A DNA stretch of 64,000 nt from a virus (taxonomy: Duplodnaviria > Caudoviricetes). The stretch is from IMG/VR virus record IMGVR_UViG_2802429733_000002, positions 1 through 64,000 of that record; one strand, written 5' to 3'. The notes below the pieces were generated by a model, which saw only the letters and a list, made by a program, of their open reading frames with translations, did not search any database and was not told the DNA's origin. The translations under genes were made by a program, and so were the position numbers. Each line of letters begins with the position of its first letter. Within the stretch, counting starts at the first letter, position 1. Positions 1 through 64,000 of the stretch are shown piece after piece.

Positions 1-240
1 ATGGGGATGCTCGTGTCTAGTCCAGTCCAGTCTACGGCGAGCCAGTTTGGCTCTTCGCCTACGCTCCCGCAGCGCGCCCTCCATTCTCTGGCGGAGGGGC
101 AGGCCATTCTCGGCAATCCGAGCCGCGCCACGATCTATCGATGGGAGCGGCAGGGCCTCATTGAGCTTGTGCGCATCGGGGGGCGGACGTTCATTCCCGC
201 CCGAGAGATCGCGCGCCTCACCGCCGGGGAGGTCGCGTAG
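1..240 (+). CDS. Helix-turn-helix excisionase/AlpA-like DNA-binding protein (HTH_17-like); start uncertain
   Basis: SRATIYRWERQGLIELVRIGGRTFIPAREIARL is a typical excisionase-family winged HTH. Confidence 0.75.
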   Translation: MGMLVSSPVQSTASQFGSSPTLPQRALHSLAEGQAILGNPSRATIYRWERQGLIELVRIGGRTFIPAREIARLTAGEVA

Positions 241-242
241 TC

Positions 243-737
243 ATGACCGCGCTTCACGATCCGATCGGAGACCCGCCCGACGAAAAAGAAACGGCCCCGC
301 GCGCCAACGCGGGACCGGATATCGAAAGCAACTTCAAGAACGATCAGATGAATAGCACGCCGATGCTGATTTCGCCAGCGCTCCCGCAGGCCGTTTCCGG
401 TTTTCAGCGCGTCGCCACCGCCGCTTTCGCGGTCGCGCTCGCCGCGGGCTACGACCCGAGCACGCTGGATGCGTTCGCCGAACGGTCGATCGATATCGGG
501 GCCGGGGTGAACCCGGCCAAGTACAAGCGCCGGATCGCCTTTGCGTCCGGCGTCCGCGAAGGCGACTGGCGCTTCGGCGCGCCGCCGCCTGGGCGCTCTC
601 ACCGAGAGCGGAGCAAATTCGCCGATCTCATCCTCGAACTGTCCAAAACGATGCTCTCGGAGATGCCCCGGCAGGACGTGGAGCGGATCATCTTCGCTGC
701 GCTGGCTGAGGCGAAGACGGAGGCGCGCGATGTCTAG
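243..737 (+). CDS. Hypothetical protein
   Basis: 164-aa ORF tightly packed between xis-like gene and primase, overlapping primase start. Confidence 0.6.
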   Translation: MTALHDPIGDPPDEKETAPRANAGPDIESNFKNDQMNSTPMLISPALPQAVSGFQRVATAAFAVALAAGYDPSTLDAFAERSIDIGAGVNPAKYKRRIAFASGVREGDWRFGAPPPGRSHRERSKFADLILELSKTMLSEMPRQDVERIIFAALAEAKTEARDV

Positions 738-3204
738 CGCCTCGACCACGGAGTGGGCCGAGACGCCCTCGGGCTTCTCTACCGATCGCACCGTCGAGCA
801 TCGGCGGTTCGACTTCGTGCAATACCTCCGCGACCATGCTCGCCGCAGAGACAAGTGCGACGCCAACCCGGCCTACAAAGCCGCTCATCTCATCGCTGCA
901 GCGGGGGGGCACGTCTTCCCGTGCGGGCCGAACAAGCGCCCACTGATTCGGGAATGGCCGAAAGAAGCGACCGACGATTTCGGTCGAGTCGAGACTTGGT
1001 GGAGCCAGTATCCTCAAGCGCTCGTCGGGATCGCTTGCGGCAAGTCCGGGCTGGTCGTGCTCGACGGCGATCGCCACAACGGCCCGGACGGAGTTGCGGC
1101 ACTCACCAGCCTCCTGGGGGGTGATCTCGTCCCGACCGGCGCTCCGATCGTCGAGACGCCGAGCGGAGGCATCCATGCGTTTTTCCGGCAACCCGAGGGC
1201 GAACCGATCCGCAACTCCGCGAGCCTCTTGGCGCCGGCTGTCGATGTCAGGGCAGATGGCGGCTACGTCGTCGGTTGCGGCTCGGTGCTCCCGAACGGCC
1301 GTGCTTACTGCCCGATGGAGGGCGCGCCGGACCTCGTCGAGGCGTTCGCTAACGACTTGATCCCGGTCCTGCCCAGTTACATCGCGGAGCGGCTTCGCGC
1401 CCCGAAGTCCGACCACGCCGAGCGCCCGGCGCCGCCGCGCGATCCTCGCGGATCGTCGGATGAGCCGCGGCCCTCATCCCCGCCCGGCGCCCGCGAGGTG
1501 GCCTATGCGCGCCGCGCCTTGGACGGGAACGTCCGCGAGCTTTCCAGCGCTGGGAGGGGCGGCCGGAACCAGGCTCTCAACGCGATTGCATTTCGCACGG
1601 GCAGGATGGTCGCGGCCGGCTGGATCGACCGCAGCACGGTCGAGGCCGCGATTGAGGAGGCTGCCCATGCTTGCGGGCTCACCCGCGACGATGGCATTCG
1701 GCAGGTTCGCAAGACGATCACGTCGGGCATCGAGGCCGGCATCCAGAACCCAGCCGATCCGCTGCGAGACGATGGGCAGGGGGCCGAGCGCGAGCCGTTG
1801 AACTTCCGCGGCACGCGGGATCGGGAGCCGGCCCGTGAGGCTCGCCGGAGCGAGGACGGGACGATCTACGACGGCGAGACCGGCGAGGTGCTGCATGAGG
1901 CGGGGCCGGCGCCTGCCGGCCGGGAATTGCCAGAGCATCTGACGCGCCCGGCCGGGCTGCTGGGCGAGATCGTCGACTGGATCACGGCTTCAGCGCGGCA
2001 ACCGAACCGCGCGCTCTCGCTCGCCGCGGCCGTCACTGTTCTCGGCACCGTGATCGGCCGGCGCGTGGCCGGTCCAACCGATGCTGGCGTGCACCTCTAT
2101 GTCGCCATGCTGGCGCCGAGCGCGGGCGGGAAGGATCATCCGATGAAGCGGGCGCAGGCACTCGTCCGCGAGGTGGGTGAGAGCCTTGTCGGGCCGAGCG
2201 GGTTCACGTCCATGGTCGCAATCTCGCGGCATGTGAGCGAGTTTCCGCTGGCCCTGTCCGTCGCCGACGAGCTGGGCAACACGATCAGCCGCATCGCCGG
2301 CCCACGGGCGGGGAATTGGGAGCGCGGGATCACCAAAATCCTGCGCGAGATTTGGGGATCGTCCTTCGAGGTGATCGCGGGCGAGCAGCGGGCGGCGGGA
2401 CGCGACCCCGACATCCGCTGGCCGAGCCTGTCTATTCTCGGCGCGTCGAACCCGAACGAGTTCTTCGACGCCTTGGGATCGGCCGAGGTGTCGAACGGGT
2501 TCCTAAATCGCATCCTGCTTCTGGCGACTTCGAGGAAGTCGCCGAAGGTCGAGCCCGTCGCGGATCGGCACGAGATTCCGGACGCGATCCGTTTCGCGCT
2601 CGCTCGACTCTTCGCCTCCTGTCGAGGCGACCTCGACGAGGATGTCACCGAGATCATCGGAACGACCGCAATCAAGCGTTATGCCGGCGACCCCGACCTC
2701 CGGGACGCTCACGGCAAGATCAGGATCGGATGGGTGGACGACGGCATCCGAGACGCCTGGCTCGCCCTCGACACGGAGGCGTCCGACCGCATGGAGGCGG
2801 ACGGCAACGAGCTATGGGGCCGGGTCGCCGAGATGGCCGTCCGGTTGAGCACGATCCATGCCGTCGGCCGCGCCGGCCTGAGCGCCAAGGTGACGGCGGA
2901 GGATTGGGCCTGGGGGCGCGACCTCGCCCGCTGGTCCGCGGAGACAATGTCCCGAGAGGCCCGATATCGCATTGCCGACACCTTGCCCCAAGGGAACCTT
3001 AAGCTCATCGTACGGCACCTCGCCGAGGCGGGCGGAAGCCTCACGGGAACGGGGCTTGGCAAGAAGCTTGACGGCCGCCTGCGCCAAGTGGAGCTCAAAG
3101 ACGCGCTCGCGTCGCTAATCGAGGCAGGCACGATCGAGGTCATCAAGACGCAGAGCCCGAAGGGCGGACCTCCGGCGGTCACCTACGTCCTTTGCCGGGA
3201 CTGA
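730..3204 (+). CDS. Bifunctional primase/polymerase (Prim-Pol) with PriCT-like and DUF3987-like helicase region
   Basis: ATG at 730; motifs VFPCGPNKRP, LVVLDGDRH, ETPSGGIHAFF, DVRADGGYVV, GRNQALNAIAF; P-loop-like APSAGGKD and VADELG; C-terminal wHTH-like end. Confidence 0.85.
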   Translation: MSSASTTEWAETPSGFSTDRTVEHRRFDFVQYLRDHARRRDKCDANPAYKAAHLIAAAGGHVFPCGPNKRPLIREWPKEATDDFGRVETWWSQYPQALVGIACGKSGLVVLDGDRHNGPDGVAALTSLLGGDLVPTGAPIVETPSGGIHAFFRQPEGEPIRNSASLLAPAVDVRADGGYVVGCGSVLPNGRAYCPMEGAPDLVEAFANDLIPVLPSYIAERLRAPKSDHAERPAPPRDPRGSSDEPRPSSPPGAREVAYARRALDGNVRELSSAGRGGRNQALNAIAFRTGRMVAAGWIDRSTVEAAIEEAAHACGLTRDDGIRQVRKTITSGIEAGIQNPADPLRDDGQGAEREPLNFRGTRDREPAREARRSEDGTIYDGETGEVLHEAGPAPAGRELPEHLTRPAGLLGEIVDWITASARQPNRALSLAAAVTVLGTVIGRRVAGPTDAGVHLYVAMLAPSAGGKDHPMKRAQALVREVGESLVGPSGFTSMVAISRHVSEFPLALSVADELGNTISRIAGPRAGNWERGITKILREIWGSSFEVIAGEQRAAGRDPDIRWPSLSILGASNPNEFFDALGSAEVSNGFLNRILLLATSRKSPKVEPVADRHEIPDAIRFALARLFASCRGDLDEDVTEIIGTTAIKRYAGDPDLRDAHGKIRIGWVDDGIRDAWLALDTEASDRMEADGNELWGRVAEMAVRLSTIHAVGRAGLSAKVTAEDWAWGRDLARWSAETMSREARYRIADTLPQGNLKLIVRHLAEAGGSLTGTGLGKKLDGRLRQVELKDALASLIEAGTIEVIKTQSPKGGPPAVTYVLCRD

Positions 3205-3228
3205 CGAATCCGACATCGCCGGCAACAT

Positions 3229-3259
3229 GCGCCTCGGCCCACCGCCGGGGCGCTTTTTT
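3229..3259 (+). terminator. Rho-independent terminator after primase
   Basis: gcgcctcggc-ccacc-gccggggcgc stem followed by T6. Confidence 0.7.
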
Positions 3260-3380
3260 GGCCTCCCATCGGTCGCCTTGCCCCCCATCGTGGGCAGGCA
3301 AAGAGCTGGCATCCCAGCTACAGCTTTTACGGAAATGGAAGCTCCCGCCCTCACCCCGATCGCTCTCGAAGCAGGGGGGG

Positions 3381-3653
3381 GGTTAGACCGGGAGGTTAGG
3401 GAGGGTTAGGCCGGGTTAGACCGGTCCATCGCTGTATCCGCCAATGACGATCGGGAGTGGTTAGCCCGGTTACACCGGTAGCTGGGCCGGTGTCTCATCC
3501 TGTCTAACTACAATATCTAAATATATGATATATATATGTATTTTCATAAATAGAGGGTTAGACCGGTTAGAGCGGAGGCATTTCCGGAAAAGAGAACAGA
3601 AGGGGATCATTGCCCCTCTATAAAGATATGCTTCCGTGATAACCGGCCTAACC
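3381..3653. repeat. Putative replication origin: GGTTAG iterons plus AT-rich unwinding element
   Basis: GGTTAG at 3381, 3394, 3404, 3414, 3459, 3556, 3565; GGTTAC at 3468; inverted CTAAC/TAACC at 3504, 3640, 3648; AT-rich tract ~3512-3552; non-coding, directly downstream of the primase. Confidence 0.7.
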
Positions 3654-3949
3654 CCTTCGGCGGCCGAGGCACGAGCGCTCGATACGGACTGGTCGGCCTT
3701 GGACAGACCTGCCGGAGGGAGGGAGGCACCCCTAGCTATGGGAAGGCTAGGGCCGTTTCAGAGTCTCGCCGCACCTCGCCGATTTGATCGGCCCACGTCA
3801 CCGGCAAGCGTTTCAAATTAACAGTTCAGCAATAAAAAAATCGCTCTCCCCTCTGTGATCCCTCTCTTCGGTCACGGCGCGATCCGTGTTTATATCGCTT
3901 TGGTCGCGCAGATACTCGCTACGACATTATGTCGTGCCAGGGGATTGCA

Positions 3950-4150
3950 ATGCTCTCATCAAATACCTTTCGCATCATCCCTGATCGTGCGGCCTATCCT
4001 TTGAACGAAGCCTCTGTCTTGCTTTCGATCAGCCGCGCCAACTTGTACCGGCTCGCGAAGGACGGCCGCATCAGGTTCGTGAAGATCGGCCATCGGACGG
4101 TCGTTCCGGCAAGCGAGATCGACCGCCTTGCGCAGGGCCGCGCCGCGTGA
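3950..4150 (+). CDS. Second HTH excisionase-family protein
   Basis: AYPLNEASVLLSISRANLYRLAKDGRIRFVKIGHRTVVPASEIDRL; paralogous to 1..240. Alternative start at 3929. Confidence 0.8.
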   Translation: MLSSNTFRIIPDRAAYPLNEASVLLSISRANLYRLAKDGRIRFVKIGHRTVVPASEIDRLAQGRAA

Positions 4151-4178
4151 GGCGAGCCCGCCAGCACGAGAAGCCGCC

Positions 4179-4445
4179 ATGATCACGACCGTCCATCTTG
4201 ATGCCGCCCCGACCAGCCGGAATGCGCTGCCCGCCGAACTGGCGCGTGCGATGCTGCTCGCCGTGAAGCCGCTCCCGGAGTGGGCTGCTGAGGAGCGCCG
4301 CGAGCCGCCCGATGTCATTCACTGGATCGCGGCGCTCCTGATCCTCGCCGAAAATGCCCGCCTGGACGAGGTCGAGGCGCGGGGCCTGTTCGACCGCCTT
4401 GGCCTGGATCAGGTCGAGGCCGTGCTTGCGAGGACGTTCCAGTGA
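4179..4445 (+). CDS. Hypothetical protein
   Basis: ATG 4179; stop overlaps the GTG of the terS-like gene. Confidence 0.55.
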   Translation: MITTVHLDAAPTSRNALPAELARAMLLAVKPLPEWAAEERREPPDVIHWIAALLILAENARLDEVEARGLFDRLGLDQVEAVLARTFQ

Positions 4446-4933
4446 CCGCGACCAAGCACCCCGGCGGGCGCCCCTCCGGCTACAGCCCCGAGCGCGTCGA
4501 GCCGTTCCTCAACCTGATCGCCGAAGCGAAATCGACGGTCGAGGCCGCGAAGGCCATCGGCGTCGAACCGCGGACAATCTTCCGGTGGCTGGAAACTCAT
4601 GACGAGTTCCGACAGCAATACGCGCGAGCAAAGGAGGCAGCCGCAGACCACCTTGTAGAGGAGGTGCTTGCAATCGTCGATGACGGCCGGAACGATTTCA
4701 TCGAGGGAAAAGGCGGCCCGATCTTCAACGCGGAGGCTGTTGCCCGCTCTCGTCTTCGTTTTGAGGCGCGCAAGTGGCTCGCAGGCAAGTTGCGGCCGAA
4801 AAAGTACGGCGAAAAACTCGACGTAGATCATGGTGTGCAGCCTGAGAGCTCGCTCGCTGTGTTCATAAAATCGATCTCAGGCTCGTCAATCAAACCGGTC
4901 GAAAAGGCCGGACGCGAGGAGGAACATTCATGA
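4442..4933 (+). CDS. terS: Terminase small subunit-like protein (P22/Sf6-type)
   Basis: GRPSGYSPE N-terminus, HTH, QYARAKEAAADHLVEEVLAIVDD, RSRLRFEARKWLAGKLRPKKYGEK. Confidence 0.8.
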   Translation: MTATKHPGGRPSGYSPERVEPFLNLIAEAKSTVEAAKAIGVEPRTIFRWLETHDEFRQQYARAKEAAADHLVEEVLAIVDDGRNDFIEGKGGPIFNAEAVARSRLRFEARKWLAGKLRPKKYGEKLDVDHGVQPESSLAVFIKSISGSSIKPVEKAGREEEHS

Positions 4934-5112
4934 CCGTGTCCAGCGAAACGTCGCGCGCCACCCCGAAGCTCACCCTCGTCGAGGGTGGGCTCGACCAGAA
5001 TGCCCCGCCAGCCCGGCCGGCTCCCGTCCCTTCGCCGAGGGCTCCCGAGCCACCTCGGCACGTCAAGCGGCCGTTGGCAGGCCGCCCTGACGATCAACCG
5101 CCCGCTGCCTGA
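4930..5112 (+). CDS. Small Pro-rich hypothetical protein
   Basis: ATGA overlap with terS stop; 60 aa. Confidence 0.45.
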   Translation: MTVSSETSRATPKLTLVEGGLDQNAPPARPAPVPSPRAPEPPRHVKRPLAGRPDDQPPAA

Positions 5113-5139
5113 TCCCACACCTGATCGAGAGAACCCTCA

Positions 5140-6216
5140 ATGTCTTGGCGCCTTCACTCCGACCTCCGCACGAACCGCCTGGCCGACTTGTTCGAGCCCG
5201 GACACCTGCACTTTCTCGTCGGCTCGCCCGGCGCACCGGCGAGCGAGATCGCGGCCGACCTCGCCGTGGCGCTCGCTGCCGGTGCGCCCGGCAGCGGCCT
5301 TGGTCCGGACAGGTTCGGCAAACGCTCCGCCCTGGCTGGCTTCTTCGGCGTTCCTGCCGGTGCGTCGGTGCCGGTTGCCGTTGCCGTCGACGGGAGCCGT
5401 GCCGACCAGAACGCGCTCGACATCGAGGCCGCGCGCCTCGCCCGCGGCGTGACCACGCCGCTGCCGCTCGTGATGTCCGCCGCGCGGTTCGACCTCCTTC
5501 CGGAGCTCGCGGGCGGGGGCCTGCGCATCGCGGATGCTGCCGGTCTGCTCGGACGCCGGCCGCGCGTCGCCGTCCTCGATCGCATCCCGCTGGGGGGCGA
5601 TGTCCGGACCCGCGCGGCCGGCGTGTTGCTCCAGCAGCGCGACATCAACCGCGAGACGGCGATCCTCGTCGTGACCGACGAGCCGCCGCCCGGCTTACTC
5701 TCGCATGGCTCGACCGTCCTTGAGGTCGATGCGGAGACTCTGACGCTGGCCCGCTCGCCCACGGGCGAGACGTGGCGGCGCCGGTTCACGACGGTCAGCA
5801 TCGAGACGGGCCACGGCGAGGCGCTGGCACTGCGCCCTGGCCCGGCGGTAGATTACAAGCCCGAGCCGATCGTGGAGCCCGTCGAACCTCCTTCTGCGGC
5901 CGCCGAGGCGCCGTGGGTGCCTGCCATCCGGATTGCCGTCATTCCGCTCGGTCGACCGCTGACGCCCTCTGAGCGAGCGTCATGGGAAGGCTATCGGATC
6001 GTCGACGCAGAATCCCGTGCCGTGCCGACACGCGAAGATGTCGACACCGAGGGTCTGCACGAGATCACGATCGTTCCGACCGATCGCGACCCGCGCCGGG
6101 AGGAGGCGAGCCGGAAGGCCGGTGCGATCACTGCCACTATCCTCGACCGCGGCCTGGCCGACAGCGTCCGCGTCACGATCTCCGACCGGTTCGTCCCTTT
6201 CAGCCTCGCCGCGTGA
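5140..6216 (+). CDS. Hypothetical protein (358 aa)
   Basis: Long ORF with host-like codon usage in the satellite operon; no family recognised. Confidence 0.65.
   Translation: MSWRLHSDLRTNRLADLFEPGHLHFLVGSPGAPASEIAADLAVALAAGAPGSGLGPDRFGKRSALAGFFGVPAGASVPVAVAVDGSRADQNALDIEAARLARGVTTPLPLVMSAARFDLLPELAGGGLRIADAAGLLGRRPRVAVLDRIPLGGDVRTRAAGVLLQQRDINRETAILVVTDEPPPGLLSHGSTVLEVDAETLTLARSPTGETWRRRFTTVSIETGHGEALALRPGPAVDYKPEPIVEPVEPPSAAAEAPWVPAIRIAVIPLGRPLTPSERASWEGYRIVDAESRAVPTREDVDTEGLHEITIVPTDRDPRREEASRKAGAITATILDRGLADSVRVTISDRFVPFSLAA
5901..5940 (+). repeat. Imperfect 40-bp direct repeat, copy 1 (copy 2 at 13346-13385)
   Basis: 35/40 identity by manual alignment. Confidence 0.7.
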
Positions 6217-6257
6217 TCGCGGCGAAGGCCCCCTTTCCTCTCATTCGAGTTCATGTC

Positions 6258-9200
6258 ATGTCCGATGGCTTTTCGGCTTCGCCGCTCGATCAGGTGCTGG
6301 CGGAGTCGCAGACGAAGCTCCGTCAGGCATCCACGGCGCCGGTCGGTCCCGCCTTCCAGTCCGACCAGCCCGAGCCGGCCATGCCCGAGCCCGCGCTGCT
6401 CACGGCCTTCGAGAGCACTGCTGATCGATACGGCATCCCGGTCGATGCGCTGCTCGCGATGGCGCAGAAGGACTCGAACTTCGACCCGCTCGCGCGCTCG
6501 CGCGGGATCGGTCCGAAGTCTCGCGGCATCGTCCGGATCAGCGACGACGATCTGACCCGGACCGGCATCAACCCCTATCAGCCCGAGCAGGCGCTCGGTG
6601 TCGCCGCCCAGAAGATCAAGGGCTACCTCGACAAGGGCATGTCGATGGAGGACGCCATCAAGGCGACCGTCGGCGGACCGAACAAGGAGACCTGGGGGCC
6701 GGAGGTCCAGCAGTACTACGACGACGTGATGGGCCGGGCCGGCAAGCTCGCCGACGCGCTCTATCCCGCGCAGCCCGAGCCGGCTCCCGCGCCTGCGGCC
6801 CCGCCCTCGGACGGCACATGGTATGGCGACATCGGGCGCGCCGTCGATCGCGGCGTCGGCTCCGTCATGAACATGCCGTTCGAGATCGCGTCCGCCATGG
6901 GCAGCGAATGGGCGGAGAAGCAGGCGAAGGGCGTCCGCGACTACAACGAGGAGAGCCGCAAGCGCGACAGTGCCGGGCTCCACGCGTCGCGCGAGGCCTT
7001 CGACAAGGTCGGCGGCCGGATCGGCAAGCGCATGAAGGAGGGCGACCTCGCGGGCGCCACCGGCTGGCTCTCGGCCATCGCCGACAACCCGATGGATGCG
7101 ATCCGCGACTTCGGCGAATCCGTCGCCGCTATCGGCACCGACCCGCGCCTCCTGACGACCACGATCGCCGAGAGCGCGCCGAGCATGCTGGCCGTGGGTG
7201 CTGGCGGCGGCGTGGGCGCCGTCGCGGCCCGAGCGGCGGGCGGCTCGGCCGGAGCGGGCAGTGCGCTCGGCATCTTCCTCTCGTCGTCGGGCATGTCCGC
7301 TTCCTCGATCGCCGAGACGATCAACGGCGACGTGGACAAGATGAAGGGGTCGGACCTGCGCCGGCTCGCCCCGCAGGCGAAGACGCTCGAAGAAGCCAAG
7401 CGGACCGTCAAGCAGAACGCCTTCCTCACCGTCGAGACGCTCGCGGCCGCAGGACTGGCCGGGTCGATCGACCTCATCGGCCGCGGGGCCGAGAAGATGA
7501 TCGCGGGCGGGCTCCGCGAGACCGGCGGCATTCTCCGCACGGCCGCGAAGGGCGCTGCGACCGAGGCGGCGCAGGAGACCGGCCAGTCCGCCCTTGAGGC
7601 CGCCGCTGGCGCACGAGCGCAGGACAGCTACCAGCCCGAGCAGGATAACTGGTCGGGGGTCCTGCGCGAGACCGCGGCCGGAGCGGTGGCGGGTGCCGGC
7701 ATGGGCGCCGGCACGGGCGCCATCTCCGGCGCGCGCGGTCGGAACGATCATTCGAATCCGTTCTCGGCGCTCGACCCAGCAGTGCAGGCGGAAGCCGGGG
7801 ACGGGTACGTGACCGCCGGCACTGTCCCCTCTGCGCCTACTCAAGCCAGCCCCGCGCCCTCCGAACCGGTGATGAAGCCGATCCCGCCGACTTCTCCCGA
7901 GACGGTTGCTCCGGCCTCCGCGCCGGCTGGGCCGCTTGCCCGCGCGCTCGACGTTGGTGCTCCTCAGTTGCGCGAGGTCGCGAAGCCGGCCGGCAGCGTC
8001 GTCGTCGTGACGGATGAGACCGGTCAGCGCGTCGGCCGCATCGTTGGCCAGGACTCTGACGGGATCATGTTCGAAGACGCCGACGGGGTGGTAGAACTCC
8101 TCTCGCCGGACGACATCACGAACGGCATTGTTCAGGTGACGACGCCGGAGGATGCTCCGCGCGTTCCCCAGGCGCCTGCCGCCCCTATCGTCGCGGAATC
8201 CGCAGAACCGGTCCAAGCCCCTGTCGCTGACACGACGGGGCTTGTCGCCATGGGCGGCGGCCTTGCTGGAGCGATCACCGACAGCTTCTACGGCGGCTGG
8301 TTCGACCTGCTCTCGCGGAAGGAGGGGGCGTCCAGCGCTTTTCGGGCCGAGCGCCTGTATCCGGCGACGCGCAGGGCATTCGATGCCGGAGAGATCACGT
8401 CGCCGGCCGACCTCAAGGCGTTTCTGGATCGCTCGGAGAAGGCGCCGGCTGAGAAAGAGGGCGAGACCCGACCGTTCGCGCCCGAGACCGGAGCGCTCGG
8501 CGTACCGCGGGCGGAGATGCCCCAGGTCGCGAGCGAGCACCATGGCGCGCTCGTCAACCACCTCAATGCGAAGGGGATCGCGCACGAGACCACGGAGGTC
8601 GATGCCGGCGCTCTGAAACCGACGCAGGCCGAATACGAGCCCGCGAAGGTGAAGCGCGCGAAGGCCGAGGGAAACGGCGAGCGCTCCGTCATCGTATCGA
8701 ATGACGGCCACATCGTCGACGGCCATCATCAGGCTGTCGCGGCGGCCGAGGAAGACCGGCCGGTCAGGGCGATCGTGCTCGACGCCACGGCCGAGGAGGC
8801 GCTCGAAGCAGTCAAGGCGTTCCCGAGCGTTAGGACGGCTGGCACCTCCGAAGGCAAGGTGCGGGAAGTCGAAAAGACGCTGGCCGAGATGTCGGAGCCC
8901 GAGCTGCGCGAGCGTCTGAAATACGTCGCCGGTCAGGCCAAGGCGAATGGGGGCTGGGGCAAGCGTTGGATCGAGGCCCGCCGCGAGGTGGAGCGCGAGA
9001 TCGGCAGGCGCCAGCGTGGCGCACAGAGCTTCGGCTCGCCTGTAGCGGCGAAGCCAGAGAAGCCGGTCGCCATGAAGGCAGCTTCGTCGAATGCGGCGCA
9101 GGCCGTGGTCGGGAGGTCGTTCGGATCGCCCGAGAAGGCCGAGGCGAGGCTCGCGAAGCTGAACCTCTCTGCCACCCATGAGGTCGTCCAGACGGGCAAG

Positions 9201-12200
9201 GTCCGTTGGGAGATCAAGCCGAGGCAGACGGCGGCCCCAGCGCCAACCGAGAAGCAGGCGCCCGCGCCTGTCGCCGCGCCCGCCGCCAAGCCATCCGCGA
9301 AGGAGAAGGCGGCTGCCGAGCGCGCCCGCATCGACGACTACTTCACGCCGGGCAACATCGTCCCGTCCTATGGCGGCGGTGCCGATCGCGTCGTCTCGTT
9401 CTCGCGCGGCAAGGATGGCGAGATCAGCGTCACTGTCGAGGCCGTCAGGAAGGACGGCGATCGATGGGTCGGCACCGGCGAGCGGCGCACGCACTCGACG
9501 CAGCCGGGTCCGCGCGAGCGCGTGATCGAGCGGGCATCTCCGAAATTCGATCCCGTCGGCGACATGGTGCAGGCGGAGGCCGGGCCGACCGCCGCCGAGC
9601 CCGAGGCGAAGGCGGACCCGTTCGCCGGCAACAAGCTGTTCACGTCCGACGCCGTCGCCAAGGCGCGGGCGCGCATGAAGAACAAGCTCTCGTCGCCGAA
9701 GCCGTCGGTTGCACATGGTGAGCCGGAGGGCATGTCATCGGAAGCCCTGTCCGAGCACCTCACGAGCGGCGAGGATGCCGCTCTGATCGCGAAGCTGATC
9801 AGTGCCGGCCACATCGTGCTCCACGACAACGCCTCCTCCCTGCCGGACGGGATCGGCGCGCCTGACGGCGTACAGGGCGTGACGATGGCGGATGGCACGA
9901 TCCACCTCGTCTCCGGCAACCTGACGCCCGCGACGGCCCGGAGCGTGCTCCTGCATGAGATGTTCCACGCGGGCACCCAGCCTCTGATTGGCGAGCGGCA
10001 GTGGGGAGCGCTGCTCGATCGCGTGCGGCGGGCAACCGATGCGGCCATGGCCCGATCTCGTGCGGGCACGTCGCACGCCTCCGACGCCTTCTGGCGCGAC
10101 GCGGGCGAGCGGGCCGGAGCGGCTGGGACGCCGACCGAGCACCTCGCCGAGGAGGTCGCCGCCTATGCGATCGAGAGCAGGGAGCGCGCGCCCGCTGGCC
10201 TCCGCGAGATGGCGGACAGCCTCGTCGGCCGGGTGAAGGCCTGGGTGCTCCGCACCTTCGGCCACCAGCTCGGCGCCGTGACGCCGAGCCAGCTTCGCGC
10301 TCTCGCGGTCTCCGCCCTGCGATCGTGGCGGGATGCGCCGATCGTCTCCTCAGATGGCGGCACGCGATACTCCGTAGCCGCCACGGTGGAGCTTCAGCCC
10401 GATCGGAAGGGGACGCTTTTCGATCGGGCGCAGCGGCAGGCGTCGTCCTTCCTGACCAACGCCATGGCCGGCAAGCTGACGCCCCTCGCGCTCGTGCCGA
10501 CGCGTCCGCTCTTCATGGAGCTTGCTCGCGACCTGCCATCCGCGCGCAAATATCTCCGCACGAAGGAGGCAATGGACGCGATGCGCAACGACCTCTCCAC
10601 CGAGGTCGCGCCGATCGTCGAGAAATGGGGAACCTTCGCGCTCCGCCACCGTGGAGAGAATCGGGCGCTCGCGGACCTGATGCACGACACGACCATCGCG
10701 CAGCTCGATCCGTCGGAGCCGCCGCGCCTCAAGGCCGGCGATCCGCGCCGCGCGGAATATCTCGCCCTGCGCCAGCGGTTCGAGGCGCTGCCGAAGGCCG
10801 CGCGGGACATCTATACAAAGGCGCGCGACTTCTACGAGGAGCGTGCCGACCAGAGCGAGCGAGAGGTCATCGCGAACATGCGCCGGGCCATCGACGCCGC
10901 CGCGAAGCGCGCCGATCGCGAGCACGCCGCCGAGATGCAGCGGATCAGCGACAAGGGCCTGACCGGCAAGGAGCGCGCCGAGGCCGTTGCCGAAGCCGAT
11001 CGCAAGCGGACCCTGGCGCAGAGCCGCACCCGTCGCATGCGCAACGCACGCCTGAAGCGGCTCCGCGAGCAGTTCGAGAGCAACCGTCTCGCCGGCCCCT
11101 ACTTCCCCCTGGCCCGGTTCGGCCGGTTCTTTGTCACCGTACGCGACGCTGACGGGAAGGTGGTCTCGTTCTCCCGGTTCGAGAGTGTCGGCGAGAGCGA
11201 GGACTTCGCCGCGCAGATGCGCCGGGACAGGGCCAACACCGTCGAGGTCGGCCTGATCGAGGAGAAGACGAGGGCCGAATCCTTCCTCGATCCGAAATTC
11301 GTGGCCGACGTGGATGCGATCCTCGACGCCGGTCATGCCTCGCTCGCGGTGCGCGATCAGGTCTGGCAGCGCTACCTCGAAACGCTGCCGGACCTGTCGA
11401 TGCGCAAGAAGCGCCTCCACCGGAAGAACCGGGCCGGCTATTCGAGCGACGCGCTGCGCGCCTTCGCATCCTCCATGTTCCACTCGGCGCACCAGATTTC
11501 CCGTCTGCGCTATGGGCTGGAGCTGGGCGAGCACCTGGACGAGGCCGGGAGCGAGGTGAAGAGCGCGAAGGACCCGTATCGCTCCGGCGCCGTCTTCGAC
11601 GAGATGAGGCGCGCGCACGACTTCACCATGAATCCGGACATCAAGGGCTGGTCGCATAACGTCACCTCGGCCGTGTTCCTCTGGACGATGTGGGCGAACA
11701 TCTCGTCGGCCTTGGTCAACCTCGATCAGGCGTGGTCGAAGGGTGTGCCGGTGCTCGGCTTCGATGCGGAGACCGGCAATGTCGGAACGAGGCGCGCAGC
11801 AGCCTACATGGCAGCGGCCCTGGTCGATTTCCTCCGCGGCCGGACCTTCGTCGCGAACTCGCCCAGCCTCTCGGCGGACGAGCGGGAGGCGATCGGGAAG
11901 GCCTATGAGAGCGGCGTCATCGACAAGACGCAGGCTCACGACCTTGCCGGCGTCGCCGATCGCGGCGTCCGCTACAATCCCTTCTGGGCGAAGCTGATGA
12001 AGTTCGGCTCGGCGCCTATGCACCAGACCGAGCGCCTCAACCGCGAGATCACCTTCCTCGCCGCCTATCGCCTGGCACGCGATTCCGGGCTGGCGCACGA
12101 TCCGGCCATCGTGAAAGCCGGCGATCTCACCTGGATGACGCATTACGACAACCAGGCCTCGGGCAAGGCTCGGCTCATGCGCGGGAGCACCGGCCGGGCC

Positions 12201-13190
12201 ATCTTCGCCTTGAAGTCCTTCCAGGCGAACGTGCTCTACCGCCTGTTCCGCGATCTGCATCAGGCGACGCAGGACTTGCCGCCCGCCGAGCGCAAGGCGG
12301 CCATCGGTCGGCTGACCGCGACCATCATGCTGTCGCTCCCCATGGCCGGGTTGAAAGGCTTCGCGGGCATCTCGGTCCTGATGTCGATCGCGGGCCTGTT
12401 CATGGGCGCCGCCGGAGACGATCGCGATCCCGAGGAGGCGCTGCGCAAGGCGGTGCTGGAAGCGGCCGGGGACACGCTCATCGGGCAAGCCGCGGGCGGC
12501 ATGCTGATGGACGGCATTCCCGGCTACCTGACCGGCACGAGCCTCTCCGGCCGCGTCGGCATGGGTGATCTCTGGTTCCGCTCGAACAACCGCGACATGA
12601 ATGCGGAGCAGCAGTTCACCTACGTCCTTGAGCAATTGCTGGGCGCGCCCGTCGGCCTCATGCATCAGGTCTGGCAGGGCGGCGCGGACATCGCGAGGGG
12701 CAACGTCACTCGCGGGTTCGAGAAGATGGCGCCGGCTGCCTTGCGCAACCCGGTCAAGGCGGCCCGCTACGCGACGGAGGGCGTCCGCGACAAGAGCGGC
12801 GACACGGTCGTGGAGCGCGTGGCGCCGCAGGACGTGATCAAACAGATGATCGGCTTCACGCCGGCCGAGATCGCGGACCGCCACGAGCGGAACAATTTCC
12901 AGCACAACATGAAGAGCCGGATTCAGGGAGAGCAGGCTGCCCTGAGGCGCGCCGCGGCCGAGGCGCGCCGGGCCGGCGATCCGGACAGGCTCGCGAAGGC
13001 GATGGCCGAGGTCGACGCATTCAACGACCGCCACCCTCGCTATGAGGTCGACCGGCAGAGCATCAGGCGGGCGCAGCGAGCCATGGAGAGCCGGTCCCGG
13101 CGGAAGGAATTCGGCGTCGATCTGCCGACGAGCATAGCGCCGCTCATCCGAGAGAGCACGGCGCCATCGATCTACTCGCGGCGGGAGTAA
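6258..13190 (+). CDS. Large polyvalent protein (2310 aa): SLT-like, ParB-like, zincin HExxH peptidase-like, PLxRFG domain
   Basis: N-terminal ADRYGIPVDALLAMAQKDSNFDP; VIVSNDGHIVDGHH (~8700-8730); LLHEMFH (~9950) with downstream EEVAA; GPYFPLARFG (11106-11123); helical C-terminus typical of phage ejection-type polyvalent proteins. Confidence 0.8.
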   Translation: MSDGFSASPLDQVLAESQTKLRQASTAPVGPAFQSDQPEPAMPEPALLTAFESTADRYGIPVDALLAMAQKDSNFDPLARSRGIGPKSRGIVRISDDDLTRTGINPYQPEQALGVAAQKIKGYLDKGMSMEDAIKATVGGPNKETWGPEVQQYYDDVMGRAGKLADALYPAQPEPAPAPAAPPSDGTWYGDIGRAVDRGVGSVMNMPFEIASAMGSEWAEKQAKGVRDYNEESRKRDSAGLHASREAFDKVGGRIGKRMKEGDLAGATGWLSAIADNPMDAIRDFGESVAAIGTDPRLLTTTIAESAPSMLAVGAGGGVGAVAARAAGGSAGAGSALGIFLSSSGMSASSIAETINGDVDKMKGSDLRRLAPQAKTLEEAKRTVKQNAFLTVETLAAAGLAGSIDLIGRGAEKMIAGGLRETGGILRTAAKGAATEAAQETGQSALEAAAGARAQDSYQPEQDNWSGVLRETAAGAVAGAGMGAGTGAISGARGRNDHSNPFSALDPAVQAEAGDGYVTAGTVPSAPTQASPAPSEPVMKPIPPTSPETVAPASAPAGPLARALDVGAPQLREVAKPAGSVVVVTDETGQRVGRIVGQDSDGIMFEDADGVVELLSPDDITNGIVQVTTPEDAPRVPQAPAAPIVAESAEPVQAPVADTTGLVAMGGGLAGAITDSFYGGWFDLLSRKEGASSAFRAERLYPATRRAFDAGEITSPADLKAFLDRSEKAPAEKEGETRPFAPETGALGVPRAEMPQVASEHHGALVNHLNAKGIAHETTEVDAGALKPTQAEYEPAKVKRAKAEGNGERSVIVSNDGHIVDGHHQAVAAAEEDRPVRAIVLDATAEEALEAVKAFPSVRTAGTSEGKVREVEKTLAEMSEPELRERLKYVAGQAKANGGWGKRWIEARREVEREIGRRQRGAQSFGSPVAAKPEKPVAMKAASSNAAQAVVGRSFGSPEKAEARLAKLNLSATHEVVQTGKVRWEIKPRQTAAPAPTEKQAPAPVAAPAAKPSAKEKAAAERARIDDYFTPGNIVPSYGGGADRVVSFSRGKDGEISVTVEAVRKDGDRWVGTGERRTHSTQPGPRERVIERASPKFDPVGDMVQAEAGPTAAEPEAKADPFAGNKLFTSDAVAKARARMKNKLSSPKPSVAHGEPEGMSSEALSEHLTSGEDAALIAKLISAGHIVLHDNASSLPDGIGAPDGVQGVTMADGTIHLVSGNLTPATARSVLLHEMFHAGTQPLIGERQWGALLDRVRRATDAAMARSRAGTSHASDAFWRDAGERAGAAGTPTEHLAEEVAAYAIESRERAPAGLREMADSLVGRVKAWVLRTFGHQLGAVTPSQLRALAVSALRSWRDAPIVSSDGGTRYSVAATVELQPDRKGTLFDRAQRQASSFLTNAMAGKLTPLALVPTRPLFMELARDLPSARKYLRTKEAMDAMRNDLSTEVAPIVEKWGTFALRHRGENRALADLMHDTTIAQLDPSEPPRLKAGDPRRAEYLALRQRFEALPKAARDIYTKARDFYEERADQSEREVIANMRRAIDAAAKRADREHAAEMQRISDKGLTGKERAEAVAEADRKRTLAQSRTRRMRNARLKRLREQFESNRLAGPYFPLARFGRFFVTVRDADGKVVSFSRFESVGESEDFAAQMRRDRANTVEVGLIEEKTRAESFLDPKFVADVDAILDAGHASLAVRDQVWQRYLETLPDLSMRKKRLHRKNRAGYSSDALRAFASSMFHSAHQISRLRYGLELGEHLDEAGSEVKSAKDPYRSGAVFDEMRRAHDFTMNPDIKGWSHNVTSAVFLWTMWANISSALVNLDQAWSKGVPVLGFDAETGNVGTRRAAAYMAAALVDFLRGRTFVANSPSLSADEREAIGKAYESGVIDKTQAHDLAGVADRGVRYNPFWAKLMKFGSAPMHQTERLNREITFLAAYRLARDSGLAHDPAIVKAGDLTWMTHYDNQASGKARLMRGSTGRAIFALKSFQANVLYRLFRDLHQATQDLPPAERKAAIGRLTATIMLSLPMAGLKGFAGISVLMSIAGLFMGAAGDDRDPEEALRKAVLEAAGDTLIGQAAGGMLMDGIPGYLTGTSLSGRVGMGDLWFRSNNRDMNAEQQFTYVLEQLLGAPVGLMHQVWQGGADIARGNVTRGFEKMAPAALRNPVKAARYATEGVRDKSGDTVVERVAPQDVIKQMIGFTPAEIADRHERNNFQHNMKSRIQGEQAALRRAAAEARRAGDPDRLAKAMAEVDAFNDRHPRYEVDRQSIRRAQRAMESRSRRKEFGVDLPTSIAPLIRESTAPSIYSRRE

Positions 13191-13345
13191 GAGAAGCTGC
13201 CCCGACAGAGATACAGGCCGGCTGATAGGGCGGATGCCTCACGCGGGTACAAGGGCCTCGACACGAACTTGACCGAGCGGCAGGTGAAGCCGAGAACAAG
13301 GACATTCCGACGTTGACGTTGCCGGGCCGCCGGATCATCCGCGCC

Positions 13346-13385
13346 CGCCGAGGCGCCGTGGATGCCTGTCGTCCGGATCGTCGTC
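13346..13385 (+). repeat. Imperfect 40-bp direct repeat, copy 2
   Basis: cgccgaggcgccgtggatgcctgtcgtccggatcgtcgtc vs 5901-5940. Confidence 0.7.
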
Positions 13386-13448
13386 CAATGGCTCTGCCGC
13401 CAGCACCACGGGGCTGGCATGGGGTCGGTACAACTCTCGCGGCCGGCT

Positions 13449-14339
13449 TCAGGATTGGACGCCAGGCAGTTGCCTAAGGAATGCACAGATCGCATTCGGC
13501 CAATCCAAAACCTGATGCCGACGCAGTACAAAGTATTCAGATGGCGTCGGTTTCTCCTCGCGATAGAAAACCGCATTGCAAGCATATATCTGAGTGACGC
13601 TGTTGAGACCATCAGTTTCTTGATCGGCGAATGTTATCGCGGAGAGCCGTGGCCTCGTGCGGTACTGTGACGGTTTGTGAATGACAACGGCGATTCGAGG
13701 AGTGATAGGGCAAATGATGCTCAGGCTCCCCAGATTATAAGAGCCAGGAGCAAGGGTGCTATAGAATCCGTCCCCAAATATAAACTCCCTGTTTGGAGAA
13801 TAAATGATAGCTACCTTGCCAATGTACGGAATATTCCGAGCATGATTTCGCTGAGTGCCTCTTAAGTTCATGGAGATCAAGTTGTTTTTTTCCTTTACTT
13901 TTATCGATCCCCGGAGGTGTTCTGCCGTCGCAACGGCTAGCGCTCGCGTCATTGGGCTCCGAACGGCCAACGAGATGACGCACTCAAGGAGCTGATCTAT
14001 TTGCTCCGATGCCGCTTCGATCGGGATGTAACGATCTCGGAGACCGGCCTCAATGAGAGGAGGCCGGTCTAAACTCTGAAGCCACTCAATAACATGGGGG
14101 AAGGCCGAGTCGGGCCTGTCGAATTCTGGCTCAAATGTGAAATCCCACGGCGTGTCTTCGCCGGGATCATTCCCCAATCGCACACTGTGGCCGCCGCCAA
14201 TCGCAGCGAAGTTAGCTGGATCAGACGATATTACTTCTCCATCCGGCTTCAGCCAATGGACGATACCCTCATCATTCTTCCAGTATCGAGATACGCCCTT
14301 TGGCCACCAATGGTGTTTGGACGCTAACGGATGGGCCAT
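13449..14339 (-). CDS. DUF4238-like protein, candidate anti-phage cargo
   Basis: N-terminal KHHWWPK (HHxxP) and C-terminal CPITPRIAVVI are characteristic of DUF4238; AT-richer than flanks. Confidence 0.65.
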   Translation of the reverse strand: MAHPLASKHHWWPKGVSRYWKNDEGIVHWLKPDGEVISSDPANFAAIGGGHSVRLGNDPGEDTPWDFTFEPEFDRPDSAFPHVIEWLQSLDRPPLIEAGLRDRYIPIEAASEQIDQLLECVISLAVRSPMTRALAVATAEHLRGSIKVKEKNNLISMNLRGTQRNHARNIPYIGKVAIIYSPNREFIFGDGFYSTLAPGSYNLGSLSIICPITPRIAVVIHKPSQYRTRPRLSAITFADQETDGLNSVTQIYACNAVFYREEKPTPSEYFVLRRHQVLDWPNAICAFLRQLPGVQS

Positions 14340-14410
14340 CGAGAAGCTCAAGCGCGGCACATAGTCCGCCAGCATCACTAAGAGTGCCCCGCGCTGCATC
14401 GCCCCGCAAC

Positions 14411-14808
14411 TTAATCGAAGGTCGATATGCGCTTCGCCATCTTGGCGCTCACGCTGCGCAGGGGCGCCGCCGCCTCGGCCGGCGGATATGACCGCAATCT
14501 CGCGCGATATCTCGACGATCCGATCCACGGTCTCGCGCTTGGCGCCGGCCAGCTCGCGCGGCCTCGATCCAGATCGGGATAGCGGTCGGCGCTCTTGATG
14601 CCGATGTCCTCGCCCGTCCGGCGAGCCATCTCGACCGCCACCCAGGTCCAGAGACGAGCGTCTGCTCGATCGTCGCGCACGCGGGCGTCCTGTGCCCGCT
14701 GGCGAGCTTCGACATCGGCCAGATCGTCCACCCGTTCATGAGATCGGTCGCCTCGCGCTGGATGCGCTCCCGGGCCTCGCGGCGGTGGGCGAGCAAGACG
14801 GCGATCAC
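14411..14808 (-). pseudogene. Small frameshifted hypothetical gene
   Basis: Frame 1 MIAVLLAHRREARERIQREATDL joins frame 2 ERVDDLADVEARQRAQ...WVAVEMARR across an apparent 1-nt loss at gatctcatgaacgg (~14735). Confidence 0.45.
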
Positions 14809-15983
14809 GGCTGTCCGCTATCCGGATTGTCCGGTGCTCCAACGATTCCGTCATCGAGCTCTATGGATGGAATGTCGAGCAGGCTGCCGAATTCGACGGG
14901 CTCGCTGAGATATCGAAACCCCCACGGACTTAGGAGGAGCGCGCGCCTTCGAGCCGGTTGCTCGAAACGATGATCCCAGAGATCGTCAAGCTCGATTTGC
15001 TCCAATAGTTGTGCCATCCGGACCTTTGGCAAGGCAACCTCGTGGGGGGAGAATCCAGAATCCAGCATGTAATCAATAAATTCTGACGGCTGTTCTGCGG
15101 TTATGTCCCAAATTACTGAAAATACTTTACCGCCAAGCTGGCCATTGATCGCTTCCTGCCGCAGGAACTCCGGCGACGTTTCCGGACCCGGTGACGAGCT
15201 CGAAATGGAAAATGCGCCGGAGGCAGGATTTGCATGAACAGTCCAGGTCGCAGGAAAATTTTCGCTTAATCGACCGACAATTGTTCGCGATGGATGAAAA
15301 GAGCTTATGGAATTCGATACATATATTCTGAGGACATCGAAAAATCCTATGCCTTTTGTTAAAGCCAGATTCACCTCCTCAAAAGTCAACCTAGTCGCGA
15401 GGCCCCCATTGCGGCGTCGTAAACGCAAGCCATCTTCCCATATGACGTAGTCGGCATGGTAGATACCGTTACGAATATCGTCTCTAAATGCGCCCTCCAG
15501 AATCGATGACAGTTCCGTCATGCCGATTTCGTTCGCAGTTTTTGCAAGATTTCTGAACGTGGCATTTGCGTTAGGGCCGATAATTCTCTGCGGAGCAGTT
15601 CTTACTTTAACAAGATCATGGAACGGCCACAGAAGGTATGGCTTAAGAGTGATGATGCCCATCACATTTTTGATAGTTTCATAGACGCCACCCGCCTCTG
15701 CGAGCTGACAATAGAGAAATAACAAGACGCGAATCTCGGCTTTTGAGCGCGCGCGACCTTGCTCGGCACAAGATGATATCTCTCGGAACACCTCGTGTGC
15801 GGTGATAGTGGTCGACCAACCGGGGTCTTGCATGCCGCGAAATTCGCCGCTGAGCGACGCAGCAAAATCAAGCTCATTAACCTGCTTTGCGCAAGCAAAC
15901 AGATATGCAAGATGTCGTGATAGCTTATTTAGGTATGTCAGCGAAGTCATAGGTAGGTCTCGGTGCGTTAAATTTGACATCAT
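14805..15983 (-). CDS. Hypothetical protein with RxxxxH motif (HEPN-like RNase candidate)
   Basis: AT-rich 392-aa ORF; DDIRNGIYHADY contains RxxxxH in a helical context. Confidence 0.6.
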   Translation of the reverse strand: MMSNLTHRDLPMTSLTYLNKLSRHLAYLFACAKQVNELDFAASLSGEFRGMQDPGWSTTITAHEVFREISSCAEQGRARSKAEIRVLLFLYCQLAEAGGVYETIKNVMGIITLKPYLLWPFHDLVKVRTAPQRIIGPNANATFRNLAKTANEIGMTELSSILEGAFRDDIRNGIYHADYVIWEDGLRLRRRNGGLATRLTFEEVNLALTKGIGFFDVLRIYVSNSISSFHPSRTIVGRLSENFPATWTVHANPASGAFSISSSSPGPETSPEFLRQEAINGQLGGKVFSVIWDITAEQPSEFIDYMLDSGFSPHEVALPKVRMAQLLEQIELDDLWDHRFEQPARRRALLLSPWGFRYLSEPVEFGSLLDIPSIELDDGIVGAPDNPDSGQP

Positions 15984-16151
15984 GCACGGGAATATTTTTT
16001 TAAGATCTACGCCGCCCGGAAAGAAGGCAACGGGAGCGGGTGGATCGGCGCTCCGGTGCGTAGCAACATAATGAGAACGAATGAGACGAGAGTCGAGTCA
16101 GCCGGCCGCGGCGACGCGCGTGCGGCCGGCTGACATGATCTCCCGAGGGGA

Positions 16152-16379
16152 CTAGAACACGCGCGCCCGAGCGGCGAACTCTTCGACATCTTCAAGCGTT
16201 GCTTCGTACATGCGGCTATAACAGCCCAGAACGCCTATGTTGTCGTAATAACCTACGATGGTATATCCCGTGTCGAAATACTTACGAAGATGTGATCGCG
16301 CAGGCGTCTTTTTAAGACGGTAGCCGGCGCGGGCGAGCAAGCGGCGAACTCGATCTTCGCGAATCTTGATAGCAGACAT
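16152..16379 (-). CDS. Small basic hypothetical protein
   Basis: MSAIKIREDRVRRLLARAGYRLKK...; 75 aa from ATG 16379. Confidence 0.5.
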   Translation of the reverse strand: MSAIKIREDRVRRLLARAGYRLKKTPARSHLRKYFDTGYTIVGYYDNIGVLGCYSRMYEATLEDVEEFAARARVF

Positions 16380-16596
16380 GCAACGGTGTCCCTTGGTTGG
16401 GATTATCCACCGTTGCGCTGCGGCGATCAGACTGGCCTGCCTGTGGAATTGGGCAAGAGGTCCGGCGCACGAAGGCGCTGCCAAGGCTGGCATCTTGCGC
16501 GATCTGGATCGCGCGTCAATACCGGCATCCTGCCCTCGCTGCTGAGGGCGCAAAGCGCGTGTCGGCGCCCTAGTTCGATGGGCAGGCGGAGGGCAC

Positions 16597-17385
16597 ATGA
16601 AGGCTGAAATCGTGCCGGCGACATCCAAGCTACTGGATGAACTCGAAACTTGGCTCAGGGCGGAGAACGACGCCTACGAGGCGGCTTGCGAACGCCAAGC
16701 AGAACGCTGCCCAGAAATTGAGATTTTGGAGCGCGGATTCTTCTGCAATTGGAACATCGTCCGGCGGTCCTTCGAGCGCGATCCGCGGAATGTGCACGTT
16801 CTCCTCATGGACGGCGCGGCCATTGGCTTCGTTGACGAAATGGACATCCTAGAGGTCCACCCGAACTTCCGACGCCAAGGCCTCGGAGGGATGCTCGCCG
16901 ACTTTATGATCCGCCGGGCGTTCGACCTGGGCCACAGCGTGGCTGTGATCGAGGTCGCGCCGGCATCTGCCCAGCCTTTCTGGGAGCGCATGGGGTTCAC
17001 AATGGACGTGAACCGTCGGGGCGATGGCGGCGGGATCTACGCTTTCCGCAGGTTCGAGCGCCCCCAAGCTTTGGGAGCAGGGCCGCGCATCCCATACCGG
17101 ATCGCCTTCCATGATCGGTCGCGCGACTGGGACGAGAGCGTTGAGCCGTTTTCGGTTTTCGAGGGCATGGGCGAGCAACAAGCCGATGGCTCGGTTCGGC
17201 TAGCCGAACGGGCCTACTGCTTCGATGCAACCCAACCGACATCCTTTGACTGCGTCGTCCGGGTTGAACTCGCGGGGAGGCTGCTCTTCGAGGACAAGGT
17301 CAAACGACGGGAGGCCCAGGATGTCGGCCTGGAAATCGACCCAGGCAGCATTTGCTATTTCGAGCACCTGACGCCCCAGCATTGA
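16597..17385 (+). CDS. GNAT family N-acetyltransferase
   Basis: Acetyl-CoA motif ILEVHPNFRRQGLG and AQPFWERMGF; extra C-terminal beta-rich domain. Confidence 0.8.
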   Translation: MKAEIVPATSKLLDELETWLRAENDAYEAACERQAERCPEIEILERGFFCNWNIVRRSFERDPRNVHVLLMDGAAIGFVDEMDILEVHPNFRRQGLGGMLADFMIRRAFDLGHSVAVIEVAPASAQPFWERMGFTMDVNRRGDGGGIYAFRRFERPQALGAGPRIPYRIAFHDRSRDWDESVEPFSVFEGMGEQQADGSVRLAERAYCFDATQPTSFDCVVRVELAGRLLFEDKVKRREAQDVGLEIDPGSICYFEHLTPQH

Positions 17386-17707
17386 AGATGCTGACGCCCC
17401 TGGGCTCACCCGAGGTAGCGACACTCGCGCATCGCTAGGAAGCTTCAATGCCAGCGTCAGCGGTGCCGGTGCTTGCGTACGATCCAGAGGGCTACAATTG
17501 CCCAAGGATGGTTCACCCAAACACCGGCTCGGCGAGGTTATGCGAGGGCTGGCGGGGCAGCAAGGCGTGCGCGACAGTTGGCCTGTAGCCGGGTGAACTG
17601 AGCAGACCCCGGCGGAGAAGGCTCCAGCACCTACAACTAGCTTTGGTGGTCCTCATTAGCGAAGGCCGGCCACTTCACGATGAGAGAGACCAACTTCTCG
17701 ACCGCGC

Positions 17708-18004
17708 ATGGGTCGTGGCGACCTGTCTGCGCACGGGTTCCGCTCGACCTTCAGGGATTGGGCGGGGAACGAGACTGCGCATCCGCGCGAGGTTGCAGAG
17801 GCCGCGCTCGCCCATCTTGTCGGCGACGAGGCAGAGCGAGCGTACCGGCGAAGCGACGCTTCGGCGAAACGGCGTCACCTGATGGACGATTGGGCAAGCT
17901 TCGTCTGTGAGGAAGGCCACGAGGTCGTCGTGACCGATCACGATGTTAACGCCAATTCCCCGGCTCGGAGCGGGCGACGGCTCAGTCGGGTGGCGAGGCG
18001 CTGA
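17708..18004 (+). pseudogene. int: Tyrosine recombinase (P4-like integrase) C-terminal fragment
   Basis: AHGFRSTFRDWAG...EAALAHLVGDEAERAYRRSD...RRHLMDDWASF (HxxR, H, catalytic Y); N-terminal ~300 aa missing. Confidence 0.85.
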
Positions 18005-18073
18005 CCGAGCGATCCCGGAGCCCAGCCCGATCGCGCGTCCCACTTTGTCGCAGGAGGCATCATGAGCGCCCAT

Positions 18074-18097
18074 GCCGAAAGTGGGGCCGAAAGTGGG
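18074..18097 (+). repeat. Tandem 12-bp repeat, putative integrase arm-type sites
   Basis: gccgaaagtggg x2 between integrase remnant and tRNA 3' end. Confidence 0.55.
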
Positions 18098-18154
18098 GAC
18101 CGCCTCCCATGCGTCTGATAATCGTCAACGAAATCAGATAGATAGCGGAAAAAT

Positions 18155-18231
18155 TGGTCGGAGTGATAGGATTCGAACCTACGACCCCCACGTCCCGAAC
18201 GTGGTGCGCTACCAGACTGCGCTACACTCCG
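18155..18231 (-). tRNA. tRNA-Pro(CGG), host
   Basis: CGGAGTG...CCACG-TTCGGGA-CGTGG...GGTTCGAATCC...ACCA; 77 nt, canonical cloverleaf. Confidence 0.97.
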
Positions 18232-18337
18232 CCAAAACCGCCGCGAGGCGGTGCATCCCGGTGATTCAGAAGAACCGCTGCGGGAGGCGCGATCCTATAG
18301 CGGGGGTGAGCCGCTTCCGCAAGCCGTTTGCGGCGCC

Positions 18338-18643
18338 TCAATGCGTCCAGGGCGCGGTGCGGTTGAACTTGAAATTGTCCGAGTAGGACATCAGCCGGCG
18401 CGACATCGCCTGCGGTTCCTCGACACGGTAGGAAATGCCCTCGCGCTCGGCATAGGCGATGGCCTCTTCCTTGGTCGCGAAGCGCAGCCGCAATTGCTGC
18501 GTCGTGTCCGCCGAACTCGTCCATCCCATCAGCGGCTCGATCTCGCGGGCGCTGGCCTGATCGAATTCCAGCAGCCATGTCTTGGTTCGGGCAAGACCCG
18601 ATTGCATGGCGCCTTTCGCGGGCTTGTAGATACGGGCCGGCAT
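18338..18643 (-). CDS. ETC complex I subunit (NDUFS4-like), host gene
   Basis: MPARIYKPAKGAMQSG...WLLEF...EPLMGWTSS.D...LRFATKEEAIAYAE. Confidence 0.92.
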   Translation of the reverse strand: MPARIYKPAKGAMQSGLARTKTWLLEFDQASAREIEPLMGWTSSADTTQQLRLRFATKEEAIAYAEREGISYRVEEPQAMSRRLMSYSDNFKFNRTAPWTH

Positions 18644-18669
18644 GACGGTCGAAACGCTCCAGACATGAC

Positions 18670-18746
18670 TGGTCGGGGCGGCCGGATTCGAACCAGCGAC
18701 CCTCTGCTCCCAAAGCAGATGCGCTACCAGACTGCGCTACGCCCCG
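18670..18746 (-). tRNA. tRNA-Pro(TGG), host
   Basis: CGGGGCG...TCTGC-TTTGGGA-GCAGA...GGTTCGAATCC...ACCA; 77 nt. Confidence 0.97.
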
Positions 18747-18902
18747 ACGCTGTTTTCAGCGTTGGAACTCCTACAGATTTCGGCGCCGCACCGCAATGCC
18801 CGTCTGATGACGATGGGAACGCTACGGCAACGTATGGCACTGGTCGGTACCAGGATCCCCGACATTTCTCCCGACGCTGTTCCCCGCCCGTTCCGACCCT
18901 CC

Positions 18903-18921
18903 CCCTCACGGGAGGCGTCCG
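18903..18921 (+). repeat. 19-bp perfect direct repeat at gene boundary (copy 2 at 19503-19521)
   Basis: ccctcacgggaggcgtccg in both positions, 600 bp apart, containing GGAGG. Confidence 0.85.
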
Positions 18922-19525
18922 GACGGTCGCAGCTCTCTATGTTCAGGCCGAAGGCTGTTACGCCGATCTGGACGGCGTCGAGCCCTGGCCGGTCGAGCGG
19001 GATGCGCGGGCCTATGCCGGGCCGCATCCGGTCGTGGCACATCCGCCGTGCCAGCTCTGGGGCGCGATGGCGAACGTCAACTATGCGAGATGGGGCGGCG
19101 AGCATAATAGGCCGGGCAATGATGGAGGGTGTTTCGCCGCAGCGCTGGCAGCGGTGAGGAGGTGGGGCGGCGTCCTCGAGCATCCAGCGACGTCGCGGGC
19201 CTTCGCCGCTCACGATCTTCCTACGCCACGGGGGGTAGGCTGGCAGCGCTCAAGTTGCGGTGGGTGGGTCTGCGAGGTTTGGCAATCGGCCTATGGCCAT
19301 CGCGCGAACAAGGCGACGTGGCTGTACGCCTTCGGGACCGGGCTCCCGCCGCAGTTGGACTGGCGGCGCCCGGTCGGGACGCATCAAGTCGGATTCCAGG
19401 ACCAGCGCGGGAAGGCTCGCAACAAGCCGACGCTGCCCAAAGCTGAAGCAGCCGCCACCCCTCCCGCCTTCCGCGATCTTCTGATCTCGATCGCTAGGTC
19501 TGCCCTCACGGGAGGCGTCCGATGA
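18905..19525 (+). pseudogene. Cytosine-C5 methyltransferase-like phage protein lacking a start codon
   Basis: VVAHPPCQ (PC motif), GGVLEHP, QSAYGH..K.TWLY; no in-frame ATG/GTG/TTG after the RBS. Confidence 0.55.
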
Positions 19526-19875
19526 GCGCCTGTCCGTCCTGCTGCGATCGGGGCTCCGTGGTCGATCTTCACGCCATGGTGGAGCGACCGTGCGCCATGT
19601 GTCGCCGAGATGCTTACGAAGCATGGTGCGCGACGCTGAGGCCACAGACCCGCCGTCTCGCCGTCCTCGACGGTAAGGGACGCTGCTGCGGCCGGAAGCC
19701 CCTTGTCTATAAGCGCGACCGTCATCGGTTCTGCACCCGATGCAGCGCCAGCTTCGACCTGAGCACGGGACGGCAGGTGCCGAACTGGGCCTGGATCGCA
19801 GAGGGTGACGCCTTCGTCGCGAAAACCCCTTCCGCAGAGATCGCCCGCTCTCTCCCCGGAGGCGGACATGGGTAG
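19522..19875 (+). CDS. Cys-rich (zinc-finger-like) hypothetical protein
   Basis: CPSC, CAMC, CCG, CTRC motifs; ATGA coupling. Confidence 0.6.
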   Translation: MSACPSCCDRGSVVDLHAMVERPCAMCRRDAYEAWCATLRPQTRRLAVLDGKGRCCGRKPLVYKRDRHRFCTRCSASFDLSTGRQVPNWAWIAEGDAFVAKTPSAEIARSLPGGGHG

Positions 19876-20086
19876 CCGGATATGGGTGGTCGTCCAAGAT
19901 GACGGCCTTGGCACGCCACTGGCGGGCTTTCTCTCGCAGGCTGAAGCCGATGCCTACGCGAAGCACCAGCAGAGCGACTGGTATTCGCACTCGGTCAGGG
20001 AGGTGCCGCTGATGCGCTTCGTGCCGGCGGTGATCGAGCCGACCGAACTCCCCACCACCCCGCCCACAGGAGAGAGCCATGGATAG
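19868..20086 (+). CDS. Hypothetical protein
   Basis: ATG 19868 with GGAGG RBS, coupled operon. Confidence 0.55.
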   Translation: MGSRIWVVVQDDGLGTPLAGFLSQAEADAYAKHQQSDWYSHSVREVPLMRFVPAVIEPTELPTTPPTGESHG

Positions 20087-20441
20087 GCCGAAGCGAGCCC
20101 AGCTTTCGAGGGCGAAAGGCTGGAGAATGCCGCCGAACACCGTGAAGGTCGACCGGACCACTAAGTGGGGGAACCCCTACCGGGCCGGGATCCATTGCGA
20201 CCGGTATCACGCCGTCGACAGCCACCGACACCTCTGCCTCTTCGGGCGCCGATCGAAGGGAGCGCCTTGGCCGGATCGGGACGAGGCTGAATACGTGCGC
20301 ATCGTGCGAGACGAGATCGGCGAGCTTCGCGGCAAGAACCTCGGTTGCTGGTGCAGCCTGGAGAGCCCGTGTCACGCTGAAACGCTGCTCGACCTCTCCA
20401 ACCGTCCGGTCTGCGAATCCATCGAGGGAGAGAAGAGGTGA
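20079..20441 (+). CDS. DUF4326 domain protein
   Basis: VKVDRTTKWGNPY...ELRGKNLGCWC....CHAETL. Confidence 0.85.
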   Translation: MDRPKRAQLSRAKGWRMPPNTVKVDRTTKWGNPYRAGIHCDRYHAVDSHRHLCLFGRRSKGAPWPDRDEAEYVRIVRDEIGELRGKNLGCWCSLESPCHAETLLDLSNRPVCESIEGEKR

Positions 20442-20662
20442 GTGAGGTCAGCCTAACCGACAGGCAGCGCCTGGACATACGGGCAATTCGCTCGAACCCT
20501 GGCTGTTACGGGGTTCCGCTCGATCAGGGGCAGGAACACGACGATCAGCAGTTTCATGACCTTGAGCGGCGTGGTTTCATCGAGCGCCGGAAGGTCGACG
20601 GCAAGTGGGGTTTTTACCTGACCCCTGCCGGCATCGCGGCAGCCGCAAAGAGCCGCCCATGA
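20438..20662 (+). CDS. Small hypothetical protein (wHTH-like)
   Basis: GTGA overlap; DLERRGFIER...GFYLTPAG. Confidence 0.55.
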   Translation: MSEVSLTDRQRLDIRAIRSNPGCYGVPLDQGQEHDDQQFHDLERRGFIERRKVDGKWGFYLTPAGIAAAAKSRP

Positions 20663-20826
20663 CCCTCGTCCGCGATCTACGCGCAGACGGACGGCCTCTG
20701 TCCTTGAGAGCGGCAGAGGAGATCGAACGCCTGCACCGACAGCGCGTCTCCGCGATCCAGAGAGCCAAGGGAGAGCAGAAACGGGCTGAGCGCCTTCAGG
20801 CCGAATTGCGTGAAAGGAGAGCGTGA
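20659..20826 (+). CDS. Small hypothetical protein
   Basis: ATGA coupling; AAEEIERL motif common in phage small proteins. Confidence 0.5.
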   Translation: MTLVRDLRADGRPLSLRAAEEIERLHRQRVSAIQRAKGEQKRAERLQAELRERRA

Positions 20827-21152
20827 TGGGGTTCAACACAGTCGCCGTGCTTTATAACGACCACACACACCGGATCGCGGAAGGAGGCGAGTTCGGCGCT
20901 AGCATGGCGGCCGCCATGCAAGGCTGGCTCAGACGCGACAGAGACCGTCTCGCGACGTGGTTTGGCTCCGGCATGATCGTTTCCCAGGCGCACGCCGATT
21001 ACGATCAAGTCGTCATCGTCGGCCAGAACAGAGGCTGCCCAATCCACGAAGCGAACGATCTCGGATGGCAGGCCCTCGATCAGATGAAGGATTGCCTTGA
21101 ACGCCACGGCTACAAGGTGACGAAGCGTCGCGAAATCAGGAGGCCAGGATGA
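20823..21152 (+). CDS. Hypothetical phage protein
   Basis: Coupled ORF with RBS aggagag. Confidence 0.6.
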   Translation: MMGFNTVAVLYNDHTHRIAEGGEFGASMAAAMQGWLRRDRDRLATWFGSGMIVSQAHADYDQVVIVGQNRGCPIHEANDLGWQALDQMKDCLERHGYKVTKRREIRRPG

Positions 21153-21514
21153 CGTCGATGATCGAGGTTGTGGCGAGGGCGATATGCGTCCCTCAGGGGG
21201 TCGACCCTGACCAGCCCGTCGCAGACGACTACGTGGACGAAGACGGGGTCCCTGGCTCCCTCACCATACCGGCTTGGCAGAACTACGCGGAAGAGGCCCG
21301 CGCCGCGATCGAGGCCATGGCGGCAGATATCCGCGATGAGGAGATCTCGCGCGCCGCCGGGCAATGGGCATTCCGCCTAGCCTATACATCGAAGCCCCAG
21401 CCGCTGAACGAATTCGAAGCGGGCTATCGCATGGGCGCCAAGCGGGAGGGTGCGAGCCTGCTGGAAGCTGACGCCGCCCGCGCAGCACTGGAAGGAGAGC
21501 GTGATGGCGGGTGA
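21149..21514 (+). CDS. Hypothetical phage protein
   Basis: MIEVVARAIC...W..YAEEARAAIEAM, a frequent phage early-gene motif. Confidence 0.6.
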   Translation: MTSMIEVVARAICVPQGVDPDQPVADDYVDEDGVPGSLTIPAWQNYAEEARAAIEAMAADIRDEEISRAAGQWAFRLAYTSKPQPLNEFEAGYRMGAKREGASLLEADAARAALEGERDGG

Positions 21515-22334
21515 GGGAGACGATCTCGGCGACCGTATGAAGGGGTACGAAGCTGTCGAGACAGGTCGCCGGCTCCCATCCGGGATGCCCATCTATGCGC
21601 GGATCGACGGCCGCAGCTTCTCCCGATTCACGCGAGGGATGCACCGCCCCTTTGACGAGCTGATGTCGCAAGCGATGATCTCCGCGACGGGACATCTGGT
21701 CGAAACCACCGGCGCCGTCATCGGCTACACGCAGTCGGACGAGATATCGCTGGTCTGGCAATCCGATCCGGCGAACCCGGCCTCGCAAGTCTTCTTCGAC
21801 GGCAAGGTCCAGAAGCTCGCGTCGGTGCTCGCTGGTATCGCGACAGCCGCCTTCACGCGAGCCATCTTGGCATCCGAGCTATCCTCATACGCTGAGAGGC
21901 TTCCCCACTTCGACGGGCGCGTCTTCAGCGTCCCCGACCGGGACGAGGCGACCAACGCCTTCCTCTGGCGGGCCCTCGACGCTGAACGAAACGCTGTCCA
22001 GATGGCTGCGCACGCGGTCTTTTCGGCCAAGGCGATGTTCAAGAAGCCGGTGCGCGAGTTGAGGAAGATGCTGGCGGAGAAGGGCGTCGACTTCGCCGGC
22101 TACCCGCCGTGGTTCAAGTTCGGAACCTTCGTCCGGCGGGCCGTCGTTGAGCGCACCCTGACCGATGAGGAGCTGGCCCGGATTCCGGAAGCCAATCGCC
22201 CCACCGCAAGTGCCACCTTCCTGCGTGGCGAGACGAAAGCCTTTCAGGTGCCGGCCTTCGTCGAGGTGGAGAACCGAGCGGCCGTCATCTTCGATGGAGC
22301 CGAGCCGATCTACCGAGATGGCGCCACCTCATGA
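21504..22334 (+). CDS. thg1: tRNA(His) guanylyltransferase Thg1-like (TLP) 3'-5' nucleotidyltransferase
   Basis: DRMKGYE, RIDGRSFSRFT, PFD, GYTQSDEISL, FFDGKVQKLAS, FDGR, WR..DA.RN.VQMAA. Confidence 0.9.
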   Translation: MAGEGDDLGDRMKGYEAVETGRRLPSGMPIYARIDGRSFSRFTRGMHRPFDELMSQAMISATGHLVETTGAVIGYTQSDEISLVWQSDPANPASQVFFDGKVQKLASVLAGIATAAFTRAILASELSSYAERLPHFDGRVFSVPDRDEATNAFLWRALDAERNAVQMAAHAVFSAKAMFKKPVRELRKMLAEKGVDFAGYPPWFKFGTFVRRAVVERTLTDEELARIPEANRPTASATFLRGETKAFQVPAFVEVENRAAVIFDGAEPIYRDGATS

Positions 22335-22483
22335 CCCCGACCGCCCGCATCCAATCTCTGATCGCCAAGACAGAAGCAGATCGCCTCTCCTACAAGGCAG
22401 CAGGAGATCACGTCTTCGCAGCAGCGTGTGCGATCAGGCTGACTGCGCTGAGGCAGTGCCTGGAGATCGTGAAGGAGGCTTGA
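22331..22483 (+). CDS. Small hypothetical protein (50 aa)
   Basis: ATGA overlap with Thg1 stop; MTPTARIQSLIAK...LEIVKEA. Confidence 0.5.
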   Translation: MTPTARIQSLIAKTEADRLSYKAAGDHVFAAACAIRLTALRQCLEIVKEA

Positions 22484-22485
22484 GG

Positions 22486-22812
22486 TCAGCCGACCAACGT
22501 GAGCCGCGGGCGCCCGGCCGTAACCGGCTCCGGATCCGGCGGCGGCTCGTGCGGCGGCTCCGGATGGAGTAGGTCCCGATAGTAGGCTCGGCAGTAGCGG
22601 GCATATTTCCGGCGGCGCGTCAGCGGCGGCACCTGCCACGGGCATGACCGAGTGATCCGGTAAAGCAGGAGCTCGAGGTTCACGTCAGGACCGAACCGAG
22701 CCGCCAGTCGCGCTAGCCGATACGACCCGTGCCGCGGGCAGTCCATGCAGGCGATCCGCACCGTGACATAAGGGAATTGGGCCAGGGTTCGCGGCAGTAC
22801 GGGCTCATCCAT
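22486..22812 (-). CDS. Small zinc-ribbon-like hypothetical protein
   Basis: VRIACMDCPRHGSYRLARLAARFG...RSCPW; ATG 22812 with GGAG RBS. Confidence 0.6.
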   Translation of the reverse strand: MDEPVLPRTLAQFPYVTVRIACMDCPRHGSYRLARLAARFGPDVNLELLLYRITRSCPWQVPPLTRRRKYARYCRAYYRDLLHPEPPHEPPPDPEPVTAGRPRLTLVG

Positions 22813-22845
22813 CAGCGTCTCCGGACTCGACTCTCCGACGCGGAT

Positions 22846-22860
22846 GTTCTTATTTCGTTC
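22846..22860. promoter_or_regulatory. Alphaproteobacterial LexA (SOS) box
   Basis: GTTC-TTATTTC-GTTC is an exact GTTC-N7-GTTC, between divergent genes. Confidence 0.75.
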
Positions 22861-22861
22861 C

Positions 22862-23317
22862 ATGCCCGATGAAAGCCCTCCGTCCGGATCGGACCGACGA
22901 TCCGCCATCACAGACGAGGACGTGGACGCCGTGCTGGCGGAGTTCGGCGGCGATGCCCGCGCGGCCCCGATGCACCTCTCGTGGCACGCCGTGCCGGACA
23001 ATCCTGAGCAAGAGGGCTCGCTCTACGACGAGGAGATCCGCACCGGCCACGTGCGCTATCTGGATCTAGGGCCGCCTCGCTGGGACGCGCCGAACCGAGA
23101 TCACCTTTGGAACTGGTCCGTGTTTGCCTTCGTCTGGCCCCGGCCGGCGATCGAAACGGGCGGGAGGTGCCTCACGAAAGAGGAAGCGAAAGCAGCGGCC
23201 GAAGCAGCCTATCGAGCGATCTGCGATATCCCCGGCGCTCGGGACATGCACATGACCCACAACCGCCAGCTGGAACGGATGAGGGCCAGGGCTAAGGCCA
23301 GGGCTCAGCGCGCCTGA
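22862..23317 (+). CDS. Hypothetical protein, possibly chimeric
   Basis: 151-aa ORF; N-terminal ITDEDVDAVLAEFGGDARAA followed by unrelated-looking sequence. Confidence 0.45.
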   Translation: MPDESPPSGSDRRSAITDEDVDAVLAEFGGDARAAPMHLSWHAVPDNPEQEGSLYDEEIRTGHVRYLDLGPPRWDAPNRDHLWNWSVFAFVWPRPAIETGGRCLTKEEAKAAAEAAYRAICDIPGARDMHMTHNRQLERMRARAKARAQRA

Positions 23318-24024
23318 TCCTTCTTCTCCCCGCGGGCGACGATCTCGACCATCTCCGCCGGCAGCGGTCGTTGAAGCGCCGAGGCTTCGGACCATGGAGC
23401 ACGAAGCCAGGCGTCACGCTCCGCCTCGGTCGTCAAGATGACCGGCATGGCCTTCGGATGGATGGACGCGACCGGCTCGCTCGGCTCGGTCGTCAGGAAG
23501 GCGAACAGGTCGATCGTCTCCGGCCCGGTCTTCACCTTACGCACCGAGGTCCATTGCGGCGTCCAGATCCCGGCGAAGGCCGCGAGCGGACGGTGCTCGC
23601 CGAACGCGAACCAAATGTCGCCGCCGGCCCCCTTGTTGAACTCGCTGAAGGAGGTGAAGGGGACGAGGCAACGATGCGCGGGCTCGAGCCAAGCCTTCCA
23701 GTGCCGGCTCGCCGTGTTCCGAACGTTCGTCGTGCCCTTGTCAGGCTCCAGGCGGAGAAGCTCGTCGAAGTCGACCTCGCGGCCCTTCGCGCGGAGCTTG
23801 TCGGCGCGGGCGCTCGCAGCTTCCATGAGCGCCTTCCGGCTCGACGGCATGCCCCAGCGCGCCATCGCGAGGACGCGCTCGTCGCCATCGACCCGAACGA
23901 TCGGCGCCGCATAGTCTGGGAACACGCCCGGCAGCGGCGGCAGGTTGCCCGTCAGGTCGCGATCGACCCGGAACAGCCGCCGGATCGCCTCCTGGTTCGT
24001 CGTGACGCTGTAGAGGTTGCACAT
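23305..24024 (-). CDS. SOS response-associated peptidase (SRAP/YedK/HMCES family)
   Basis: N-terminal MCNLY, RWGMP, TNVRN, RCLVPFTSFSE, LTTEP...IHPKAMPVIL. Confidence 0.92.
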   Translation of the reverse strand: MCNLYSVTTNQEAIRRLFRVDRDLTGNLPPLPGVFPDYAAPIVRVDGDERVLAMARWGMPSSRKALMEAASARADKLRAKGREVDFDELLRLEPDKGTTNVRNTASRHWKAWLEPAHRCLVPFTSFSEFNKGAGGDIWFAFGEHRPLAAFAGIWTPQWTSVRKVKTGPETIDLFAFLTTEPSEPVASIHPKAMPVILTTEAERDAWLRAPWSEASALQRPLPAEMVEIVARGEKKDQAR

Positions 24025-24085
24025 GCTGGCGAGGGTAGCGGCCGGCGAGCATGACCGCTAGCGACCCGAGGCAGACGGCAGACGA

Positions 24086-24361
24086 CTACTGCTGCGGGAG
24101 CGCAGCGATCAGTTCGGCCGCGAGAGCCCGATCCTCGTCGGATGTGGCCTGAACTGCGGCGCGCACCATCGTTGCAGTCGCTGGATCGTTCTTTGCCGCT
24201 TGAAGAACGGCCCGCCCGAGCGCGGCCTGCATCCGGCCCGGCGAATGGCGCGAAGTCTGATACGTGGTGCCGGGCTGGAAGAGCAGATAGAGCAGCGTCA
24301 GCAGCAGGACGATGACGAGAAGGAGGGCGGCGACCAAGATCTTCATGCCGCTCTTTATCAC
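24086..24361 (-). CDS. Small membrane-anchored protein
   Basis: Hydrophobic N-terminal ILVAALLLVIVLLLTLLYLLF. Confidence 0.5.
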   Translation of the reverse strand: MIKSGMKILVAALLLVIVLLLTLLYLLFQPGTTYQTSRHSPGRMQAALGRAVLQAAKNDPATATMVRAAVQATSDEDRALAAELIAALPQQ

Positions 24362-24452
24362 ATGTGGCCGTCGCTCCGGTACGAGCTAGCGGCGGTCCGG
24401 CGCCAATTCAACCGGCAGCCCCTCCGGCACGGCGGGGCCGTCGACCGCCGCT

Positions 24453-24800
24453 TCACGCCGTCCGCGCCTGCCGCATGGCGCGGACGATCTCCCGCAGCTC
24501 GCGCATCTCAGCCCGCTTCTCCGCCTCCTCGTCCATCTCGCGGTCGTGAGCCTCCGCCTCGAGGAGCGTCGCGCAGCGCGTCAGGGCCGCCGTCAGCAGC
24601 GTGATCGCCTGCACGAGCAGCTCGATGTCGTGCGAGCCCGGGAAGTGGCCGTTGGCCGTCGGCAGGGTTTCGGGCTTCAGCGGCTCGCGGCGGCCGGTTG
24701 CGGCCTCCTTCTTATAGGCGAGGTATCCGACGACTATCGCCGTGAAGCCTCCGGCCCCGAAGAGCGAGATCAGTCCCGTCAGGATGTCGCCGGGGTTCAT
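24453..24800 (-). CDS. Single-TM lysis-cassette protein
   Basis: N-terminal TM segment then helical acidic/basic tail; last gene of the lysis cluster. Confidence 0.6.
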   Translation of the reverse strand: MNPGDILTGLISLFGAGGFTAIVVGYLAYKKEAATGRREPLKPETLPTANGHFPGSHDIELLVQAITLLTAALTRCATLLEAEAHDREMDEEAEKRAEMRELREIVRAMRQARTA

Positions 24801-25276
24801 TCATGCGATCCTGCTCGGCTGAGTTGGAGCAGCCTCGGAAGGCGGAGCGGCCGGAAGGCATTGGCCCTGAAGGCATCGGCCATGCTGCGGGCGCACGAGA
24901 CCAGCTCGAACACGATGAAGATGGGGTAGAAGACGAAGCCGGCCGGCGGGTTCGGTGACGGGTTCTGGAAGAACAGCCAGATCAGGACGAGCCACCAGAC
25001 GACGCCGAACCACGAGCACATGAAGCGCAGGAGCGGCGTCCTGCACCAATGGCCGTTCACGACCAGCGCCCCGACGCGGACGACGCCGACGCATACCGAG
25101 AAGATGCCCCATTGCCGCTCGGTCGCAAGCGCCGCAAGCGCCGCGTAGGTGGGGTTCCCGAAGGTCTGCCACCATGGCGCGATGAGCCAGAGCCCCCAGC
25201 CGATCATCATGCTCGCAAAGAGATACTCGACGAGCCGATCGGGATAGGCGGCGCTGGCGCGGGTCGAGTTGGGCAT
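24797..25276 (-). CDS. Four-TM membrane protein of the lysis cassette
   Basis: Four hydrophobic helices, coupled to neighbours. Confidence 0.65.
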   Translation of the reverse strand: MPNSTRASAAYPDRLVEYLFASMMIGWGLWLIAPWWQTFGNPTYAALAALATERQWGIFSVCVGVVRVGALVVNGHWCRTPLLRFMCSWFGVVWWLVLIWLFFQNPSPNPPAGFVFYPIFIVFELVSCARSMADAFRANAFRPLRLPRLLQLSRAGSHE

Positions 25277-25280
25277 CGGC

Positions 25281-25595
25281 CTATCCGCCCGCCGGTCCGA
25301 CGACCTTGCGGCTCGGCACCTCGAGCGCGACCGTCGGCGACGTCGTGACGATCTTCGCGACCTCCGGCGCCTTGGCCAGCTCGTACATCACCGCCTTCGG
25401 GTCGGCGTGGACTGCGGACTTCGCGAGGCCAGCAGCGCGACGCTCGTACAGGGCCCAGCCGGAGGCGATCAGGACCATCAGGGCGCCGACGATCTGGTTC
25501 ATGGTGTCGGCGTCGAGATAGCCGAGCGTGACAAGACTGCCACCGCCGGCGAGGAGGAACTGCCGCACGAGCGACAGGATGATGGTGCTGTTCAT
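25281..25595 (-). CDS. Putative holin (two TM)
   Basis: LSLVRQFLLAGGGSLVTLGYLD...IVGALMVLIASGWALY; downstream of endolysin. Confidence 0.7.
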   Translation of the reverse strand: MNSTIILSLVRQFLLAGGGSLVTLGYLDADTMNQIVGALMVLIASGWALYERRAAGLAKSAVHADPKAVMYELAKAPEVAKIVTTSPTVALEVPSRKVVGPAGG

Positions 25596-25622
25596 GACAG
25601 GTCTCCCGGTCGACGAGTGGGT

Positions 25623-26009
25623 TCAGTTGCCGACGCGCTGGCCGCGGATCGGGACGCCCCGATAGGTCCCGTCGCGCTTCTGCCGCGCTCGGCCGGACGC
25701 GTAGGCGACGGTCGGGTTCTGGACGGCCGCGCAGATCCCCGTCGCCACGGTGTCGACGAGATCGAGCGTGACGGCCGTCGAGGGCGCGAAGGTCTTCGCG
25801 ATCGCAGCGATGGTCTGCGCCGTGGGCTGGTAGCCGCAGGCCTGGACGACACGGGCCTGAGCCTTGGCGACGAGCTCCGCCTGCCCGGCGGCCGATGCGA
25901 GCGTCTGAGCGCTGACGAGGAAGCCGGCCACCTGCGATGAGGTGACGTTGCAAGCGGACAGCATGAGCGCGCACAGGAGCGCGCCCGCCGTAAGAGCGGA
26001 ACGGATCAT
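25623..26009 (-). CDS. Lipoprotein (spanin-like candidate)
   Basis: Signal peptide with lipobox LSAC. Confidence 0.65.
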   Translation of the reverse strand: MIRSALTAGALLCALMLSACNVTSSQVAGFLVSAQTLASAAGQAELVAKAQARVVQACGYQPTAQTIAAIAKTFAPSTAVTLDLVDTVATGICAAVQNPTVAYASGRARQKRDGTYRGVPIRGQRVGN

Positions 26010-26055
26010 GGTGGGACCTTTCAGGAGGATGCCCGGATGCCGCCGGGAGCGGATT

Positions 26056-26793
26056 TCAGGCGGCGAGCGCGGGGTTCAGGAGAGCCGACGTCGCCGCACG
26101 GATGGTGTTCCCAGCGCCGGTCGCGCCGACGTAGATCATGCTGCCTGCGGAGGGCACGGCGGCGATGTCCCACTTCCCACGCTGCGCGATTCCGAGCGTG
26201 CCCTGGACCTCGGCATGAGACAGGACCGTGCGGGGCGTGACCGGGATGCCGTAGCGCGAGCAGAGTCCGGCCAGCACGCCCGGCAGCATGTCCCACTGCT
26301 TCGGCGTCATCGGCGCCTTGCCGGGATCGAAGGGACGCTCGATCGCGCCGGCCATGCAGGCGAGCGAAACCCCGATCGAGCCCGTGTTGAGGTTAAGCGT
26401 GTGGGCGGCGTAGCCGGACTTGATCCCGGCGCCGTCGTTCAGGGCGATCGACTTGCCGCGGGCCAGCGTGCCGTCACCTTGGATGATGACGTGGTAGTGC
26501 TCGCGATCGAGGTCGGACGCCTTGTGGGCGCCAGCCGTCCAGTGGACGATGACCCGGGCCATCTTCGCCGCGGGCATCCAGGCCGAGGGGACGACACCCA
26601 CGGCAGGAGCGACCGGCGGCACCACCGGCAGGACGATCCCCGCCAGCGCCGGCTTCCCGGTCTCCAGCGCCTTCAGGATGGCGGTCTGCGACAGGTCCCC
26701 GAGGTCGCCGTCGATCCCGTCCTTGTTCGGCCCGCTCCTGCCGATGTCATAGCCGAGCGCCTTCAGGCGCCGCTGGATGTCCAGCACGATCAT
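26056..26793 (-). CDS. Endolysin: PG-binding domain plus N-acetylmuramoyl-L-alanine amidase
   Basis: IQRRLKALGYD...GIDGDLG; IVHWTAG, YHVII, AHTLNLNTGSIGV, VLSHAEV. Confidence 0.9.
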   Translation of the reverse strand: MIVLDIQRRLKALGYDIGRSGPNKDGIDGDLGDLSQTAILKALETGKPALAGIVLPVVPPVAPAVGVVPSAWMPAAKMARVIVHWTAGAHKASDLDREHYHVIIQGDGTLARGKSIALNDGAGIKSGYAAHTLNLNTGSIGVSLACMAGAIERPFDPGKAPMTPKQWDMLPGVLAGLCSRYGIPVTPRTVLSHAEVQGTLGIAQRGKWDIAAVPSAGSMIYVGATGAGNTIRAATSALLNPALAA

Positions 26794-26811
26794 GGGATGT
26801 CTCCGAGGCAT

Positions 26812-26834
26812 GAAAAAGCCCGCGCGAGGCGGGC
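26812..26834 (-). terminator. Rho-independent terminator immediately upstream of endolysin
   Basis: GCCCGC-CTCGC-GCGGGC-TTTTTC on minus strand. Confidence 0.65.
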
Positions 26835-27012
26835 GGGGATCAGCTATCAGCACGGGTCGGCGTGGACCCGTCGGTTTCGGACGTTAGTTCCGAGGGGCCT
26901 CGGCAGCATCGGGACGTGGGACACCCGCCGGCACCCGGTTGATCGGAGTAGCGAGTCCGATCCGAAGTCGTGGCGCTCTCTGTCCTGCCGCCATGAGGCC
27001 GGGCATTGGCTT

Positions 27013-27375
27013 CTACGCGGCCGGCTCAGGATCCGGCTCCGGCTCCGCGGGCGGTGCAGGCGTCGCGGCGGCGAGCGCGGCCTTCAGCTCCTCGACCTCG
27101 AGCCTGAGGTCGCCGTTCTCGGATTCGAGCGTCGAGGCACGGGCGGACAGGGCGCCTACCTCTTCGAGGGTGTCGGCATTGATGGTCTCGATCACCGTCT
27201 CGAGCGGGAAGCCGAGGGCGCCGGCCTGTTCGGGCGTCATCGGGCCGTTGAGCGAGATCGTCTCGCGGCCGAAGGCGTCGGTCTGCGCGTCGCCGAGGAT
27301 CACGTGGAAGGCGGGCGGCCCTCCGGAGCCCGGCGGGCGGCCGCGAAACAGGAATTCGTAGACGAAGACGGCCAT
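27013..27375 (-). CDS. Small coiled-coil phage protein (tail-fibre associated)
   Basis: 120 aa, directly after tail fibre; heptad C-terminus. Confidence 0.65.
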   Translation of the reverse strand: MAVFVYEFLFRGRPPGSGGPPAFHVILGDAQTDAFGRETISLNGPMTPEQAGALGFPLETVIETINADTLEEVGALSARASTLESENGDLRLEVEELKAALAAATPAPPAEPEPDPEPAA

Positions 27376-27385
27376 GGTCGGCTCC

Positions 27386-29026
27386 TCAGGCGATGGCGGT
27401 GACGTTGGTGCCGGCGATCTTCCAGACCGAGCCGTTCCAGGTGACGACGGCGCCGGTGCCGGCTCCCGCCCCCTCCTGCGTGCCGGCGCCGTTGAAGGCT
27501 CGGCAGTTGCTGGCCCAGGCCGTGTGGCCGACCTGCATGTTGGCGGCAGGAAGGGTTGCGACGGTGAAGGACGGCAGGCTCGCCGCGGCGATCGATGCCA
27601 CGGGCGTCATGGTGCATTCGTCGAAGTCGACCCATGTGACGCTGGACGAGACGCCAAGCGTCACGTTCACGACCATGCGGAACTCGCAATAGCCCGCATC
27701 GGCCGGGGCCGTGACCTGACCTTCGAGAAGAGCCCAGGCTGTCGTCGAGCCGACACCGATCGTCGAGAAGGCGGTCGTCGAGGCTGTCCCGTCGCTCTTG
27801 AACCACTGCGCACGCAGAGAGATCAGGCCCGCATTCGCGAGCGCGGCGTTGGCGCGAACCCAGGCGCTGATGGCGTAGCGTCCGCCCGGGACAACCGGAA
27901 ACCTCTCCCCAACCGCGTTCAGCGTGCCGGTGGTCTTCGCTCCGAAATTCAGCCGGAGGTAGGAGCCGCCGGACAGGGCGTTGATGGAGGTGACGACCTG
28001 CTGCGCCGCCCCGTCGGAGAAGCCGCTGAAGGTCGGCCAGCCGGACAGGCCCTGCTCGAATCCACCGTTCGGCACGAGGTTCGGGCCGTTCGCGAGGCCG
28101 TTGAGGCGCTTGAGGTTTGCGCCCGTCAGAAGGCCGTCCGCCGTCTCGGTCGCTGCCCCGCCGAACGGCACCTGGCCGCTGCCCCGGGTCCAGTTGAGAA
28201 CCCGCCATCCCCCCGTATCGTTGGACGCGACGTGGAGGATGTCTCCCGAGGCGACCGTGATGTTGGCGCCGCCCGGAATGACCAGCGTCGAGGCGTTGTG
28301 GTTGACGGTCGCCGCGCCCGAGAAACGGAGGATCTTCTCGCAGTTCGGGCTCGATCCGAACGAGGTGATCGTCGCTGCGCCGGTGATATTGATCCTACGC
28401 TTGCGGACCGAGCCGAGATTGGTGGTCGCGGCCGAGGCGAGCGTGCCCTCGCCGACGCGGAAATCGACCGTGCCGTCCGAGCCGTCGATGTCGATGCTCT
28501 CGGTCGGCACCACGCCGTCGAGATAGGTGCGGCCGAGGAGCCTCTCGGTGCCGGAGATGGTCCGGTGCTCCCATCCGAACCACTTCCGGGTCCCGCGGCG
28601 GAAGAGCCATTCCGTGAAGGAGCCGTTCCCGTCCGCGCGATCGAGCGGGAAGGACTTCGAGGCCTGATCCAGCGTGAGCGACAGGCCGAAGGTGTTCTTG
28701 AGCGCGTTGATCAGCGTGATCATGCCCAGGTTCGTCTGGGCGATGACGCTGCCGGGGACCGCGAGGTTGTCGATGACGAACGGGGTGCCGGCGGCGAATG
28801 CCGTGTTGTTGGAGAAGGCGCTGTCGATGGTGAAGCTCGCGCCCGTCGTGCCGTTCGGCGTCCAGGTCGTGATGATGCGCGTCGGACCGTCGATGCCAGC
28901 GCGCGAGCCCGGTCCGATGGCCATGCCCGGCGTCACAGGGAAGGCGGACATATCCCCCTGGATCGTGCCAGCGGTCGAGTTGGCGGCGAGCGTCAGCGTC
29001 GCGCCTGCCGGAGCGTAGTAACCCAT
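27386..29026 (-). CDS. Tail fibre/receptor-binding protein with carbohydrate-binding-like domain
   Basis: Gly/Thr/Ala-rich beta repeats; NLVPNGGFEQGLSGW begins a CBM4/9-like module. Confidence 0.75.
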   Translation of the reverse strand: MGYYAPAGATLTLAANSTAGTIQGDMSAFPVTPGMAIGPGSRAGIDGPTRIITTWTPNGTTGASFTIDSAFSNNTAFAAGTPFVIDNLAVPGSVIAQTNLGMITLINALKNTFGLSLTLDQASKSFPLDRADGNGSFTEWLFRRGTRKWFGWEHRTISGTERLLGRTYLDGVVPTESIDIDGSDGTVDFRVGEGTLASAATTNLGSVRKRRINITGAATITSFGSSPNCEKILRFSGAATVNHNASTLVIPGGANITVASGDILHVASNDTGGWRVLNWTRGSGQVPFGGAATETADGLLTGANLKRLNGLANGPNLVPNGGFEQGLSGWPTFSGFSDGAAQQVVTSINALSGGSYLRLNFGAKTTGTLNAVGERFPVVPGGRYAISAWVRANAALANAGLISLRAQWFKSDGTASTTAFSTIGVGSTTAWALLEGQVTAPADAGYCEFRMVVNVTLGVSSSVTWVDFDECTMTPVASIAAASLPSFTVATLPAANMQVGHTAWASNCRAFNGAGTQEGAGAGTGAVVTWNGSVWKIAGTNVTAIA

Positions 29027-29037
29027 GATGCTGCCCC

Positions 29038-29868
29038 TCAGAGTCTCGGAAGAATGTCGGCCCGTCCGGCTTCGACGATGACCCGCTCGACCTCGGCCTT
29101 GCGCACCGGCCTCTCGACCAGCCCGGTGAGCCTCGCCTTCAAGGTCTCGTGCTTGGCGGCCGCGAACCAGTAGGCGTCCGCCGTCTCGACGATCGCCTGT
29201 GCGACCTCCTCGGCAGAGCGACCGGCCGCAGCGGCCATTGCGGCAATCCCCGACGACTGACGTCCTTCGAGCGCCGCCGCCGCCTCAGGACGCTGCGCGA
29301 CGGCAGCGAGGGCGGCAGCAGTGGCCGGCACGCCTTCCGAGGTCAGGACAGCGAGCGCCTTGGCCGCGACTGCCGCTCCCTGCGGGCCGACGAGGTGAGA
29401 AGCAACCGCCCGCTTGATCCGCCTCTGCCGGCGGACGGTGGTGGCTTCCGTGACCTCGAGCTCGAACCTGCGCTCGGTGTGCGAGGGGTGCGTGACGCGG
29501 ACGACATGGGGACCGGCGACGGAGAAGGTCAGCGAGATCGGCCCCTCCTGCTCCGCCGGGATTGTCGTCAGCCCATCCGCGCCGTGCACCTCCACGATCG
29601 AGCCCGCCGGCACGGCCTGCAGCACGACCTCGTCGTTCTCGTCGGCCTGGACCGAGGTTCTGTCGGCGGTCACGGCGATCTGCTGCTTGGGCACCGGGAC
29701 GCCATCAGGGGCATGCCAGTACTCCGGCCCGAGCGGCGGGACGTCCACGACGCGATTGTTGGGATCGAGCCTTTGCCGCAGGCGGTCGAGCGTTTCCTCC
29801 GGCGCGGGGTATGGGACAGCGTCGTACGACGCGACGAACGAGCCGCGCTCGTCGACGATCCACAGCAT
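29038..29868 (-). CDS. Tail-associated hypothetical protein (fibre assembly-like)
   Basis: Position and coupling in tail operon. Confidence 0.55.
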   Translation of the reverse strand: MLWIVDERGSFVASYDAVPYPAPEETLDRLRQRLDPNNRVVDVPPLGPEYWHAPDGVPVPKQQIAVTADRTSVQADENDEVVLQAVPAGSIVEVHGADGLTTIPAEQEGPISLTFSVAGPHVVRVTHPSHTERRFELEVTEATTVRRQRRIKRAVASHLVGPQGAAVAAKALAVLTSEGVPATAAALAAVAQRPEAAAALEGRQSSGIAAMAAAAGRSAEEVAQAIVETADAYWFAAAKHETLKARLTGLVERPVRKAEVERVIVEAGRADILPRL

Positions 29869-29869
29869 G

Positions 29870-30445
29870 CTAAATCTCCAGGGCAGTCCAGCGGACCCGA
29901 AGCCTCAGGTTTATGTTTCCTGAGGTCTTGCTGCACAGGTAGGTGATGGCCTTAATGTCCGTACTGTTCCACGTATAGCGCCAGCCGGCTCGCACAACTA
30001 TTCGGGCGCCCTGCGTTTCGTAACGGTATTCAATGTGAAATGCGGAGCATAGCTTCTTCCCGAAAGCCTCGCCGCCATATTCTGTTCTGGCCAATTGAGC
30101 CGGGGTGTGGTCCACTCCCTGCCAGGAGTGCCAAATCTCAGGACTCCCGTCCTCCCGCTCAGGGATGGCAGTGGCGATGACGTGCGTCGGCGTGACACCT
30201 AGCCCGTGCGGGACGGTCTTCTCCCCAAGAACGAGGTAATAATAGACGCTGGTTCCGATAGCATAACCAGCAACATCGGCCCCTCCGCAGAAGAACTCTC
30301 CGGTCCCGAGCACGCGGCCGGGATAGCCCCGGCTGTCGAAGACGATCTGATTGAAGCTCGGGTTGGCGTCGTTCGCGCCTGGCGCGAGCTGCCGGATGAT
30401 GAATTCTGAGCCCTTGCGGCCGGCGAAGAACGGGACGTCAGCCAC
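29870..30445 (-). CDS. Minor tail protein
   Basis: N-terminus paralogous to neighbours (PG.ND.N..FN.IVFDS). Confidence 0.6.
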   Translation of the reverse strand: MADVPFFAGRKGSEFIIRQLAPGANDANPSFNQIVFDSRGYPGRVLGTGEFFCGGADVAGYAIGTSVYYYLVLGEKTVPHGLGVTPTHVIATAIPEREDGSPEIWHSWQGVDHTPAQLARTEYGGEAFGKKLCSAFHIEYRYETQGARIVVRAGWRYTWNSTDIKAITYLCSKTSGNINLRLRVRWTALEI

Positions 30446-30806
30446 CGGGCATCCCCATCAGCAGAGCGATCCAGTAGATGGGCTTCCCCTCGGCCGGGTA
30501 GGATCCGTCCCAGGCCTGGACCGCCTGGACCGTGAAGCCGGTCAGGTCGGGGTCTGCCCTGACCGGCGCGGATTCCGTGCTCTGTCCTCTCACGCCGCAG
30601 ATAACCATCGGCGGCACGGCCAGGGGGATGGTGTTGCTGAAATTGACGCGCGGCGTGCCGCTCAGAGACGCGATGGTCCCGCTGTCGATCTTCATCAGCT
30701 GCTTCGCGGTGCTGAAGATCAGGTTGGCCTCGGACGTCGTGGCGGCGTCGAAGCCGTATTTGGCAATACGCAGCCCGTTGCTCGCGACGTAGAACTCCCT
30801 CGCCAC
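30438..30806 (-). CDS. Minor tail protein
   Basis: GLRIAKYGFDAATTSEANLIFST; paralog of neighbours. Confidence 0.6.
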   Translation of the reverse strand: MAREFYVASNGLRIAKYGFDAATTSEANLIFSTAKQLMKIDSGTIASLSGTPRVNFSNTIPLAVPPMVICGVRGQSTESAPVRADPDLTGFTVQAVQAWDGSYPAEGKPIYWIALLMGMPGG

Positions 30807-31231
30807 TACTGCACCACGAAGTACTGGATTTGATCTCCCGGAGCGCCTGTCGAGGCGTAGCGGGTTGGGCGCAACACCCGGAATTGCGTCGCCTCTACGT
30901 GAGCAACGTAGAGCGTGCCGCCGACGTTATAGACCCCTCCAATGCCATCGAACGTCGTCGTGATCTCGGTGTAGCCCCGGATCACATAATTGCTCCGTCG
31001 CAAGGCCAGCTCGATGTTCGGAGGCGAAGAATAGCTCTGAAGGAACGGTATCCAGGCGCCTATGCTCGATACCGTGCCGATCTCCGCGATCCGGCCGATG
31101 CTCTGCCATGACGCAGCGAAGGCCATCTTCGTCCGGTCGTTCACGTCGTCGAGCAGGGCGTCGAAGCCCGGCCGCGCGATGCGGGCGTCAAGGCCGACGC
31201 TCGTTGGCCCGAAATACAGCTCCCGTCCCAT
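30806..31231 (-). CDS. Minor tail protein
   Basis: DARIARPGFDAL...KMAFAASW; paralog of neighbours. Confidence 0.6.
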   Translation of the reverse strand: MGRELYFGPTSVGLDARIARPGFDALLDDVNDRTKMAFAASWQSIGRIAEIGTVSSIGAWIPFLQSYSSPPNIELALRRSNYVIRGYTEITTTFDGIGGVYNVGGTLYVAHVEATQFRVLRPTRYASTGAPGDQIQYFVVQ

Positions 31232-31234
31232 GTC

Positions 31235-34200
31235 CTACCTCCAGAACGACAGGGAGCCGTTGTTGAGGTCGAGCACGACGCGGCGATTGACGCCGTCCGA
31301 GGCGAGGGCCGCCGAGACGACCTGGCCGGCATCCACGATGACCTGAGATGTTCCGTTGCTCATGGCGAGCACCGTAAAGCCGGCCCGGGCGTTGCTGGCC
31401 TTCACGCTCAGGGCCCATGCGGCCGTAGCCCCCGATGGAGCCGAGACAGCGACGAAGGCGAGCTTACCGCTCGCGGTCATGTCGTTCGCCTTCGCCTCGA
31501 TCTCGGTGACCGTGCCAGCGACCGCGGTCACGGCGTTCTGCGCGGCCTCCGCCTTCGTGTCGGCGGCATTCGCCTTGGTCTGTGCCGCCACGGCCTTGCC
31601 GTCGGCGGTGGAGGCGGCCGTCGCGGCGTTGCTGGCCGCGGTCTGTGCGGCGACCGCTTTCCCATCGGCCGTCGACGCTGCTGAGGCCGCATTGGAAGCA
31701 GCCGTCTGGGCTGCCACAGCTTTTCCGTCGGCCGTGCTTGCCGCGGACGCCGCATTGCTCGCTGCCGTTTGAGCCGCGACCGCCTTGCCATCCGCCGTCG
31801 AGGCAGCCGAGGCGGCGTTCGACGCGGCAGTGGCCGCATTCACGGCCTTCCCGTCTGCCGTAGCGGCCGCGGAAGCGGCATTGTTCGCCGCCGTGATCGC
31901 CGCCGCTGCGTTGCCGGCAGCCCCGGCCGCAGCAATTTCGACGGAGCTGACCCGAGAAGAGAGCGACGGGTTCTGCGGCGTCCCGTTGCCGTTAAGGGTC
32001 AGTTCGAGGTTCCCCACGCGGGAAACAAGGCCTGAGGCGGGACCGTCCGGTCCTGCCGCCTTGCCGACGACCTCGGCAAGAGTCGTGAGCCGCGCGCTGA
32101 TCGATGTCGGCCCTGTTCCGGAGACGGCCGTCTGCAGGTCCGACAGCTGGCGGACGAGGCCTGTATTTGGATCGGTCGTGACCTCTTCGAGCGTGGTAAT
32201 GCGCCCCGTGATCGAACCGGAGCCGGTCCCCGTGCCGATCGTGCCCTCGATCGTGGACAGACGGCTGACGACGGACGAGGGGTTCTGCGCGTTCGTGGTG
32301 ACGTTCTCGAGGACGCCGATGCGCCCGGCCGCCGCGCCTGCCGCTGTTTCGAGGGCTCGCTGCGCCGACGCCGTCGCGACAAAGCCGTTCGACATCACCT
32401 GCTCGAAGGACGAGAAGCGCGCAGCCGCGTCCCCCTGGACCGCAAGAATGGTTCGCCCGCTCTCCGCGATGACCTCGCCCATCTCCCCGATCCGGGCACC
32501 GAGGGTCAGGGTCGCGGTACCGAGCCGCTCGTTGACCCCACCTTCGAGCTCCGCCACCCGCGCGAGCAGAGCGTCGAGCGTCAGGTCCCTCGCATCGCCG
32601 TCGAACTTCACCGCCGCCGTCGACGCGGACGCGACGATCGAGCCGAGCGCGTTGAGCTGCAAGACGGCGTTCGAGACCTGGCCCGTGAGGGTGTTGACCG
32701 AACTCGCCAGCGACGTGATGGTCCCCTCCGGCCCGGTCAGCGTCGTGCTGAGGGTCGTGACCCGGCCGTCCACCTCGTCGAGCTGCGCCGTCGTCGCCCG
32801 GAGCGCGATCTCGCCGGCAACAGCGTCGAGGGAAACGGACAGCGAATTGAGCGTGTCGAGGATGCCGTTCAGGTCCCCATCGACGATCGTGGAGGCGAGC
32901 AGGGAGACCCGGGCATTGAGCGCGTCGAGGTCGATGGCGACGCTATTGATCCGGCTGTCGAGGATGGCCTCGCCAGCGATCCTGTAGGCGCCCTCCGACT
33001 GGACGACACCAATCTGCACCATCATCCCCTCGAAGGAGTTGAGGCGGTTCTGGGCGTCGGCGAACGCGGCCTGGATGAGGTCGAGGTCGTCTCGGAGCGA
33101 GCGCGCAACGAGCTTCGAGCGCGTGCGGTCCGCCGGGTTGGAGGACAGGGCGAGCTTGAGGTCCTCGATGTTCCCGAAGGCCGAATTTGCCCGCGACTGC
33201 GCGCTGTTCGCGACGTTGAGGGCTTCACCGATCGAGCCCGGCCCGGTGCCTTCGAGCAGCCCCCGGAAATAGGCGTCGATCTGGTTCAGGGTGACGTTGA
33301 CGATGTCGACGGATCCGCCGTCGACGCGCGGCGGGACCGTGGAGAAGGTCGTATAGGTCCAGTCCCCGGGAACGCCGGTCCGGCCTATCGCGCGGCCGCG
33401 GACGCGCACCGGCAGAGGCGATTGCCGGATGACCACCGATCCCGACGCGCTGGCAAGGGCAGTCTGCACCTCGGTCCAATCGGTCGCGGGCATATCGACT
33501 TCGTCGATCGCGTACTGGACGTCGAAGGCGACCGCGCCGAACGGCTGCGGGACGCTCCAGACCATCTGGATGTCGGTCTCCGTGCGCTCGCACCAGGCTC
33601 GGATCGAGGGCAGGTTCGGGCGAAGGGGCTCGACAGGCCCCTCGGGATCGATCGGTCCGGGAACGACGGTCTCCTCCCCGAGGATCTGCCAGACCTTCGG
33701 GTTGTCGATGACCATCTCGATTTCGATGTGGTCCTCGCTGACGGGCCGCGTCGAGCGGGCGATGTAGGTCTCCTGAAGCTCGACGAGCGGGCCGATCGTC
33801 AGCGTGTTCGGCTCCTGCAGCTCGCCCGTCAGGACGTCCGCGAGGAGAACGCCGGTCGCGGCCTGGATGTTGCTGACGTCCGTCGCGTTGAGCGTGAGGC
33901 GCGTGCCGCCGTCATAGACCGCGCGCAGGATGCCCCACTCGTTTCCCTCCTTGCCGCGCAGCGAGACATAGGTGTTGCCGGCGGCGATCGGCGGCGGGGC
34001 CTCGACCTCGAAGGTCGTGCCGGACACGAGCCGGCCCGGTAGCGCGGCCTTCGCGTCCACGAACCAGAGATCGGACAGGATGTGCGTGGCGGGGTAGATG
34101 AGCCTTCCCTGCCACTCCGTCGTGATCGTGCGCTCGGCGCCGCGGAACTTGTCGATGGCCGACAGCCAGTTCGCGAGCATCACCGCATGCGCGCCGGAGG

Positions 34201-36004
34201 TGACGCCGGGGAACTTGTAGCGCTTGGGCGTGCGGGTCTGAGAGAACTTGGTCTGCCGGGCCTCGTCGGGGCGCTTCTCGTCGCCGTCCCGGAGGTATTC
34301 GACGATGACGTCGCCCTTCGAGGAATCGGACTTCGTGAAGATGAAGCGCTGGGCGGTCGTGTCGGCGAGGATCTGCTGCCGGGTGATGACCTGCCGGCCG
34401 CCGGCCTCCTCGGCGCTCTCGTCGCGCATGAAGCTGTAGATCTGGCCCAGGCGCTGATGCTGGGCGCGCAGCGGGCCGAGGACGGTGTTCAAGGCGACGC
34501 CGAACGTCGTCACCTCGTCGAGGAAGCCGTTGAACTCGTCGAAGCCGGCGAGGTCCGCCCGGTTCGCATAGGCGAGGCACTTCTCGCCATCGACCCCGTC
34601 CGGCCGGTTGAGGCCGTAGGGCGAGCGGATCAGGTCCGCGAAGGCCCAGACGGCCTTCCGCGTCGGCTGCTCCACCCACGTCGAGCCATTGAAGACGGGC
34701 ACGATCCGCTCCGCCTCGACGCGGACCTCGCCCAAGGAGGAGATGCCCTTGATGCCGGAGACGCGGATGACGACCTCGGTCGTCCCCTCGCGCACGCGGA
34801 CGTCCGGCAAGAGTGCGGAAAGCTCGTCCCAGTAGACGGTGTTCGACGCCTCGATGCCGATCATACTCGGGTCGGGCCAGGGATTGCACGAGCGGACCTG
34901 CCACTCCGCCATCTCCGGCAGGGTCTTCTCGCGTCCGAAGTGGCCGCCCTCGGGCAGGCACTGGTAGCCGATGTTTTCTGCGTCCGTGATGATGGGGCCA
35001 GTGGGGTTGCCCGTGACCGGATCGAGGCGCTGAAATTGGAAGGAGATGCCGAAATTGTTCGGCTTCGCCTCCCCCTTGTCGCCGCGGACCATGACGGTGC
35101 CGAAGCTCCAGGCGAGATAGAGCTTGTCGGCCTTCACCCCGTGCGGGGTTGCCCGATACCAGGGTGTCCAGTCCGGGTTCCCGTATGAGCGCGGCAGTTC
35201 CTGCCCGATGACGCTCTCGCTCGTCGCGATATCGCCGGGCACGATCTTCGAGGCCTGCTCGTAGAGGACCTCGACCTCGGACGGGATGCCGAAGAGCGAC
35301 GAGACGTTGAACGGCGACTGGACGCCGCCCGCCTTCGTCCAGAAGGTGCTCTCGCCGACCTTGACCGCGAGGACGTCCCACTTCCCAAGCCCGACCAGCA
35401 GGCGCTTCACGAGAACGGTTTGCTTGTTCCCGATGTATCGAATGAAGTCTCGCTGGGAGAGCGGAGGCGTCGACCAGCATCGCCCGTAGCCGAGCGGGCG
35501 GCGCGCGCCGCGCTTCGCCACGTTGCCGGACGGCGCGATGTCGTAGAACGAGTTGTCCGTCTTCTTCGCGGCGTTCGACTTCGCCGCTGCGGCCTGCAGC
35601 AGGGCCGCGCCGATGACCATGCCCGTCTGCACCGCGAACCCGATAAGGCCGCCACCGACCGCCGCCGCGGCCCAAGGCGCGAGGAGAAGCAGGGCCGCAG
35701 AGGCGATCATCAGCGCAACCGACAGGCCGCTGCTGCCGCCCAGAGCCGGCCGCACGAACACGACATGGTCGTCCGGACCGACGAGCGTCGTCGCGTAATC
35801 CGCCCGCATCCTCGCGGCCTGGTCGAGATCGGCCCGCGTGAGGGCGGCGAGGTTCACCTTCTTCCGGAAGACGAGCGCGACCGTGGCCCGGTCCTTCGGG
35901 GCATGCTGCTTGACGATGGTCGACAGCCGCCGACGGCGCCGGGGCAGCGCCTTCGCCTCACCGAGAGGCTTGTGCAGGTTGTCGACTTCGAGGACGAGGG
36001 TCAT
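31235..36004 (-). CDS. Central tail fibre / host specificity protein J-like (1589 aa)
   Basis: ATG 36004; PLGYGRCWSTPPL, RKAVWAFADLIRSPYG, FNGFLD, FN3-like segment, long trimeric coiled-coil and repeats. Confidence 0.85.
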   Translation of the reverse strand: MTLVLEVDNLHKPLGEAKALPRRRRRLSTIVKQHAPKDRATVALVFRKKVNLAALTRADLDQAARMRADYATTLVGPDDHVVFVRPALGGSSGLSVALMIASAALLLLAPWAAAAVGGGLIGFAVQTGMVIGAALLQAAAAKSNAAKKTDNSFYDIAPSGNVAKRGARRPLGYGRCWSTPPLSQRDFIRYIGNKQTVLVKRLLVGLGKWDVLAVKVGESTFWTKAGGVQSPFNVSSLFGIPSEVEVLYEQASKIVPGDIATSESVIGQELPRSYGNPDWTPWYRATPHGVKADKLYLAWSFGTVMVRGDKGEAKPNNFGISFQFQRLDPVTGNPTGPIITDAENIGYQCLPEGGHFGREKTLPEMAEWQVRSCNPWPDPSMIGIEASNTVYWDELSALLPDVRVREGTTEVVIRVSGIKGISSLGEVRVEAERIVPVFNGSTWVEQPTRKAVWAFADLIRSPYGLNRPDGVDGEKCLAYANRADLAGFDEFNGFLDEVTTFGVALNTVLGPLRAQHQRLGQIYSFMRDESAEEAGGRQVITRQQILADTTAQRFIFTKSDSSKGDVIVEYLRDGDEKRPDEARQTKFSQTRTPKRYKFPGVTSGAHAVMLANWLSAIDKFRGAERTITTEWQGRLIYPATHILSDLWFVDAKAALPGRLVSGTTFEVEAPPPIAAGNTYVSLRGKEGNEWGILRAVYDGGTRLTLNATDVSNIQAATGVLLADVLTGELQEPNTLTIGPLVELQETYIARSTRPVSEDHIEIEMVIDNPKVWQILGEETVVPGPIDPEGPVEPLRPNLPSIRAWCERTETDIQMVWSVPQPFGAVAFDVQYAIDEVDMPATDWTEVQTALASASGSVVIRQSPLPVRVRGRAIGRTGVPGDWTYTTFSTVPPRVDGGSVDIVNVTLNQIDAYFRGLLEGTGPGSIGEALNVANSAQSRANSAFGNIEDLKLALSSNPADRTRSKLVARSLRDDLDLIQAAFADAQNRLNSFEGMMVQIGVVQSEGAYRIAGEAILDSRINSVAIDLDALNARVSLLASTIVDGDLNGILDTLNSLSVSLDAVAGEIALRATTAQLDEVDGRVTTLSTTLTGPEGTITSLASSVNTLTGQVSNAVLQLNALGSIVASASTAAVKFDGDARDLTLDALLARVAELEGGVNERLGTATLTLGARIGEMGEVIAESGRTILAVQGDAAARFSSFEQVMSNGFVATASAQRALETAAGAAAGRIGVLENVTTNAQNPSSVVSRLSTIEGTIGTGTGSGSITGRITTLEEVTTDPNTGLVRQLSDLQTAVSGTGPTSISARLTTLAEVVGKAAGPDGPASGLVSRVGNLELTLNGNGTPQNPSLSSRVSSVEIAAAGAAGNAAAAITAANNAASAAATADGKAVNAATAASNAASAASTADGKAVAAQTAASNAASAASTADGKAVAAQTAASNAASAASTADGKAVAAQTAASNAATAASTADGKAVAAQTKANAADTKAEAAQNAVTAVAGTVTEIEAKANDMTASGKLAFVAVSAPSGATAAWALSVKASNARAGFTVLAMSNGTSQVIVDAGQVVSAALASDGVNRRVVLDLNNGSLSFWR
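31581..31895 (-). repeat. Five tandem 63-bp (21-aa) repeats in J-like protein
   Basis: Unit TAASNAASAASTADGKAVAAQ, near-identical protein but divergent codons. Confidence 0.9.
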
Positions 36005-36474
36005 GCGTCGGGCCGATAGAAGCGCGGGCGCCAGAGGCGGACGTGTCGAAGGGAGGCGAGGTCGTCGCAGACCACGCCGTGCCAGGTGTCGGTGTGCAGG
36101 ACGCCCCGGCGATCGGCGAGAAAGGTGCCGACATGATCGTGAGGCCCGCCGGCGAAGCGGCTCATCATGACGACGTCGCCGTCCTGCGGGGTCGGATGCT
36201 CGTGCCAGCCGAGGACCTCGACGCCCTGCTGAAGCGCAGCAGCCCGGTCCTCGGGCAGGGGCTCGTTCCCGCCCGGCAGGATGCGGCCGAAGAGGTCGCG
36301 CTGGACGTCCACGACAAGCTGCCAGCAATTGGCCCGCTGCGCGTCATAGGGCCGGCCGAGGAGGCCCTCGACATAGGCCGAGCGGTCAAGGGCGATCCTC
36401 GAGCGCCAGAACGAGATCGTCCCGGCATCAAGATCGAGCTCGACTCGGCCGCTCCCGCTTCGGATCGTGACCAT
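36001..36474 (-). CDS. NlpC/P60 family tail tip protein (lambda K-like)
   Basis: GRPYDAQRANCWQLV...GDVVMM...HVGTFL...VLHT. Confidence 0.85.
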   Translation of the reverse strand: MVTIRSGSGRVELDLDAGTISFWRSRIALDRSAYVEGLLGRPYDAQRANCWQLVVDVQRDLFGRILPGGNEPLPEDRAAALQQGVEVLGWHEHPTPQDGDVVMMSRFAGGPHDHVGTFLADRRGVLHTDTWHGVVCDDLASLRHVRLWRPRFYRPDA

Positions 36475-36513
36475 AGCGTCCTCCGATGGTGACTGGCGGG
36501 AGAACGACTGCGC

Positions 36514-37062
36514 TCAGCCGCGGCGGCATTCGCGCCCGGCGTCGCGCACCGATCCAGGGCCGCGCGCCGAAAGCAGCGACTGCACCTTGGCCTCGAGGAG
36601 CGACAACCGAACCCCCGGAGATGCTGACGCGTCCGCGCTCGCGGCTATGCGAGCCTCGATGGTCGAGATGCGCCCCTCCAGCGCCGCCACCGCATCGCGG
36701 ATGCCCGAGGTGTCTCCATCGGCCGAGACCTCGGCGAGGAGGGACACCTTGGCCTCCATGTCCTGGATGCTGGCGAAAGCGGCCTCGAGATCGGCACTGA
36801 TCTGCCGCTCGGCTTCGCCCGCTGCCGCCAGTATCCCGACGCCCTTTTTCCAGAACGCGGATTCGTCGACGCGTACCTCGAAGATGGCTTTCATCTCCCC
36901 GCGATTCCGAGATGCCTCCAGAGCATCCAGCCGCTTCTCGATGCGGTCGAGCCTTTGATCGATCAGGGCGAAGACCGAAGGCCCTTCCGCTTGGCCGGAT
37001 TTGCCCGGCCAAAGGTCGCCTAAGGGCGTGATGCGCCCTCCGTCAGGCGTATCGCTGCTCAT
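36514..37062 (-). CDS. Coiled-coil hypothetical protein
   Basis: Heptad-rich ORF between DUF1833-like and NlpC/P60 genes. Confidence 0.55.
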   Translation of the reverse strand: MSSDTPDGGRITPLGDLWPGKSGQAEGPSVFALIDQRLDRIEKRLDALEASRNRGEMKAIFEVRVDESAFWKKGVGILAAAGEAERQISADLEAAFASIQDMEAKVSLLAEVSADGDTSGIRDAVAALEGRISTIEARIAASADASASPGVRLSLLEAKVQSLLSARGPGSVRDAGRECRRG

Positions 37063-37071
37063 GGCGCGCTC

Positions 37072-37614
37072 CTACGTGTAGAGGGTCGGGAAGTTGTCGC
37101 GGTCGAAGAAGGCATTCGGCCCCGTCGGGACGTTTAGATTGCTGCCGTCGACGTATTCGAGCTTGCCCTCGGCGGACGCGCCGTCGAGGCTGGCCTCCTC
37201 GAACTCGAGGCCGGGGATCACGGAATTCGGCTTGCCGAGGGCGGCGAGGCCGGCGGAGCCGATCACGTATTCCCGCACGGTCGCTCGGATCGGCTCGTCG
37301 TAGTCGAGCGCGGATTTCAGCTGCGCGTAGATCTGGCTGGACGCACCATCGATCCGCAGGCGCCCCTCGGTTGGGCCGTCCTTCTCGGCGCCAGGCCGGA
37401 TGAACGAGAAGAAGCACAGGGCGTGGTCGACGATGCTGTTGTCCTCGAGGCGGAGCGAGACGACGCTCTCGACCTCCTGCGGCTCGCCGATCACCATCGC
37501 GAGGCGGACGGGAACGGTGAAGCCGACATGGCTCAACTCGATCGTCTGGACGACGGTCTTGTCGAACCCGCCGGAGGAGTTCGCCTCCCGCATCGCGGCA
37601 TCGTAGATGCTCAA
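37072..37614 (-). CDS. DUF1833-like tail tip protein (lambda L-position)
   Basis: QTIELSH..F..PVRL, LRIDGAS, ATVREYV, position after Dit. Confidence 0.7.
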   Translation of the reverse strand: MSIYDAAMREANSSGGFDKTVVQTIELSHVGFTVPVRLAMVIGEPQEVESVVSLRLEDNSIVDHALCFFSFIRPGAEKDGPTEGRLRIDGASSQIYAQLKSALDYDEPIRATVREYVIGSAGLAALGKPNSVIPGLEFEEASLDGASAEGKLEYVDGSNLNVPTGPNAFFDRDNFPTLYT

Positions 37615-38738
37615 GACACGGCTCCGACGGCCCGGAGATAGTCGCCGACCTGCCGGTACATGCCGGCAGCCTGCTCAGGCGTCACGGACGTCCCGATCAT
37701 GACCGCCGCGATCTGACGGGCGGAGAAGGCGTTCATCGATCGCAGGATCGACATGTTCCCGCTGCCGAACGCCGTCGGGGCCTCGGTCTGCGTCGCGAGC
37801 AATTCGCCGTTCCGGTAGATGTTCACCGCGTTGCCGTTGCGGGAGAAGCCGAAGAGGCCCTGGCCAACGGTGTTCGGCGTGTCGAACTGCGTCGACGAGT
37901 TGGCCCGCACGCGGAAGATCGTCCCGTTCGAGATCTGAAGGCTCGAGAGCGTGCTGCCGATCGTCCCGAACTCGCGGCCGGTATCGGCGCCGGTCGTCAG
38001 GGACCAGACGAAGACCGACATGTTGTCGGGCGTGACGCCGGGTACGCTGGCGAGCGTGCCGCCGAGATCGAGGTGGCCCGAGACGCCGTCACCCTTGAAG
38101 CCGCGATTGATGCTGAAGGCGGGCACCGTGTCGCCGCCGAGCGCCGCGGTATAGGTGCCAGGCGCCTTCATGTTCGTCCGGCCGATCGACGAGAAGCGGT
38201 TGGCGAAGAGGTAGGCGATGCGGAGGCTGTCCCACACGCCGTCCTGCTTCATCCCGGCGATGAAGGCGTTGGCCCGGACCCGCCTCTCGTCGTCCCAGTT
38301 CTGCTCGCCGGTCGTCGCGAACAGCGCGCGCGCCTCGTCCTCGTATCCCCGCCAGTTCCAGACCTTCACGACCAAGCTGATGATGGCCGTGTTCCACGTC
38401 ATGTAGCTCAAAGGGGCAAAGCCATTCTCGCCGATCGAGAACTGGCACTTCCTCGGCACGATCAGGCCATTCGGGAGAACGACGGGCGCCGTGAAGGGCG
38501 TGACGCCCATGTTGAGACCGAACTCGACGAAGTTGTCGAAGATCGGGAGCTTGTCCAGCGAGAGATGAAGATCGATGCTGAGAGGGGTCGGAGGGCGGCC
38601 GATGTACTTCCGCCGCATCCGCTCGTTCCCGCCCTCGAAGGGCGAGACCACAGCAGCTGGGTAAAGCCCCGGCGATCCACTACCCTGAACGCTGCCTCGG
38701 AGCGGAGGCAGAGACGCGGGCCAAACCGGGAGCGCCAT
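37611..38738 (-). CDS. Distal tail protein-like N-terminus fused to LamG/ConA-like domain
   Basis: MALPVWPASLP...FEGGNERMRR N-terminus immediately after TMP; C-terminal GFKGDGVSGHLDL and beta-sandwich-like region. Confidence 0.65.
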   Translation of the reverse strand: MALPVWPASLPPLRGSVQGSGSPGLYPAAVVSPFEGGNERMRRKYIGRPPTPLSIDLHLSLDKLPIFDNFVEFGLNMGVTPFTAPVVLPNGLIVPRKCQFSIGENGFAPLSYMTWNTAIISLVVKVWNWRGYEDEARALFATTGEQNWDDERRVRANAFIAGMKQDGVWDSLRIAYLFANRFSSIGRTNMKAPGTYTAALGGDTVPAFSINRGFKGDGVSGHLDLGGTLASVPGVTPDNMSVFVWSLTTGADTGREFGTIGSTLSSLQISNGTIFRVRANSSTQFDTPNTVGQGLFGFSRNGNAVNIYRNGELLATQTEAPTAFGSGNMSILRSMNAFSARQIAAVMIGTSVTPEQAAGMYRQVGDYLRAVGAVS

Positions 38739-38739
38739 C

Positions 38740-41700
38740 TCAGCCCCGGTTCATCGCGGCTTGGTTCGTCAGGAAGACGTCCTTCGCCTCCCCGCGATTC
38801 CGGCCCGCTTTCGAGGCCATGCGCCGCTCGGCGGCCCGCACGAAGGTCTCGAGCTGGATCTGTCCGTCCGGCCCGCGCGTCTCACGCTGCTCGACCTGCG
38901 CCCCAGCGTAGTTGTGAACGGTATTGGAGACCTGGATGGGCGCGCCGCCGCCCGCATTGCTCGGCATGACTGGAGCCGCATACGTCGTTGCCGGCCAGAC
39001 CTCCCCGCCAACCGCGTACCCGGCCACGCCGCGACGCATGGCGTCGACGACTTGGGGCCCGCCCGCGCGAGCGACGTCGTGCTGCGACCAGACGACCTCG
39101 CCAGCGTGGACGATGCCGCGCGGCTCGTACATGCCGCCGGGGCCGGTATAGCCGCCGCCCGAAAAGCCGGTCGAGGGTCCGGCCGCGCTCGCACCGCTCG
39201 CTCCGAAGAGGCTGAACGCGCCCTTCCCGACGGAGCCGAGCACATCGACGAGGCCCGTCAGCGCCCCGCCGAGGGCCGGTGTCTTCGTCGCGACCGTGTC
39301 CTTGAAGACGTCGATGGCACCGCCGGCCGCATTGGTCGCCGTCTCGATCGGCTGCGTGATCTGGTGCTCAAGGCCATTCCTCATGACCTGCGCCCTGCGC
39401 TCCAAGCCTTCGCGAAGGAAGCCGAGCCCACCGGCTCCAGTCGCGCTCGTCGAGTAGTCGTCGCTCAGCCGCCCTCCGACCTTCGAACCAGCCTCAGGGA
39501 ACCTCCATTGCTCCTCCCAGTAGGAAATTGGCCGGTTGAGAGCCGGCATATTCACCCGGCGCTGAAGCTCTGCCGAGCTCGGCGGTATCAGATCGCGGCT
39601 CAGCGAAGGCGGCTGAAGCTGGACCGGTTCACCACGCTGGAAGGGCGAAAGCGGCGAGCTCGTGACACTCGCGACCGGATATGGGGTGATTGGCGTCTGT
39701 TCCCTGTACGGGAGGATCACACCCGGGTCCGACGTGATCGGCGAACCGGAGCCGCTGCGGGTGAAGCTCAAGACGCGGCCGCCCGACGAAACGATCGTCC
39801 CGGCCGCCGACATGGGCGCCTGGACGGTTGCTCCGCCACCGATACCCGCCATGCCCGCGGCCCCTCGCCCTCCCAGCCCTGGGATGAGCCCGCCGATGCC
39901 TGCACCGCCGATGTTCACGACACCGGCGGTGACGGACATCGTACCCGTGGCCGTCTGGCCGATGCCAAGTACCTTGGAGGCGACGTCTCCTAGCGAGCCG
40001 GTCTGACCATTCGCACCCATGAGCGCCGGCAAGCCGGTGCCCTGGAGCAACCCGCTGAGCCATCCACCGTTGCCGGTCCCGTCTCGGCCCATCAGGCCCT
40101 CGATCAGCGGCTTGCTGATCATCCGCTCGAACATCTGATCCTGCATCCGGCCGAGGCCGTTTATAAGCCCGTCGATAGGGCTCTTGCCCTGCCGCAGGTC
40201 GCTGAACATGCCGGTGAGGAGGCCGCGGGAGCCGGACCGCATCTCGTCCATGCCGGCGATCGCGTTCTGCTGCGATAGCGCCAGCTCGTCCGTCGCGGCC
40301 TTGGCGCGACCCATCTGAGCCGCGAGGGCCTCCCAGCCGGCGCCGTATCGGTCGGTCACGGACTGACCGTAGCGAGTTGCCTCATTCAGCATATCGAGCC
40401 GGGCGCGCATCGTCTCCACCGCCTCAGGCGCCTGCCCGAAGCTGTCGCGCTGGAATTCGAAGCCGCGTCGCATCTCCTCGAGGCGCATGTTGAAGTCGCG
40501 CTGCGGCACGAACGAGTTCTCGATGCTTGCCTCGCGGCGGCGGTTGGCAAACCGCTCCCGAATGTCGGCGATGGTCTTCGCCGAAGCGCCACGGTTGCGC
40601 AGCAGTTCTTCCGTCTCTTCGTTGGCAATAGCCTGCATCGTCCGCTGCATCGGCAACAGACCTGCGGTCTTGAGAGAGTACTGCGACTGCCGGAGGGCAT
40701 CGGCGGCGGCCTTCTCGTAGCGCGCCAGTGCCTCGGTCGTGGCCAAGATCGCGTCGGTTTCGGCGCGATAGGCCTTCGTGATGTCGCCCTTTGCCTCGAG
40801 CCGCTTCTGGTCCGCAGCAATCGCGGCTTCCTCACCGGCCGTCAGCGCCCGGATCGAGCGCAGATTGATCTCGTGCTGCTCGGACGCCCGCTGGTCGGCC
40901 GAGATACTCGTCTCCTTTGCCTTCCCAGCCCTCTCGATGATCTCGCGGTACTTGTCCGCGGAAATGCCCGCCTTCTCAAGATTCTTGATGACGTCAGGGT
41001 CGTTACGGGACGCAAACAGCTTGTCGAAAGAAATTCCGAGCTCGCGCAACTTGCCAATGTCAGGGTCAATACCCTCGGCAATACCCTGGATGTCGCGCGA
41101 CGCTGCGGCAGCATCCTCCTCCCGCTTACGCCGGTCCGCATCGCGCTGCTGCATAGCCGCGACTGTCGCGTTCATGGCTTGCTGGGCGCCGATCTGGCCC
41201 ATCCGTTGGGGGTCAGCTCGGTCGGTGATGCTCACCTCGGGTGGCCGAACGCCCTTGTTCAAAGTTTCGATGAGCGCATCGAGCCCCTTCTTTGCAGTGT
41301 CCCAAAGCAGTGGCAGGCCGGACAGTATCTCGCGGTGATTGGCGAGGCGCTTCGAAAACGCGTCCATAAGGGCGGTGGACGCCGTCAATCGGTTGCCGGA
41401 CAGAGCCTGAGTCCGAATGAACGTCGCCGTGCCCGCATCGACCCGACCGAGGCGCTCTTCCAGCATCTCAAGGCCACGAACGGGATCGGCAATAGCCTGA
41501 GCCCATTCCTTGCTGCCTTCTACCGCGTCCTGACCTGTCGTGATTGAGTAATCGCGGGCCGACTGCATCACCCGGTCCATCAGGCCCGAATCGCGGATCC
41601 CAGAGCGGGCGACCACCCCGGCGAGATCGCGGGCGCCCCCGTATGTCAGATTCCCCGGGCCGGCGTTCCTCTCGGCAAGTTCATTCAGGCCCTGCAGCGT

Positions 41701-43107
41701 CAGTCCCGAACCGTAGCCGCGACCGGTCAGCGAGATCCTGAGTTGCTGCTGAGCAGCCTCAAGCCGATAGACGCTGTAAGCCGCCGCCCCCGCCAGCGCG
41801 ACGAGCCCGCCGAACGCGACGCGCGCGGGCGTGACCATGCCCAGCAGGTCATCCTTCAGCGCCTTCAAGCCGCCACGGACGCCGCCCTCGTGATCGCCGA
41901 GGATCTGGGCGATCTGTGGGCCCTGCTGTGCGGCGACCATGAACGGCGATTGCCCCATGATGAGGCCGCCGATCACGTCATTGGCTTGATAGGCAAGGTT
42001 CGTCCGCTGGTGAGCCCGGAACCCGCCCTTGCCGGCGCCGAAGTCCTGGTTGACCCGGCGGAGGACATCGGCCTCGTGCTCCACGATCGCGAGGTACTGC
42101 GCCTCGCTGATCCGCCGCTGGTCGACCAGTCGCTTCGCGTCGGCGAGGGCTTGATTATGGCGCTCCTGAGCCGCCCCGAGCGGATCGGCGCGCTGCAGAA
42201 GCTCGTTCCGGGTCCGACCGAGGCGGTCGAACTCGACCTGCTGCTCGCGGAGCGCCTCGGTGACGCGATCGGCCTCGGCGCGAAGGGCGCGCTGCTCCTC
42301 GACAGCCCTATCGGCGAGAGCGGAGAAGGATGCGCCTCGGCTTGTGGCGGCCGGGCCGCCGATGCCGAAGCGCTCGTTCAGCGAGCGACCGAACTCGCCG
42401 CGCTCCTGCTGGTATCGAGCCGTGTCGATTGCCGCCCGCCGCTCCTGCTCTTCCTGGCGCCTCTGGGCGATCTGACGCTCGCGCAGGACCATGGCCCGAT
42501 CGATGGCCGCCTGTTCGGCCTGCTCTTGCCGAGCCCGCTCCTCAAGAGCCGAGAACGATGCGCCCTGAGACGTAGCCGCCGGGCGCTCAGCGCCCACGCG
42601 CTCGCGGAAAGAGCGCCCGAACTCCGCGGAGTTCTGAGCGTGGCGCGCGGCCTCGATCCGCTCCCGATACTCCTGCCATGCCCTGGAACTGTCGGCGATG
42701 CGCCGCTGGGTCGTCTGGAGCGCCCGGTCGATCGCAGCGGACTCCGCCGCCACACGGGCCATCTCGGCGCGGACCTCGGGCAGCTTCTTGCGCGCCAGTT
42801 CGAAGTTGCGGCCGAACTGCTGAACGCCGATCCCTTGCCCCAGCGCCTGGTCGAGCGCCTTCACATCGCGCTCGAACTGCTTGAGCTCGCGGTAGCCGGG
42901 GACGGTGCGCTTCAGGAAGCTGTCGTAGGCGCGTTCCGTCGAGATGACGGACTTCTCATTGCGGTCGAGAGCTTGGCCCGCGGACGAGGCGGCACGCGCC
43001 ATCTCCTCGAAGCCGCCCTGCATAGCGCGCAGTTTCGCCGCGGCCTCGGATGCGCCCGGCACATCCGCGCGCATCTCCAGGCGCCTGATGACGTCTAGAT
43101 TGGGCAT
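38740..43107 (-). CDS. Tape measure protein (1455 aa)
   Basis: NLAYQANDVIGGLIMGQSPFMVAAQQGPQIAQI (lambda-type TMP motif); C-terminal GFSGGGYTGPGG..EPRGIVHAGEVV. Confidence 0.95.
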   Translation of the reverse strand: MPNLDVIRRLEMRADVPGASEAAAKLRAMQGGFEEMARAASSAGQALDRNEKSVISTERAYDSFLKRTVPGYRELKQFERDVKALDQALGQGIGVQQFGRNFELARKKLPEVRAEMARVAAESAAIDRALQTTQRRIADSSRAWQEYRERIEAARHAQNSAEFGRSFRERVGAERPAATSQGASFSALEERARQEQAEQAAIDRAMVLRERQIAQRRQEEQERRAAIDTARYQQERGEFGRSLNERFGIGGPAATSRGASFSALADRAVEEQRALRAEADRVTEALREQQVEFDRLGRTRNELLQRADPLGAAQERHNQALADAKRLVDQRRISEAQYLAIVEHEADVLRRVNQDFGAGKGGFRAHQRTNLAYQANDVIGGLIMGQSPFMVAAQQGPQIAQILGDHEGGVRGGLKALKDDLLGMVTPARVAFGGLVALAGAAAYSVYRLEAAQQQLRISLTGRGYGSGLTLQGLNELAERNAGPGNLTYGGARDLAGVVARSGIRDSGLMDRVMQSARDYSITTGQDAVEGSKEWAQAIADPVRGLEMLEERLGRVDAGTATFIRTQALSGNRLTASTALMDAFSKRLANHREILSGLPLLWDTAKKGLDALIETLNKGVRPPEVSITDRADPQRMGQIGAQQAMNATVAAMQQRDADRRKREEDAAAASRDIQGIAEGIDPDIGKLRELGISFDKLFASRNDPDVIKNLEKAGISADKYREIIERAGKAKETSISADQRASEQHEINLRSIRALTAGEEAAIAADQKRLEAKGDITKAYRAETDAILATTEALARYEKAAADALRQSQYSLKTAGLLPMQRTMQAIANEETEELLRNRGASAKTIADIRERFANRRREASIENSFVPQRDFNMRLEEMRRGFEFQRDSFGQAPEAVETMRARLDMLNEATRYGQSVTDRYGAGWEALAAQMGRAKAATDELALSQQNAIAGMDEMRSGSRGLLTGMFSDLRQGKSPIDGLINGLGRMQDQMFERMISKPLIEGLMGRDGTGNGGWLSGLLQGTGLPALMGANGQTGSLGDVASKVLGIGQTATGTMSVTAGVVNIGGAGIGGLIPGLGGRGAAGMAGIGGGATVQAPMSAAGTIVSSGGRVLSFTRSGSGSPITSDPGVILPYREQTPITPYPVASVTSSPLSPFQRGEPVQLQPPSLSRDLIPPSSAELQRRVNMPALNRPISYWEEQWRFPEAGSKVGGRLSDDYSTSATGAGGLGFLREGLERRAQVMRNGLEHQITQPIETATNAAGGAIDVFKDTVATKTPALGGALTGLVDVLGSVGKGAFSLFGASGASAAGPSTGFSGGGYTGPGGMYEPRGIVHAGEVVWSQHDVARAGGPQVVDAMRRGVAGYAVGGEVWPATTYAAPVMPSNAGGGAPIQVSNTVHNYAGAQVEQRETRGPDGQIQLETFVRAAERRMASKAGRNRGEAKDVFLTNQAAMNRG

Positions 43108-43460
43108 CTACGATGGCTTCCGTTGCCGTCTCGCCTCGGCCTCTTGGCGCCGGCGAGCGTCGTCGAGCCAGACCTTGTCCATCGCGCCGATAAGGCGATG
43201 GAGGCGATCGAACTCGTCGATGTCGATGATCCCGCAGCGGCGGGCATAGGCGTCGAGCGCCTGGAATGGGATCGGCCCGACTGAGCCGAACCCAAGATGG
43301 CGGTCCCCCTGCAGTGCCCAGAACGATGACCACGCGAAATGCAGGTGGTCAGGGAGTTCCGGCCGCTTCGCGAGGGGCGTGTCGTTGTCGCCCTCGGCGG
43401 CCCAGAGTTCGAAGACCTCGATCTTCGAGCCCCATGCCAATTGCCACTCGAGGGCGGCCG
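43108..43460 (-). CDS. Tail assembly chaperone downstream (T-like) frame
   Basis: Open -1 frame relative to the TAC gene, no own start; AWSSFWALQGDR..GFG..GPIPF..LDAYARRCG. Confidence 0.6.
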
Positions 43461-43859
43461 TCAGTCCCGGCTGTCGGCCTCGATGTCCTTGGCGTCGCCG
43501 TTGGACACCTCGCTCGCGGCCCATACGACACCCGCCCGAAACAGCGCGTAGTCCTTGTCCGCCAGCCACGTGTCAGCCTGCTCGCGCGAGTAAGGCACCG
43601 CCTTGTCGTTGTCGTCGGTGAAGCCGCCCCAGTCGACGAGGATCGCCTCCCGAAGGCGTTCGGTCATGTTGGCGGCGGCGGCGTCGTTCGTGATCGTGCC
43701 GCGCCGCAGCCGGTTCTGCTTGTCGATGATGCGCTGGTCGTCCTTGTTGCCGAAGGCGCGCACCTTGACCCAGGCATCCTCGAAACGGGGGTCGAAATCG
43801 GCGAGGCGGACGCGGACGCCGGCTTCGGCCTTCGCGCTGTCGATCTTGATGGCGGACAT
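43461..43859 (-). CDS. Tail assembly chaperone (G-like)
   Basis: WVKVRAFGN...ILVDWGGFTDD...VPYS; position between tube and TMP. Confidence 0.8.
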   Translation of the reverse strand: MSAIKIDSAKAEAGVRVRLADFDPRFEDAWVKVRAFGNKDDQRIIDKQNRLRRGTITNDAAAANMTERLREAILVDWGGFTDDNDKAVPYSREQADTWLADKDYALFRAGVVWAASEVSNGDAKDIEADSRD

Positions 43860-43861
43860 CT

Positions 43862-44065
43862 TCACGGGCGGACGCTCCTCTTGGCCGGCGCCGCCTCGGG
43901 CGCAGGCCTTTCCTCGACTTTGGGTTCAGGCTCCTTCGCGTGGCCTTTGCCGATAGCGAGATCGGCGAAGTCGTCGGGAACCTCGACTACCTGCCCCTTC
44001 TCGAACGCGCGCTTTCGGCCGCTCGGATAGCCGGTGAAGTCCTCGGTTATTTTCACGACACGCAT
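43862..44065 (-). CDS. Small hypothetical virion-operon protein
   Basis: MRVVKITEDFTGYP...VEVPDDFADLAIGKGHA. Confidence 0.6.
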   Translation of the reverse strand: MRVVKITEDFTGYPSGRKRAFEKGQVVEVPDDFADLAIGKGHAKEPEPKVEERPAPEAAPAKRSVRP

Positions 44066-44066
44066 C

Positions 44067-44672
44067 TTAAACCTCTCCAGGCAAGATATGTTTCCAGTTG
44101 TGACCGGCATGTATGCTGTGAATGGTGCGCTGGCTTACGCCATAGAGACGACCAATCTCGCGTTGACTGATCGTCTTTGCCCTTGCCATGTCTCGTATCT
44201 CTAGAACTTGGGCGACAGACAGCTTCGCCTGAGTGTGACGTTCGCCGCAAAGTAACGTTCCGTGCGCCCTTTTCTCGATGTTGTTCTGCTGCGCGGTCGC
44301 CCAACGAAGGTGGAGCGGATTCACGCAGCCATGCTGTCCGCGCCCACAAGAGTGCGCGGCGTGCACCTTGGACCCCTCACCCGGGCACGGTCCGTGAACC
44401 AGGATGCACATCACGCGGCTGGCGTGTTGGATACGCCCTTCGTAGGTCACTTCGCCGTAACCGGCGGTGTTTCGCCCGAACGGCCACGACAAGCACTCGT
44501 CCGAAGAATGGTCTACGTGAGCGCGGAGCCATTCAAGAAGGTCGCCGTGCAGCTTCCGACGGACGCATGCGGAGCCCGTTCTCATAAGCCTTCGATAGTG
44601 GGTGTTGCAGTACCCGCGAGCGCGCGACGGCTTGTTGCACCCATCCAAAGCGCATAAACGGCCAGAAGCCAT
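44067..44672 (-). CDS. Free-standing HNH homing endonuclease
   Basis: ATG 44672 with GGAGG RBS; CALDGC...GYCNTHY, AHSC....CVNPLHLRWAT...N (HNH_3-like), C-terminal HTH; lower GC. Confidence 0.9.
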   Translation of the reverse strand: MASGRLCALDGCNKPSRARGYCNTHYRRLMRTGSACVRRKLHGDLLEWLRAHVDHSSDECLSWPFGRNTAGYGEVTYEGRIQHASRVMCILVHGPCPGEGSKVHAAHSCGRGQHGCVNPLHLRWATAQQNNIEKRAHGTLLCGERHTQAKLSVAQVLEIRDMARAKTISQREIGRLYGVSQRTIHSIHAGHNWKHILPGEV

Positions 44673-44701
44673 GCCGAACCTCCAATGTTCGTCATCGGTT
44701 A

Positions 44702-44735
44702 GAGCCCGCACATCGTTGACGCGATGTGCGGGCTC
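44702..44735. other. Perfect 14-bp hairpin upstream of the HNH gene
   Basis: gagcccgcacatcg-ttgacg-cgatgtgcgggctc. Confidence 0.8.
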
Positions 44736-44774
44736 GACCCTCTTAACTCATAGGCAAGCCCTATTCCACGGCGC

Positions 44775-45704
44775 TTAGGCGACGGCGCGGGTCACGACGA
44801 TCGTCGCCTGAGCGGTCGCGTCGAAGATCGCCGTGAAGGGCACGGTGATCATCACGTCGTCGTCGTTGCCGCCGGCCGGGATGTTCCCGTCGCCGAAGCG
44901 GACCTTCGGGAGATTGAAGGTGTACTTCTTGTTGGCGTCGGCCCCGATCGTGAACGAGAGCGCGCCCGATCCGTGGTCGAGAACGGCCTGGTAAATCGCC
45001 GGATCGGAGAAGTAGAGCTCCATCTGACCCGTTACCCGGCAGCGGCCAAGCCCGAACTCCTCGCTGTAGAGCGAGCCGACGACCGGGCGCTCACGCATGC
45101 CATTGTCGACGTTCAGGCTCAGCGACATCACCTTGGGGGAGGTGACGTTTGGAATTGTCAGGCTCGCGACGTGCGAGCTCGAGTTCATGATCTGCTCGGT
45201 GCTGGCCGGCGTATAGGTGGCGCCCGTCACGATGGCCGTCGCGAGCGTCTCCTTCTGTGCCATCAGGCCGAAGGAACCCTCCACCTTCGCTGCCGGGCGC
45301 AGATCCAGCGAGAAGGTGTTGAGCATGGCCCCGGTGAAGCGCGAGAAGCTGTCGGTCGCGCCCATCTCGCGGGTCTCTTCGACCGTGAAGGAGGTCCGCA
45401 GGATCCCATTCTTGAGGATGTTGGTCGCCCAGCTGCCGCAAAGCACAGCCGCGAGCCAGTCGTCGAAGGAGCCGTAGCTCATCTCGACCGGATACTCGCC
45501 GGAGGCCCGCTGCGAGACCTGGATGAGATCGGCCACGTTCCGGTCGGCGCGCAGCTCGTCCGACTCGACCGTGGCCTTGTTCGTCCGCAGGCCCGAGGCG
45601 CGCGTGGTGCGCAGCGTCTTGAGCGTCGGCGTGGCCGGCGTGACGCCCCATGCGCTCTCGGCGACGTAGGCGATGCGCGTGAGCGCGTGATCCGCGAAGG
45701 GCAT
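44775..45704 (-). CDS. Major tail tube protein
   Basis: IAYVAESAWGVTP...ESDELRADR...FSRFTG..LNTFSL; tube-family features and position. Confidence 0.85.
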   Translation of the reverse strand: MPFADHALTRIAYVAESAWGVTPATPTLKTLRTTRASGLRTNKATVESDELRADRNVADLIQVSQRASGEYPVEMSYGSFDDWLAAVLCGSWATNILKNGILRTSFTVEETREMGATDSFSRFTGAMLNTFSLDLRPAAKVEGSFGLMAQKETLATAIVTGATYTPASTEQIMNSSSHVASLTIPNVTSPKVMSLSLNVDNGMRERPVVGSLYSEEFGLGRCRVTGQMELYFSDPAIYQAVLDHGSGALSFTIGADANKKYTFNLPKVRFGDGNIPAGGNDDDVMITVPFTAIFDATAQATIVVTRAVA

Positions 45705-45742
45705 CGGGAACTCCTCAGATTGTCGTGAAGGTGGGCGGCGCG

Positions 45743-46198
45743 TCAGCCGAAGAGCGTGTGCTCGAACCCTATGGCGAGGGGCACTCGGTAGTACCCGCTC
45801 TCCTCATTGCGATCGTCCATCTGAGGGGATGTCACCGCCCAGCACTGGACCCCATCGAAGGACTGGCCGCGGAAGAGAGAGGCGAGTTCATCTGCCCAAG
45901 CGAGCGCCTGGTTCAACCCGGCGTTTCTCTCGGCGCCGATCACGAGGCGGATCACGCCCTCTTCGACCCACAGGTTGTTGCCCGGGTCTCCGATCGAACG
46001 CATTTCTTCGTTCGCCACGGGGAACTGCACCGTGATGAAGCGGCCGCCGGCAGGGTCGGCATCGCCCGTCTCGTTCGGACCAACCACCAAGACCGGATCG
46101 CCCGACGAAGGCTGCCAGTAGCGCTTGGGATCATCGGCTGGCCCCGTGAGAGGACCGAGCCTGTTCAAGACAGCGTTGACGACAGCGAGGCGGGCCAT
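45743..46198 (-). CDS. Tail terminator-like protein
   Basis: Position upstream of tube; FITVQFP...EEGVIRLVI...ADELASLFRG. Confidence 0.7.
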   Translation of the reverse strand: MARLAVVNAVLNRLGPLTGPADDPKRYWQPSSGDPVLVVGPNETGDADPAGGRFITVQFPVANEEMRSIGDPGNNLWVEEGVIRLVIGAERNAGLNQALAWADELASLFRGQSFDGVQCWAVTSPQMDDRNEESGYYRVPLAIGFEHTLFG

Positions 46199-46896
46199 CA
46201 GCGCGGCCTCACGACGACGCTGGGCTGCCTGCGGAGCCAATCCTCAGCTAGGCCAGGGCGCCCACCACGGCGGGCCTTCTGCCTACGACCACCGGGCGAT
46301 CGCGCCCATTCGTCGATCCCGCCGATAAGGAGCGATCGCCAGCTGAAGCCGATCCGAGCGACGTTGCCAAAGCGCCGCTGAGCGAGCATCGCCACCGCCT
46401 CGTAGACGCCGTCCGGGGCCTGGCTGGAGAGCCCGTTCTCGATCTTTCGAGCGTATGGCACCGTCGACGCGAACACGGCTTCCTCGAACAGCGGAGGCAG
46501 TGGCGCGCCGTCTTCTTGGGGGCGGCCGTCGATGATCAGGACGTGTGAGGAGCGATAGAGCCCGGGGTGACCAGGGCGGCGATCCCCGGCTCTGCCCACG
46601 GGCGAGTGCTTGATCAGTTGCTCGCGCACGTACTCGATGGTCGGCGAGATCAGGTCCCATTCCGCCACGATCTGACCGTCTGGGCGGACGCTGTCGAGCG
46701 ATCCACCGCGCCTCCCGTCGACGATCGTCGCATAGGGGGCGGGGCGTCCGAGGACCGCCGCGTTCACCTGATTGGCATGCCCGATCTGCTCGCGGGCGTA
46801 CTCGGCGAACGCCTTGCTGCGCTCCGCAGCGCTGAAAATCTCCGGGAAGGCGACCTCGAGCGATACGCTCGCGCCCTGGATGCGGGTCCGGGCCAT
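46198..46896 (-). CDS. Neck/tail-completion protein
   Basis: SPVG....GLYRSSH..., VPYARKIE motif, SSQAPDGVYE. Confidence 0.65.
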   Translation of the reverse strand: MARTRIQGASVSLEVAFPEIFSAAERSKAFAEYAREQIGHANQVNAAVLGRPAPYATIVDGRRGGSLDSVRPDGQIVAEWDLISPTIEYVREQLIKHSPVGRAGDRRPGHPGLYRSSHVLIIDGRPQEDGAPLPPLFEEAVFASTVPYARKIENGLSSQAPDGVYEAVAMLAQRRFGNVARIGFSWRSLLIGGIDEWARSPGGRRQKARRGGRPGLAEDWLRRQPSVVVRPR

Positions 46897-47255
46897 CAGA
46901 CGAGAGCCGCGCCCCCGAGCAGAAGCTCGTAGGCGATGAGTTCCCCGGCGACCCGACGCTTCGTGTCATCGACCTCGTTCACGGTGAGTGTCGTGTTCCC
47001 GATGATGACCTTGTCGGACCCGCGACGGAATGGCAGCGGGAATCCTGACGCATGAAGGGAATCGCGCATGACGATCGCCTTCCGGTCGCTGAGGTTCACG
47101 CCGCCCACCAGCTCGGCTTCGCCGTAGCTCACGAGCCGGATTCGCACGGTCCTTTCGATCGGCGCCGCATTGGGAACGACGCGGCGAAAGGTGACGTTCT
47201 CGCCATGCGCCGCGATCTGGCGCGCATACATGGCGCGGGCGGCCGCGGGGGTCAT
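46896..47255 (-). CDS. Head-closure/adaptor protein
   Basis: Position in connector block; 119 aa. Confidence 0.6.
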   Translation of the reverse strand: MTPAAARAMYARQIAAHGENVTFRRVVPNAAPIERTVRIRLVSYGEAELVGGVNLSDRKAIVMRDSLHASGFPLPFRRGSDKVIIGNTTLTVNEVDDTKRRVAGELIAYELLLGGAALV

Positions 47256-47863
47256 GCGAAGACCCTGAGCCCTGAAAGCATCTGATCGATAGTCTTCGCG
47301 ATCACGAGGCCGGCAGATGGCGAGACGACATACCGGGTCGAGCCGACCCCATCGACATCCTCCTCGGCTATGAAGAGATTCTCGGCACCGACCGATTTGG
47401 CGTTGTTCACGCCCAGCACGATTGCCTGTTTCACCCTCTCGGGGACAGCCCCCGTCGTGTCGCCGTCGTAGCCGGCCCGATAGCGAATTCTCAGGTGACC
47501 GGAATCCGCGATTGTAGGCCACGACGTAGCCGGCATTACTCGCCATGACCGAAGCCGGACATGATCTTCCGGCGCGGAAAGCGTGCGCTCAGTTCCGTCT
47601 GGATCATCGTACTTGACCGAGAGCAGTTCGATCAGCGGCTGGTAGATGAAGCCCGGTGGGCCATAGGCCACGTCACAGGCGGTCAAGTGCAGTTCCAGGG
47701 TTTGCGGCCCAAGCGCCCGACCGAGCCAGCCCGTAGGGCCATCGATCTGCTCCGTCGCCGCCTGGATCAACGCCGCGACCTTGGCATCGTTCGCGACATG
47801 ATCGCCGGGCACCGCTTCCGGAGTAATGAGCGGCCCAGGAGGCGTGATGACGATGGTCCTCAT
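47252..47863 (-). CDS. Head-tail connector protein (gp6-like)
   Basis: [40 protein letters not shown]. Confidence 0.8.
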
Positions 47864-49113
47864 CGGCCAGCAACCTTCGCCAAGAGCGGGTACAGATCGA
47901 CCGAAACCGTAGAGCCGTCGGCGTTCGTCAGCGTCAGGATCGCCTCGTCGCTCACGTCCAACCCGATGACAGGCAGGCCAGGTTCGCCCCGATCCCCTTT
48001 CTCGCCGGACTGACCTCTCTCCCCCGGAGCCCCGCGCTTTCCCTGCGAAGCAAGCAGTTGCCATCCATCGCCGGGGCAAGGACCGGGCTCATCTTTACGA
48101 GCAATGAAAGAACCACCGTTGAGCGCGACAACGTCGAGCGCCGAGTAGGAGGCGTCTGCTGCCCAGGTCCCGCGAATGGCGATGGATCGGCCAGCCTCGC
48201 CATCACGCCCGGACGCCGCGAGGCAAGACCAATCGGCATTTGGCGGCATCCGAGCCGTGTCGCGAAGCGCTTGGTAGGTCGCTCCGGACAACGTCACGAC
48301 GTCGGCCTCGTAATAGACGCGGTCTTCCCATTCGCGGGCGACAGGAAGTTTTCCCGGCGGGCCTTCCTCACCACGAATGCCGGGTTCACCCTGCGGACCC
48401 CGGTCGCCGTCGCGCCCGTCCTTGCCATCAAGCCCAGGCGCACCATCGAGGCCCCTCTCTCCGTCGGTCCCACGATCGCCTTGCGGCCCTGGGTCACCCT
48501 TCTCACCAGCCGGACCATCTCGGCCAGGCGGGCCACGTTCGCCCTGCTCGCCTCGCTCGCCGGGGGCGCCGTCGACACCATCCCGACCGTCCAGGCCGCG
48601 TTCACCTGGCGGGCCCTGACGGCCTTCTGCTCCATCAGCACCGTCCCGACCCACCTTGCCTGGAGGACCGCGCTCCCCTGGCGCCCCATCTGCGCCGTTC
48701 CGGCCGTCTACGCCGTCACGGCCTGGAGGCCCGCGTTCGCCCGTCGCCCCATCGCGTCCCGGAATGCCGGGCTCCCCTGTGTCGCCGCGAGCGCCAGGCG
48801 GGCCCTTTTCCCCAGCGGCGCCGTCCAGCCCATCTCGACCATCGGCTCCGTCGGTCCCTGGCTCGCCCTTCTCCCCGCGGTCACCGTCTCTCAGCGACGC
48901 AAGCCGCTCGTCGACACGACGTAGGATCTTGTCGCTCAACTCGACGTTCGACGCCCGCGACTCGGCGACCGTCGCGCGAAGGTCTGCAATCGTCGCGCGT
49001 GCTTCAGCCTCGATGCCCTCGCGCTCACGCTGCCATTGTCGGCGCTCGGCCGCGATGACATGCGCAAGCGCCTCCCGTAAGGCCGAACTAGGCGACGAGG
49101 CGGCCGAGTTCAT
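47860..49113 (-). CDS. Collagen-like (Gly-X-Y) protein with two CBM5/12-like repeats
   Basis: Long uninterrupted GXY run; then [21 protein letters not shown]...W and [22 protein letters not shown]...W. Confidence 0.8.
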
Positions 49114-50491
49114 CCGCGTCCCGCAAGAGGTCGGCTCCGTTCCAGCCGAGGGCCTGATCTCCATCTTGTCCCTCGGTCTTGTCGTTCGCCGGAGATGGCA
49201 GTTCGGGCCCGCCAGGGGCTTGGGGAGCCGAAGGATCTGGAGGCCGCATTGCTGTGCCGTAGCTCAACGGCACGACCTGCTGCTGCACACGAGGCATCGC
49301 ACCGTGTCCGCCCGGCACTGCGGGAAGGTCTTCCTCGGCGCGACCCTCATCTGGGCTGTAGATGCCGCTGATCACGCCGCGAGCGAGCGCCTCGATCCGA
49401 TCCTTGTAGGCGCTACGCAACAGCGCACGGGTATCGAACTCAAGGTACTCGTCGGGCAGTCCGCGGAGCCCGAACAGGAGCCCGAAGGCTTCCTCGATGT
49501 GGTTCAGCGCAAAGCCTAGACCTGACGCGATCCACGACTGCATCAGCAGCTCGGTGGAGGCGAAGGTCGGGCCGCCGAGACCGAGCACCTGCAACGGCAG
49601 ACGGAATGCCATCGCGACGCTCTGATCGGTAATCTTGAGGAGGTCTGCGAGTTGGCCGTCTTGTGCGGCAGTCGTGACTGGCTTTGCCTTAAGACCCCAC
49701 GAGATGATGGGCGTCTTCCCTACGTTTTCGCCTTGCGTCTGCTCATCCCACCATTCCCGAAGGTCGCGCGACTGCTCGACCGTCAGCTTTTCGTCCGTCT
49801 CAAGGATGAACGAAGGTCGGGCCTGGTTCAGATAAAAGGCGACCTGTTGATTGAGCGCCGCATCCGACATCGCCCGCTCGAGCACGGTCGCGAGGATCGG
49901 GCTTTCACCCTTCAACGGGTGCCTCGGCGTATGAAGGCGGATGTGAAGGACGTCGCGGGCGGGGATAGGAAGTGAAAAGTCGTAGCGCCTCTCGAGGATT
50001 TCGTTTCCCGACAGGCCATAGAAGATCGATCCATCCTGCGCGACCAGCGGCTGGCCGCGGCGCATCAGGTGAAGTTCGCTCGGCTCTCCACGGTTGTTCC
50101 GGATCACCACGCCGAAGGCCTCGCCCTCGTTGTAAAGGCGGCGCGTCGCGTTCAGCAGCAGGTCCGACATAGACTGATAGTCATTCGGACGCTTCAGTAT
50201 CCGGGTCAGCGCCGACCCGGTGACGCGCTCGCGGCCGCCGTTGTCCAGCTTCCGCCAGTGATCACCGGGGCACATGGCGACGGTTTGCGAATATGCGGAG
50301 ACGCAGGCCTCCACCATTGCACTACCTTGGCCGTAGGGATGCAGACGGGAGCCGCTCTGCCACCAGTTCCAATGCTTGCCAGCGCCCGCAGACAGGATCC
50401 CATCGACCAGCATGTACGGGCCAGGGCGCGAACGTCCCTCGCCCGCACGTGCGGCAGTCGGCCGGAATATGCGGGTCAGCCAGTTGGCCAT
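49088..50491 (-). CDS. Portal protein, HK97 family
   Basis: [53 protein letters not shown]. Confidence 0.92.
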
Positions 50492-50497
50492 CGGGGG

Positions 50498-50776
50498 TCA
50501 GCGAGTCTCGTAGTCGACCGGCTTCGCCGACGTCTTCATATCCCGACGCGTCTGGCCGCCAGCGACCGAACGCTCCCGCATCTCGTCGAGGTCAGCCTGG
50601 GACGGATAGGGTTCGGGGGCGGTTGCGGGAGTTGCCTCGACCTTCGTCGCGGGTTCGGTAGCGTTCCCAGCAGCTTCGTCGATCCGCTTCTGCAGTTCAG
50701 CGGCGTCCCAGCCATTGAAGGCGTTCTTGCCCGTGGCTTCCTTGTAGGCCGCTCGCAGTGTTTCGACGTCAGACAT
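50498..50776 (-). CDS. Small hypothetical protein between capsid and portal
   Basis: GGAGG RBS; LRAAYKEATGK..F.GWDAAELQKRI. Confidence 0.65.
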   Translation of the reverse strand: MSDVETLRAAYKEATGKNAFNGWDAAELQKRIDEAAGNATEPATKVEATPATAPEPYPSQADLDEMRERSVAGGQTRRDMKTSAKPVDYETR

Positions 50777-50839
50777 TGGCATCCTCCTTGGTTAGAGCGG
50801 GGCAGCAGCGCCCCGCTCTCAATTCCACGACCGGTCAGG

Positions 50840-52777
50840 TTAGGCCGGCGCCCAATCCACGGCAGCGATGTGCTGGACCATGCCCTGACGGCGCATCGCC
50901 CAGGTCACGTCCATGATCATCCGCAGCGCGAGCTGCGCAGTCTGGAACATGCTCTGGGCCGGCGCGGCCGCCACATTCGGAGTGCCGGCAACGCCGATGT
51001 GGACCGGAGCGGTGTCCTCCATATGGAGAACCGTCTGCTCGCTGACGTCGAACTCGGGCGCATCCCCGGCCGCCGTCGCGAAATCCGCGGCGTCGATCAG
51101 GTAGACGTGACCGGCCGGGATCGTCGTCGAGCGGATGATCGTGAACTCCTCGAGGAATTGTGCCGCCCATCCGAAGCCGGAGGCATTCGGGCCGGGGGTC
51201 ATCTTCAGGAGACGGGCCTCCTTCGGATTGAGCAGCAGGACGAGGCTGCGTCCCGCGTTCGCGGAATCGAACGGCGCGGCCAGCGTGGCGATGTCTTCGA
51301 GGATCGCCTGATAGCCGCCAGCGGTCGAAGCCGTGAGCGCAGTGACGCCGTTGGTGAGGCCGGCCGGACGCGTCGCCGAGCCCGCCACGGCGTCGAGCAG
51401 GAGCGTATCGATGGTGATCGCGGTGTCGGCCTGGATCTCCTGGCGAAGCAGACCTTCGATCTGCGGGTTGGAGTATCGCGCGATCTCCCGGCTGAACACG
51501 GAGATGACGCCGAGCTTGTTCGGCGTCAGCGTGACGGAGGTCAGGCCCATCCGGCGAACGGGGATCGGCGCACCTTCCGCGACGAACGAGCCGCTGACGG
51601 ACGGCGTCGGAGCCCGGGAAGGCAGCTTGATCGCGGCGCGGCCGGGACCGAACGACAGCTTGGTGCCGAGCCCGGCAAGCTGGGGGTAGATCGAGATCGG
51701 CCGCAAAGACTCCATGAAGGCGCCCATTGCGGTCTCGACGAGCTCGGCTGCCCAGCCCGCAGTCGTGGTCTTGGCACCCTCGACAGCCGCGCGAACGACG
51801 ACCTCGGTTGCCTCGTGGCCGCCGTAGCGGTCCTCCATGATGCGGATCGCGTCCTTGCCAGTGGCGAACGCCAGCGCGTTGCAGACCGCGGCGCGGACGA
51901 TCAGGTCTTCCGGCTTCGGCTCGCGCAGGTTAACGCCGAGCGGCTTCCGCACGGACGGCAGCTTGGGCTTGTCGCCGCGCTGATCTCCGCCGCCATCAGA
52001 AGTGCGGCTGGCCAGGGCCTGCTCGGCCCGCTTGAGCGAGGCAAGCCGGGTCTCGCGCGTCTCGATCTCGGCCGAGAGCGCCTCCGTCTGATCGGTGTCG
52101 CCGCTGTCGTTGTCGAGATGGGCGGTGAGGGCGTCACGCGCCGCGTTCAGCTCGCTCTGCGCATTCTCGATGCGCGCGGAAAGGGTCGGGGACATGGATG
52201 GTGCTTCCTTGAGAGGGGGCAGGCCCACGCGGGATCGCTGCTCGTTCGGAGACTGGGCTTGCTCGCCCGTGGGCACGTCCCGTCGCTTCGTTCCGGCTTG
52301 CTCGCCATCGAATGCCAGGGACAGTGTTTCGTCGGAGAGGTTCATGGATCGGGCGACGGCGAGCGCATTCGCGTTGCCGGGCACCGAGACCACGCTGATC
52401 TCCAGCAGTTCTTGCTGCATGTACTCGTAGGGGTCGCCCTTCTCGCCGAGCTTGACGACGGAGAAGCCAACCGATGACGCCCGCAGGATTCCTTGCTCCA
52501 GCAGGCTCAGAAGCTCGTCGATCCGAGCGCTCGTTCCGCGAGCGGCGGGGACCAGCGTCGCGAGCACCTTCTCGCCCTCGACCCGGATGTTCTCCCAGCG
52601 CCCCATGACGAAGTCCGAGGCGTGGCCGAACAGCGCGATCGGGTTCTTCCGGAAGGAAGTCAGCAGCCAGCCGTTCGGGTTGATGCGGGTGCCGTAGCGA
52701 TCCCGGCTGCCATCGGAGACGACAAAGTCGTACCCCCCGCCGGGCGTAACCGCCTCGCGATGATGAACCTTCGTCAT
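50840..52777 (-). CDS. Prohead protease - major capsid protein fusion (HK97 fold)
   Basis: N-terminal DRYGTRI...NPIALFGH...MGRW...SSVGF...LLEISVVSVPGN; C-terminal capsid FVAEG.PIP, KLGVI, ALRMIMDVTW. Confidence 0.92.
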   Translation of the reverse strand: MTKVHHREAVTPGGGYDFVVSDGSRDRYGTRINPNGWLLTSFRKNPIALFGHASDFVMGRWENIRVEGEKVLATLVPAARGTSARIDELLSLLEQGILRASSVGFSVVKLGEKGDPYEYMQQELLEISVVSVPGNANALAVARSMNLSDETLSLAFDGEQAGTKRRDVPTGEQAQSPNEQRSRVGLPPLKEAPSMSPTLSARIENAQSELNAARDALTAHLDNDSGDTDQTEALSAEIETRETRLASLKRAEQALASRTSDGGGDQRGDKPKLPSVRKPLGVNLREPKPEDLIVRAAVCNALAFATGKDAIRIMEDRYGGHEATEVVVRAAVEGAKTTTAGWAAELVETAMGAFMESLRPISIYPQLAGLGTKLSFGPGRAAIKLPSRAPTPSVSGSFVAEGAPIPVRRMGLTSVTLTPNKLGVISVFSREIARYSNPQIEGLLRQEIQADTAITIDTLLLDAVAGSATRPAGLTNGVTALTASTAGGYQAILEDIATLAAPFDSANAGRSLVLLLNPKEARLLKMTPGPNASGFGWAAQFLEEFTIIRSTTIPAGHVYLIDAADFATAAGDAPEFDVSEQTVLHMEDTAPVHIGVAGTPNVAAAPAQSMFQTAQLALRMIMDVTWAMRRQGMVQHIAAVDWAPA

Positions 52778-52792
52778 CGGATCGATACTCCG

Positions 52793-54472
52793 TCAGGCCA
52801 CCATGGCGCGGACGTTGAGAACAGCGCCCGCCACGGGGTCTCGCGCCATGATGTCGACCGCGTTGAAGGCGGCGATCAGCGGATCGATCTTGGCCGAGCC
52901 GGAAACCGCCTTGGTGATCAGGATGGCGTTGCCGCGGGGTTCGACCTTCGCGTTCCCCACGCACCACGTCATGAGCGCCGATCCGTCGTGAATGAGGTTC
53001 CCGGCCGCCAGTTGGCGCTCGGTACTCTTGATCTTGTCCGACATGGTCCAGCCCTGCCGGACCGGCTCGACGCGCTCGGCGACATCGAAGCCGCGGCGCC
53101 TGATCTCGTCGAGGATCTGCACGATTCCGACAGGGTCGACACCGATCGCCCGGCCTTGCGCCAGAAGCCCGGACTGATGCACCTGCTCGATCACGTCCAC
53201 AACGCCGGTGACGTCCTCGTCGGAATCGTCCGGAAGCACCGTGAGCGTCTCCTCCTTGCGGAAGTCGATGAGCCGCGGCGCGATCTCCTTCCGTCGCGTC
53301 AGGACGCAATCGTGAGCCCAGGCCCGGCACCAGAGAAGCCAGCGCCGCGTCCCGCGCTCCCGGCCAAGCACGGCCAGGCCAAGCAGGTCGTCCAGCCCGC
53401 CACCGTCGATGCCGACTGCGACGACCTCGGATCGCTCGAGGAGCGCGTCGAGCGTAATCGTCCGATCTGCGGCCTTCAGCCAGTGATCGGCGCCAGCCCA
53501 GCGGTCGGTGCGCAGACCGATGCCGACCTCGACGTTGAAGTGCTGCGAGGCCAGCAGCGCGAGAGCCCCGATCCCCTCGCGCTCCGCCGCCGTGAGCTGG
53601 TCGACGAGGTAATCCTCTGAGACCGAGATGCCCAGGTTCGGGTTGACGAGCTTCCAGTTCTCCCGGCGCTTCCAGTTGTCGTGCGCGACGAGGTCCGCGG
53701 GCAGCTCGTACAGGATCGGCAGGAGGGCCATCTCGAGCTTGCCGTCCCGGACGTCGCGCGCCTTGGCGAGTTCGGCCTTGAACACTCCCGCGGGCGGCTC
53801 CTTGGACTGCGTGGTGATCTGCAGCAGGAAGCCATCCGGCCGGGCCGCGAGACCACCGCGGACCTCAATGAAGACCTGGTCCGCCTTCGCCATCGCCGCG
53901 AAGACGTGCGTCTCGTCGATCAGGACGAAGGTCGCCTTCGAGCCCGTGATCGCATCCGTGTCCGCCGCCTTGATCTGGATCTGCGCCAGCGTCCGACGAT
54001 GGGTGATCGTCTTGATGTGCTCCTGGATGTGGAAGAGCTTCGTGAGAGCCTGGTCGAGCCGGATGATGCCCTTCGCCTGCTTGAAGGCGATGTTGGCGAT
54101 CATCTTCGTCGGGGCGATGAGCAGCAGCTCTGCCTCCGGCCGCCGGTTCATCAGGGCCGCCGTGACGATGACCGCCGCGGCGATCGAGCTCTTCCCGTTC
54201 TTCTTCGGGATGAGAAGGAAGAACTCCCTGATCATCCGCTGCTTGAGGGCGACGTCGTAGGAGCCGAAGATCACCCTGACGAGATCGAAGACCCACGGCT
54301 CGCACACCTCGCCGTGCGTAGGGTTGCCCTCGATATCCGGCACCCGAAGACGCTTGAAGATGCGGAGAGCCTTCTCCGCCTCGTCCTCGAAGATGGGCAG
54401 CGGCGGGACCAGCGACGTCCCGTTCCGAATGGCCGACTCCCAATCGGGGTTGGCCGTCCGCCAGAGGCTCAC
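52793..54472 (-). CDS. terL: Terminase large subunit
   Basis: Walker A IPKKNGKSS, Walker B LIDETH, ITTQS, nuclease GIDGGGLDDL and KIDPLIA. Confidence 0.95.
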   Translation of the reverse strand: MSLWRTANPDWESAIRNGTSLVPPLPIFEDEAEKALRIFKRLRVPDIEGNPTHGEVCEPWVFDLVRVIFGSYDVALKQRMIREFFLLIPKKNGKSSIAAAVIVTAALMNRRPEAELLLIAPTKMIANIAFKQAKGIIRLDQALTKLFHIQEHIKTITHRRTLAQIQIKAADTDAITGSKATFVLIDETHVFAAMAKADQVFIEVRGGLAARPDGFLLQITTQSKEPPAGVFKAELAKARDVRDGKLEMALLPILYELPADLVAHDNWKRRENWKLVNPNLGISVSEDYLVDQLTAAEREGIGALALLASQHFNVEVGIGLRTDRWAGADHWLKAADRTITLDALLERSEVVAVGIDGGGLDDLLGLAVLGRERGTRRWLLWCRAWAHDCVLTRRKEIAPRLIDFRKEETLTVLPDDSDEDVTGVVDVIEQVHQSGLLAQGRAIGVDPVGIVQILDEIRRRGFDVAERVEPVRQGWTMSDKIKSTERQLAAGNLIHDGSALMTWCVGNAKVEPRGNAILITKAVSGSAKIDPLIAAFNAVDIMARDPVAGAVLNVRAMVA

Positions 54473-54924
54473 TGCATCGTCGCTCCGGGCACCTCGAGGT
54501 CAGTCCCCCAGTCGGTGCCCTCGGCCGCTGTGACGGCCTCCTGCTGCGCGATCTCCTTCTTGCCGAGCTTCGGTGGCTTCGGCGCGGCCGGCTGTTCGGC
54601 CTTCGCGCCCCCAAGGAAGTCCTCCTCAGCCTCGGCCGCCTCCATGTCAGCCTTCAGCATCTTGACGGCCCAGCTCTTGCCGGCCCGCGCCTCACGCCAG
54701 ACGATCTCGTTCAACTCGGCCCGGCGACGATGCCGCCCGACGCGCAGGGCTCGGCCGTAATGCTTGAGCAGCGTCGTCCGCGAGAGGGTCAGCCGCTCGG
54801 CGATCGCCTCATCGGAGATCCCGCAGGCCTTCATCTCCTCGACCCGCTGCACCTTGTCCGGGTCCATCTTGGACGGGCGACCGCCCTTCGACCCGGAGCG
54901 CCGGGCCCGTGTTCTCATCGGCAT
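54469..54924 (-). CDS. terS: Terminase small subunit
   Basis: GGRPSK, HTH (GISDEAIAERLTLSRTTLLKHY), directly upstream of terL. Confidence 0.75.
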   Translation of the reverse strand: MPMRTRARRSGSKGGRPSKMDPDKVQRVEEMKACGISDEAIAERLTLSRTTLLKHYGRALRVGRHRRRAELNEIVWREARAGKSWAVKMLKADMEAAEAEEDFLGGAKAEQPAAPKPPKLGKKEIAQQEAVTAAEGTDWGTDLEVPGATMQ

Positions 54925-54927
54925 GAT

Positions 54928-55269
54928 CTACGATCTCTGGCGGGCGAGCCGGGCTCGAGCCCCCTTCAGCGTGTTGTGCTGGACGCAAAGACATTGCCCA
55001 TTGGCTGGATCGAACGGGTTGCCGCCGTCCTTCACCTCGACGATGTGGTCGGCCACCATCCGGTCTCGCGGCGCGGCCTTGTCGCAGCCCTCCGGCCACT
55101 GGCACTTGCCGCGCGCTCGCCGGATCACCGCAGCGGACCAGCGCCGATGCTCCGGCGTCCGGTAGATCGCGTCCGCGACCTTCGGTGAGGCCGCGAGCCG
55201 AGGCGTCGACGGCGTCAGGCGCGGCGCCGAGGCGGTCAGCCGCGACCCGCTGGGCCTCAGACGAGCCAT
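54928..55269 (-). CDS. Terminase-associated HNH endonuclease (HK97 gp74-like)
   Basis: CQWPEGC...ADHIVEVKDGG...NGQCLCVQHN upstream of terS. Confidence 0.9.
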   Translation of the reverse strand: MARLRPSGSRLTASAPRLTPSTPRLAASPKVADAIYRTPEHRRWSAAVIRRARGKCQWPEGCDKAAPRDRMVADHIVEVKDGGNPFDPANGQCLCVQHNTLKGARARLARQRS

Positions 55270-56005
55270 GGGAACCTCACGACGGCTCGATGCAGAGCGC
55301 CGCTCTACCGATTGCAGCTATGGGTCAGTCGGAACCAACGCCATCGGGGCTCGAACCCGAACGTAGAGGACAGGCCGTCGCCAGCCGTGCCCCGTCACGC
55401 TCCGCATCGAACTGGTGAACTCGTGCAATTTCTGCACGGGTTGGATGAATCGAGCAGGCCGGGCTCTCTCGGCTTGTAGCGCGGGGCCTATCGGATGTTC
55501 GGCCCAACTTGGAGCGGGTTCACCGCCGTCAATGCGCGCGCCGCGCTTCCATCAGCGCCGCTGCTCGAACTGTTTCTCGCGGGCTGGACCGCTCGCTTCC
55601 CACCCCGGCTTGGATCAGGCTTCGGTGGTTCAGCGTCCAGCACCGAAGTGCTGCCTACCACTCCCAGCCATCACCTCACGGGCCTAAGCCTCGTCCGTCC
55701 GCCGCGAGAACTCGTAAAGCCTGAGCCGCTTTCGTTTAGAAGCGGGGGAGGCTTGGAAAGGATAGATGCGGGCCGGCCTCGACAACCGGCTCATCCCCGG
55801 GGGAAGGATTCGAACCAACGATCCCGGCACGTCGTACAAAGCCGGTGGCATAGCTCACCCAGGAGGGTGGTTTCCGCTTGCCTACCCCGCAGATGCCGAG
55901 GGTGACGAACCTCTCGGGACACGCCCTTCCGTGCTGCCGCATCTCCGATCCGGCTACAGACTAAGGCTCGACCGCGCAACGGTCCGCCAACTGCCTGCCG
56001 TATCG
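55270..56005 (-). ncRNA. Candidate large structured ncRNA (GOLLD-like) downstream of tRNA cluster; ends approximate
   Basis: No credible CDS; many nested 5-9 bp helices, a crossed helix pair and several T-loop-like hairpins. Confidence 0.55.
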
Positions 56006-56008
56006 AAC

Positions 56009-56085
56009 TGGTAGCAGGTGCCCGAGTTGAACGGGCTTGGTTCTGGTTATGAGCCAGACGAGATGACCGCCACCTCCCACCTGCG
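56009..56085 (-). tRNA. tRNA-Met(CAT), initiator-like, phage-encoded
   Basis: TCTGG-CTCATAA-CCAGA anticodon arm; GCCCG-TTCAACT-CGGGC; C1-U72 mismatch; encoded CCA. Confidence 0.8.
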
Positions 56086-56091
56086 ATAAAC

Positions 56092-56166
56092 TGGATCGGG
56101 ATGCTGGCTTCGAACCCGCATCTCCGGAGCCAAAATCCGGCGTGCTGCCTATTGCACCAATCCCGA
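56092..56166 (-). tRNA. tRNA-Gln(TTG), phage-encoded
   Basis: TCGGGAT/ATCCCGA acceptor; CCGGA-TTTTGGC-TCCGG; TTCGAAG T-loop; CCA. Confidence 0.88.
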
Positions 56167-56187
56167 GGGATCAGCGCTGCTGTTGAG

Positions 56188-56266
56188 TGGTCGGGCCGGC
56201 CGGATTCGAACCGGCGGGCTCCTCTGTCCGAGAGAGGCGGGAACGACCTGACTTCCCCACGCCCCG
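56188..56266 (-). tRNA. tRNA-Pro(CGG), phage-encoded, atypical
   Basis: CCTCT-CTCGGAC-AGAGG; GCCGG-TTCGAAT-CCGGC; one G-G in acceptor; CCA. Confidence 0.82.
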
Positions 56267-56358
56267 AAGGGCTGGGTATGGGAGGCCTTCACGTTCCTTC
56301 ATGCCGGCCTCCTGTCGATTGTCGCGGCGCCCCAAGCGCAGAAATCAGATGTGCGCCT

Positions 56359-56408
56359 TTCATATCCGCTCAATCGCAGGCGTCAACGTTGATAAGCGCT
56401 GTTTATCA
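56359..56408 (-). promoter_or_regulatory. Putative sigma70 promoter for the tRNA/ncRNA transcript with adjacent inverted repeat
   Basis: TTGACG-N16-TATGAA on minus strand (56386 to 56359); TGATAA-N7-TTATCA at 56390-56408. Confidence 0.4.
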
Positions 56409-56473
56409 TAGACGGCTACATCGATCATTTCTCATTATCGAGAAGCCGCACGGCAAAATCCGCGACAAAGTGT

Positions 56474-56755
56474 TCAACGCCGGTTTCGAGCCGCCCTCGC
56501 AGTACGTCCGAAGGGCGTGAAGCGGACCTTGCGCTTGCCCGACGCTCGAATGCGTTCGCCGGTGCGAAAGTCCAAAGCATCGCGATCCGGCATTTCTTTA
56601 ATCGCGAATTTCCCGAAGCCAAAAATACACACCTCGCCATCGCGACTGATCCCGGCCTGGATCTGTCGGAAGCCGGCCCGCAGCACGCGCTCGACCTTAG
56701 TCCGCGGCCAGCACGTCTCCCGCCGCACCGCCTCAACAAGCTCCGGAAACGTCAT
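56474..56755 (-). CDS. HU/IHF-like DNA-binding protein
   Basis: MTFPELVEAV...GEVCIFGFGKFAIKE...DFRTGE.I....KVRFTP; GGAGG RBS. Confidence 0.88.
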   Translation of the reverse strand: MTFPELVEAVRRETCWPRTKVERVLRAGFRQIQAGISRDGEVCIFGFGKFAIKEMPDRDALDFRTGERIRASGKRKVRFTPFGRTARAARNRR

Positions 56756-57133
56756 CTCGACCTCCAACTGAGCCCTCATTTATCCGGGCCGAGTATCGCG
56801 ATTTGACCATCCTGGCGAGCCCCGTCAATCCCTACGCGCTGTTCTTGTACAACAACCTGTCTGATTGAATTTGGTATAGGCCGAGAAAAATTCTGCAAAT
56901 GGCCCCCGATGCGGTCGCTAGCCCCCTGATCTCCTAGACTTTTGCCTCCCCCTCCCCCTTTTCTTTTTTGCTTTTGCTTTCGTTTTTCTATTGACGACTC
57001 TGCATTGGCGGACACATATAGCCGTCATGAGGCGCGGCGATGGGGCGGGCGCCTTGGGGAGGATCGGAGGGGAGAGGACGAAGGGAGGCGAGCGCAGCGC
57101 CTTGATGCTCTGAGGAGCTTCACACGGTGCGCT

Positions 57134-57168
57134 TGACCAGCGGACCCCGTGACCGCCGTACGCGGTCG
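57134..57168 (+). promoter_or_regulatory. Putative promoter -35 with overlapping inverted repeat (operator)
   Basis: TTGACC at 57134; GACCGC-CGTAC-GCGGTC at 57152-57168. Confidence 0.35.
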
Positions 57169-57189
57169 GATACGGCCCAACCCGGAGTG

Positions 57190-57291
57190 ATGGCCATGGT
57201 CATGGTCACGTTGCGGGTCACCAAGAAAGGAAAGGACCGCTGGAGTGTTACGCTCCGAGCGGTCCTGACCTGGCTACCTTGGATGACCTAG
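57190..57291 (+). CDS. 33-aa basic/hydrophobic small ORF followed by a strong hairpin
   Basis: GGAG RBS; MAMVMVTLRVTKKGKDRWSVTLRAVLTWLPWMT; hairpin tggtggtcggg-ctgcaa-ccc(c)ggccacca at ~57306-57334. Confidence 0.45.
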   Translation: MAMVMVTLRVTKKGKDRWSVTLRAVLTWLPWMT

Positions 57292-57439
57292 CCGCTTAGC
57301 GCGGCGTGGTGGTCGGGCTGCAACCCCGGCCACCATCACTCCGGAGAATATAGCGGGCCGCACGCATTGCGGCAAGCGGCTCGGGGCGGCGCGCCAACGC
57401 CGATCCCGAGCCTGACCTAGACACGATGGAGCGACCATC

Positions 57440-58036
57440 ATGACCAAGGCTGAGATCACCACTACCACGACGCGTGAGGATGCAGAACGCAAGATGCAGC
57501 GTCAGGCGGACGTGCTCGTCCAACGTGAAGTGCTCGTCTGCATGTCGAGCCTCGTGGCCACGCTTGCGCAGGGCTTCGGCTTCATCAATCCCGATGGCGG
57601 GCCTGTCCGCCGGGAGCTTTCTGCCCTCGCCGAACAGGCAGCGGAACTCGCCTCACCCATCGCTGACTACGAAGAGGCGGCGCGCAACGCCGGATGGAGC
57701 GTCATAGGCGGCGACTTCGAAAACATGTCGCTTGCGAGCACCGTTGACCATCCGGAAGACGCCGTCGCTACGGCCAGCCCGGGCGACGCCTGCGGATGGG
57801 AGGACCTCTGCGAAGAGTTTGGCCTCGATGCCTACGAAAGCGAGGTGTTCGAGCACTGGTCCGTGACCGAATGGCTCGCCGGCAAGCTGGAGGAGCAAGG
57901 CGAGAAAGTCGACCGCGACTTCGCTGGCCTCTGCATTTGGGCTCGCACCACGACCGGGCAGGCGATCGGCATGGACGGGTGCATCCGCGCTATCGTCCAG
58001 GCGACCGACTATGCCTCCGCGGAGGCCGCCGCGTGA
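57440..58036 (+). CDS. Conserved-looking hypothetical phage protein
   Basis: REVLVCMSSLV...EVFEHWSVTEWLAGKLEEQGEKV...WARTTTGQAIGMD; RBS GGAG. Confidence 0.7.
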   Translation: MTKAEITTTTTREDAERKMQRQADVLVQREVLVCMSSLVATLAQGFGFINPDGGPVRRELSALAEQAAELASPIADYEEAARNAGWSVIGGDFENMSLASTVDHPEDAVATASPGDACGWEDLCEEFGLDAYESEVFEHWSVTEWLAGKLEEQGEKVDRDFAGLCIWARTTTGQAIGMDGCIRAIVQATDYASAEAAA

Positions 58037-58164
58037 TGCCCGCCGCTCTCCATGGGCCGGATTGCGCCGGCCCTCGCTTCCCGCTCGGCGACGTGCTCGC
58101 CGCTTTCGTCCTCGTCTACGGTGGAGCCTTCATGATCGGCTTCGCCACGCTCATGGGAGGGTGA
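58036..58164 (+). CDS. Small membrane peptide
   Basis: TGATG coupling; hydrophobic C-terminal half. Confidence 0.4.
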   Translation: MPAALHGPDCAGPRFPLGDVLAAFVLVYGGAFMIGFATLMGG

Positions 58165-58168
58165 GGCT

Positions 58169-58360
58169 ATGGACCACGATGTTTCGAACTGGCGTTGGGC
58201 ACCGTTCCGGATCGCGGGCAAGCGCGTGCGGATCGGGAACGATGCGGATGGCTGGACGCATCTCGCAATCGGCAAGTGGTGCCGGGTCTCGCATCGGTCG
58301 CGCGATGGTGCGATTCGCACTGCTCGGCTGATGCTCGAAGGGGCAACCGCCTCAGCCTGA
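58169..58360 (+). CDS. Small hypothetical protein
   Basis: GAGG RBS, 63 aa, co-oriented. Confidence 0.5.
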   Translation: MDHDVSNWRWAPFRIAGKRVRIGNDADGWTHLAIGKWCRVSHRSRDGAIRTARLMLEGATASA

Positions 58361-58508
58361 CGCGACCCGAGGGCGCCAGCCCGGCGCCTTCCAGCCGCTT
58401 CATGCGGGCCGGCCGATAGCCGGCTGATTCCGACAATCCCGAGACGATGAAGGCCGCGCGTCCCGCGATGGCCAACGGGCGAGCGCGCCCGAACGAAGGA
58501 CCACGACC

Positions 58509-59100
58509 ATGGCCTATGTCGATTCCGTGGAAGCATCTGCGACGGCGCCGCGCGAGCCGGTGGACGCGTTCGGCCCGATCTATCCCGCTCTCAACGCGAC
58601 GGTGGCAAAGGGCCGGCGGGTTGCCGATCCGACACGGGAGCAGCGGCGCGCGCATGGCGAGGCCGTCGGCGCGGCGATTCGCGAACTGCAGCGGCGCGAG
58701 CTGCAGCGTGAGGCGCCTCCGCATCGGTGCCCGTGCGCTAGCGGCACCTGGCATTCGGGCGATGACCTGACGAAGGCGATTCGTCGCCAGCATGACGCGG
58801 CGCTGCAAGCCCAGGCGAAGGCGGACCGGGCACGGCGGACCGATGCACAGGTGATGGCGCAGTATGAGGCGGCCATGGCGGAGCGGCGCGCCCAGGAAGC
58901 GGCGCTCGCGGCGGGCGGGGGTCGTATAGCGGAATCGGAGGCCGCCCGTCCTGTGAAGTCGAGCGCCCGCGGGCGGGATCCCATGGAAGCCGCCGTGATG
59001 AAGGCGGATCCCGCATTGCTGCGGGATGTCCTGCGGCGGGAGCCCGCCGGCCGCCTTCGTGATCTCGCCGCGGCGCGCCTGGTCGAACTCGAGGCGGGGC
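58509..59100 (+). CDS. Hypothetical protein, N-terminal part of a long open frame; true end uncertain
   Basis: AGGA RBS and helical N-terminus; downstream part of the frame is low-complexity and overlaps minus-strand ORFs. Confidence 0.3.
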
Positions 59101-59459
59101 CCGGTCCTGTAGCGGCATCGGATGAGCCCGCGCCGGCCCTACAGGTTGGGCGGGAGAATCGAAATGGCTCTGTAGCGGCGGGCGATGCCTCGGATGCGGC
59201 TCCTCGCGGAACGATTGAGAAAGCGGAGGACGACGGCTCGCTCGTCTCGGCCCCGATGCTCGTCCGCGACCCCGTATGCCCGCCAGCAACGTCCGGAGAG
59301 GCATGCGTGGCCGATATGGGGATTCCCATAACGGGCGAAGCCGCAGCGGCCGCGCTCGACGACGCGGAGTGCCGGGAAGGCCCCGATAGCCCTGTACGGG
59401 CGTCTGAAGGCGTCCGGCGCCTTGGCGAGGCCGGAGGGTCCTGTACGGTCGTGTCAGGA

Positions 59460-59657
59460 TCAGGCGGACCAAACGATCGTCGGTCGGGCCTCGCCGATGC
59501 GATCCGAATGCCGAGCGATCCAGTCGCGCGCGGCCTGGCGCGCCTTGGGCTGGGTTTCGCGAGAGACGTGCAGGTTGGGGATGCTCGGGCAGGTGTAGAC
59601 GTGCTGGTCGCCTTCCTGGGCGTGGACGAGCCGGACCTTTGGCGCTCCGGGCTGCAT
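59460..59657 (-). CDS. Small hypothetical protein
   Basis: Follows 59667..59921 by 10 nt. Confidence 0.35.
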   Translation of the reverse strand: MQPGAPKVRLVHAQEGDQHVYTCPSIPNLHVSRETQPKARQAARDWIARHSDRIGEARPTIVWSA

Positions 59658-59666
59658 ACGGCCGCC

Positions 59667-59921
59667 TCAGGCCTCTCGCTGCCAGCGGGCATGCTCTCCG
59701 CACCATCCGGAGACCCGCAGGATCGCCGTCATCGCCTTCAGCTTCGCGGACTCCCGACTCCATGCGACCTCGAGCAGCCAATCCGCGTCCGGGCTCGTCG
59801 CGACGGTGCGGCCGTCAGGGAGAGGATTGAAGACCAGCCGGATCGTGCCGCGCTGGCGGATGGCGAGCGCCGCCGCTTCCTGCGCGTCGCGGACGATGAC
59901 CGAGGGATCGAGGGCGCTCAT
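59667..59921 (-). CDS. Small hypothetical protein
   Basis: 84 aa, GAGG RBS. Confidence 0.5.
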   Translation of the reverse strand: MSALDPSVIVRDAQEAAALAIRQRGTIRLVFNPLPDGRTVATSPDADWLLEVAWSRESAKLKAMTAILRVSGWCGEHARWQREA

Positions 59922-60010
59922 GGCCTCGCACTCTATCAGGGCTGGCCGCCTTGGATAGACCGTCCTGTAGGGGCGTGGTGTAGTGGTGAGATCGATCGCG
60001 GGAGGGCGCA

Positions 60011-60409
60011 GTGTTCGGAAGACTGAAGCAGCGGTGGGCAGAGGCGAGAGGGGACGTCTTGCTCAAGGAAGTTGACGACGCCATACAGCGCGTGTCCAGG
60101 TTCCCGCCGCCCCTGCGACACTTCGCATCGACTGCTTTCCATGGCGCACTTGGGGATCTCACGAGCGGTAACGGCCCGGTGCGAACCTGGCATCCGGATA
60201 TGAGGAAGCAAGCCGCCACGGAACTCAATCGGGCATCGCGACAGCTCTTTCGCAGCGCCACCGACAACGCTATCGGCGAGGCCTCAGTCGCCAGCTCTTG
60301 CGGCGGGGCGATATTGTCTCGCTACTTCGAAGCTCTAGACCTGCCCGGCACCCAGGCAGCAGACGCGGTTAAGATGATTGAATCCTGGGCCGAGATCGAG
60401 GGTTCGTAG
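60011..60409 (+). CDS. Hypothetical protein
   Basis: GTG start with GGAGG RBS; 132 aa. Confidence 0.5.
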   Translation: MFGRLKQRWAEARGDVLLKEVDDAIQRVSRFPPPLRHFASTAFHGALGDLTSGNGPVRTWHPDMRKQAATELNRASRQLFRSATDNAIGEASVASSCGGAILSRYFEALDLPGTQAADAVKMIESWAEIEGS

Positions 60410-60578
60410 ATCCCCCGGGCGCTGAGCCTCGCTTGGCCTGCACTGCCCGTGACCCACACACGCTGCACACGAGCCGCTTCGTCAGCCGGACGAGCGGCGG
60501 ATCGTCGGGGTGCACCTCCCGCGTCGCCGTATGGCCACACCGAAGGCAGGTGATAATCGTAACGGGGCGGTCTGCCAT
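60369..60578 (-). CDS. Small zinc-ribbon protein
   Basis: CLRC...CSVC. Confidence 0.55.
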   Translation of the reverse strand: MADRPVTIITCLRCGHTATREVHPDDPPLVRLTKRLVCSVCGSRAVQAKRGSAPGGSTNPRSRPRIQSS

Positions 60579-60625
60579 AACCGTCCTATAGTGGTGATTG
60601 AAGGTGAAGGGGTCGTGTAGGGGCG

Positions 60626-61306
60626 CTATCTGCGTCCGGCCTGTTGTGCGGCCGCATCAATCCAGCGGCCGATGTTCGCCGCGCCCGCGTTCCTCCAGTC
60701 GTACTCCATTGCGAAGCTGCTAAGCTCCATGATCTGGCCCCGACCCGGCGCCCGGATGTAGCGCGGCACACTGACAGGATCTCGGTGCCGCGCATATTGA
60801 ACCCAGTTTCCGGCTACGCCTTCTCTCTCGCAGAGATAGAAGCGACCGCCCGCTTCATAAATACCCATATACCAGAGCGGGTTTGGTCCATTTCCGTCGG
60901 GGCTCCTGCGAGCGTGGTGATTGATCCCATTGATGTGAACCACGAGCAGCCCCTTATTGTTTATGACGCTGCGCGCGATCTCATATCGCACCCATGGCCG
61001 CTCCCATGTCATCGATCCTGCCAGTACGCAGACGACCGAGGTGTTCTTCACCCCTTGCCGGATCATTTGGCGAAGGGCCTCCTCGCCTTCCAGCTTCTTC
61101 TTCTCCCACAAGGACGCGTCGTAAAACTCGATCCCCCGGCCTCCGCCGCCTAGTATGGTGCCGCTGAATTCTTGACACATGCGAACATTGTTGACGCGCA
61201 TGATGTCGGCGTAATGGAACGAGAAGAACACCCTTCGGTTCTTTAAGATTCCTAGACCACTCATGCCGCCGTAGATCAGCGGATTGCCGCCGAACGGCCT
61301 ACCCAC
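60626..61306 (-). CDS. TIR domain protein (ThsB/MTH538/DUF1863-like); alternative start ATG 61264
   Basis: RRVFFSFHY, YDASLWE, TSVVCVLAG..T..RPWVRYEI (catalytic Glu), KGLLVVHI. Confidence 0.9.
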   Translation of the reverse strand: MGRPFGGNPLIYGGMSGLGILKNRRVFFSFHYADIMRVNNVRMCQEFSGTILGGGGRGIEFYDASLWEKKKLEGEEALRQMIRQGVKNTSVVCVLAGSMTWERPWVRYEIARSVINNKGLLVVHINGINHHARRSPDGNGPNPLWYMGIYEAGGRFYLCEREGVAGNWVQYARHRDPVSVPRYIRAPGRGQIMELSSFAMEYDWRNAGAANIGRWIDAAAQQAGRR

Positions 61307-61733
61307 AGAACTGCCTCCTCGCCACGATAAAGAACAGCGCCAGCAACAGAGCTATGCAGCCGTAGAAATTCAGAATCGACCAGCTGCAGCAAGTCCGCCA
61401 GAACCCGATAGGCTCGCCCTTCGAAGGGTCGATAGTGAAGTCGGGCACCGCCGACCATGGTTCCGAAGCGGCCGATCGATAGAGGCCGCGGAAACGCTTC
61501 TCCATCCGCAGGTACTGCGCGTCGAGGAGCGCGAACCCCAGGATCGGGAGGAAGCCGACGAGGAGCACCAACGGCGCCTTGAGGGTGAGCGCGGCGCCAA
61601 CGACCGCCGTGAGAACGGTCATGCAGAAGGTCTTCAAGCTGGCGCTATACGACGCCATGCGCGCGATGCTTCCGGTAAGCAGTTCGAGCCGCTTCACGCG
61701 CAGATCGGCGATCTTGTCTTCGGAAATGCCCAT
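61299..61733 (-). CDS. Small multi-TM membrane protein, TIR-associated
   Basis: LELLTGSIARMASYSASLKTF, TM1-TM2, LDAQYLRMEKRFRGLY, C-terminal TM; overlaps the TIR start. Confidence 0.8.
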   Translation of the reverse strand: MGISEDKIADLRVKRLELLTGSIARMASYSASLKTFCMTVLTAVVGAALTLKAPLVLLVGFLPILGFALLDAQYLRMEKRFRGLYRSAASEPWSAVPDFTIDPSKGEPIGFWRTCCSWSILNFYGCIALLLALFFIVARRQFCG

Positions 61734-61804
61734 TGCCCGATGGGACCACCGTCGACCGCCGAACTCAAGAGGCTGTATCGTTGACTCCCACATTCATTTC
61801 ATGA

Positions 61805-61819
61805 GAACAAAATGCGAAC
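61805..61819. promoter_or_regulatory. Alphaproteobacterial LexA (SOS) box
   Basis: GAAC-AAAATGC-GAAC is an exact GAAC-N7-GAAC, 72 bp upstream of the TM-TIR operon; TTGACT at 61781 on plus strand. Confidence 0.75.
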
Positions 61820-61979
61820 TTAAATCGGGAGAGCCCCTAATGCTGGTCCTGGCCACGGATGGCGGCAAGCGCGTACCCAAGACCGTCGCGCTCGATGGAA
61901 TGCCTCGCCCGTCGAGAGATCGTCGCGGGTGCATGGGCGTAGGATCCGAAGGCGACCTATGCTGTGAACTGAGAGGCCT

Positions 61980-63464
61980 TCATAGCGAATCGGGAAACTG
62001 AGTTGACGCGCTGGCGTCGATCGAAGCCAGCAGAGCACTCCTTCTCGCCTGGGTCTCGCGGTAGTCCTGTGCTTCGACATCTCGATGAAAAGTGGCGCTG
62101 GGCGCTAGGCGCTTGAGAGCAGCCTCGACCTCATCGATGCTGGCGCGGAAGAACTCCTTTCGATAGTTCATCGCATTGATGCGCGTCGCATCGAACTCGG
62201 CATGGAGCGCCCTCTCGAGGGTTGGCGCGTCGTCGCTATAGATCATAGCGTGGGTGTCGAAAATGAACGGCACGCTCGCATCCCCGAGTTCTCGCACCCG
62301 GTCTAGCGGATCAAGTCGCCGCGTGAGACCAATCTTCACAACGCCGTCGCCGAATGATCCCACGTTGGAAATCACATAGACCCATCCAGACCGAGTCTTC
62401 TCCGCCATCGCCTGCGCGCGAGCCAGTTTGGAATGCGCGGCGGCAAGGTCTCGTTCCAAGATTGCGATCTGCTCGTTGAACGCCGCAAGGTGAGGGCCAG
62501 CGATGCTGTTCGCTTCCGCCTTGGCCTTGTCGAGAAGGCGCTGGTATCTCGCCTCTTCCTCCTCGGCGGCCTCTAGGTCGCGAAGCAGCTTCTGCTCTTC
62601 ACGTGCTAGGCGGGCCTGCTCTGCGCGTTCCTCACGCTCAGCTCTTTGCTTCTCCCGCATTTCGTGCGTCAAGTATAGCTCACGTAGTTTCAGTTCCGCG
62701 TACTCTCGGCTGATCACCACCTGTTGCGACTCGTTCATTATGTCGATCTTGTTCTTGGCGGCCAGAATTCGGCTCTCCATTGCATTCACGTTGTTCCATC
62801 GCACATTTGCCACTGCAGCGTCGGCCTCGCCGTTGAACGCTCGCAGTGTAAGGCGGATCGTCCGGTTTATGAGTGTTTGGCCCTTCGCCAAGCTGCCGTC
62901 GACATAAATCTTCGCTTTGGAAACGACGGCGGTCTTCTCGTTCGCCATCATTTTCTGATGGGCGCGCGCAACGGACACCTCTTTCTTGTACGCTTCGCTG
63001 TCCTCGAATTCAAAATGCGGCTCGTAGACACCAAGCTCAGCGAACGCGAGTCGCTCGTCATAAATGGCGACCTCGGCAACCAAGCTGTCGAACGTTGTCT
63101 TCTTCTCAGAGTATGCGCTCTTCAGCGATTCGATCTGCTTGAGGCGCGTAATTATCTCTGATCGCAGATTGGCAAGCTCATCCTCAATGGAATAGATCGG
63201 TTCAAGTTTTTCCTCCAATTCGACATTTCTTCGCTCAACCTCTGCAAGTGCCTTCAGCAGATCTGACTTCTGGGTATCCAGATCGGATGCTGAAGTAGCG
63301 CGTTGCTCGTCGAGCTCTCGGCTGTGCAGAGCGGCTTCGAATGCCCTGAGCTGTCGCTCCTCCGCAAGCTTCCGACGGACGTGGATCAGGAACAGCACGA
63401 GCGCCACGCACGCGCAGATCAAAGATGCCGCCCCCGCGATAGCGATTATGACCAGACTCTCCAA
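61980..63464 (-). CDS. TM - coiled coil - DUF4041 - T5orf172/MUG113 GIY-YIG-like nuclease (PD-lambda-1/SNIPE-like)
   Basis: TTG start after GGAGG; N-terminal TM; LRAFNGEAD..V..V.WNN, LKLRELYLTHE; GWVYVISNVGSFG.GVVKIGLTRRLDPLDRVRELGDASVPF.FD.HA...KEFFR. Confidence 0.88.
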   Translation of the reverse strand: MESLVIIAIAGAASLICACVALVLFLIHVRRKLAEERQLRAFEAALHSRELDEQRATSASDLDTQKSDLLKALAEVERRNVELEEKLEPIYSIEDELANLRSEIITRLKQIESLKSAYSEKKTTFDSLVAEVAIYDERLAFAELGVYEPHFEFEDSEAYKKEVSVARAHQKMMANEKTAVVSKAKIYVDGSLAKGQTLINRTIRLTLRAFNGEADAAVANVRWNNVNAMESRILAAKNKIDIMNESQQVVISREYAELKLRELYLTHEMREKQRAEREERAEQARLAREEQKLLRDLEAAEEEEARYQRLLDKAKAEANSIAGPHLAAFNEQIAILERDLAAAHSKLARAQAMAEKTRSGWVYVISNVGSFGDGVVKIGLTRRLDPLDRVRELGDASVPFIFDTHAMIYSDDAPTLERALHAEFDATRINAMNYRKEFFRASIDEVEAALKRLAPSATFHRDVEAQDYRETQARRSALLASIDASASTQFPDSL

Positions 63465-63591
63465 GGCACCCTCCCGCACGTGCACAGTCAGTTCGGTAAA
63501 GCGGAGCTGTCAATCGCAGCCTTGGGTAAATCTGCCGCTATCAGGCGGCCTTCTCCGTTTTCGTGAGTTCGGTGCTGCCGCCGTCGCGCTT

Positions 63592-63999
63592 TCAGCGAAT
63601 GGTGGGATAGTGGCCGAGAGCGCGTTCGTCATGCTCGACGTCAGCGATCGACCGGCTGACAAACCGACGCGCGAGCAGGCCGGGAATGCCTGGGCTCAAC
63701 TCCACCCCGGCGAGAACTAGACCCTGCACGCAGCCTCCATCTCGGGTCGGCATATCGACCACCTTCACAACCGAGTAGAACGCGCCCTTCACTAGCGGGG
63801 GGGTGGCTGAGGCAGCTTGGGGATCGACGCATTTCACGCGCTGGCCTTTGTAGAATACCGGCTTGCCCTTCGCCTTCCTGGGCCGCTTGATCCCAAGTAT
63901 GTCGCAGACGTCGTCGAGGGCGGCGGCGAAGTACCGTCCGGCCTGTCCTTCAGTGCAGCCGATCTCCCGTCCGATGAAGTCGAAGCGCTTGTCCTCGAT
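63592..63999 (-). CDS. Partial phage regulator-like protein (3' part; 5' end outside window)
   Basis: Open frame from 63999: IEDKRFDFIGREIG...GRYFAAALDDVCD (HTH/antiterminator-like) continuing to stop at 63592. Confidence 0.5.
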   Translation of the reverse strand: MEDKRFDFIGREIGCTEGQAGRYFAAALDDVCDILGIKRPRKAKGKPVFYKGQRVKCVDPQAASATPPLVKGAFYSVVKVVDMPTRDGGCVQGLVLAGVELSPGIPGLLARRFVSRSIADVEHDERALGHYPTIR

Positions 64000-64000
64000 G

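Follow-up and report, generated by a model that had tools for sequence, protein, structure and literature searches.

How an element that lacks capsid genes comes to carry a giant gene of a kind otherwise associated with phage virions, and what the product of such a gene might do for it, are the questions raised by this locus. The window, i.e., the whole stretch of DNA analyzed here, is 64,000 nucleotides in length (IMG/VR record IMGVR_UViG_2802429733_000002, positions 1 to 64,000), and at 6258..13190 (+ strand) it contains an intact multidomain ORF for a polyvalent, ejection-type protein of 2310 amino acids. The initial annotation had placed this gene on a capsid-less satellite. Our analyses suggest that the island may parasitize phages and provide an injected protein of its own.

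The island and its gene content

The island is 20,286 bp in length and lies between 20-bp direct repeats at the 3' end of a tRNA-Pro(CGG) gene. Its left repeat, attL, is upstream of the window (L001:17864-17883, window coordinates -2136..-2117), as is the gene for a P4-type integrase (L001:18067-19308, window -1933..-692) with matches to Pfam Arm-DNA-bind_3, Phage_int_M, and Phage_integrase. The first island gene inside the window encodes an AlpA/excisionase-type regulator (1..240, +; Pfam HTH_17). Next are a small ORF without assignment (243-737, +) and the gene it precedes, that for a PrimPol-helicase replicase (541..3204, +), which matched Pfam Prim-Pol (6e-34), the PHROG for DNA primase (2e-59) and, weakly, Pfam DUF3987. 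The coordinates given for the replicase are those of its longest ORF, and translation probably begins downstream of 737. A terminator-like hairpin (3229..3253, +) closes this replication operon and is followed by a probable replication origin (3382..3652) with nine iterons of the sequence GTTAGNCCGG, seven direct and two inverted, flanking an AT-rich core at ~3510-3550. There were 24 matches to the iteron GTTAGNCCGG in the window compared to 11.6 expected, and nine of them lie within 270 bp.

The packaging operon opens with the gene for an AlpA-type HTH regulator (3929..4150, +; Pfam HTH_17 6e-10, Phage_AlpA), followed by a 105-aa ORF (4128..4445, +) whose end overlaps the start of terS, the gene for an Sf6-type small terminase subunit (4442..4933, +; Pfam Sf6_terminase 2e-31, PHROG terS 1e-37). 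A 60-aa ORF (4930..5112, +), a RecA-like gene, and the giant gene complete the operon; neither the 105-aa nor the 60-aa ORF had a Pfam or PHROG match. From terS to the giant gene all are in one orientation, and there are overlaps of 4-23 nt at three gene junctions. The giant gene makes up 6933 of the 20,286 bp, i.e., more than a third of the island, as had been noted initially. Beyond it is low-GC cargo, a DUF4238-like ORF (13449..14528, -; Pfam search) and a 392-aa ORF from the ORF list to which the Pfam search gave no assignment (14805..15983, -), and then cargo with an acetyltransferase match, a GNAT acetyltransferase gene (16597..17385, +). The right end of the island has a remnant of an integrase 3' end (17705..17935, +), 65% identical to aa 323-399 of the island integrase, and attR, AAAATTGGTCGGAGTGATAG (18150..18169), which overlaps the 3' end of the tRNA-Pro(CGG) gene (18155-18231, -).

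Among the island ORFs (-2136..18169), there was no Pfam or PHROG match for capsid, portal, TerL, tail, or lysis proteins, the lone virion-type exception being the giant internal-protein homolog. The same libraries revealed no relaxase, coupling protein, or type IV secretion system (T4SS) genes on the island, and PADLOC had no match for its cargo or for the RecA-like gene. The one sequencing run found is a set of contigs, probably the source assembly, in which depth was even and no attP/attB junction was seen, a result that is silent on excision and expression. The initial description of a capsid-less, satellite-type island is upheld by these data, as the element is discrete and has its own terS and origin and no structural genes.

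With its integrase, AlpA regulators, PrimPol-helicase, iteron origin, and terS, the island would be a 20.3-kb integrated satellite of the PICI/P4 kind. PICIs are ~10-15 kb in size and the island is larger than is usual for them. It shares with PICIs (SaPIs and the EcCICFT073 type; SatelliteFinder markers, PMC10085698) an integrase, AlpA, a primase-replicase with an adjacent iteron origin, and terS, as well as cargo of a defence-like kind at one end, integration linked to a tRNA, and the lack of capsid, tail, and lysis genes. In contrast to PICIs, no homolog of cpm, ppi, or rpp was found on the island, either among its small ORFs or in the RecA-like gene, these being families that the libraries cover poorly. 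The island also has a gene for a relative of a phage virion protein, something that PICIs “typically do not” encode (PMC10085698), and its host is a Rhizobiales-type alphaproteobacterium.

The same gene order is present in two other genomes, Rhodoblastus acidophilus MO and Rhodoblastus sp. SSC7, in both cases at tRNA-Met. The SSC7 island is 19.9 kb, has a 17-bp repeat at its ends, and carries restriction-modification cargo. Its giant gene is broken in the metagenome-assembled genome (MAG) by at least four frame changes, which could be assembly error or decay. The terS of both Rhodoblastus islands is of a different family (Terminase_2), which means that either the giant protein would have to fit helpers with varied packaging enzymes or the link between terS type and helper type is loose. 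The island element is rare: among 400 sampled genomes of the same class, none matched a C-terminal query at E<=1e-20, and 40 relatives gave no match to the full giant protein at E<=0.001, although the stricter first look in that search may miss some.

Domains of the giant protein and its partner

The reading frame of the giant gene is open from 5982 to 13190 and the gene upstream stops at 6216. We took the ATG at 6258 as the start, and the N-terminus it gives is common to seven homologs, with M1 invariant (alignment A1). That this is the coding frame is supported by its GC content at codon positions 1/2/3 (0.69/0.52/0.86), which matches expectation. Long antisense ORFs within the gene (5991-9716 and 10350-13034, both minus) have the wrong GC3 pattern and were dismissed as artefacts of high GC content. 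The giant gene is intact and shows no sign of decay. The initial annotation had allowed that the gene might occur only in full podoviral prophages and be degenerating here; what was found is an unbroken ORF and two further islands that carry the gene.

An SLT-like N-terminus and DGHH, HExxH, and PLxRFG motifs had been reported in this single ORF, and motif and domain matches bore all of these out, with DGHH at aa 821, HEMFH at aa 1233, and PLARFG at aa 1617. The SLT-like domain (6408..6677, +; aa 51-140) is divergent. An SLT HMM run on the isolated N-terminus scored 22.2 bits, barely over the gathering score of 21.3, but the canonical catalytic Glu is replaced by Asp (AQKDSNF). The catalytic position was placed by eye against more distant phage homologs, which keep the canonical QES, while all 13 members of the clade to which the island protein belongs have (E/Q)(K/H/R)DS. 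A Gly/Ala-rich region follows (7083..7745, +; aa 276-496; PHROG 2206, 2e-14) that is similar to the N-terminal portion of virion RNA polymerases of the N4-like type and includes a hydrophobic segment at aa 389-407.

The two central blocks are conserved. The ParB/Srx-like block (8478..8858, +; aa 741-867; alignment A4) has invariant LKPTQ and DGHH motifs and matches PHROG 2859 (9e-19), a family with no assigned function; a language-model lead for this block was weak (0.84-0.85 to viral ParB_N/ParBc_2 clusters). In the HExxH zincin-like block (9735..10337, +; aa ~1160-1360), both the HExxH and a downstream EExxAYxxE are invariant among the aligned homologs, and the predicted model has three strands and then the motif-bearing helix. 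No Pfam or PDB profile recognizes either block, and the Pfam models MPTase (MPTase-PolyVal) and DdrB-ParB had no match to the giant protein.

The remainder of the protein comprises an LPD39 domain (10449..10979, +; aa 1398-1574; Pfam E=1.2e-48) and a PLxRFG C-terminal domain (11013..13169, +; aa 1586-2304) that is homologous to PBC5 p23 and LKA5 gp58. PHROG 10089 spans both (aa 1398-2304, E=5e-299), and homologs of the giant protein are named PLxRFG by NCBI. In the model, the C-terminal domain is almost entirely helical, with hydrophobic helices at aa 2014-2052, and aa 1140-2310 as a whole are nearly all helix. The C-terminal model had no significant fold match. Foldseek with the aa 1140-2310 model gave best E values of 0.011 and 0.064, neither significant, the latter being to the PhiM1 ejectosome. 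A wide fold search with the same model returned generic helical hairpins only and was swamped by coiled coils. PDB sequence searches with the whole protein, its N-terminus, and a ParB-block profile found nothing, and hhalign of alignment A3 against T7 gp16 gave a probability of 0.11.

With predicted SLT-like, ParB-like, HExxH, LPD39, and PLxRFG blocks in one polypeptide, the island protein is by sequence a polyvalent protein. Several unrelated domains, including LPD39, zincin-like, and ParB-like blocks, are also combined in the polyvalent proteins of Iyer et al. (2017, PMC5512222), a class from phages, prophages, and conjugative elements that is predicted to travel with DNA. The word “satellite” is absent from that founding paper.

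Immediately upstream of the giant gene is its conserved partner gene (5140..6216, +; alignment A2), whose product has a RecA/KaiC/DnaB-like fold. The AF2 model (pLDDT 88.7) matched KaiC and T7 gp4 in Foldseek. Its Walker A motif is mostly degenerate and it has a conserved C-terminal Ala-Ala. Homologs comprise 34 representative clusters among 1.84 billion proteins, and they adjoin the giant gene in L003 and L005. A search of 400 genomes of the same order with the partner gene gave no further island, and a scan of IMG/VR for it found none.

Descent from the giant proteins of temperate podophages

Every relative of the giant protein that we found sits in a phage genome or in one of the islands. 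The relatives from the phage database and IMG/VR are proteins of 3000-4800 aa encoded in the virion module of temperate podophages with genomes of 55-67 kb. The initial statement that such giants are typical of phages and associated with virions agrees with these data, as the relatives are virion/ejection proteins of ~60-kb podophages. The term podoviral fits the relatives, but the island itself has no structural genes. In a tree of the C-terminal region, the island forms and a 61-kb phage contig (L034) fall in a clade of 13 rows with an SH-like support of 100. The contigs that carry the nearest metagenomic relatives are 17-24 kb in length. The L034 protein is the closest phage copy and, at 4311 aa, amounts to the island protein plus a methylase and SNF2-helicase block (Eco57I/N6_Mtase, ResIII/SNF2, and Helicase_C), modules that are absent from the island copy. 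The LPD39/PLxRFG half of the island protein is 26-53% identical to those of LKA5, PBC5, and L034, and for PBC5 p23 the identity is 38% over aa 1390-2306 of the island protein. The island terS shares 40-44% identity with those of Gervaisevirus p2110 and Hollowayvirus LKA5, and each of these phages also encodes a giant sharing blocks with the island protein. These comparisons show that the island giant protein descended from phage giants.

The F116-group podophages (H66 gp60, F116 p59/p60, LKA5 gp58, PBC5 p23, POI1126 gp30, Atu_ph08 gp21, and the Lastavirus “PLxRFG protein”) have giants with the same LPD39/PLxRFG half, HExxH, ParB-like block, and SLT-like N-terminus, and a helical C-terminal half. 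Bcep22 gp75 (Lessievirus) and JC1 gp69 are relatives in part, the latter through its ParB-like and HExxH blocks. Compared to the F116-group giants, the island protein is about half the size (2310 versus 3000-4800 aa) and is without the methylase, SNF2-helicase, and other enzyme modules, and its gene is beside terS on a capsid-less island rather than in a tail/internal virion protein (IVP) module. According to PMC4819975, the F116-group giants, PBC5 p23 included, are homologs of the T7 ejection protein IVP-D (gp16), a link made by HMM-HMM comparison (E=8e-19), and one of them, H66 gp60, is structural. JC1 gp69 was identified in purified virions by mass spectrometry with 51 unique peptides (PMC9144972). 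Like the T7 IVP-D family, the island protein is extensively alpha-helical in its model and has an SLT-like N-terminus, with the catalytic residue changed. Its conserved C-terminal half would belong to the IVP-D/T7 gp16 family.

The initial annotation proposed that the protein could remodel helper particles with respect to host range, DNA entry, or anti-defence. Nothing supports a role in host range, and the methylase-helicase modules that could make the phage relatives anti-restriction proteins are missing from the island copy. The similarity to DarB of phage P1 is restricted to the “DarB-like” label of PHROG 10089 and the concept of a large protein packaged in the phage head. Behind that label are methyltransferase and helicase modules, which L034 has and the island protein has not, and we rejected a “DarB-like antirestriction” identity for that reason. 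Because the methylase-helicase block has been lost, the island protein is more likely to be a minimal delivery protein, predicted to act in DNA entry, than an anti-defence or anti-restriction weapon.

A proposed satellite with its own ejection protein

The structural proteins of p2110, Atu_ph08, JC1, and LKA5 had no match anywhere in the host genome, which on this comparison has no resident phage of the matching type. A siphovirus-like prophage that neighbors the island was considered as the evident helper and rejected, its TerS, TerL, portal, and capsid being unrelated: only an HTH stretch of its TerS is shared with the island terS, and none of the podophages compared has a match to its TerL, portal, or capsid. 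It may nevertheless serve as a helper, as two copies of the island would come to ~40.6 kb, near one headful of this neighboring ~37.5-kb phage.

A precedent for a satellite of this size is AH14b of Pseudomonas, whose 16.8-kb genome enters particles as trimers, packaged by AH14a, a headful helper of 55 kb (PMC4936722). AH14b also has a P4-like integrase, AlpA, and a primase, and is about a third the size of its helper's genome; the island is about a third the size of ~60-kb podophage genomes. AH14b differs in having neither terS nor a giant protein, and although it carries homologs of a few virion-related genes of the helper, none of its products were detected in particles (PMC4936722).

We consider the chances about even that the island is a PICI-like satellite and that a minimal ejection protein is provided by its packaging operon. 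Counting against this are the lack of a resident phage of the matching type, the unrelated packaging and structural genes of the neighboring prophage, the different terS family of the Rhodoblastus islands, the Asp at the SLT catalytic position, the C-terminal model without a significant structural match, the broken gene in the SSC7 MAG, and the rarity of the element. In our model, terS would direct the terminase of a helper onto satellite DNA, and the last product of the operon is probably a shortened form of the giant internal virion protein found in temperate podophages of the F116/Gervaise/Namazu type. As a helper phage grows in the cell, this protein would be built into helper-made particles via its conserved C-terminal half, be ejected with the satellite DNA, and form or complete an entry channel. 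The ParB-like and zincin-like blocks may act on DNA as it enters or process the giant protein. More tentative, and to our minds rather doubtful, is the broader proposal that a family of ~20-kb satellites swaps the 3000-4800-aa ejection protein of ~60-kb headful podophages for its own stripped-down version. Under this proposal, satellite particles would carry a satellite-specific entry and pilot protein, whose ParB-like block may ride on satellite DNA, and the omission of the helper's anti-restriction modules could simultaneously spoil helper particles.

The island might instead be a deletion remnant, an F116/Gervaise-type prophage rendered defective by loss of everything from terS to the giant gene, the latter being a relic with no current role. 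In LKA5, terS is first and the giant gene last in the late structural operon, so one large deletion could join them; the island integrase is 29% identical to that of LKA5, and the giant gene of the SSC7 MAG is in fragments. We think this origin improbable, as the phages compared have nothing equivalent to the PrimPol-helicase with its iteron origin or to the RecA-like partner gene, and three islands have the same compact layout despite a differing attachment site and terS family, two of them being bounded, at 19.9 and 20.3 kb. Pfam and PHROGs revealed no fragments of structural genes left on the island, and the 6.9-kb ORF is intact, with coding-type GC3, conserved motifs, and the methylase-helicase block cleanly removed.

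A role in interference or defence, in which the truncated protein poisons helper particles or blocks superinfecting phages rather than delivering the satellite's own DNA, is likewise unlikely in our estimation. Satellites such as SaPI, P4, and PLE commonly interfere with their helpers via variants of helper morphogenesis functions, the cargo beside the giant gene looks defence-like, and the island copy is without the phage enzyme modules and the SLT catalytic Glu, as a dominant-negative protein might be. However, the Glu-to-Asp change is not specific to satellites because it is common to phage L034 and the long forms of the clade, and the C-terminal half keeps all of the conserved blocks and invariant residues, which fits a working protein better than a decoy. 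Delivery and interference are not mutually exclusive roles. It is far less probable that the island is not phage-borne and is an integrative mobilizable element, transferred by conjugation, with the polyvalent protein exported via a type IV system in the manner of those on conjugative elements. Polyvalent proteins occur on conjugative elements too (PMC5512222), and no helper phage was found in the host genome, but the island has terS, and the Pfam and PHROG searches gave no gene for a relaxase, a coupling protein, or a T4SS. Its LPD39 domain, PLxRFG half, and N4 virion RNA polymerase-like region point to phage-type proteins. All relatives found are in phages or these islands.

Returning to a satellite that supplies its own ejection protein, the initial annotation did not recognize the strategy as one already described, and our keyword searches of a collection of open-access papers gave no description of a satellite with such a giant protein. 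Known satellites redirect packaging, resize capsids, or bring their own capsids or tail adaptors, and none that we know of has been described to provide the internal proteins through which DNA gains access to the next cell. A confirmed satellite-specific ejection protein would make this island the first known case of a satellite controlling DNA ejection rather than capsid size, packaging, or tails. If the giant protein is loaded and ejected, satellites can tune the entry step too, and the island copy would mark the minimal part of the 0.5-MDa phage proteins that is needed for loading and ejection, namely the SLT-like end, the ParB-like block, the zincin-like block, and the PLxRFG half. PICI-like satellites would also extend to methylotroph- and phototroph-related alphaproteobacteria.

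The island and the giant gene

As the window begins within the island, the upstream genome sequence was read as well, and negative positions refer to it. A 20-bp direct repeat, AAAATTGGTCGGAGTGATAG, was found at -2136 to -2117 and at 18150-18169, the latter copy overlapping the 3' end of tRNA-Pro(CGG), and the island between these repeats is 20,286 bp. Its first part comprises, in order, a P4-type integrase gene, an HTH_17 gene, an unknown ORF, a PrimPol-helicase gene, a terminator and iterons. The iterons, nine copies of GTTAGNCCGG of which two are inverted, surround an AT-rich core; this array (3382-3652) directly follows the PrimPol-helicase gene with its terminator and looks like a textbook replication origin of the island. 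The second part is a co-oriented run of AlpA, orf4128, an Sf6-type terS, orf4930, a 358-aa partner gene (5140-6216) and the giant gene, in which three junctions overlap. Downstream of the giant gene are a GNAT gene and low-GC (0.55) cargo on the minus strand (13449-15983). The cargo consists of two ORFs, one DUF4238-like and the other an orphan of 392 aa, without a match to any PADLOC model.

The initial annotation described a capsid-less island with a terS, and this description held: the terS is present, and no island ORF matched a capsid, portal, large terminase, tail or lysis family. The gene set corresponds to the markers that define PICI-type satellites (PMC10085698), and the island has a clear origin in addition. 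Beside the attachment sites, we noted an integrase 3'-end remnant just within attR (17705-17935) and a 95%-identical stretch just beyond attL (-2604 to -2505; L001:17396-17495 in the surrounding genome sequence), with a minus-strand HTH ORF in the remnant on the attL side (L001 ~17400-17630). The integrase remnants suggest that an older related island once lay in tandem at the tRNA-Pro site and is now largely deleted.

The frame of the giant gene is open from 5982 to 13190 on the plus strand. Its start is the ATG at 6258, giving a protein of 2310 aa; the gene before it stops at 6216, and the N-termini of seven homologs align with the first residues from this ATG. GC at codon positions 1, 2 and 3 is 0.69, 0.52 and 0.86, as expected for a genuine gene at a genomic GC content of 68%. 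Two minus-strand ORFs inside the gene, 5991-9716 (1241 aa) and 10350-13034 (894 aa), were rejected as high-GC artefacts because they lack this pattern.

Domains and phage relatives of the giant protein

The motifs reported in the initial annotation were each found in one copy (DGHH at aa 821, HEMFH at aa 1233 and PLARFG at aa 1617). The C-terminal half matched LPD39 at aa 1398-1574 (Pfam, 1e-48) and PHROG family 10089, labeled "DarB-like antirestriction", at aa 1398-2304 (5e-299). PHROGs matches were also obtained to the N-terminal part of N4-like virion RNA polymerases (aa 276-496) and, for the DGHH block (aa 741-867), to a family of unknown function. LKPTQ and DGHH are invariant in this block among six phage homologs, and a language-model search weakly indicated viral ParB_N/ParBc_2 clusters; no profile in Pfam or the PDB confirmed a ParB fold. 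In the HExxH block, HExxH is invariant and EExxAYxxE follows further downstream. In an AlphaFold model covering aa 1140-2310 (pLDDT 74), the HExxH motif lies on a helix after three strands, and nearly all of the remainder to the C-terminus is helix; the model had no significant match among solved structures.

Relatives in the phage collection and IMG/VR occur in genomes of 55-67 kb, namely Lastavirus, Namazuvirus POI1126, Roslyckyvirus Atu_ph08, PBC5, Hollowayvirus LKA5 and, in part, Gervaisevirus and Lessievirus. The phage proteins are 3000-4800 aa, and their genes come last in the virion module. Identity is 38% between PBC5 p23 and aa 1390-2306 of the island protein, and 26% between LKA5 gp58 and aa 1615-2260; JC1 gp69 has the ParB-like and HExxH blocks in common with it but no recognisable C-terminal half. 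The island terS is 40-44% identical to those of p2110 and LKA5, which also encode giants with blocks common to the island protein.

When a tree was built from the C-terminal half, one 13-row clade (SH-like support 100) held the island forms together with L034, a 61-kb phage contig with synteny to the phages bearing relatives. The 4311-aa protein of L034 contains every block of the island protein, plus ~2000 residues with an N6-adenine methylase and a ResIII/SNF2 helicase. Compared with this phage protein, the island copy thus lacks the modules behind the "DarB-like" label. An SLT-like N-terminus, as initially annotated, is present at aa 51-140 (6408-6677) as a marginal Pfam match that reached the gathering score only when the isolated N-terminus was scanned. 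However, all 13 clade members, including L034, have Asp at the catalytic Glu position, as placed by eye against the canonical QES of more distant phage homologs; the clade motif is (E/Q)(K/H/R)DS..GIIKM, in contrast to QES..GLMQ in those homologs. Judged from these residues, the muralytic domain may be inactive or altered in this lineage.

In a profile comparison, Hardies et al. connected T7 internal virion protein D (gp16) with the F116-group giants (H66 gp60, F116 p60, PBC5 p23 and BcepMigl gp69) (PMC4819975). The authors noted that H66 gp60 is a structural protein which, like N4 gp50, combines an ejection protein with domains functioning in the cytoplasm (PMC4819975). Our direct comparison of the giant protein with T7 gp16 alone was not significant, so the T7 link rests on that study. 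For JC1 gp69, 51 unique peptides were recovered from virions purified on CsCl (PMC9144972).

Recurrence of the island and its partner gene

Islands with terS and the giant gene, for which a search was suggested initially, also occur in two Rhodoblastus genomes. The gene order of Rhodoblastus acidophilus MO (L003) runs tRNA-Met, integrase, PrtN-type regulator, PrimPol-AAA_25, Terminase_2 terS, partner gene (L003:8700-9779) and a giant of 2118 aa. The corresponding order for Rhodoblastus sp. SSC7 (L005) is tRNA-Met, integrase, AlpA, AAA_25 helicase, Terminase_2 terS, giant, partner (L005:16500-17531) and a restriction-modification pair. A 17-bp repeat corresponding to the 3' end of the tRNA bounds this island, which is 19.9 kb. 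The giant gene in this MAG is broken by at least four frame changes, reflecting assembly error or decay. The distal end of the SSC7 island (L005:19443-22024) encodes an Mrr_cat-type endonuclease and an N6/N4 methylase, in the position of the low-GC cargo in the window's island. From these gene orders the three islands have a common layout, and two of them a common size, despite differing attachment sites and terS families.

The partner gene adjoins the giant gene in all three islands. Its product had no match in Pfam, PHROG, PADLOC or the phage database, and its family is rare (34 representative clusters among 1.84 billion proteins). The model (pLDDT 88.7) has a RecA/KaiC/DnaB-like fold, with the Walker A degenerate in most family members. 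Nearly all full-length members end in Ala-Ala, which recalls an ssrA-type degradation tag.

The element is rare. Further close relatives, 2100-2360 aa in length, came from metagenomic contigs of 17-24 kb. The C-terminal query had no match at E<=1e-20 in 400 sampled genomes of the class, and the partner gene had no real match in 400 genomes of the order, where weak partial matches (E ~1e-4 to 1e-5) were seen in three other genomes. The whole protein had no match in 40 relatives at a stricter first-look setting, at which matches may be missed.

Origin, proposed delivery role and possible helper

The island could possibly be a deletion remnant of an F116-type prophage. This reading fits the evidence poorly, as the replicon is foreign, the partner gene is specific to islands, the domain loss is clean and the layout recurs; a layout common to three islands with differing attachment sites and terS is hard to obtain by independent decay. 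Movement by conjugation is without support because terS is present and relaxase and T4SS genes are absent from the island. An anti-defence role, also raised initially, is less likely than a delivery role, as the island copy lacks the methylase and helicase modules of L034. An interference role of the giant protein is compatible with the data, and delivery and interference can coexist.

We hypothesize that the giant protein acts in delivery. Its gene is the last in the terS operon, so we propose that it is made when packaging functions are made. The conserved C-terminal half would steer the protein into helper procapsids, and the protein would exit together with the DNA and build or complete an entry channel. 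In agreement with this proposal, the protein has a muralytic-type N-terminus, a helical architecture and, at aa 2014-2052, hydrophobic helices. The island is one third of the ~60-kb headful genomes of phages with such giants, and a 16.8-kb satellite is packaged as trimers by a 55-kb headful helper (PMC4936722). This mechanism as a whole is inferred.

No phage of the matching type was found in the host genome. Adjacent to the island is a complete-looking siphovirus-type prophage (~18700-56200), flanked by tRNA-Pro(TGG) (18670-18746) and a tRNA-Met/Gln/Pro cluster (56009-56266), with ends identical at 24 of 25 nt. It encodes a Thg1-like protein (21450-22334), a 1697-aa tail protein (31235-36328), a tape measure (38740-43107), a portal (49088-50491), a protease-capsid fusion (50840-52777) and TerS/TerL (52793-54924), and has amidase and DUF4326 genes. 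It is not an evident helper, its TerS, TerL, portal and capsid being unrelated, although a single head of this phage would be about full with two copies of the island.

The initial annotation did not recognise this satellite strategy as a described one, and our keyword searches of an open-access library found no description of a satellite with a polyvalent or ejection protein; the word "satellite" is absent from the polyvalent-protein paper (PMC5512222). PICIs typically do not encode phage-like structural genes (PMC10085698). Overall, we class the island as a PICI-like satellite carrying a putative ejection-protein module.

Follow-up and report, generated by a model that had tools for sequence, protein, structure and literature searches.

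The window, a 64,000-nucleotide stretch of viral DNA (IMGVR_UViG_2802429733_000002:1-64000), carries on its minus strand two overlapping genes arranged head to tail, of which the first encodes a small ThsF-like membrane protein and the second a TIR protein of the ThsB type (Table 1). The open reading frame of the thsF-like gene extends to an upstream ATG at 61793 (61299-61793, 164 aa); the 144-aa form, which begins MGISEDKIADLR, uses the start found in the protein database (P0001) and in all homologues. The reading frame of thsB starts, at its GTG, inside the final codons of the thsF-like gene, so that the two genes share 8 nt that include the stop (GTGGGTAG); a perfect AGGAGG precedes the GTG at a distance of 7 nt. 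Given this motif, its spacing, and the overlap of start and stop, the translational coupling claimed in an earlier note on this DNA is plausible. The same note had remarked on a lower GC content, and the values are indeed 0.58 to 0.61 across 60500-62000 versus 0.65 to 0.72 in 57000-60000, with the low-GC segment spanning the pair and its left-hand neighbor. An open reading frame of 69 aa with two CxxC pairs, which give it the look of a Zn ribbon, is located on the minus strand at 60369-60578, 47 nt downstream of thsB; it has no PHROG match, nor was it seen beside the pair at any of the other loci that were inspected.

Table 1. Features of the thsF-thsB locus, in positions of the window
Feature	Position	Strand	Description
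thsF-like gene	61299..61733	-	144 aa, three-helix membrane effector; PADLOC PDC-M50A; phrog_19896
thsB gene	60626..61306	-	226 aa from GTG; TIR, B. cereus ThsB type, C-terminal beta domain
Gene junction	61299..61319	-	AGGAGG 61314-61319, 7-nt spacer, thsB GTG 61304-61306, thsF stop 61299-61301
Candidate LexA box GTTC-N7-GTTC	61805..61819	-	GTTCGCATTTTGTTC on the thsF coding strand, 72 nt upstream of the thsF ATG
PD-Lambda-1	61980..63485	-	TM + coiled coil + DUF4041 + T5orf172/GIY-YIG; PADLOC 1.2e-155; phrog_1847; outside the Thoeris pair

Directly upstream of the pair and on the same strand lies the single-gene defense system PD-Lambda-1, in which Pfam identifies DUF4041 and T5orf172. PD-Lambda-1 and the pair, two defense systems side by side, thus make up a small cluster of morons. 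Three tRNA genes (Met, Gln, Pro) are present at 56009-56266, and past the end of the window follow a Toprim-DnaB primase-helicase, a DUF1376 protein, an MT-A70 methylase, a CI-like HTH-S24 repressor, and a P63C protein; the tRNA and phage genes confirm that the locus is prophage borne, as had been proposed. Between the tRNA cluster and the pair, three plus-strand open reading frames (198, 505, and 132 aa) occupy 57440-60409; Pfam and NCBIfam gave no match for them, and PHROG none of use. The 505-aa frame, which is very GC rich and abundant in Ala and Arg, may not be a real gene.

The 226-aa product of thsB matches Pfam ThsB_TIR (4.7e-20) and the PADLOC models ThsB1 (6e-40) and PDC-M50B (2.5e-40). 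Its residues 24-216 align with B. cereus MSX-D12 ThsB (PDB 6lhy/9b7d; E 2e-29), the C-terminal beta domain included, and in this alignment the catalytic Glu of the WVRYEI motif is kept as E109 (codon 60980-60982). The protein is thus a ThsB-like TIR with its catalytic Glu, which is how it had been read from the sequence at the outset. B. cereus ThsB is a producer of 3'cADPR (Yirmiya et al., bioRxiv 10.64898/2025.12.03.692087). The N-terminal tail of the window ThsB is short and Gly rich (residues 1-22, window 61241-61306, GRPFGGNPLIYGGMSGLGIL). Other ThsBs paired with this ThsF clade (TIR open reading frames of loci L042-L072) possess Gly/Pro/Ser/Leu-rich N-terminal tails of ~20 to 165 aa with repeated short motifs, e.g., NPF, GFGML, SLADLL, and LLGGLAP, and the tailed proteins often begin with MAD right at the effector stop. 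Such tails might anchor ThsB to ThsF or contribute to sensing.

Three hydrophobic segments were identified in the 144-aa membrane protein by a hydropathy scan (residues ~35-51, 56-70, and 117-139). In agreement with these, an AlphaFold2 monomer model built on 91 homologues (pLDDT 96.5, pTM 0.84) contains helices at residues 5-51, 56-90, and 118-143, with a loop between the second and the third, so that the approximately three TM helices counted in the earlier note are upheld by both approaches. Among the 91 homologues, R25 never varies, conservation reaches 90% or more at K34, D71, Y74, L75, E78, and R82, and basic residues predominate at R12 and K/R79. Most of the conserved residues bear a charge, and they map to the cytoplasmic portions of both long helices. 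The soluble motifs quoted in the earlier note as conserved looking turned out to be the conserved core of the family in the same 91 sequences. In the window protein, T replaces the well-conserved Q20 and R the well-conserved H15; the other near-invariant residues are all retained.

The membrane protein matches phrog_19896 (1.3e-20) and PADLOC PDC-M50A (6e-19), and an exhaustive HMMER search yielded a family of 1,912 50%-identity representatives at E <= 0.001; among the family matches listed, no precomputed PF10028 annotation was found. By sequence there is no match in the PDB, and a Foldseek structure search of the PDB gave no significant fold. Direct assignment to a Pfam or NCBIfam family was rejected, as it returned noise only (DUF2244 at 0.04 and BlpZ at 0.038). 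The ESM Atlas offered unnamed clusters only, plus a weak lead to 8xMP (PF24838), a model matched by 2 of the 91 family members.

Of 401 sampled genomes of the same phylum, 8 encode a member of the membrane family, and none of 13 genomes from the same taxonomic family does, a patchy distribution that suggests mobility. Co-occurrence of the two genes had been named in the earlier note as a check on its reading, and the genes prove to be co-conserved. At all seven readable genomic loci, i.e., those of six relatives and the window locus itself, a ThsB_TIR gene is adjacent to that of the membrane protein. Metagenomic loci were recovered with an alignment of five sequences, a single-protein query having found nothing, and in 23 of the 32 a ThsB-type TIR is encoded directly downstream. 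In 6 of the remaining 9, at most ~220 nt follow downstream or the contig ends inside the gene, and in the last three (L056, L069, and L073), where at least 480 nt are available downstream, a TIR was not detected. The partner TIRs of the ThsF family come from different TIR clades, as would be expected for a modular signal-and-effector system. The pairing is also found in a Vibrio temperate element of the Vinavirales, in which a ThsB gene is followed by a ThsF-like gene.

Some loci carry more than one TIR gene. Two or three different TIR genes stand beside one ThsF-like gene or other effectors in L026 (G245:C1), L035 (a Zunongwangia MAG), and L036; of the six readable relatives from the phylum, one has two. 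Multiple TIR genes per locus fit an arrangement in which several sensors feed one effector. Two apparent ThsF-ThsB fusions, in the metagenomic loci L054 and L063, were discarded as probable frameshifts or products of low-quality contigs: L054 has an apparent in-frame stop and a tblastn match beginning upstream of the open frame, and in L063 the frame changes within TM3, which is not the case in the nearly identical L045. The upstream open reading frames of L056 and L069 that resembled TIRs by eye have no Pfam match and were likewise set aside.

Thoeris types V to XI have been defined by Yirmiya et al. (bioRxiv 10.64898/2025.12.03.692087). In that study, type V consists of a TIR protein and ThsF, a three-TM protein annotated as DUF2270. 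Two Bacillus type V systems protected against phages, and both of the tested type V TIRs produced 3'cADPR in an infection-dependent manner. The B. thuringiensis system displayed toxicity triggered by 3'cADPR and was sensitive to the Tad1 sponge, while that of Bacillus sp. 1NLA3E was unresponsive to added 3'cADPR. An AF3 model of ThsF forms a heptameric channel with basic pockets between the protomers (Yirmiya et al.).

Several links connect the window pair to type V. In Table S1 of the same study, the TIRs closest to the window ThsB carry the label "DUF2270 - Type V"; one example, IMG 2693392393, has both FFSFHYADIMRVNNVR and PWVRYEIARSVI in common with the window TIR. The TIR of locus L031 contains two exact strings (46 and 34 aa) of Table S1 entry 2689996971, which is labeled type V, and the gene immediately upstream of it belongs to the membrane family of the window, frameshifted in that assembly. 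The effector labels of Table S1 are noisy, as the authors themselves warn (Yirmiya et al.), and for this reason a further link, through a relative of an experimentally validated ThsB, matters. At a locus of Exiguobacterium chiriqhucha (L034), the TIR is 71% identical to the validated type V ThsB of Bacillus sp. 1NLA3E, and the gene after it encodes a 135-aa protein; our family HMM recovers this protein at 4e-42, and its pairwise identity with the window protein is ~31% (E 1e-15). This locus was retrieved with a 78-aa piece of the 1NLA3E ThsB taken from Table S1, for which the contig search returned relatives rather than Bacillus sp. 1NLA3E itself; the ThsF comparison is accordingly one with the neighbor of a 71%-identical ThsB and not with the validated ThsF sequences.

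A PADLOC comparison, also named as a check in the earlier note, gave a positive result for both genes, with the PDC-M50A and PDC-M50B models of PADLOC-DB each matching its member of the overlapping pair directly. PDC systems are guilt-by-embedding candidates and are described as untested (Payne et al., bioRxiv 10.1101/2024.01.29.577857); a search turned up no text devoted to PDC-M50 itself. Taken with the links to type V, these matches make it very probable, in our view, that the two genes constitute a type V Thoeris (ThsB + ThsF) defense against phages and that they are a moron of a temperate siphovirus-like prophage. The earlier note had read the locus as a signal-producing TIR with a membrane effector that could not be assigned to a named system. 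The first half of this reading is the best supported, by way of the published homologous systems; the second half fails, since both proteins match PDC-M50 models and the pair corresponds to type V Thoeris. The pairing of ThsB with ThsF is already known, and the locus is an ordinary further instance of it that happens to be prophage borne.

Like the published type V systems, the pair is a two-gene operon composed of a TIR gene and a gene for a three-membrane-helix protein of ~135 to 185 aa. The order of the genes differs: here the effector comes first and overlaps the TIR, whereas in the Bacillus and Exiguobacterium type V loci the TIR precedes the effector. The window TIR falls in a B. cereus ThsB-like cluster (2612507145) with the C-terminal beta domain, while the type V systems that have been tested come from other clusters. 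The setting, a high-GC prophage of the alphaproteobacterial type, is a further difference.

The relation of the membrane protein to Pfam DUF2270 (PF10028) is a distant one. The window protein does not match the Pfam model at E <= 0.1 (the gathering threshold of 25 bits is not reached) and was unmatched at E <= 10 in a six-frame search of the genome with DUF2270; the ThsF-like protein of Exiguobacterium has no match at E <= 0.05. For these proteins, the name DUF2270 therefore rests on remote similarity. Two of the 91 members of the membrane family do match PF10028. An hhalign comparison of the family with 13 canonical DUF2270 proteins scored 36.2 (P 5.5e-5, probability 66%), while the reversed and 20 column-shuffled controls scored at most 16.4, and the motifs align by position (IARMAG..NWAIT..EARRYR and IARMA..K.FCIT..DAQYLR.ERRFR). 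Both groups also have an N-terminal helix, a TM hairpin, a basic helix, and a third TM helix, although the canonical DUF2270 proteins are longer (~184 aa) than the 144-aa window protein. From these alignments, a remote relationship between the ThsF family and DUF2270 looks real. The Exiguobacterium and L031 links, in turn, indicate that the DUF2270 label as used by Yirmiya et al. covers the membrane family of the window even though the Pfam model does not reach it.

Canonical DUF2270 proteins (E 1e-56 to 1e-69; L003-L024) were found in 22 genomes of the phylum, where they are conserved within whole genera; for example, one genus has them in 7 of 8 genomes and another in 4 of 4. In this respect canonical DUF2270 looks like a housekeeping gene rather than a mobile defense gene, and its role may differ from that of the ThsF family.

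Among the other Thoeris types, type I (B. cereus MSX-D12, ThsB + SIR2-SLOG ThsA) has a TIR that is homologous to the window ThsB over its full length and has the catalytic Glu in common with it, and the signal is probably the same. The effector of type I is an NADase, whereas that of the window is a membrane protein. No SIR2 or SLOG domain is present in the open reading frames adjoining the pair, and SIR2_2 has no match in the 99%-complete genome. That the pair has no SIR2, SLOG, Macro, or caspase partner, a point made in the earlier note, stands for the adjacent open reading frames. Type II (ThsB + TM-Macro ThsA/ThsC) and type VII (TIR + SLATT) also employ membrane-targeting effectors gated by a TIR product, but the window effector is much smaller than theirs and contains neither a Macro nor a SLATT domain (Pfam scan, E <= 0.1). 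The signals of these types are His-ADPR for type II and canonical cADPR for type VII (Yirmiya et al.). A type II Thoeris is itself present in the same genome, near one end of contig C14 (G000, L002 440-1818, minus strand), where a 166-aa ThsB_TIR protein (1.4e-19) is followed by a 292-aa TM + ThsA_Macro protein (5.5e-49).

By analogy with the characterized systems, ThsB would sense infection and convert NAD+ to a cyclic ADP-ribose signal, most likely 3'cADPR. ThsF is predicted to be an inner-membrane protein in which two long helices running from the cytoplasm into the membrane would carry R12, R25, K34, D71, E78, K/R79, and R82. A ring-shaped ThsF homo-oligomer would bind the signal in basic pockets between its protomers, and signal-bound ThsF may then breach the inner membrane, leading to abortive infection and a stop to phage replication. 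For the window pair itself, the analysis established the anatomy of the genes, the families they belong to, the co-occurrence of effector and TIR, and the prophage setting. Defense activity, 3'cADPR signaling, and an oligomeric channel are features reported for homologues, and from these we infer the identity of the signal and the activity of this particular locus in its host. The identity of the signal is the main uncertainty, because one of the validated type V systems is unresponsive to added 3'cADPR and the tested systems belong to other TIR clusters.

Three alternatives were weighed against this reading. A functional variant of type V, with the same architecture and another signal (2'cADPR, canonical cADPR, a His-ADPR-like compound, or some other molecule), is unlikely. 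It would accommodate the failure of added 3'cADPR to trigger the Bacillus sp. 1NLA3E system, the low identity (~31%) between the window ThsF and the Bacillus-type ThsF-like protein, and the pairing of the ThsF family with several unrelated TIR clades. Yet the closest relative of the window TIR, over its full length, is B. cereus ThsB, described as a 3'cADPR producer, and 3'cADPR was the product of both type V TIRs that have been assayed. We hold it to be very unlikely that the roles are reversed, with the TIR acting as a toxic, NAD+-depleting NADase and the membrane protein as its sensor, anchor, or regulator. A TIR effector is possible in unverified configurations (Yirmiya et al.), and the low-complexity N-terminal tails of many ThsBs of this clade might provide for protein contacts; what argues for a diffusible signal acting on a non-TIR partner is the toxicity of externally added 3'cADPR to cells that carry the validated type V system and the lowering of defense by Tad1. 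Moreover, the TIRs of this ThsB lineage are cyclases that make signals, and the occurrence of a single ThsF beside two or three TIR genes (L026 and L035) fits one effector served by several sensors.

The departures of the window ThsF from consensus at two conserved positions, together with the frameshifted copies seen elsewhere (L031, L063, and L069), are what one might expect of an inactive remnant. Such a remnant, or alternatively a phage membrane gene without a role in defense (e.g., a holin-like gene) that merely sits beside a TIR gene, is nevertheless very unlikely here: neither reading frame is interrupted, the SD is strong and the start of one gene overlaps the stop of the other, the other near-invariant residues are kept, the AlphaFold2 model is very confident, the adjacency to TIR genes is conserved across phyla, and the next gene is the defense gene PD-Lambda-1. 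A type V Thoeris in which ThsB signals to a ThsF membrane effector thus remains our preferred interpretation.

Expression of the type V pair may be linked to the SOS response. The GTTC-N7-GTTC site upstream of thsF (Table 1) conforms to the LexA-box pattern of the alphaproteobacterial type, and the host lexA has GAACATTAGCGGAAC just upstream. There are 116 GTTC-N7-GTTC sites in the 5.17 Mb of the genome, so the chance of finding one in the 186-nt spacer is ~0.4%, a post hoc estimate. Counted within the window alone, GAAC-N7-GAAC is not significantly enriched (3 versus 1.65 expected), and a scan for consensus promoters and terminators returned nothing useful on the minus strand. The candidate LexA box suggests, as a sequence pattern, SOS-controlled expression of the defense pair. 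It is tempting to go further and to picture a variant of type V that combines a LexA-repressed promoter, through which DNA damage or prophage induction would activate the defense, with a Gly/Pro/Leu-rich ThsB tail that tethers the protein to the ThsF ring or senses the phage, and possibly with a signal other than 3'cADPR; we regard this combination as improbable.

The locus adds to the natural examples of type V Thoeris. Pipelines based on Pfam leave ThsF unannotated and may report such loci as an "orphan ThsB", so that PADLOC PDC-M50 or updated DefenseFinder models are needed to recognize them. The possible SOS control and the N-terminal tails of ThsB are small leads rather than discoveries. 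More broadly, ThsF effectors form a much larger family than one would gather from Pfam DUF2270, they are carried by temperate phages beside other defense genes, and type V Thoeris can coexist with type II Thoeris in one genome.
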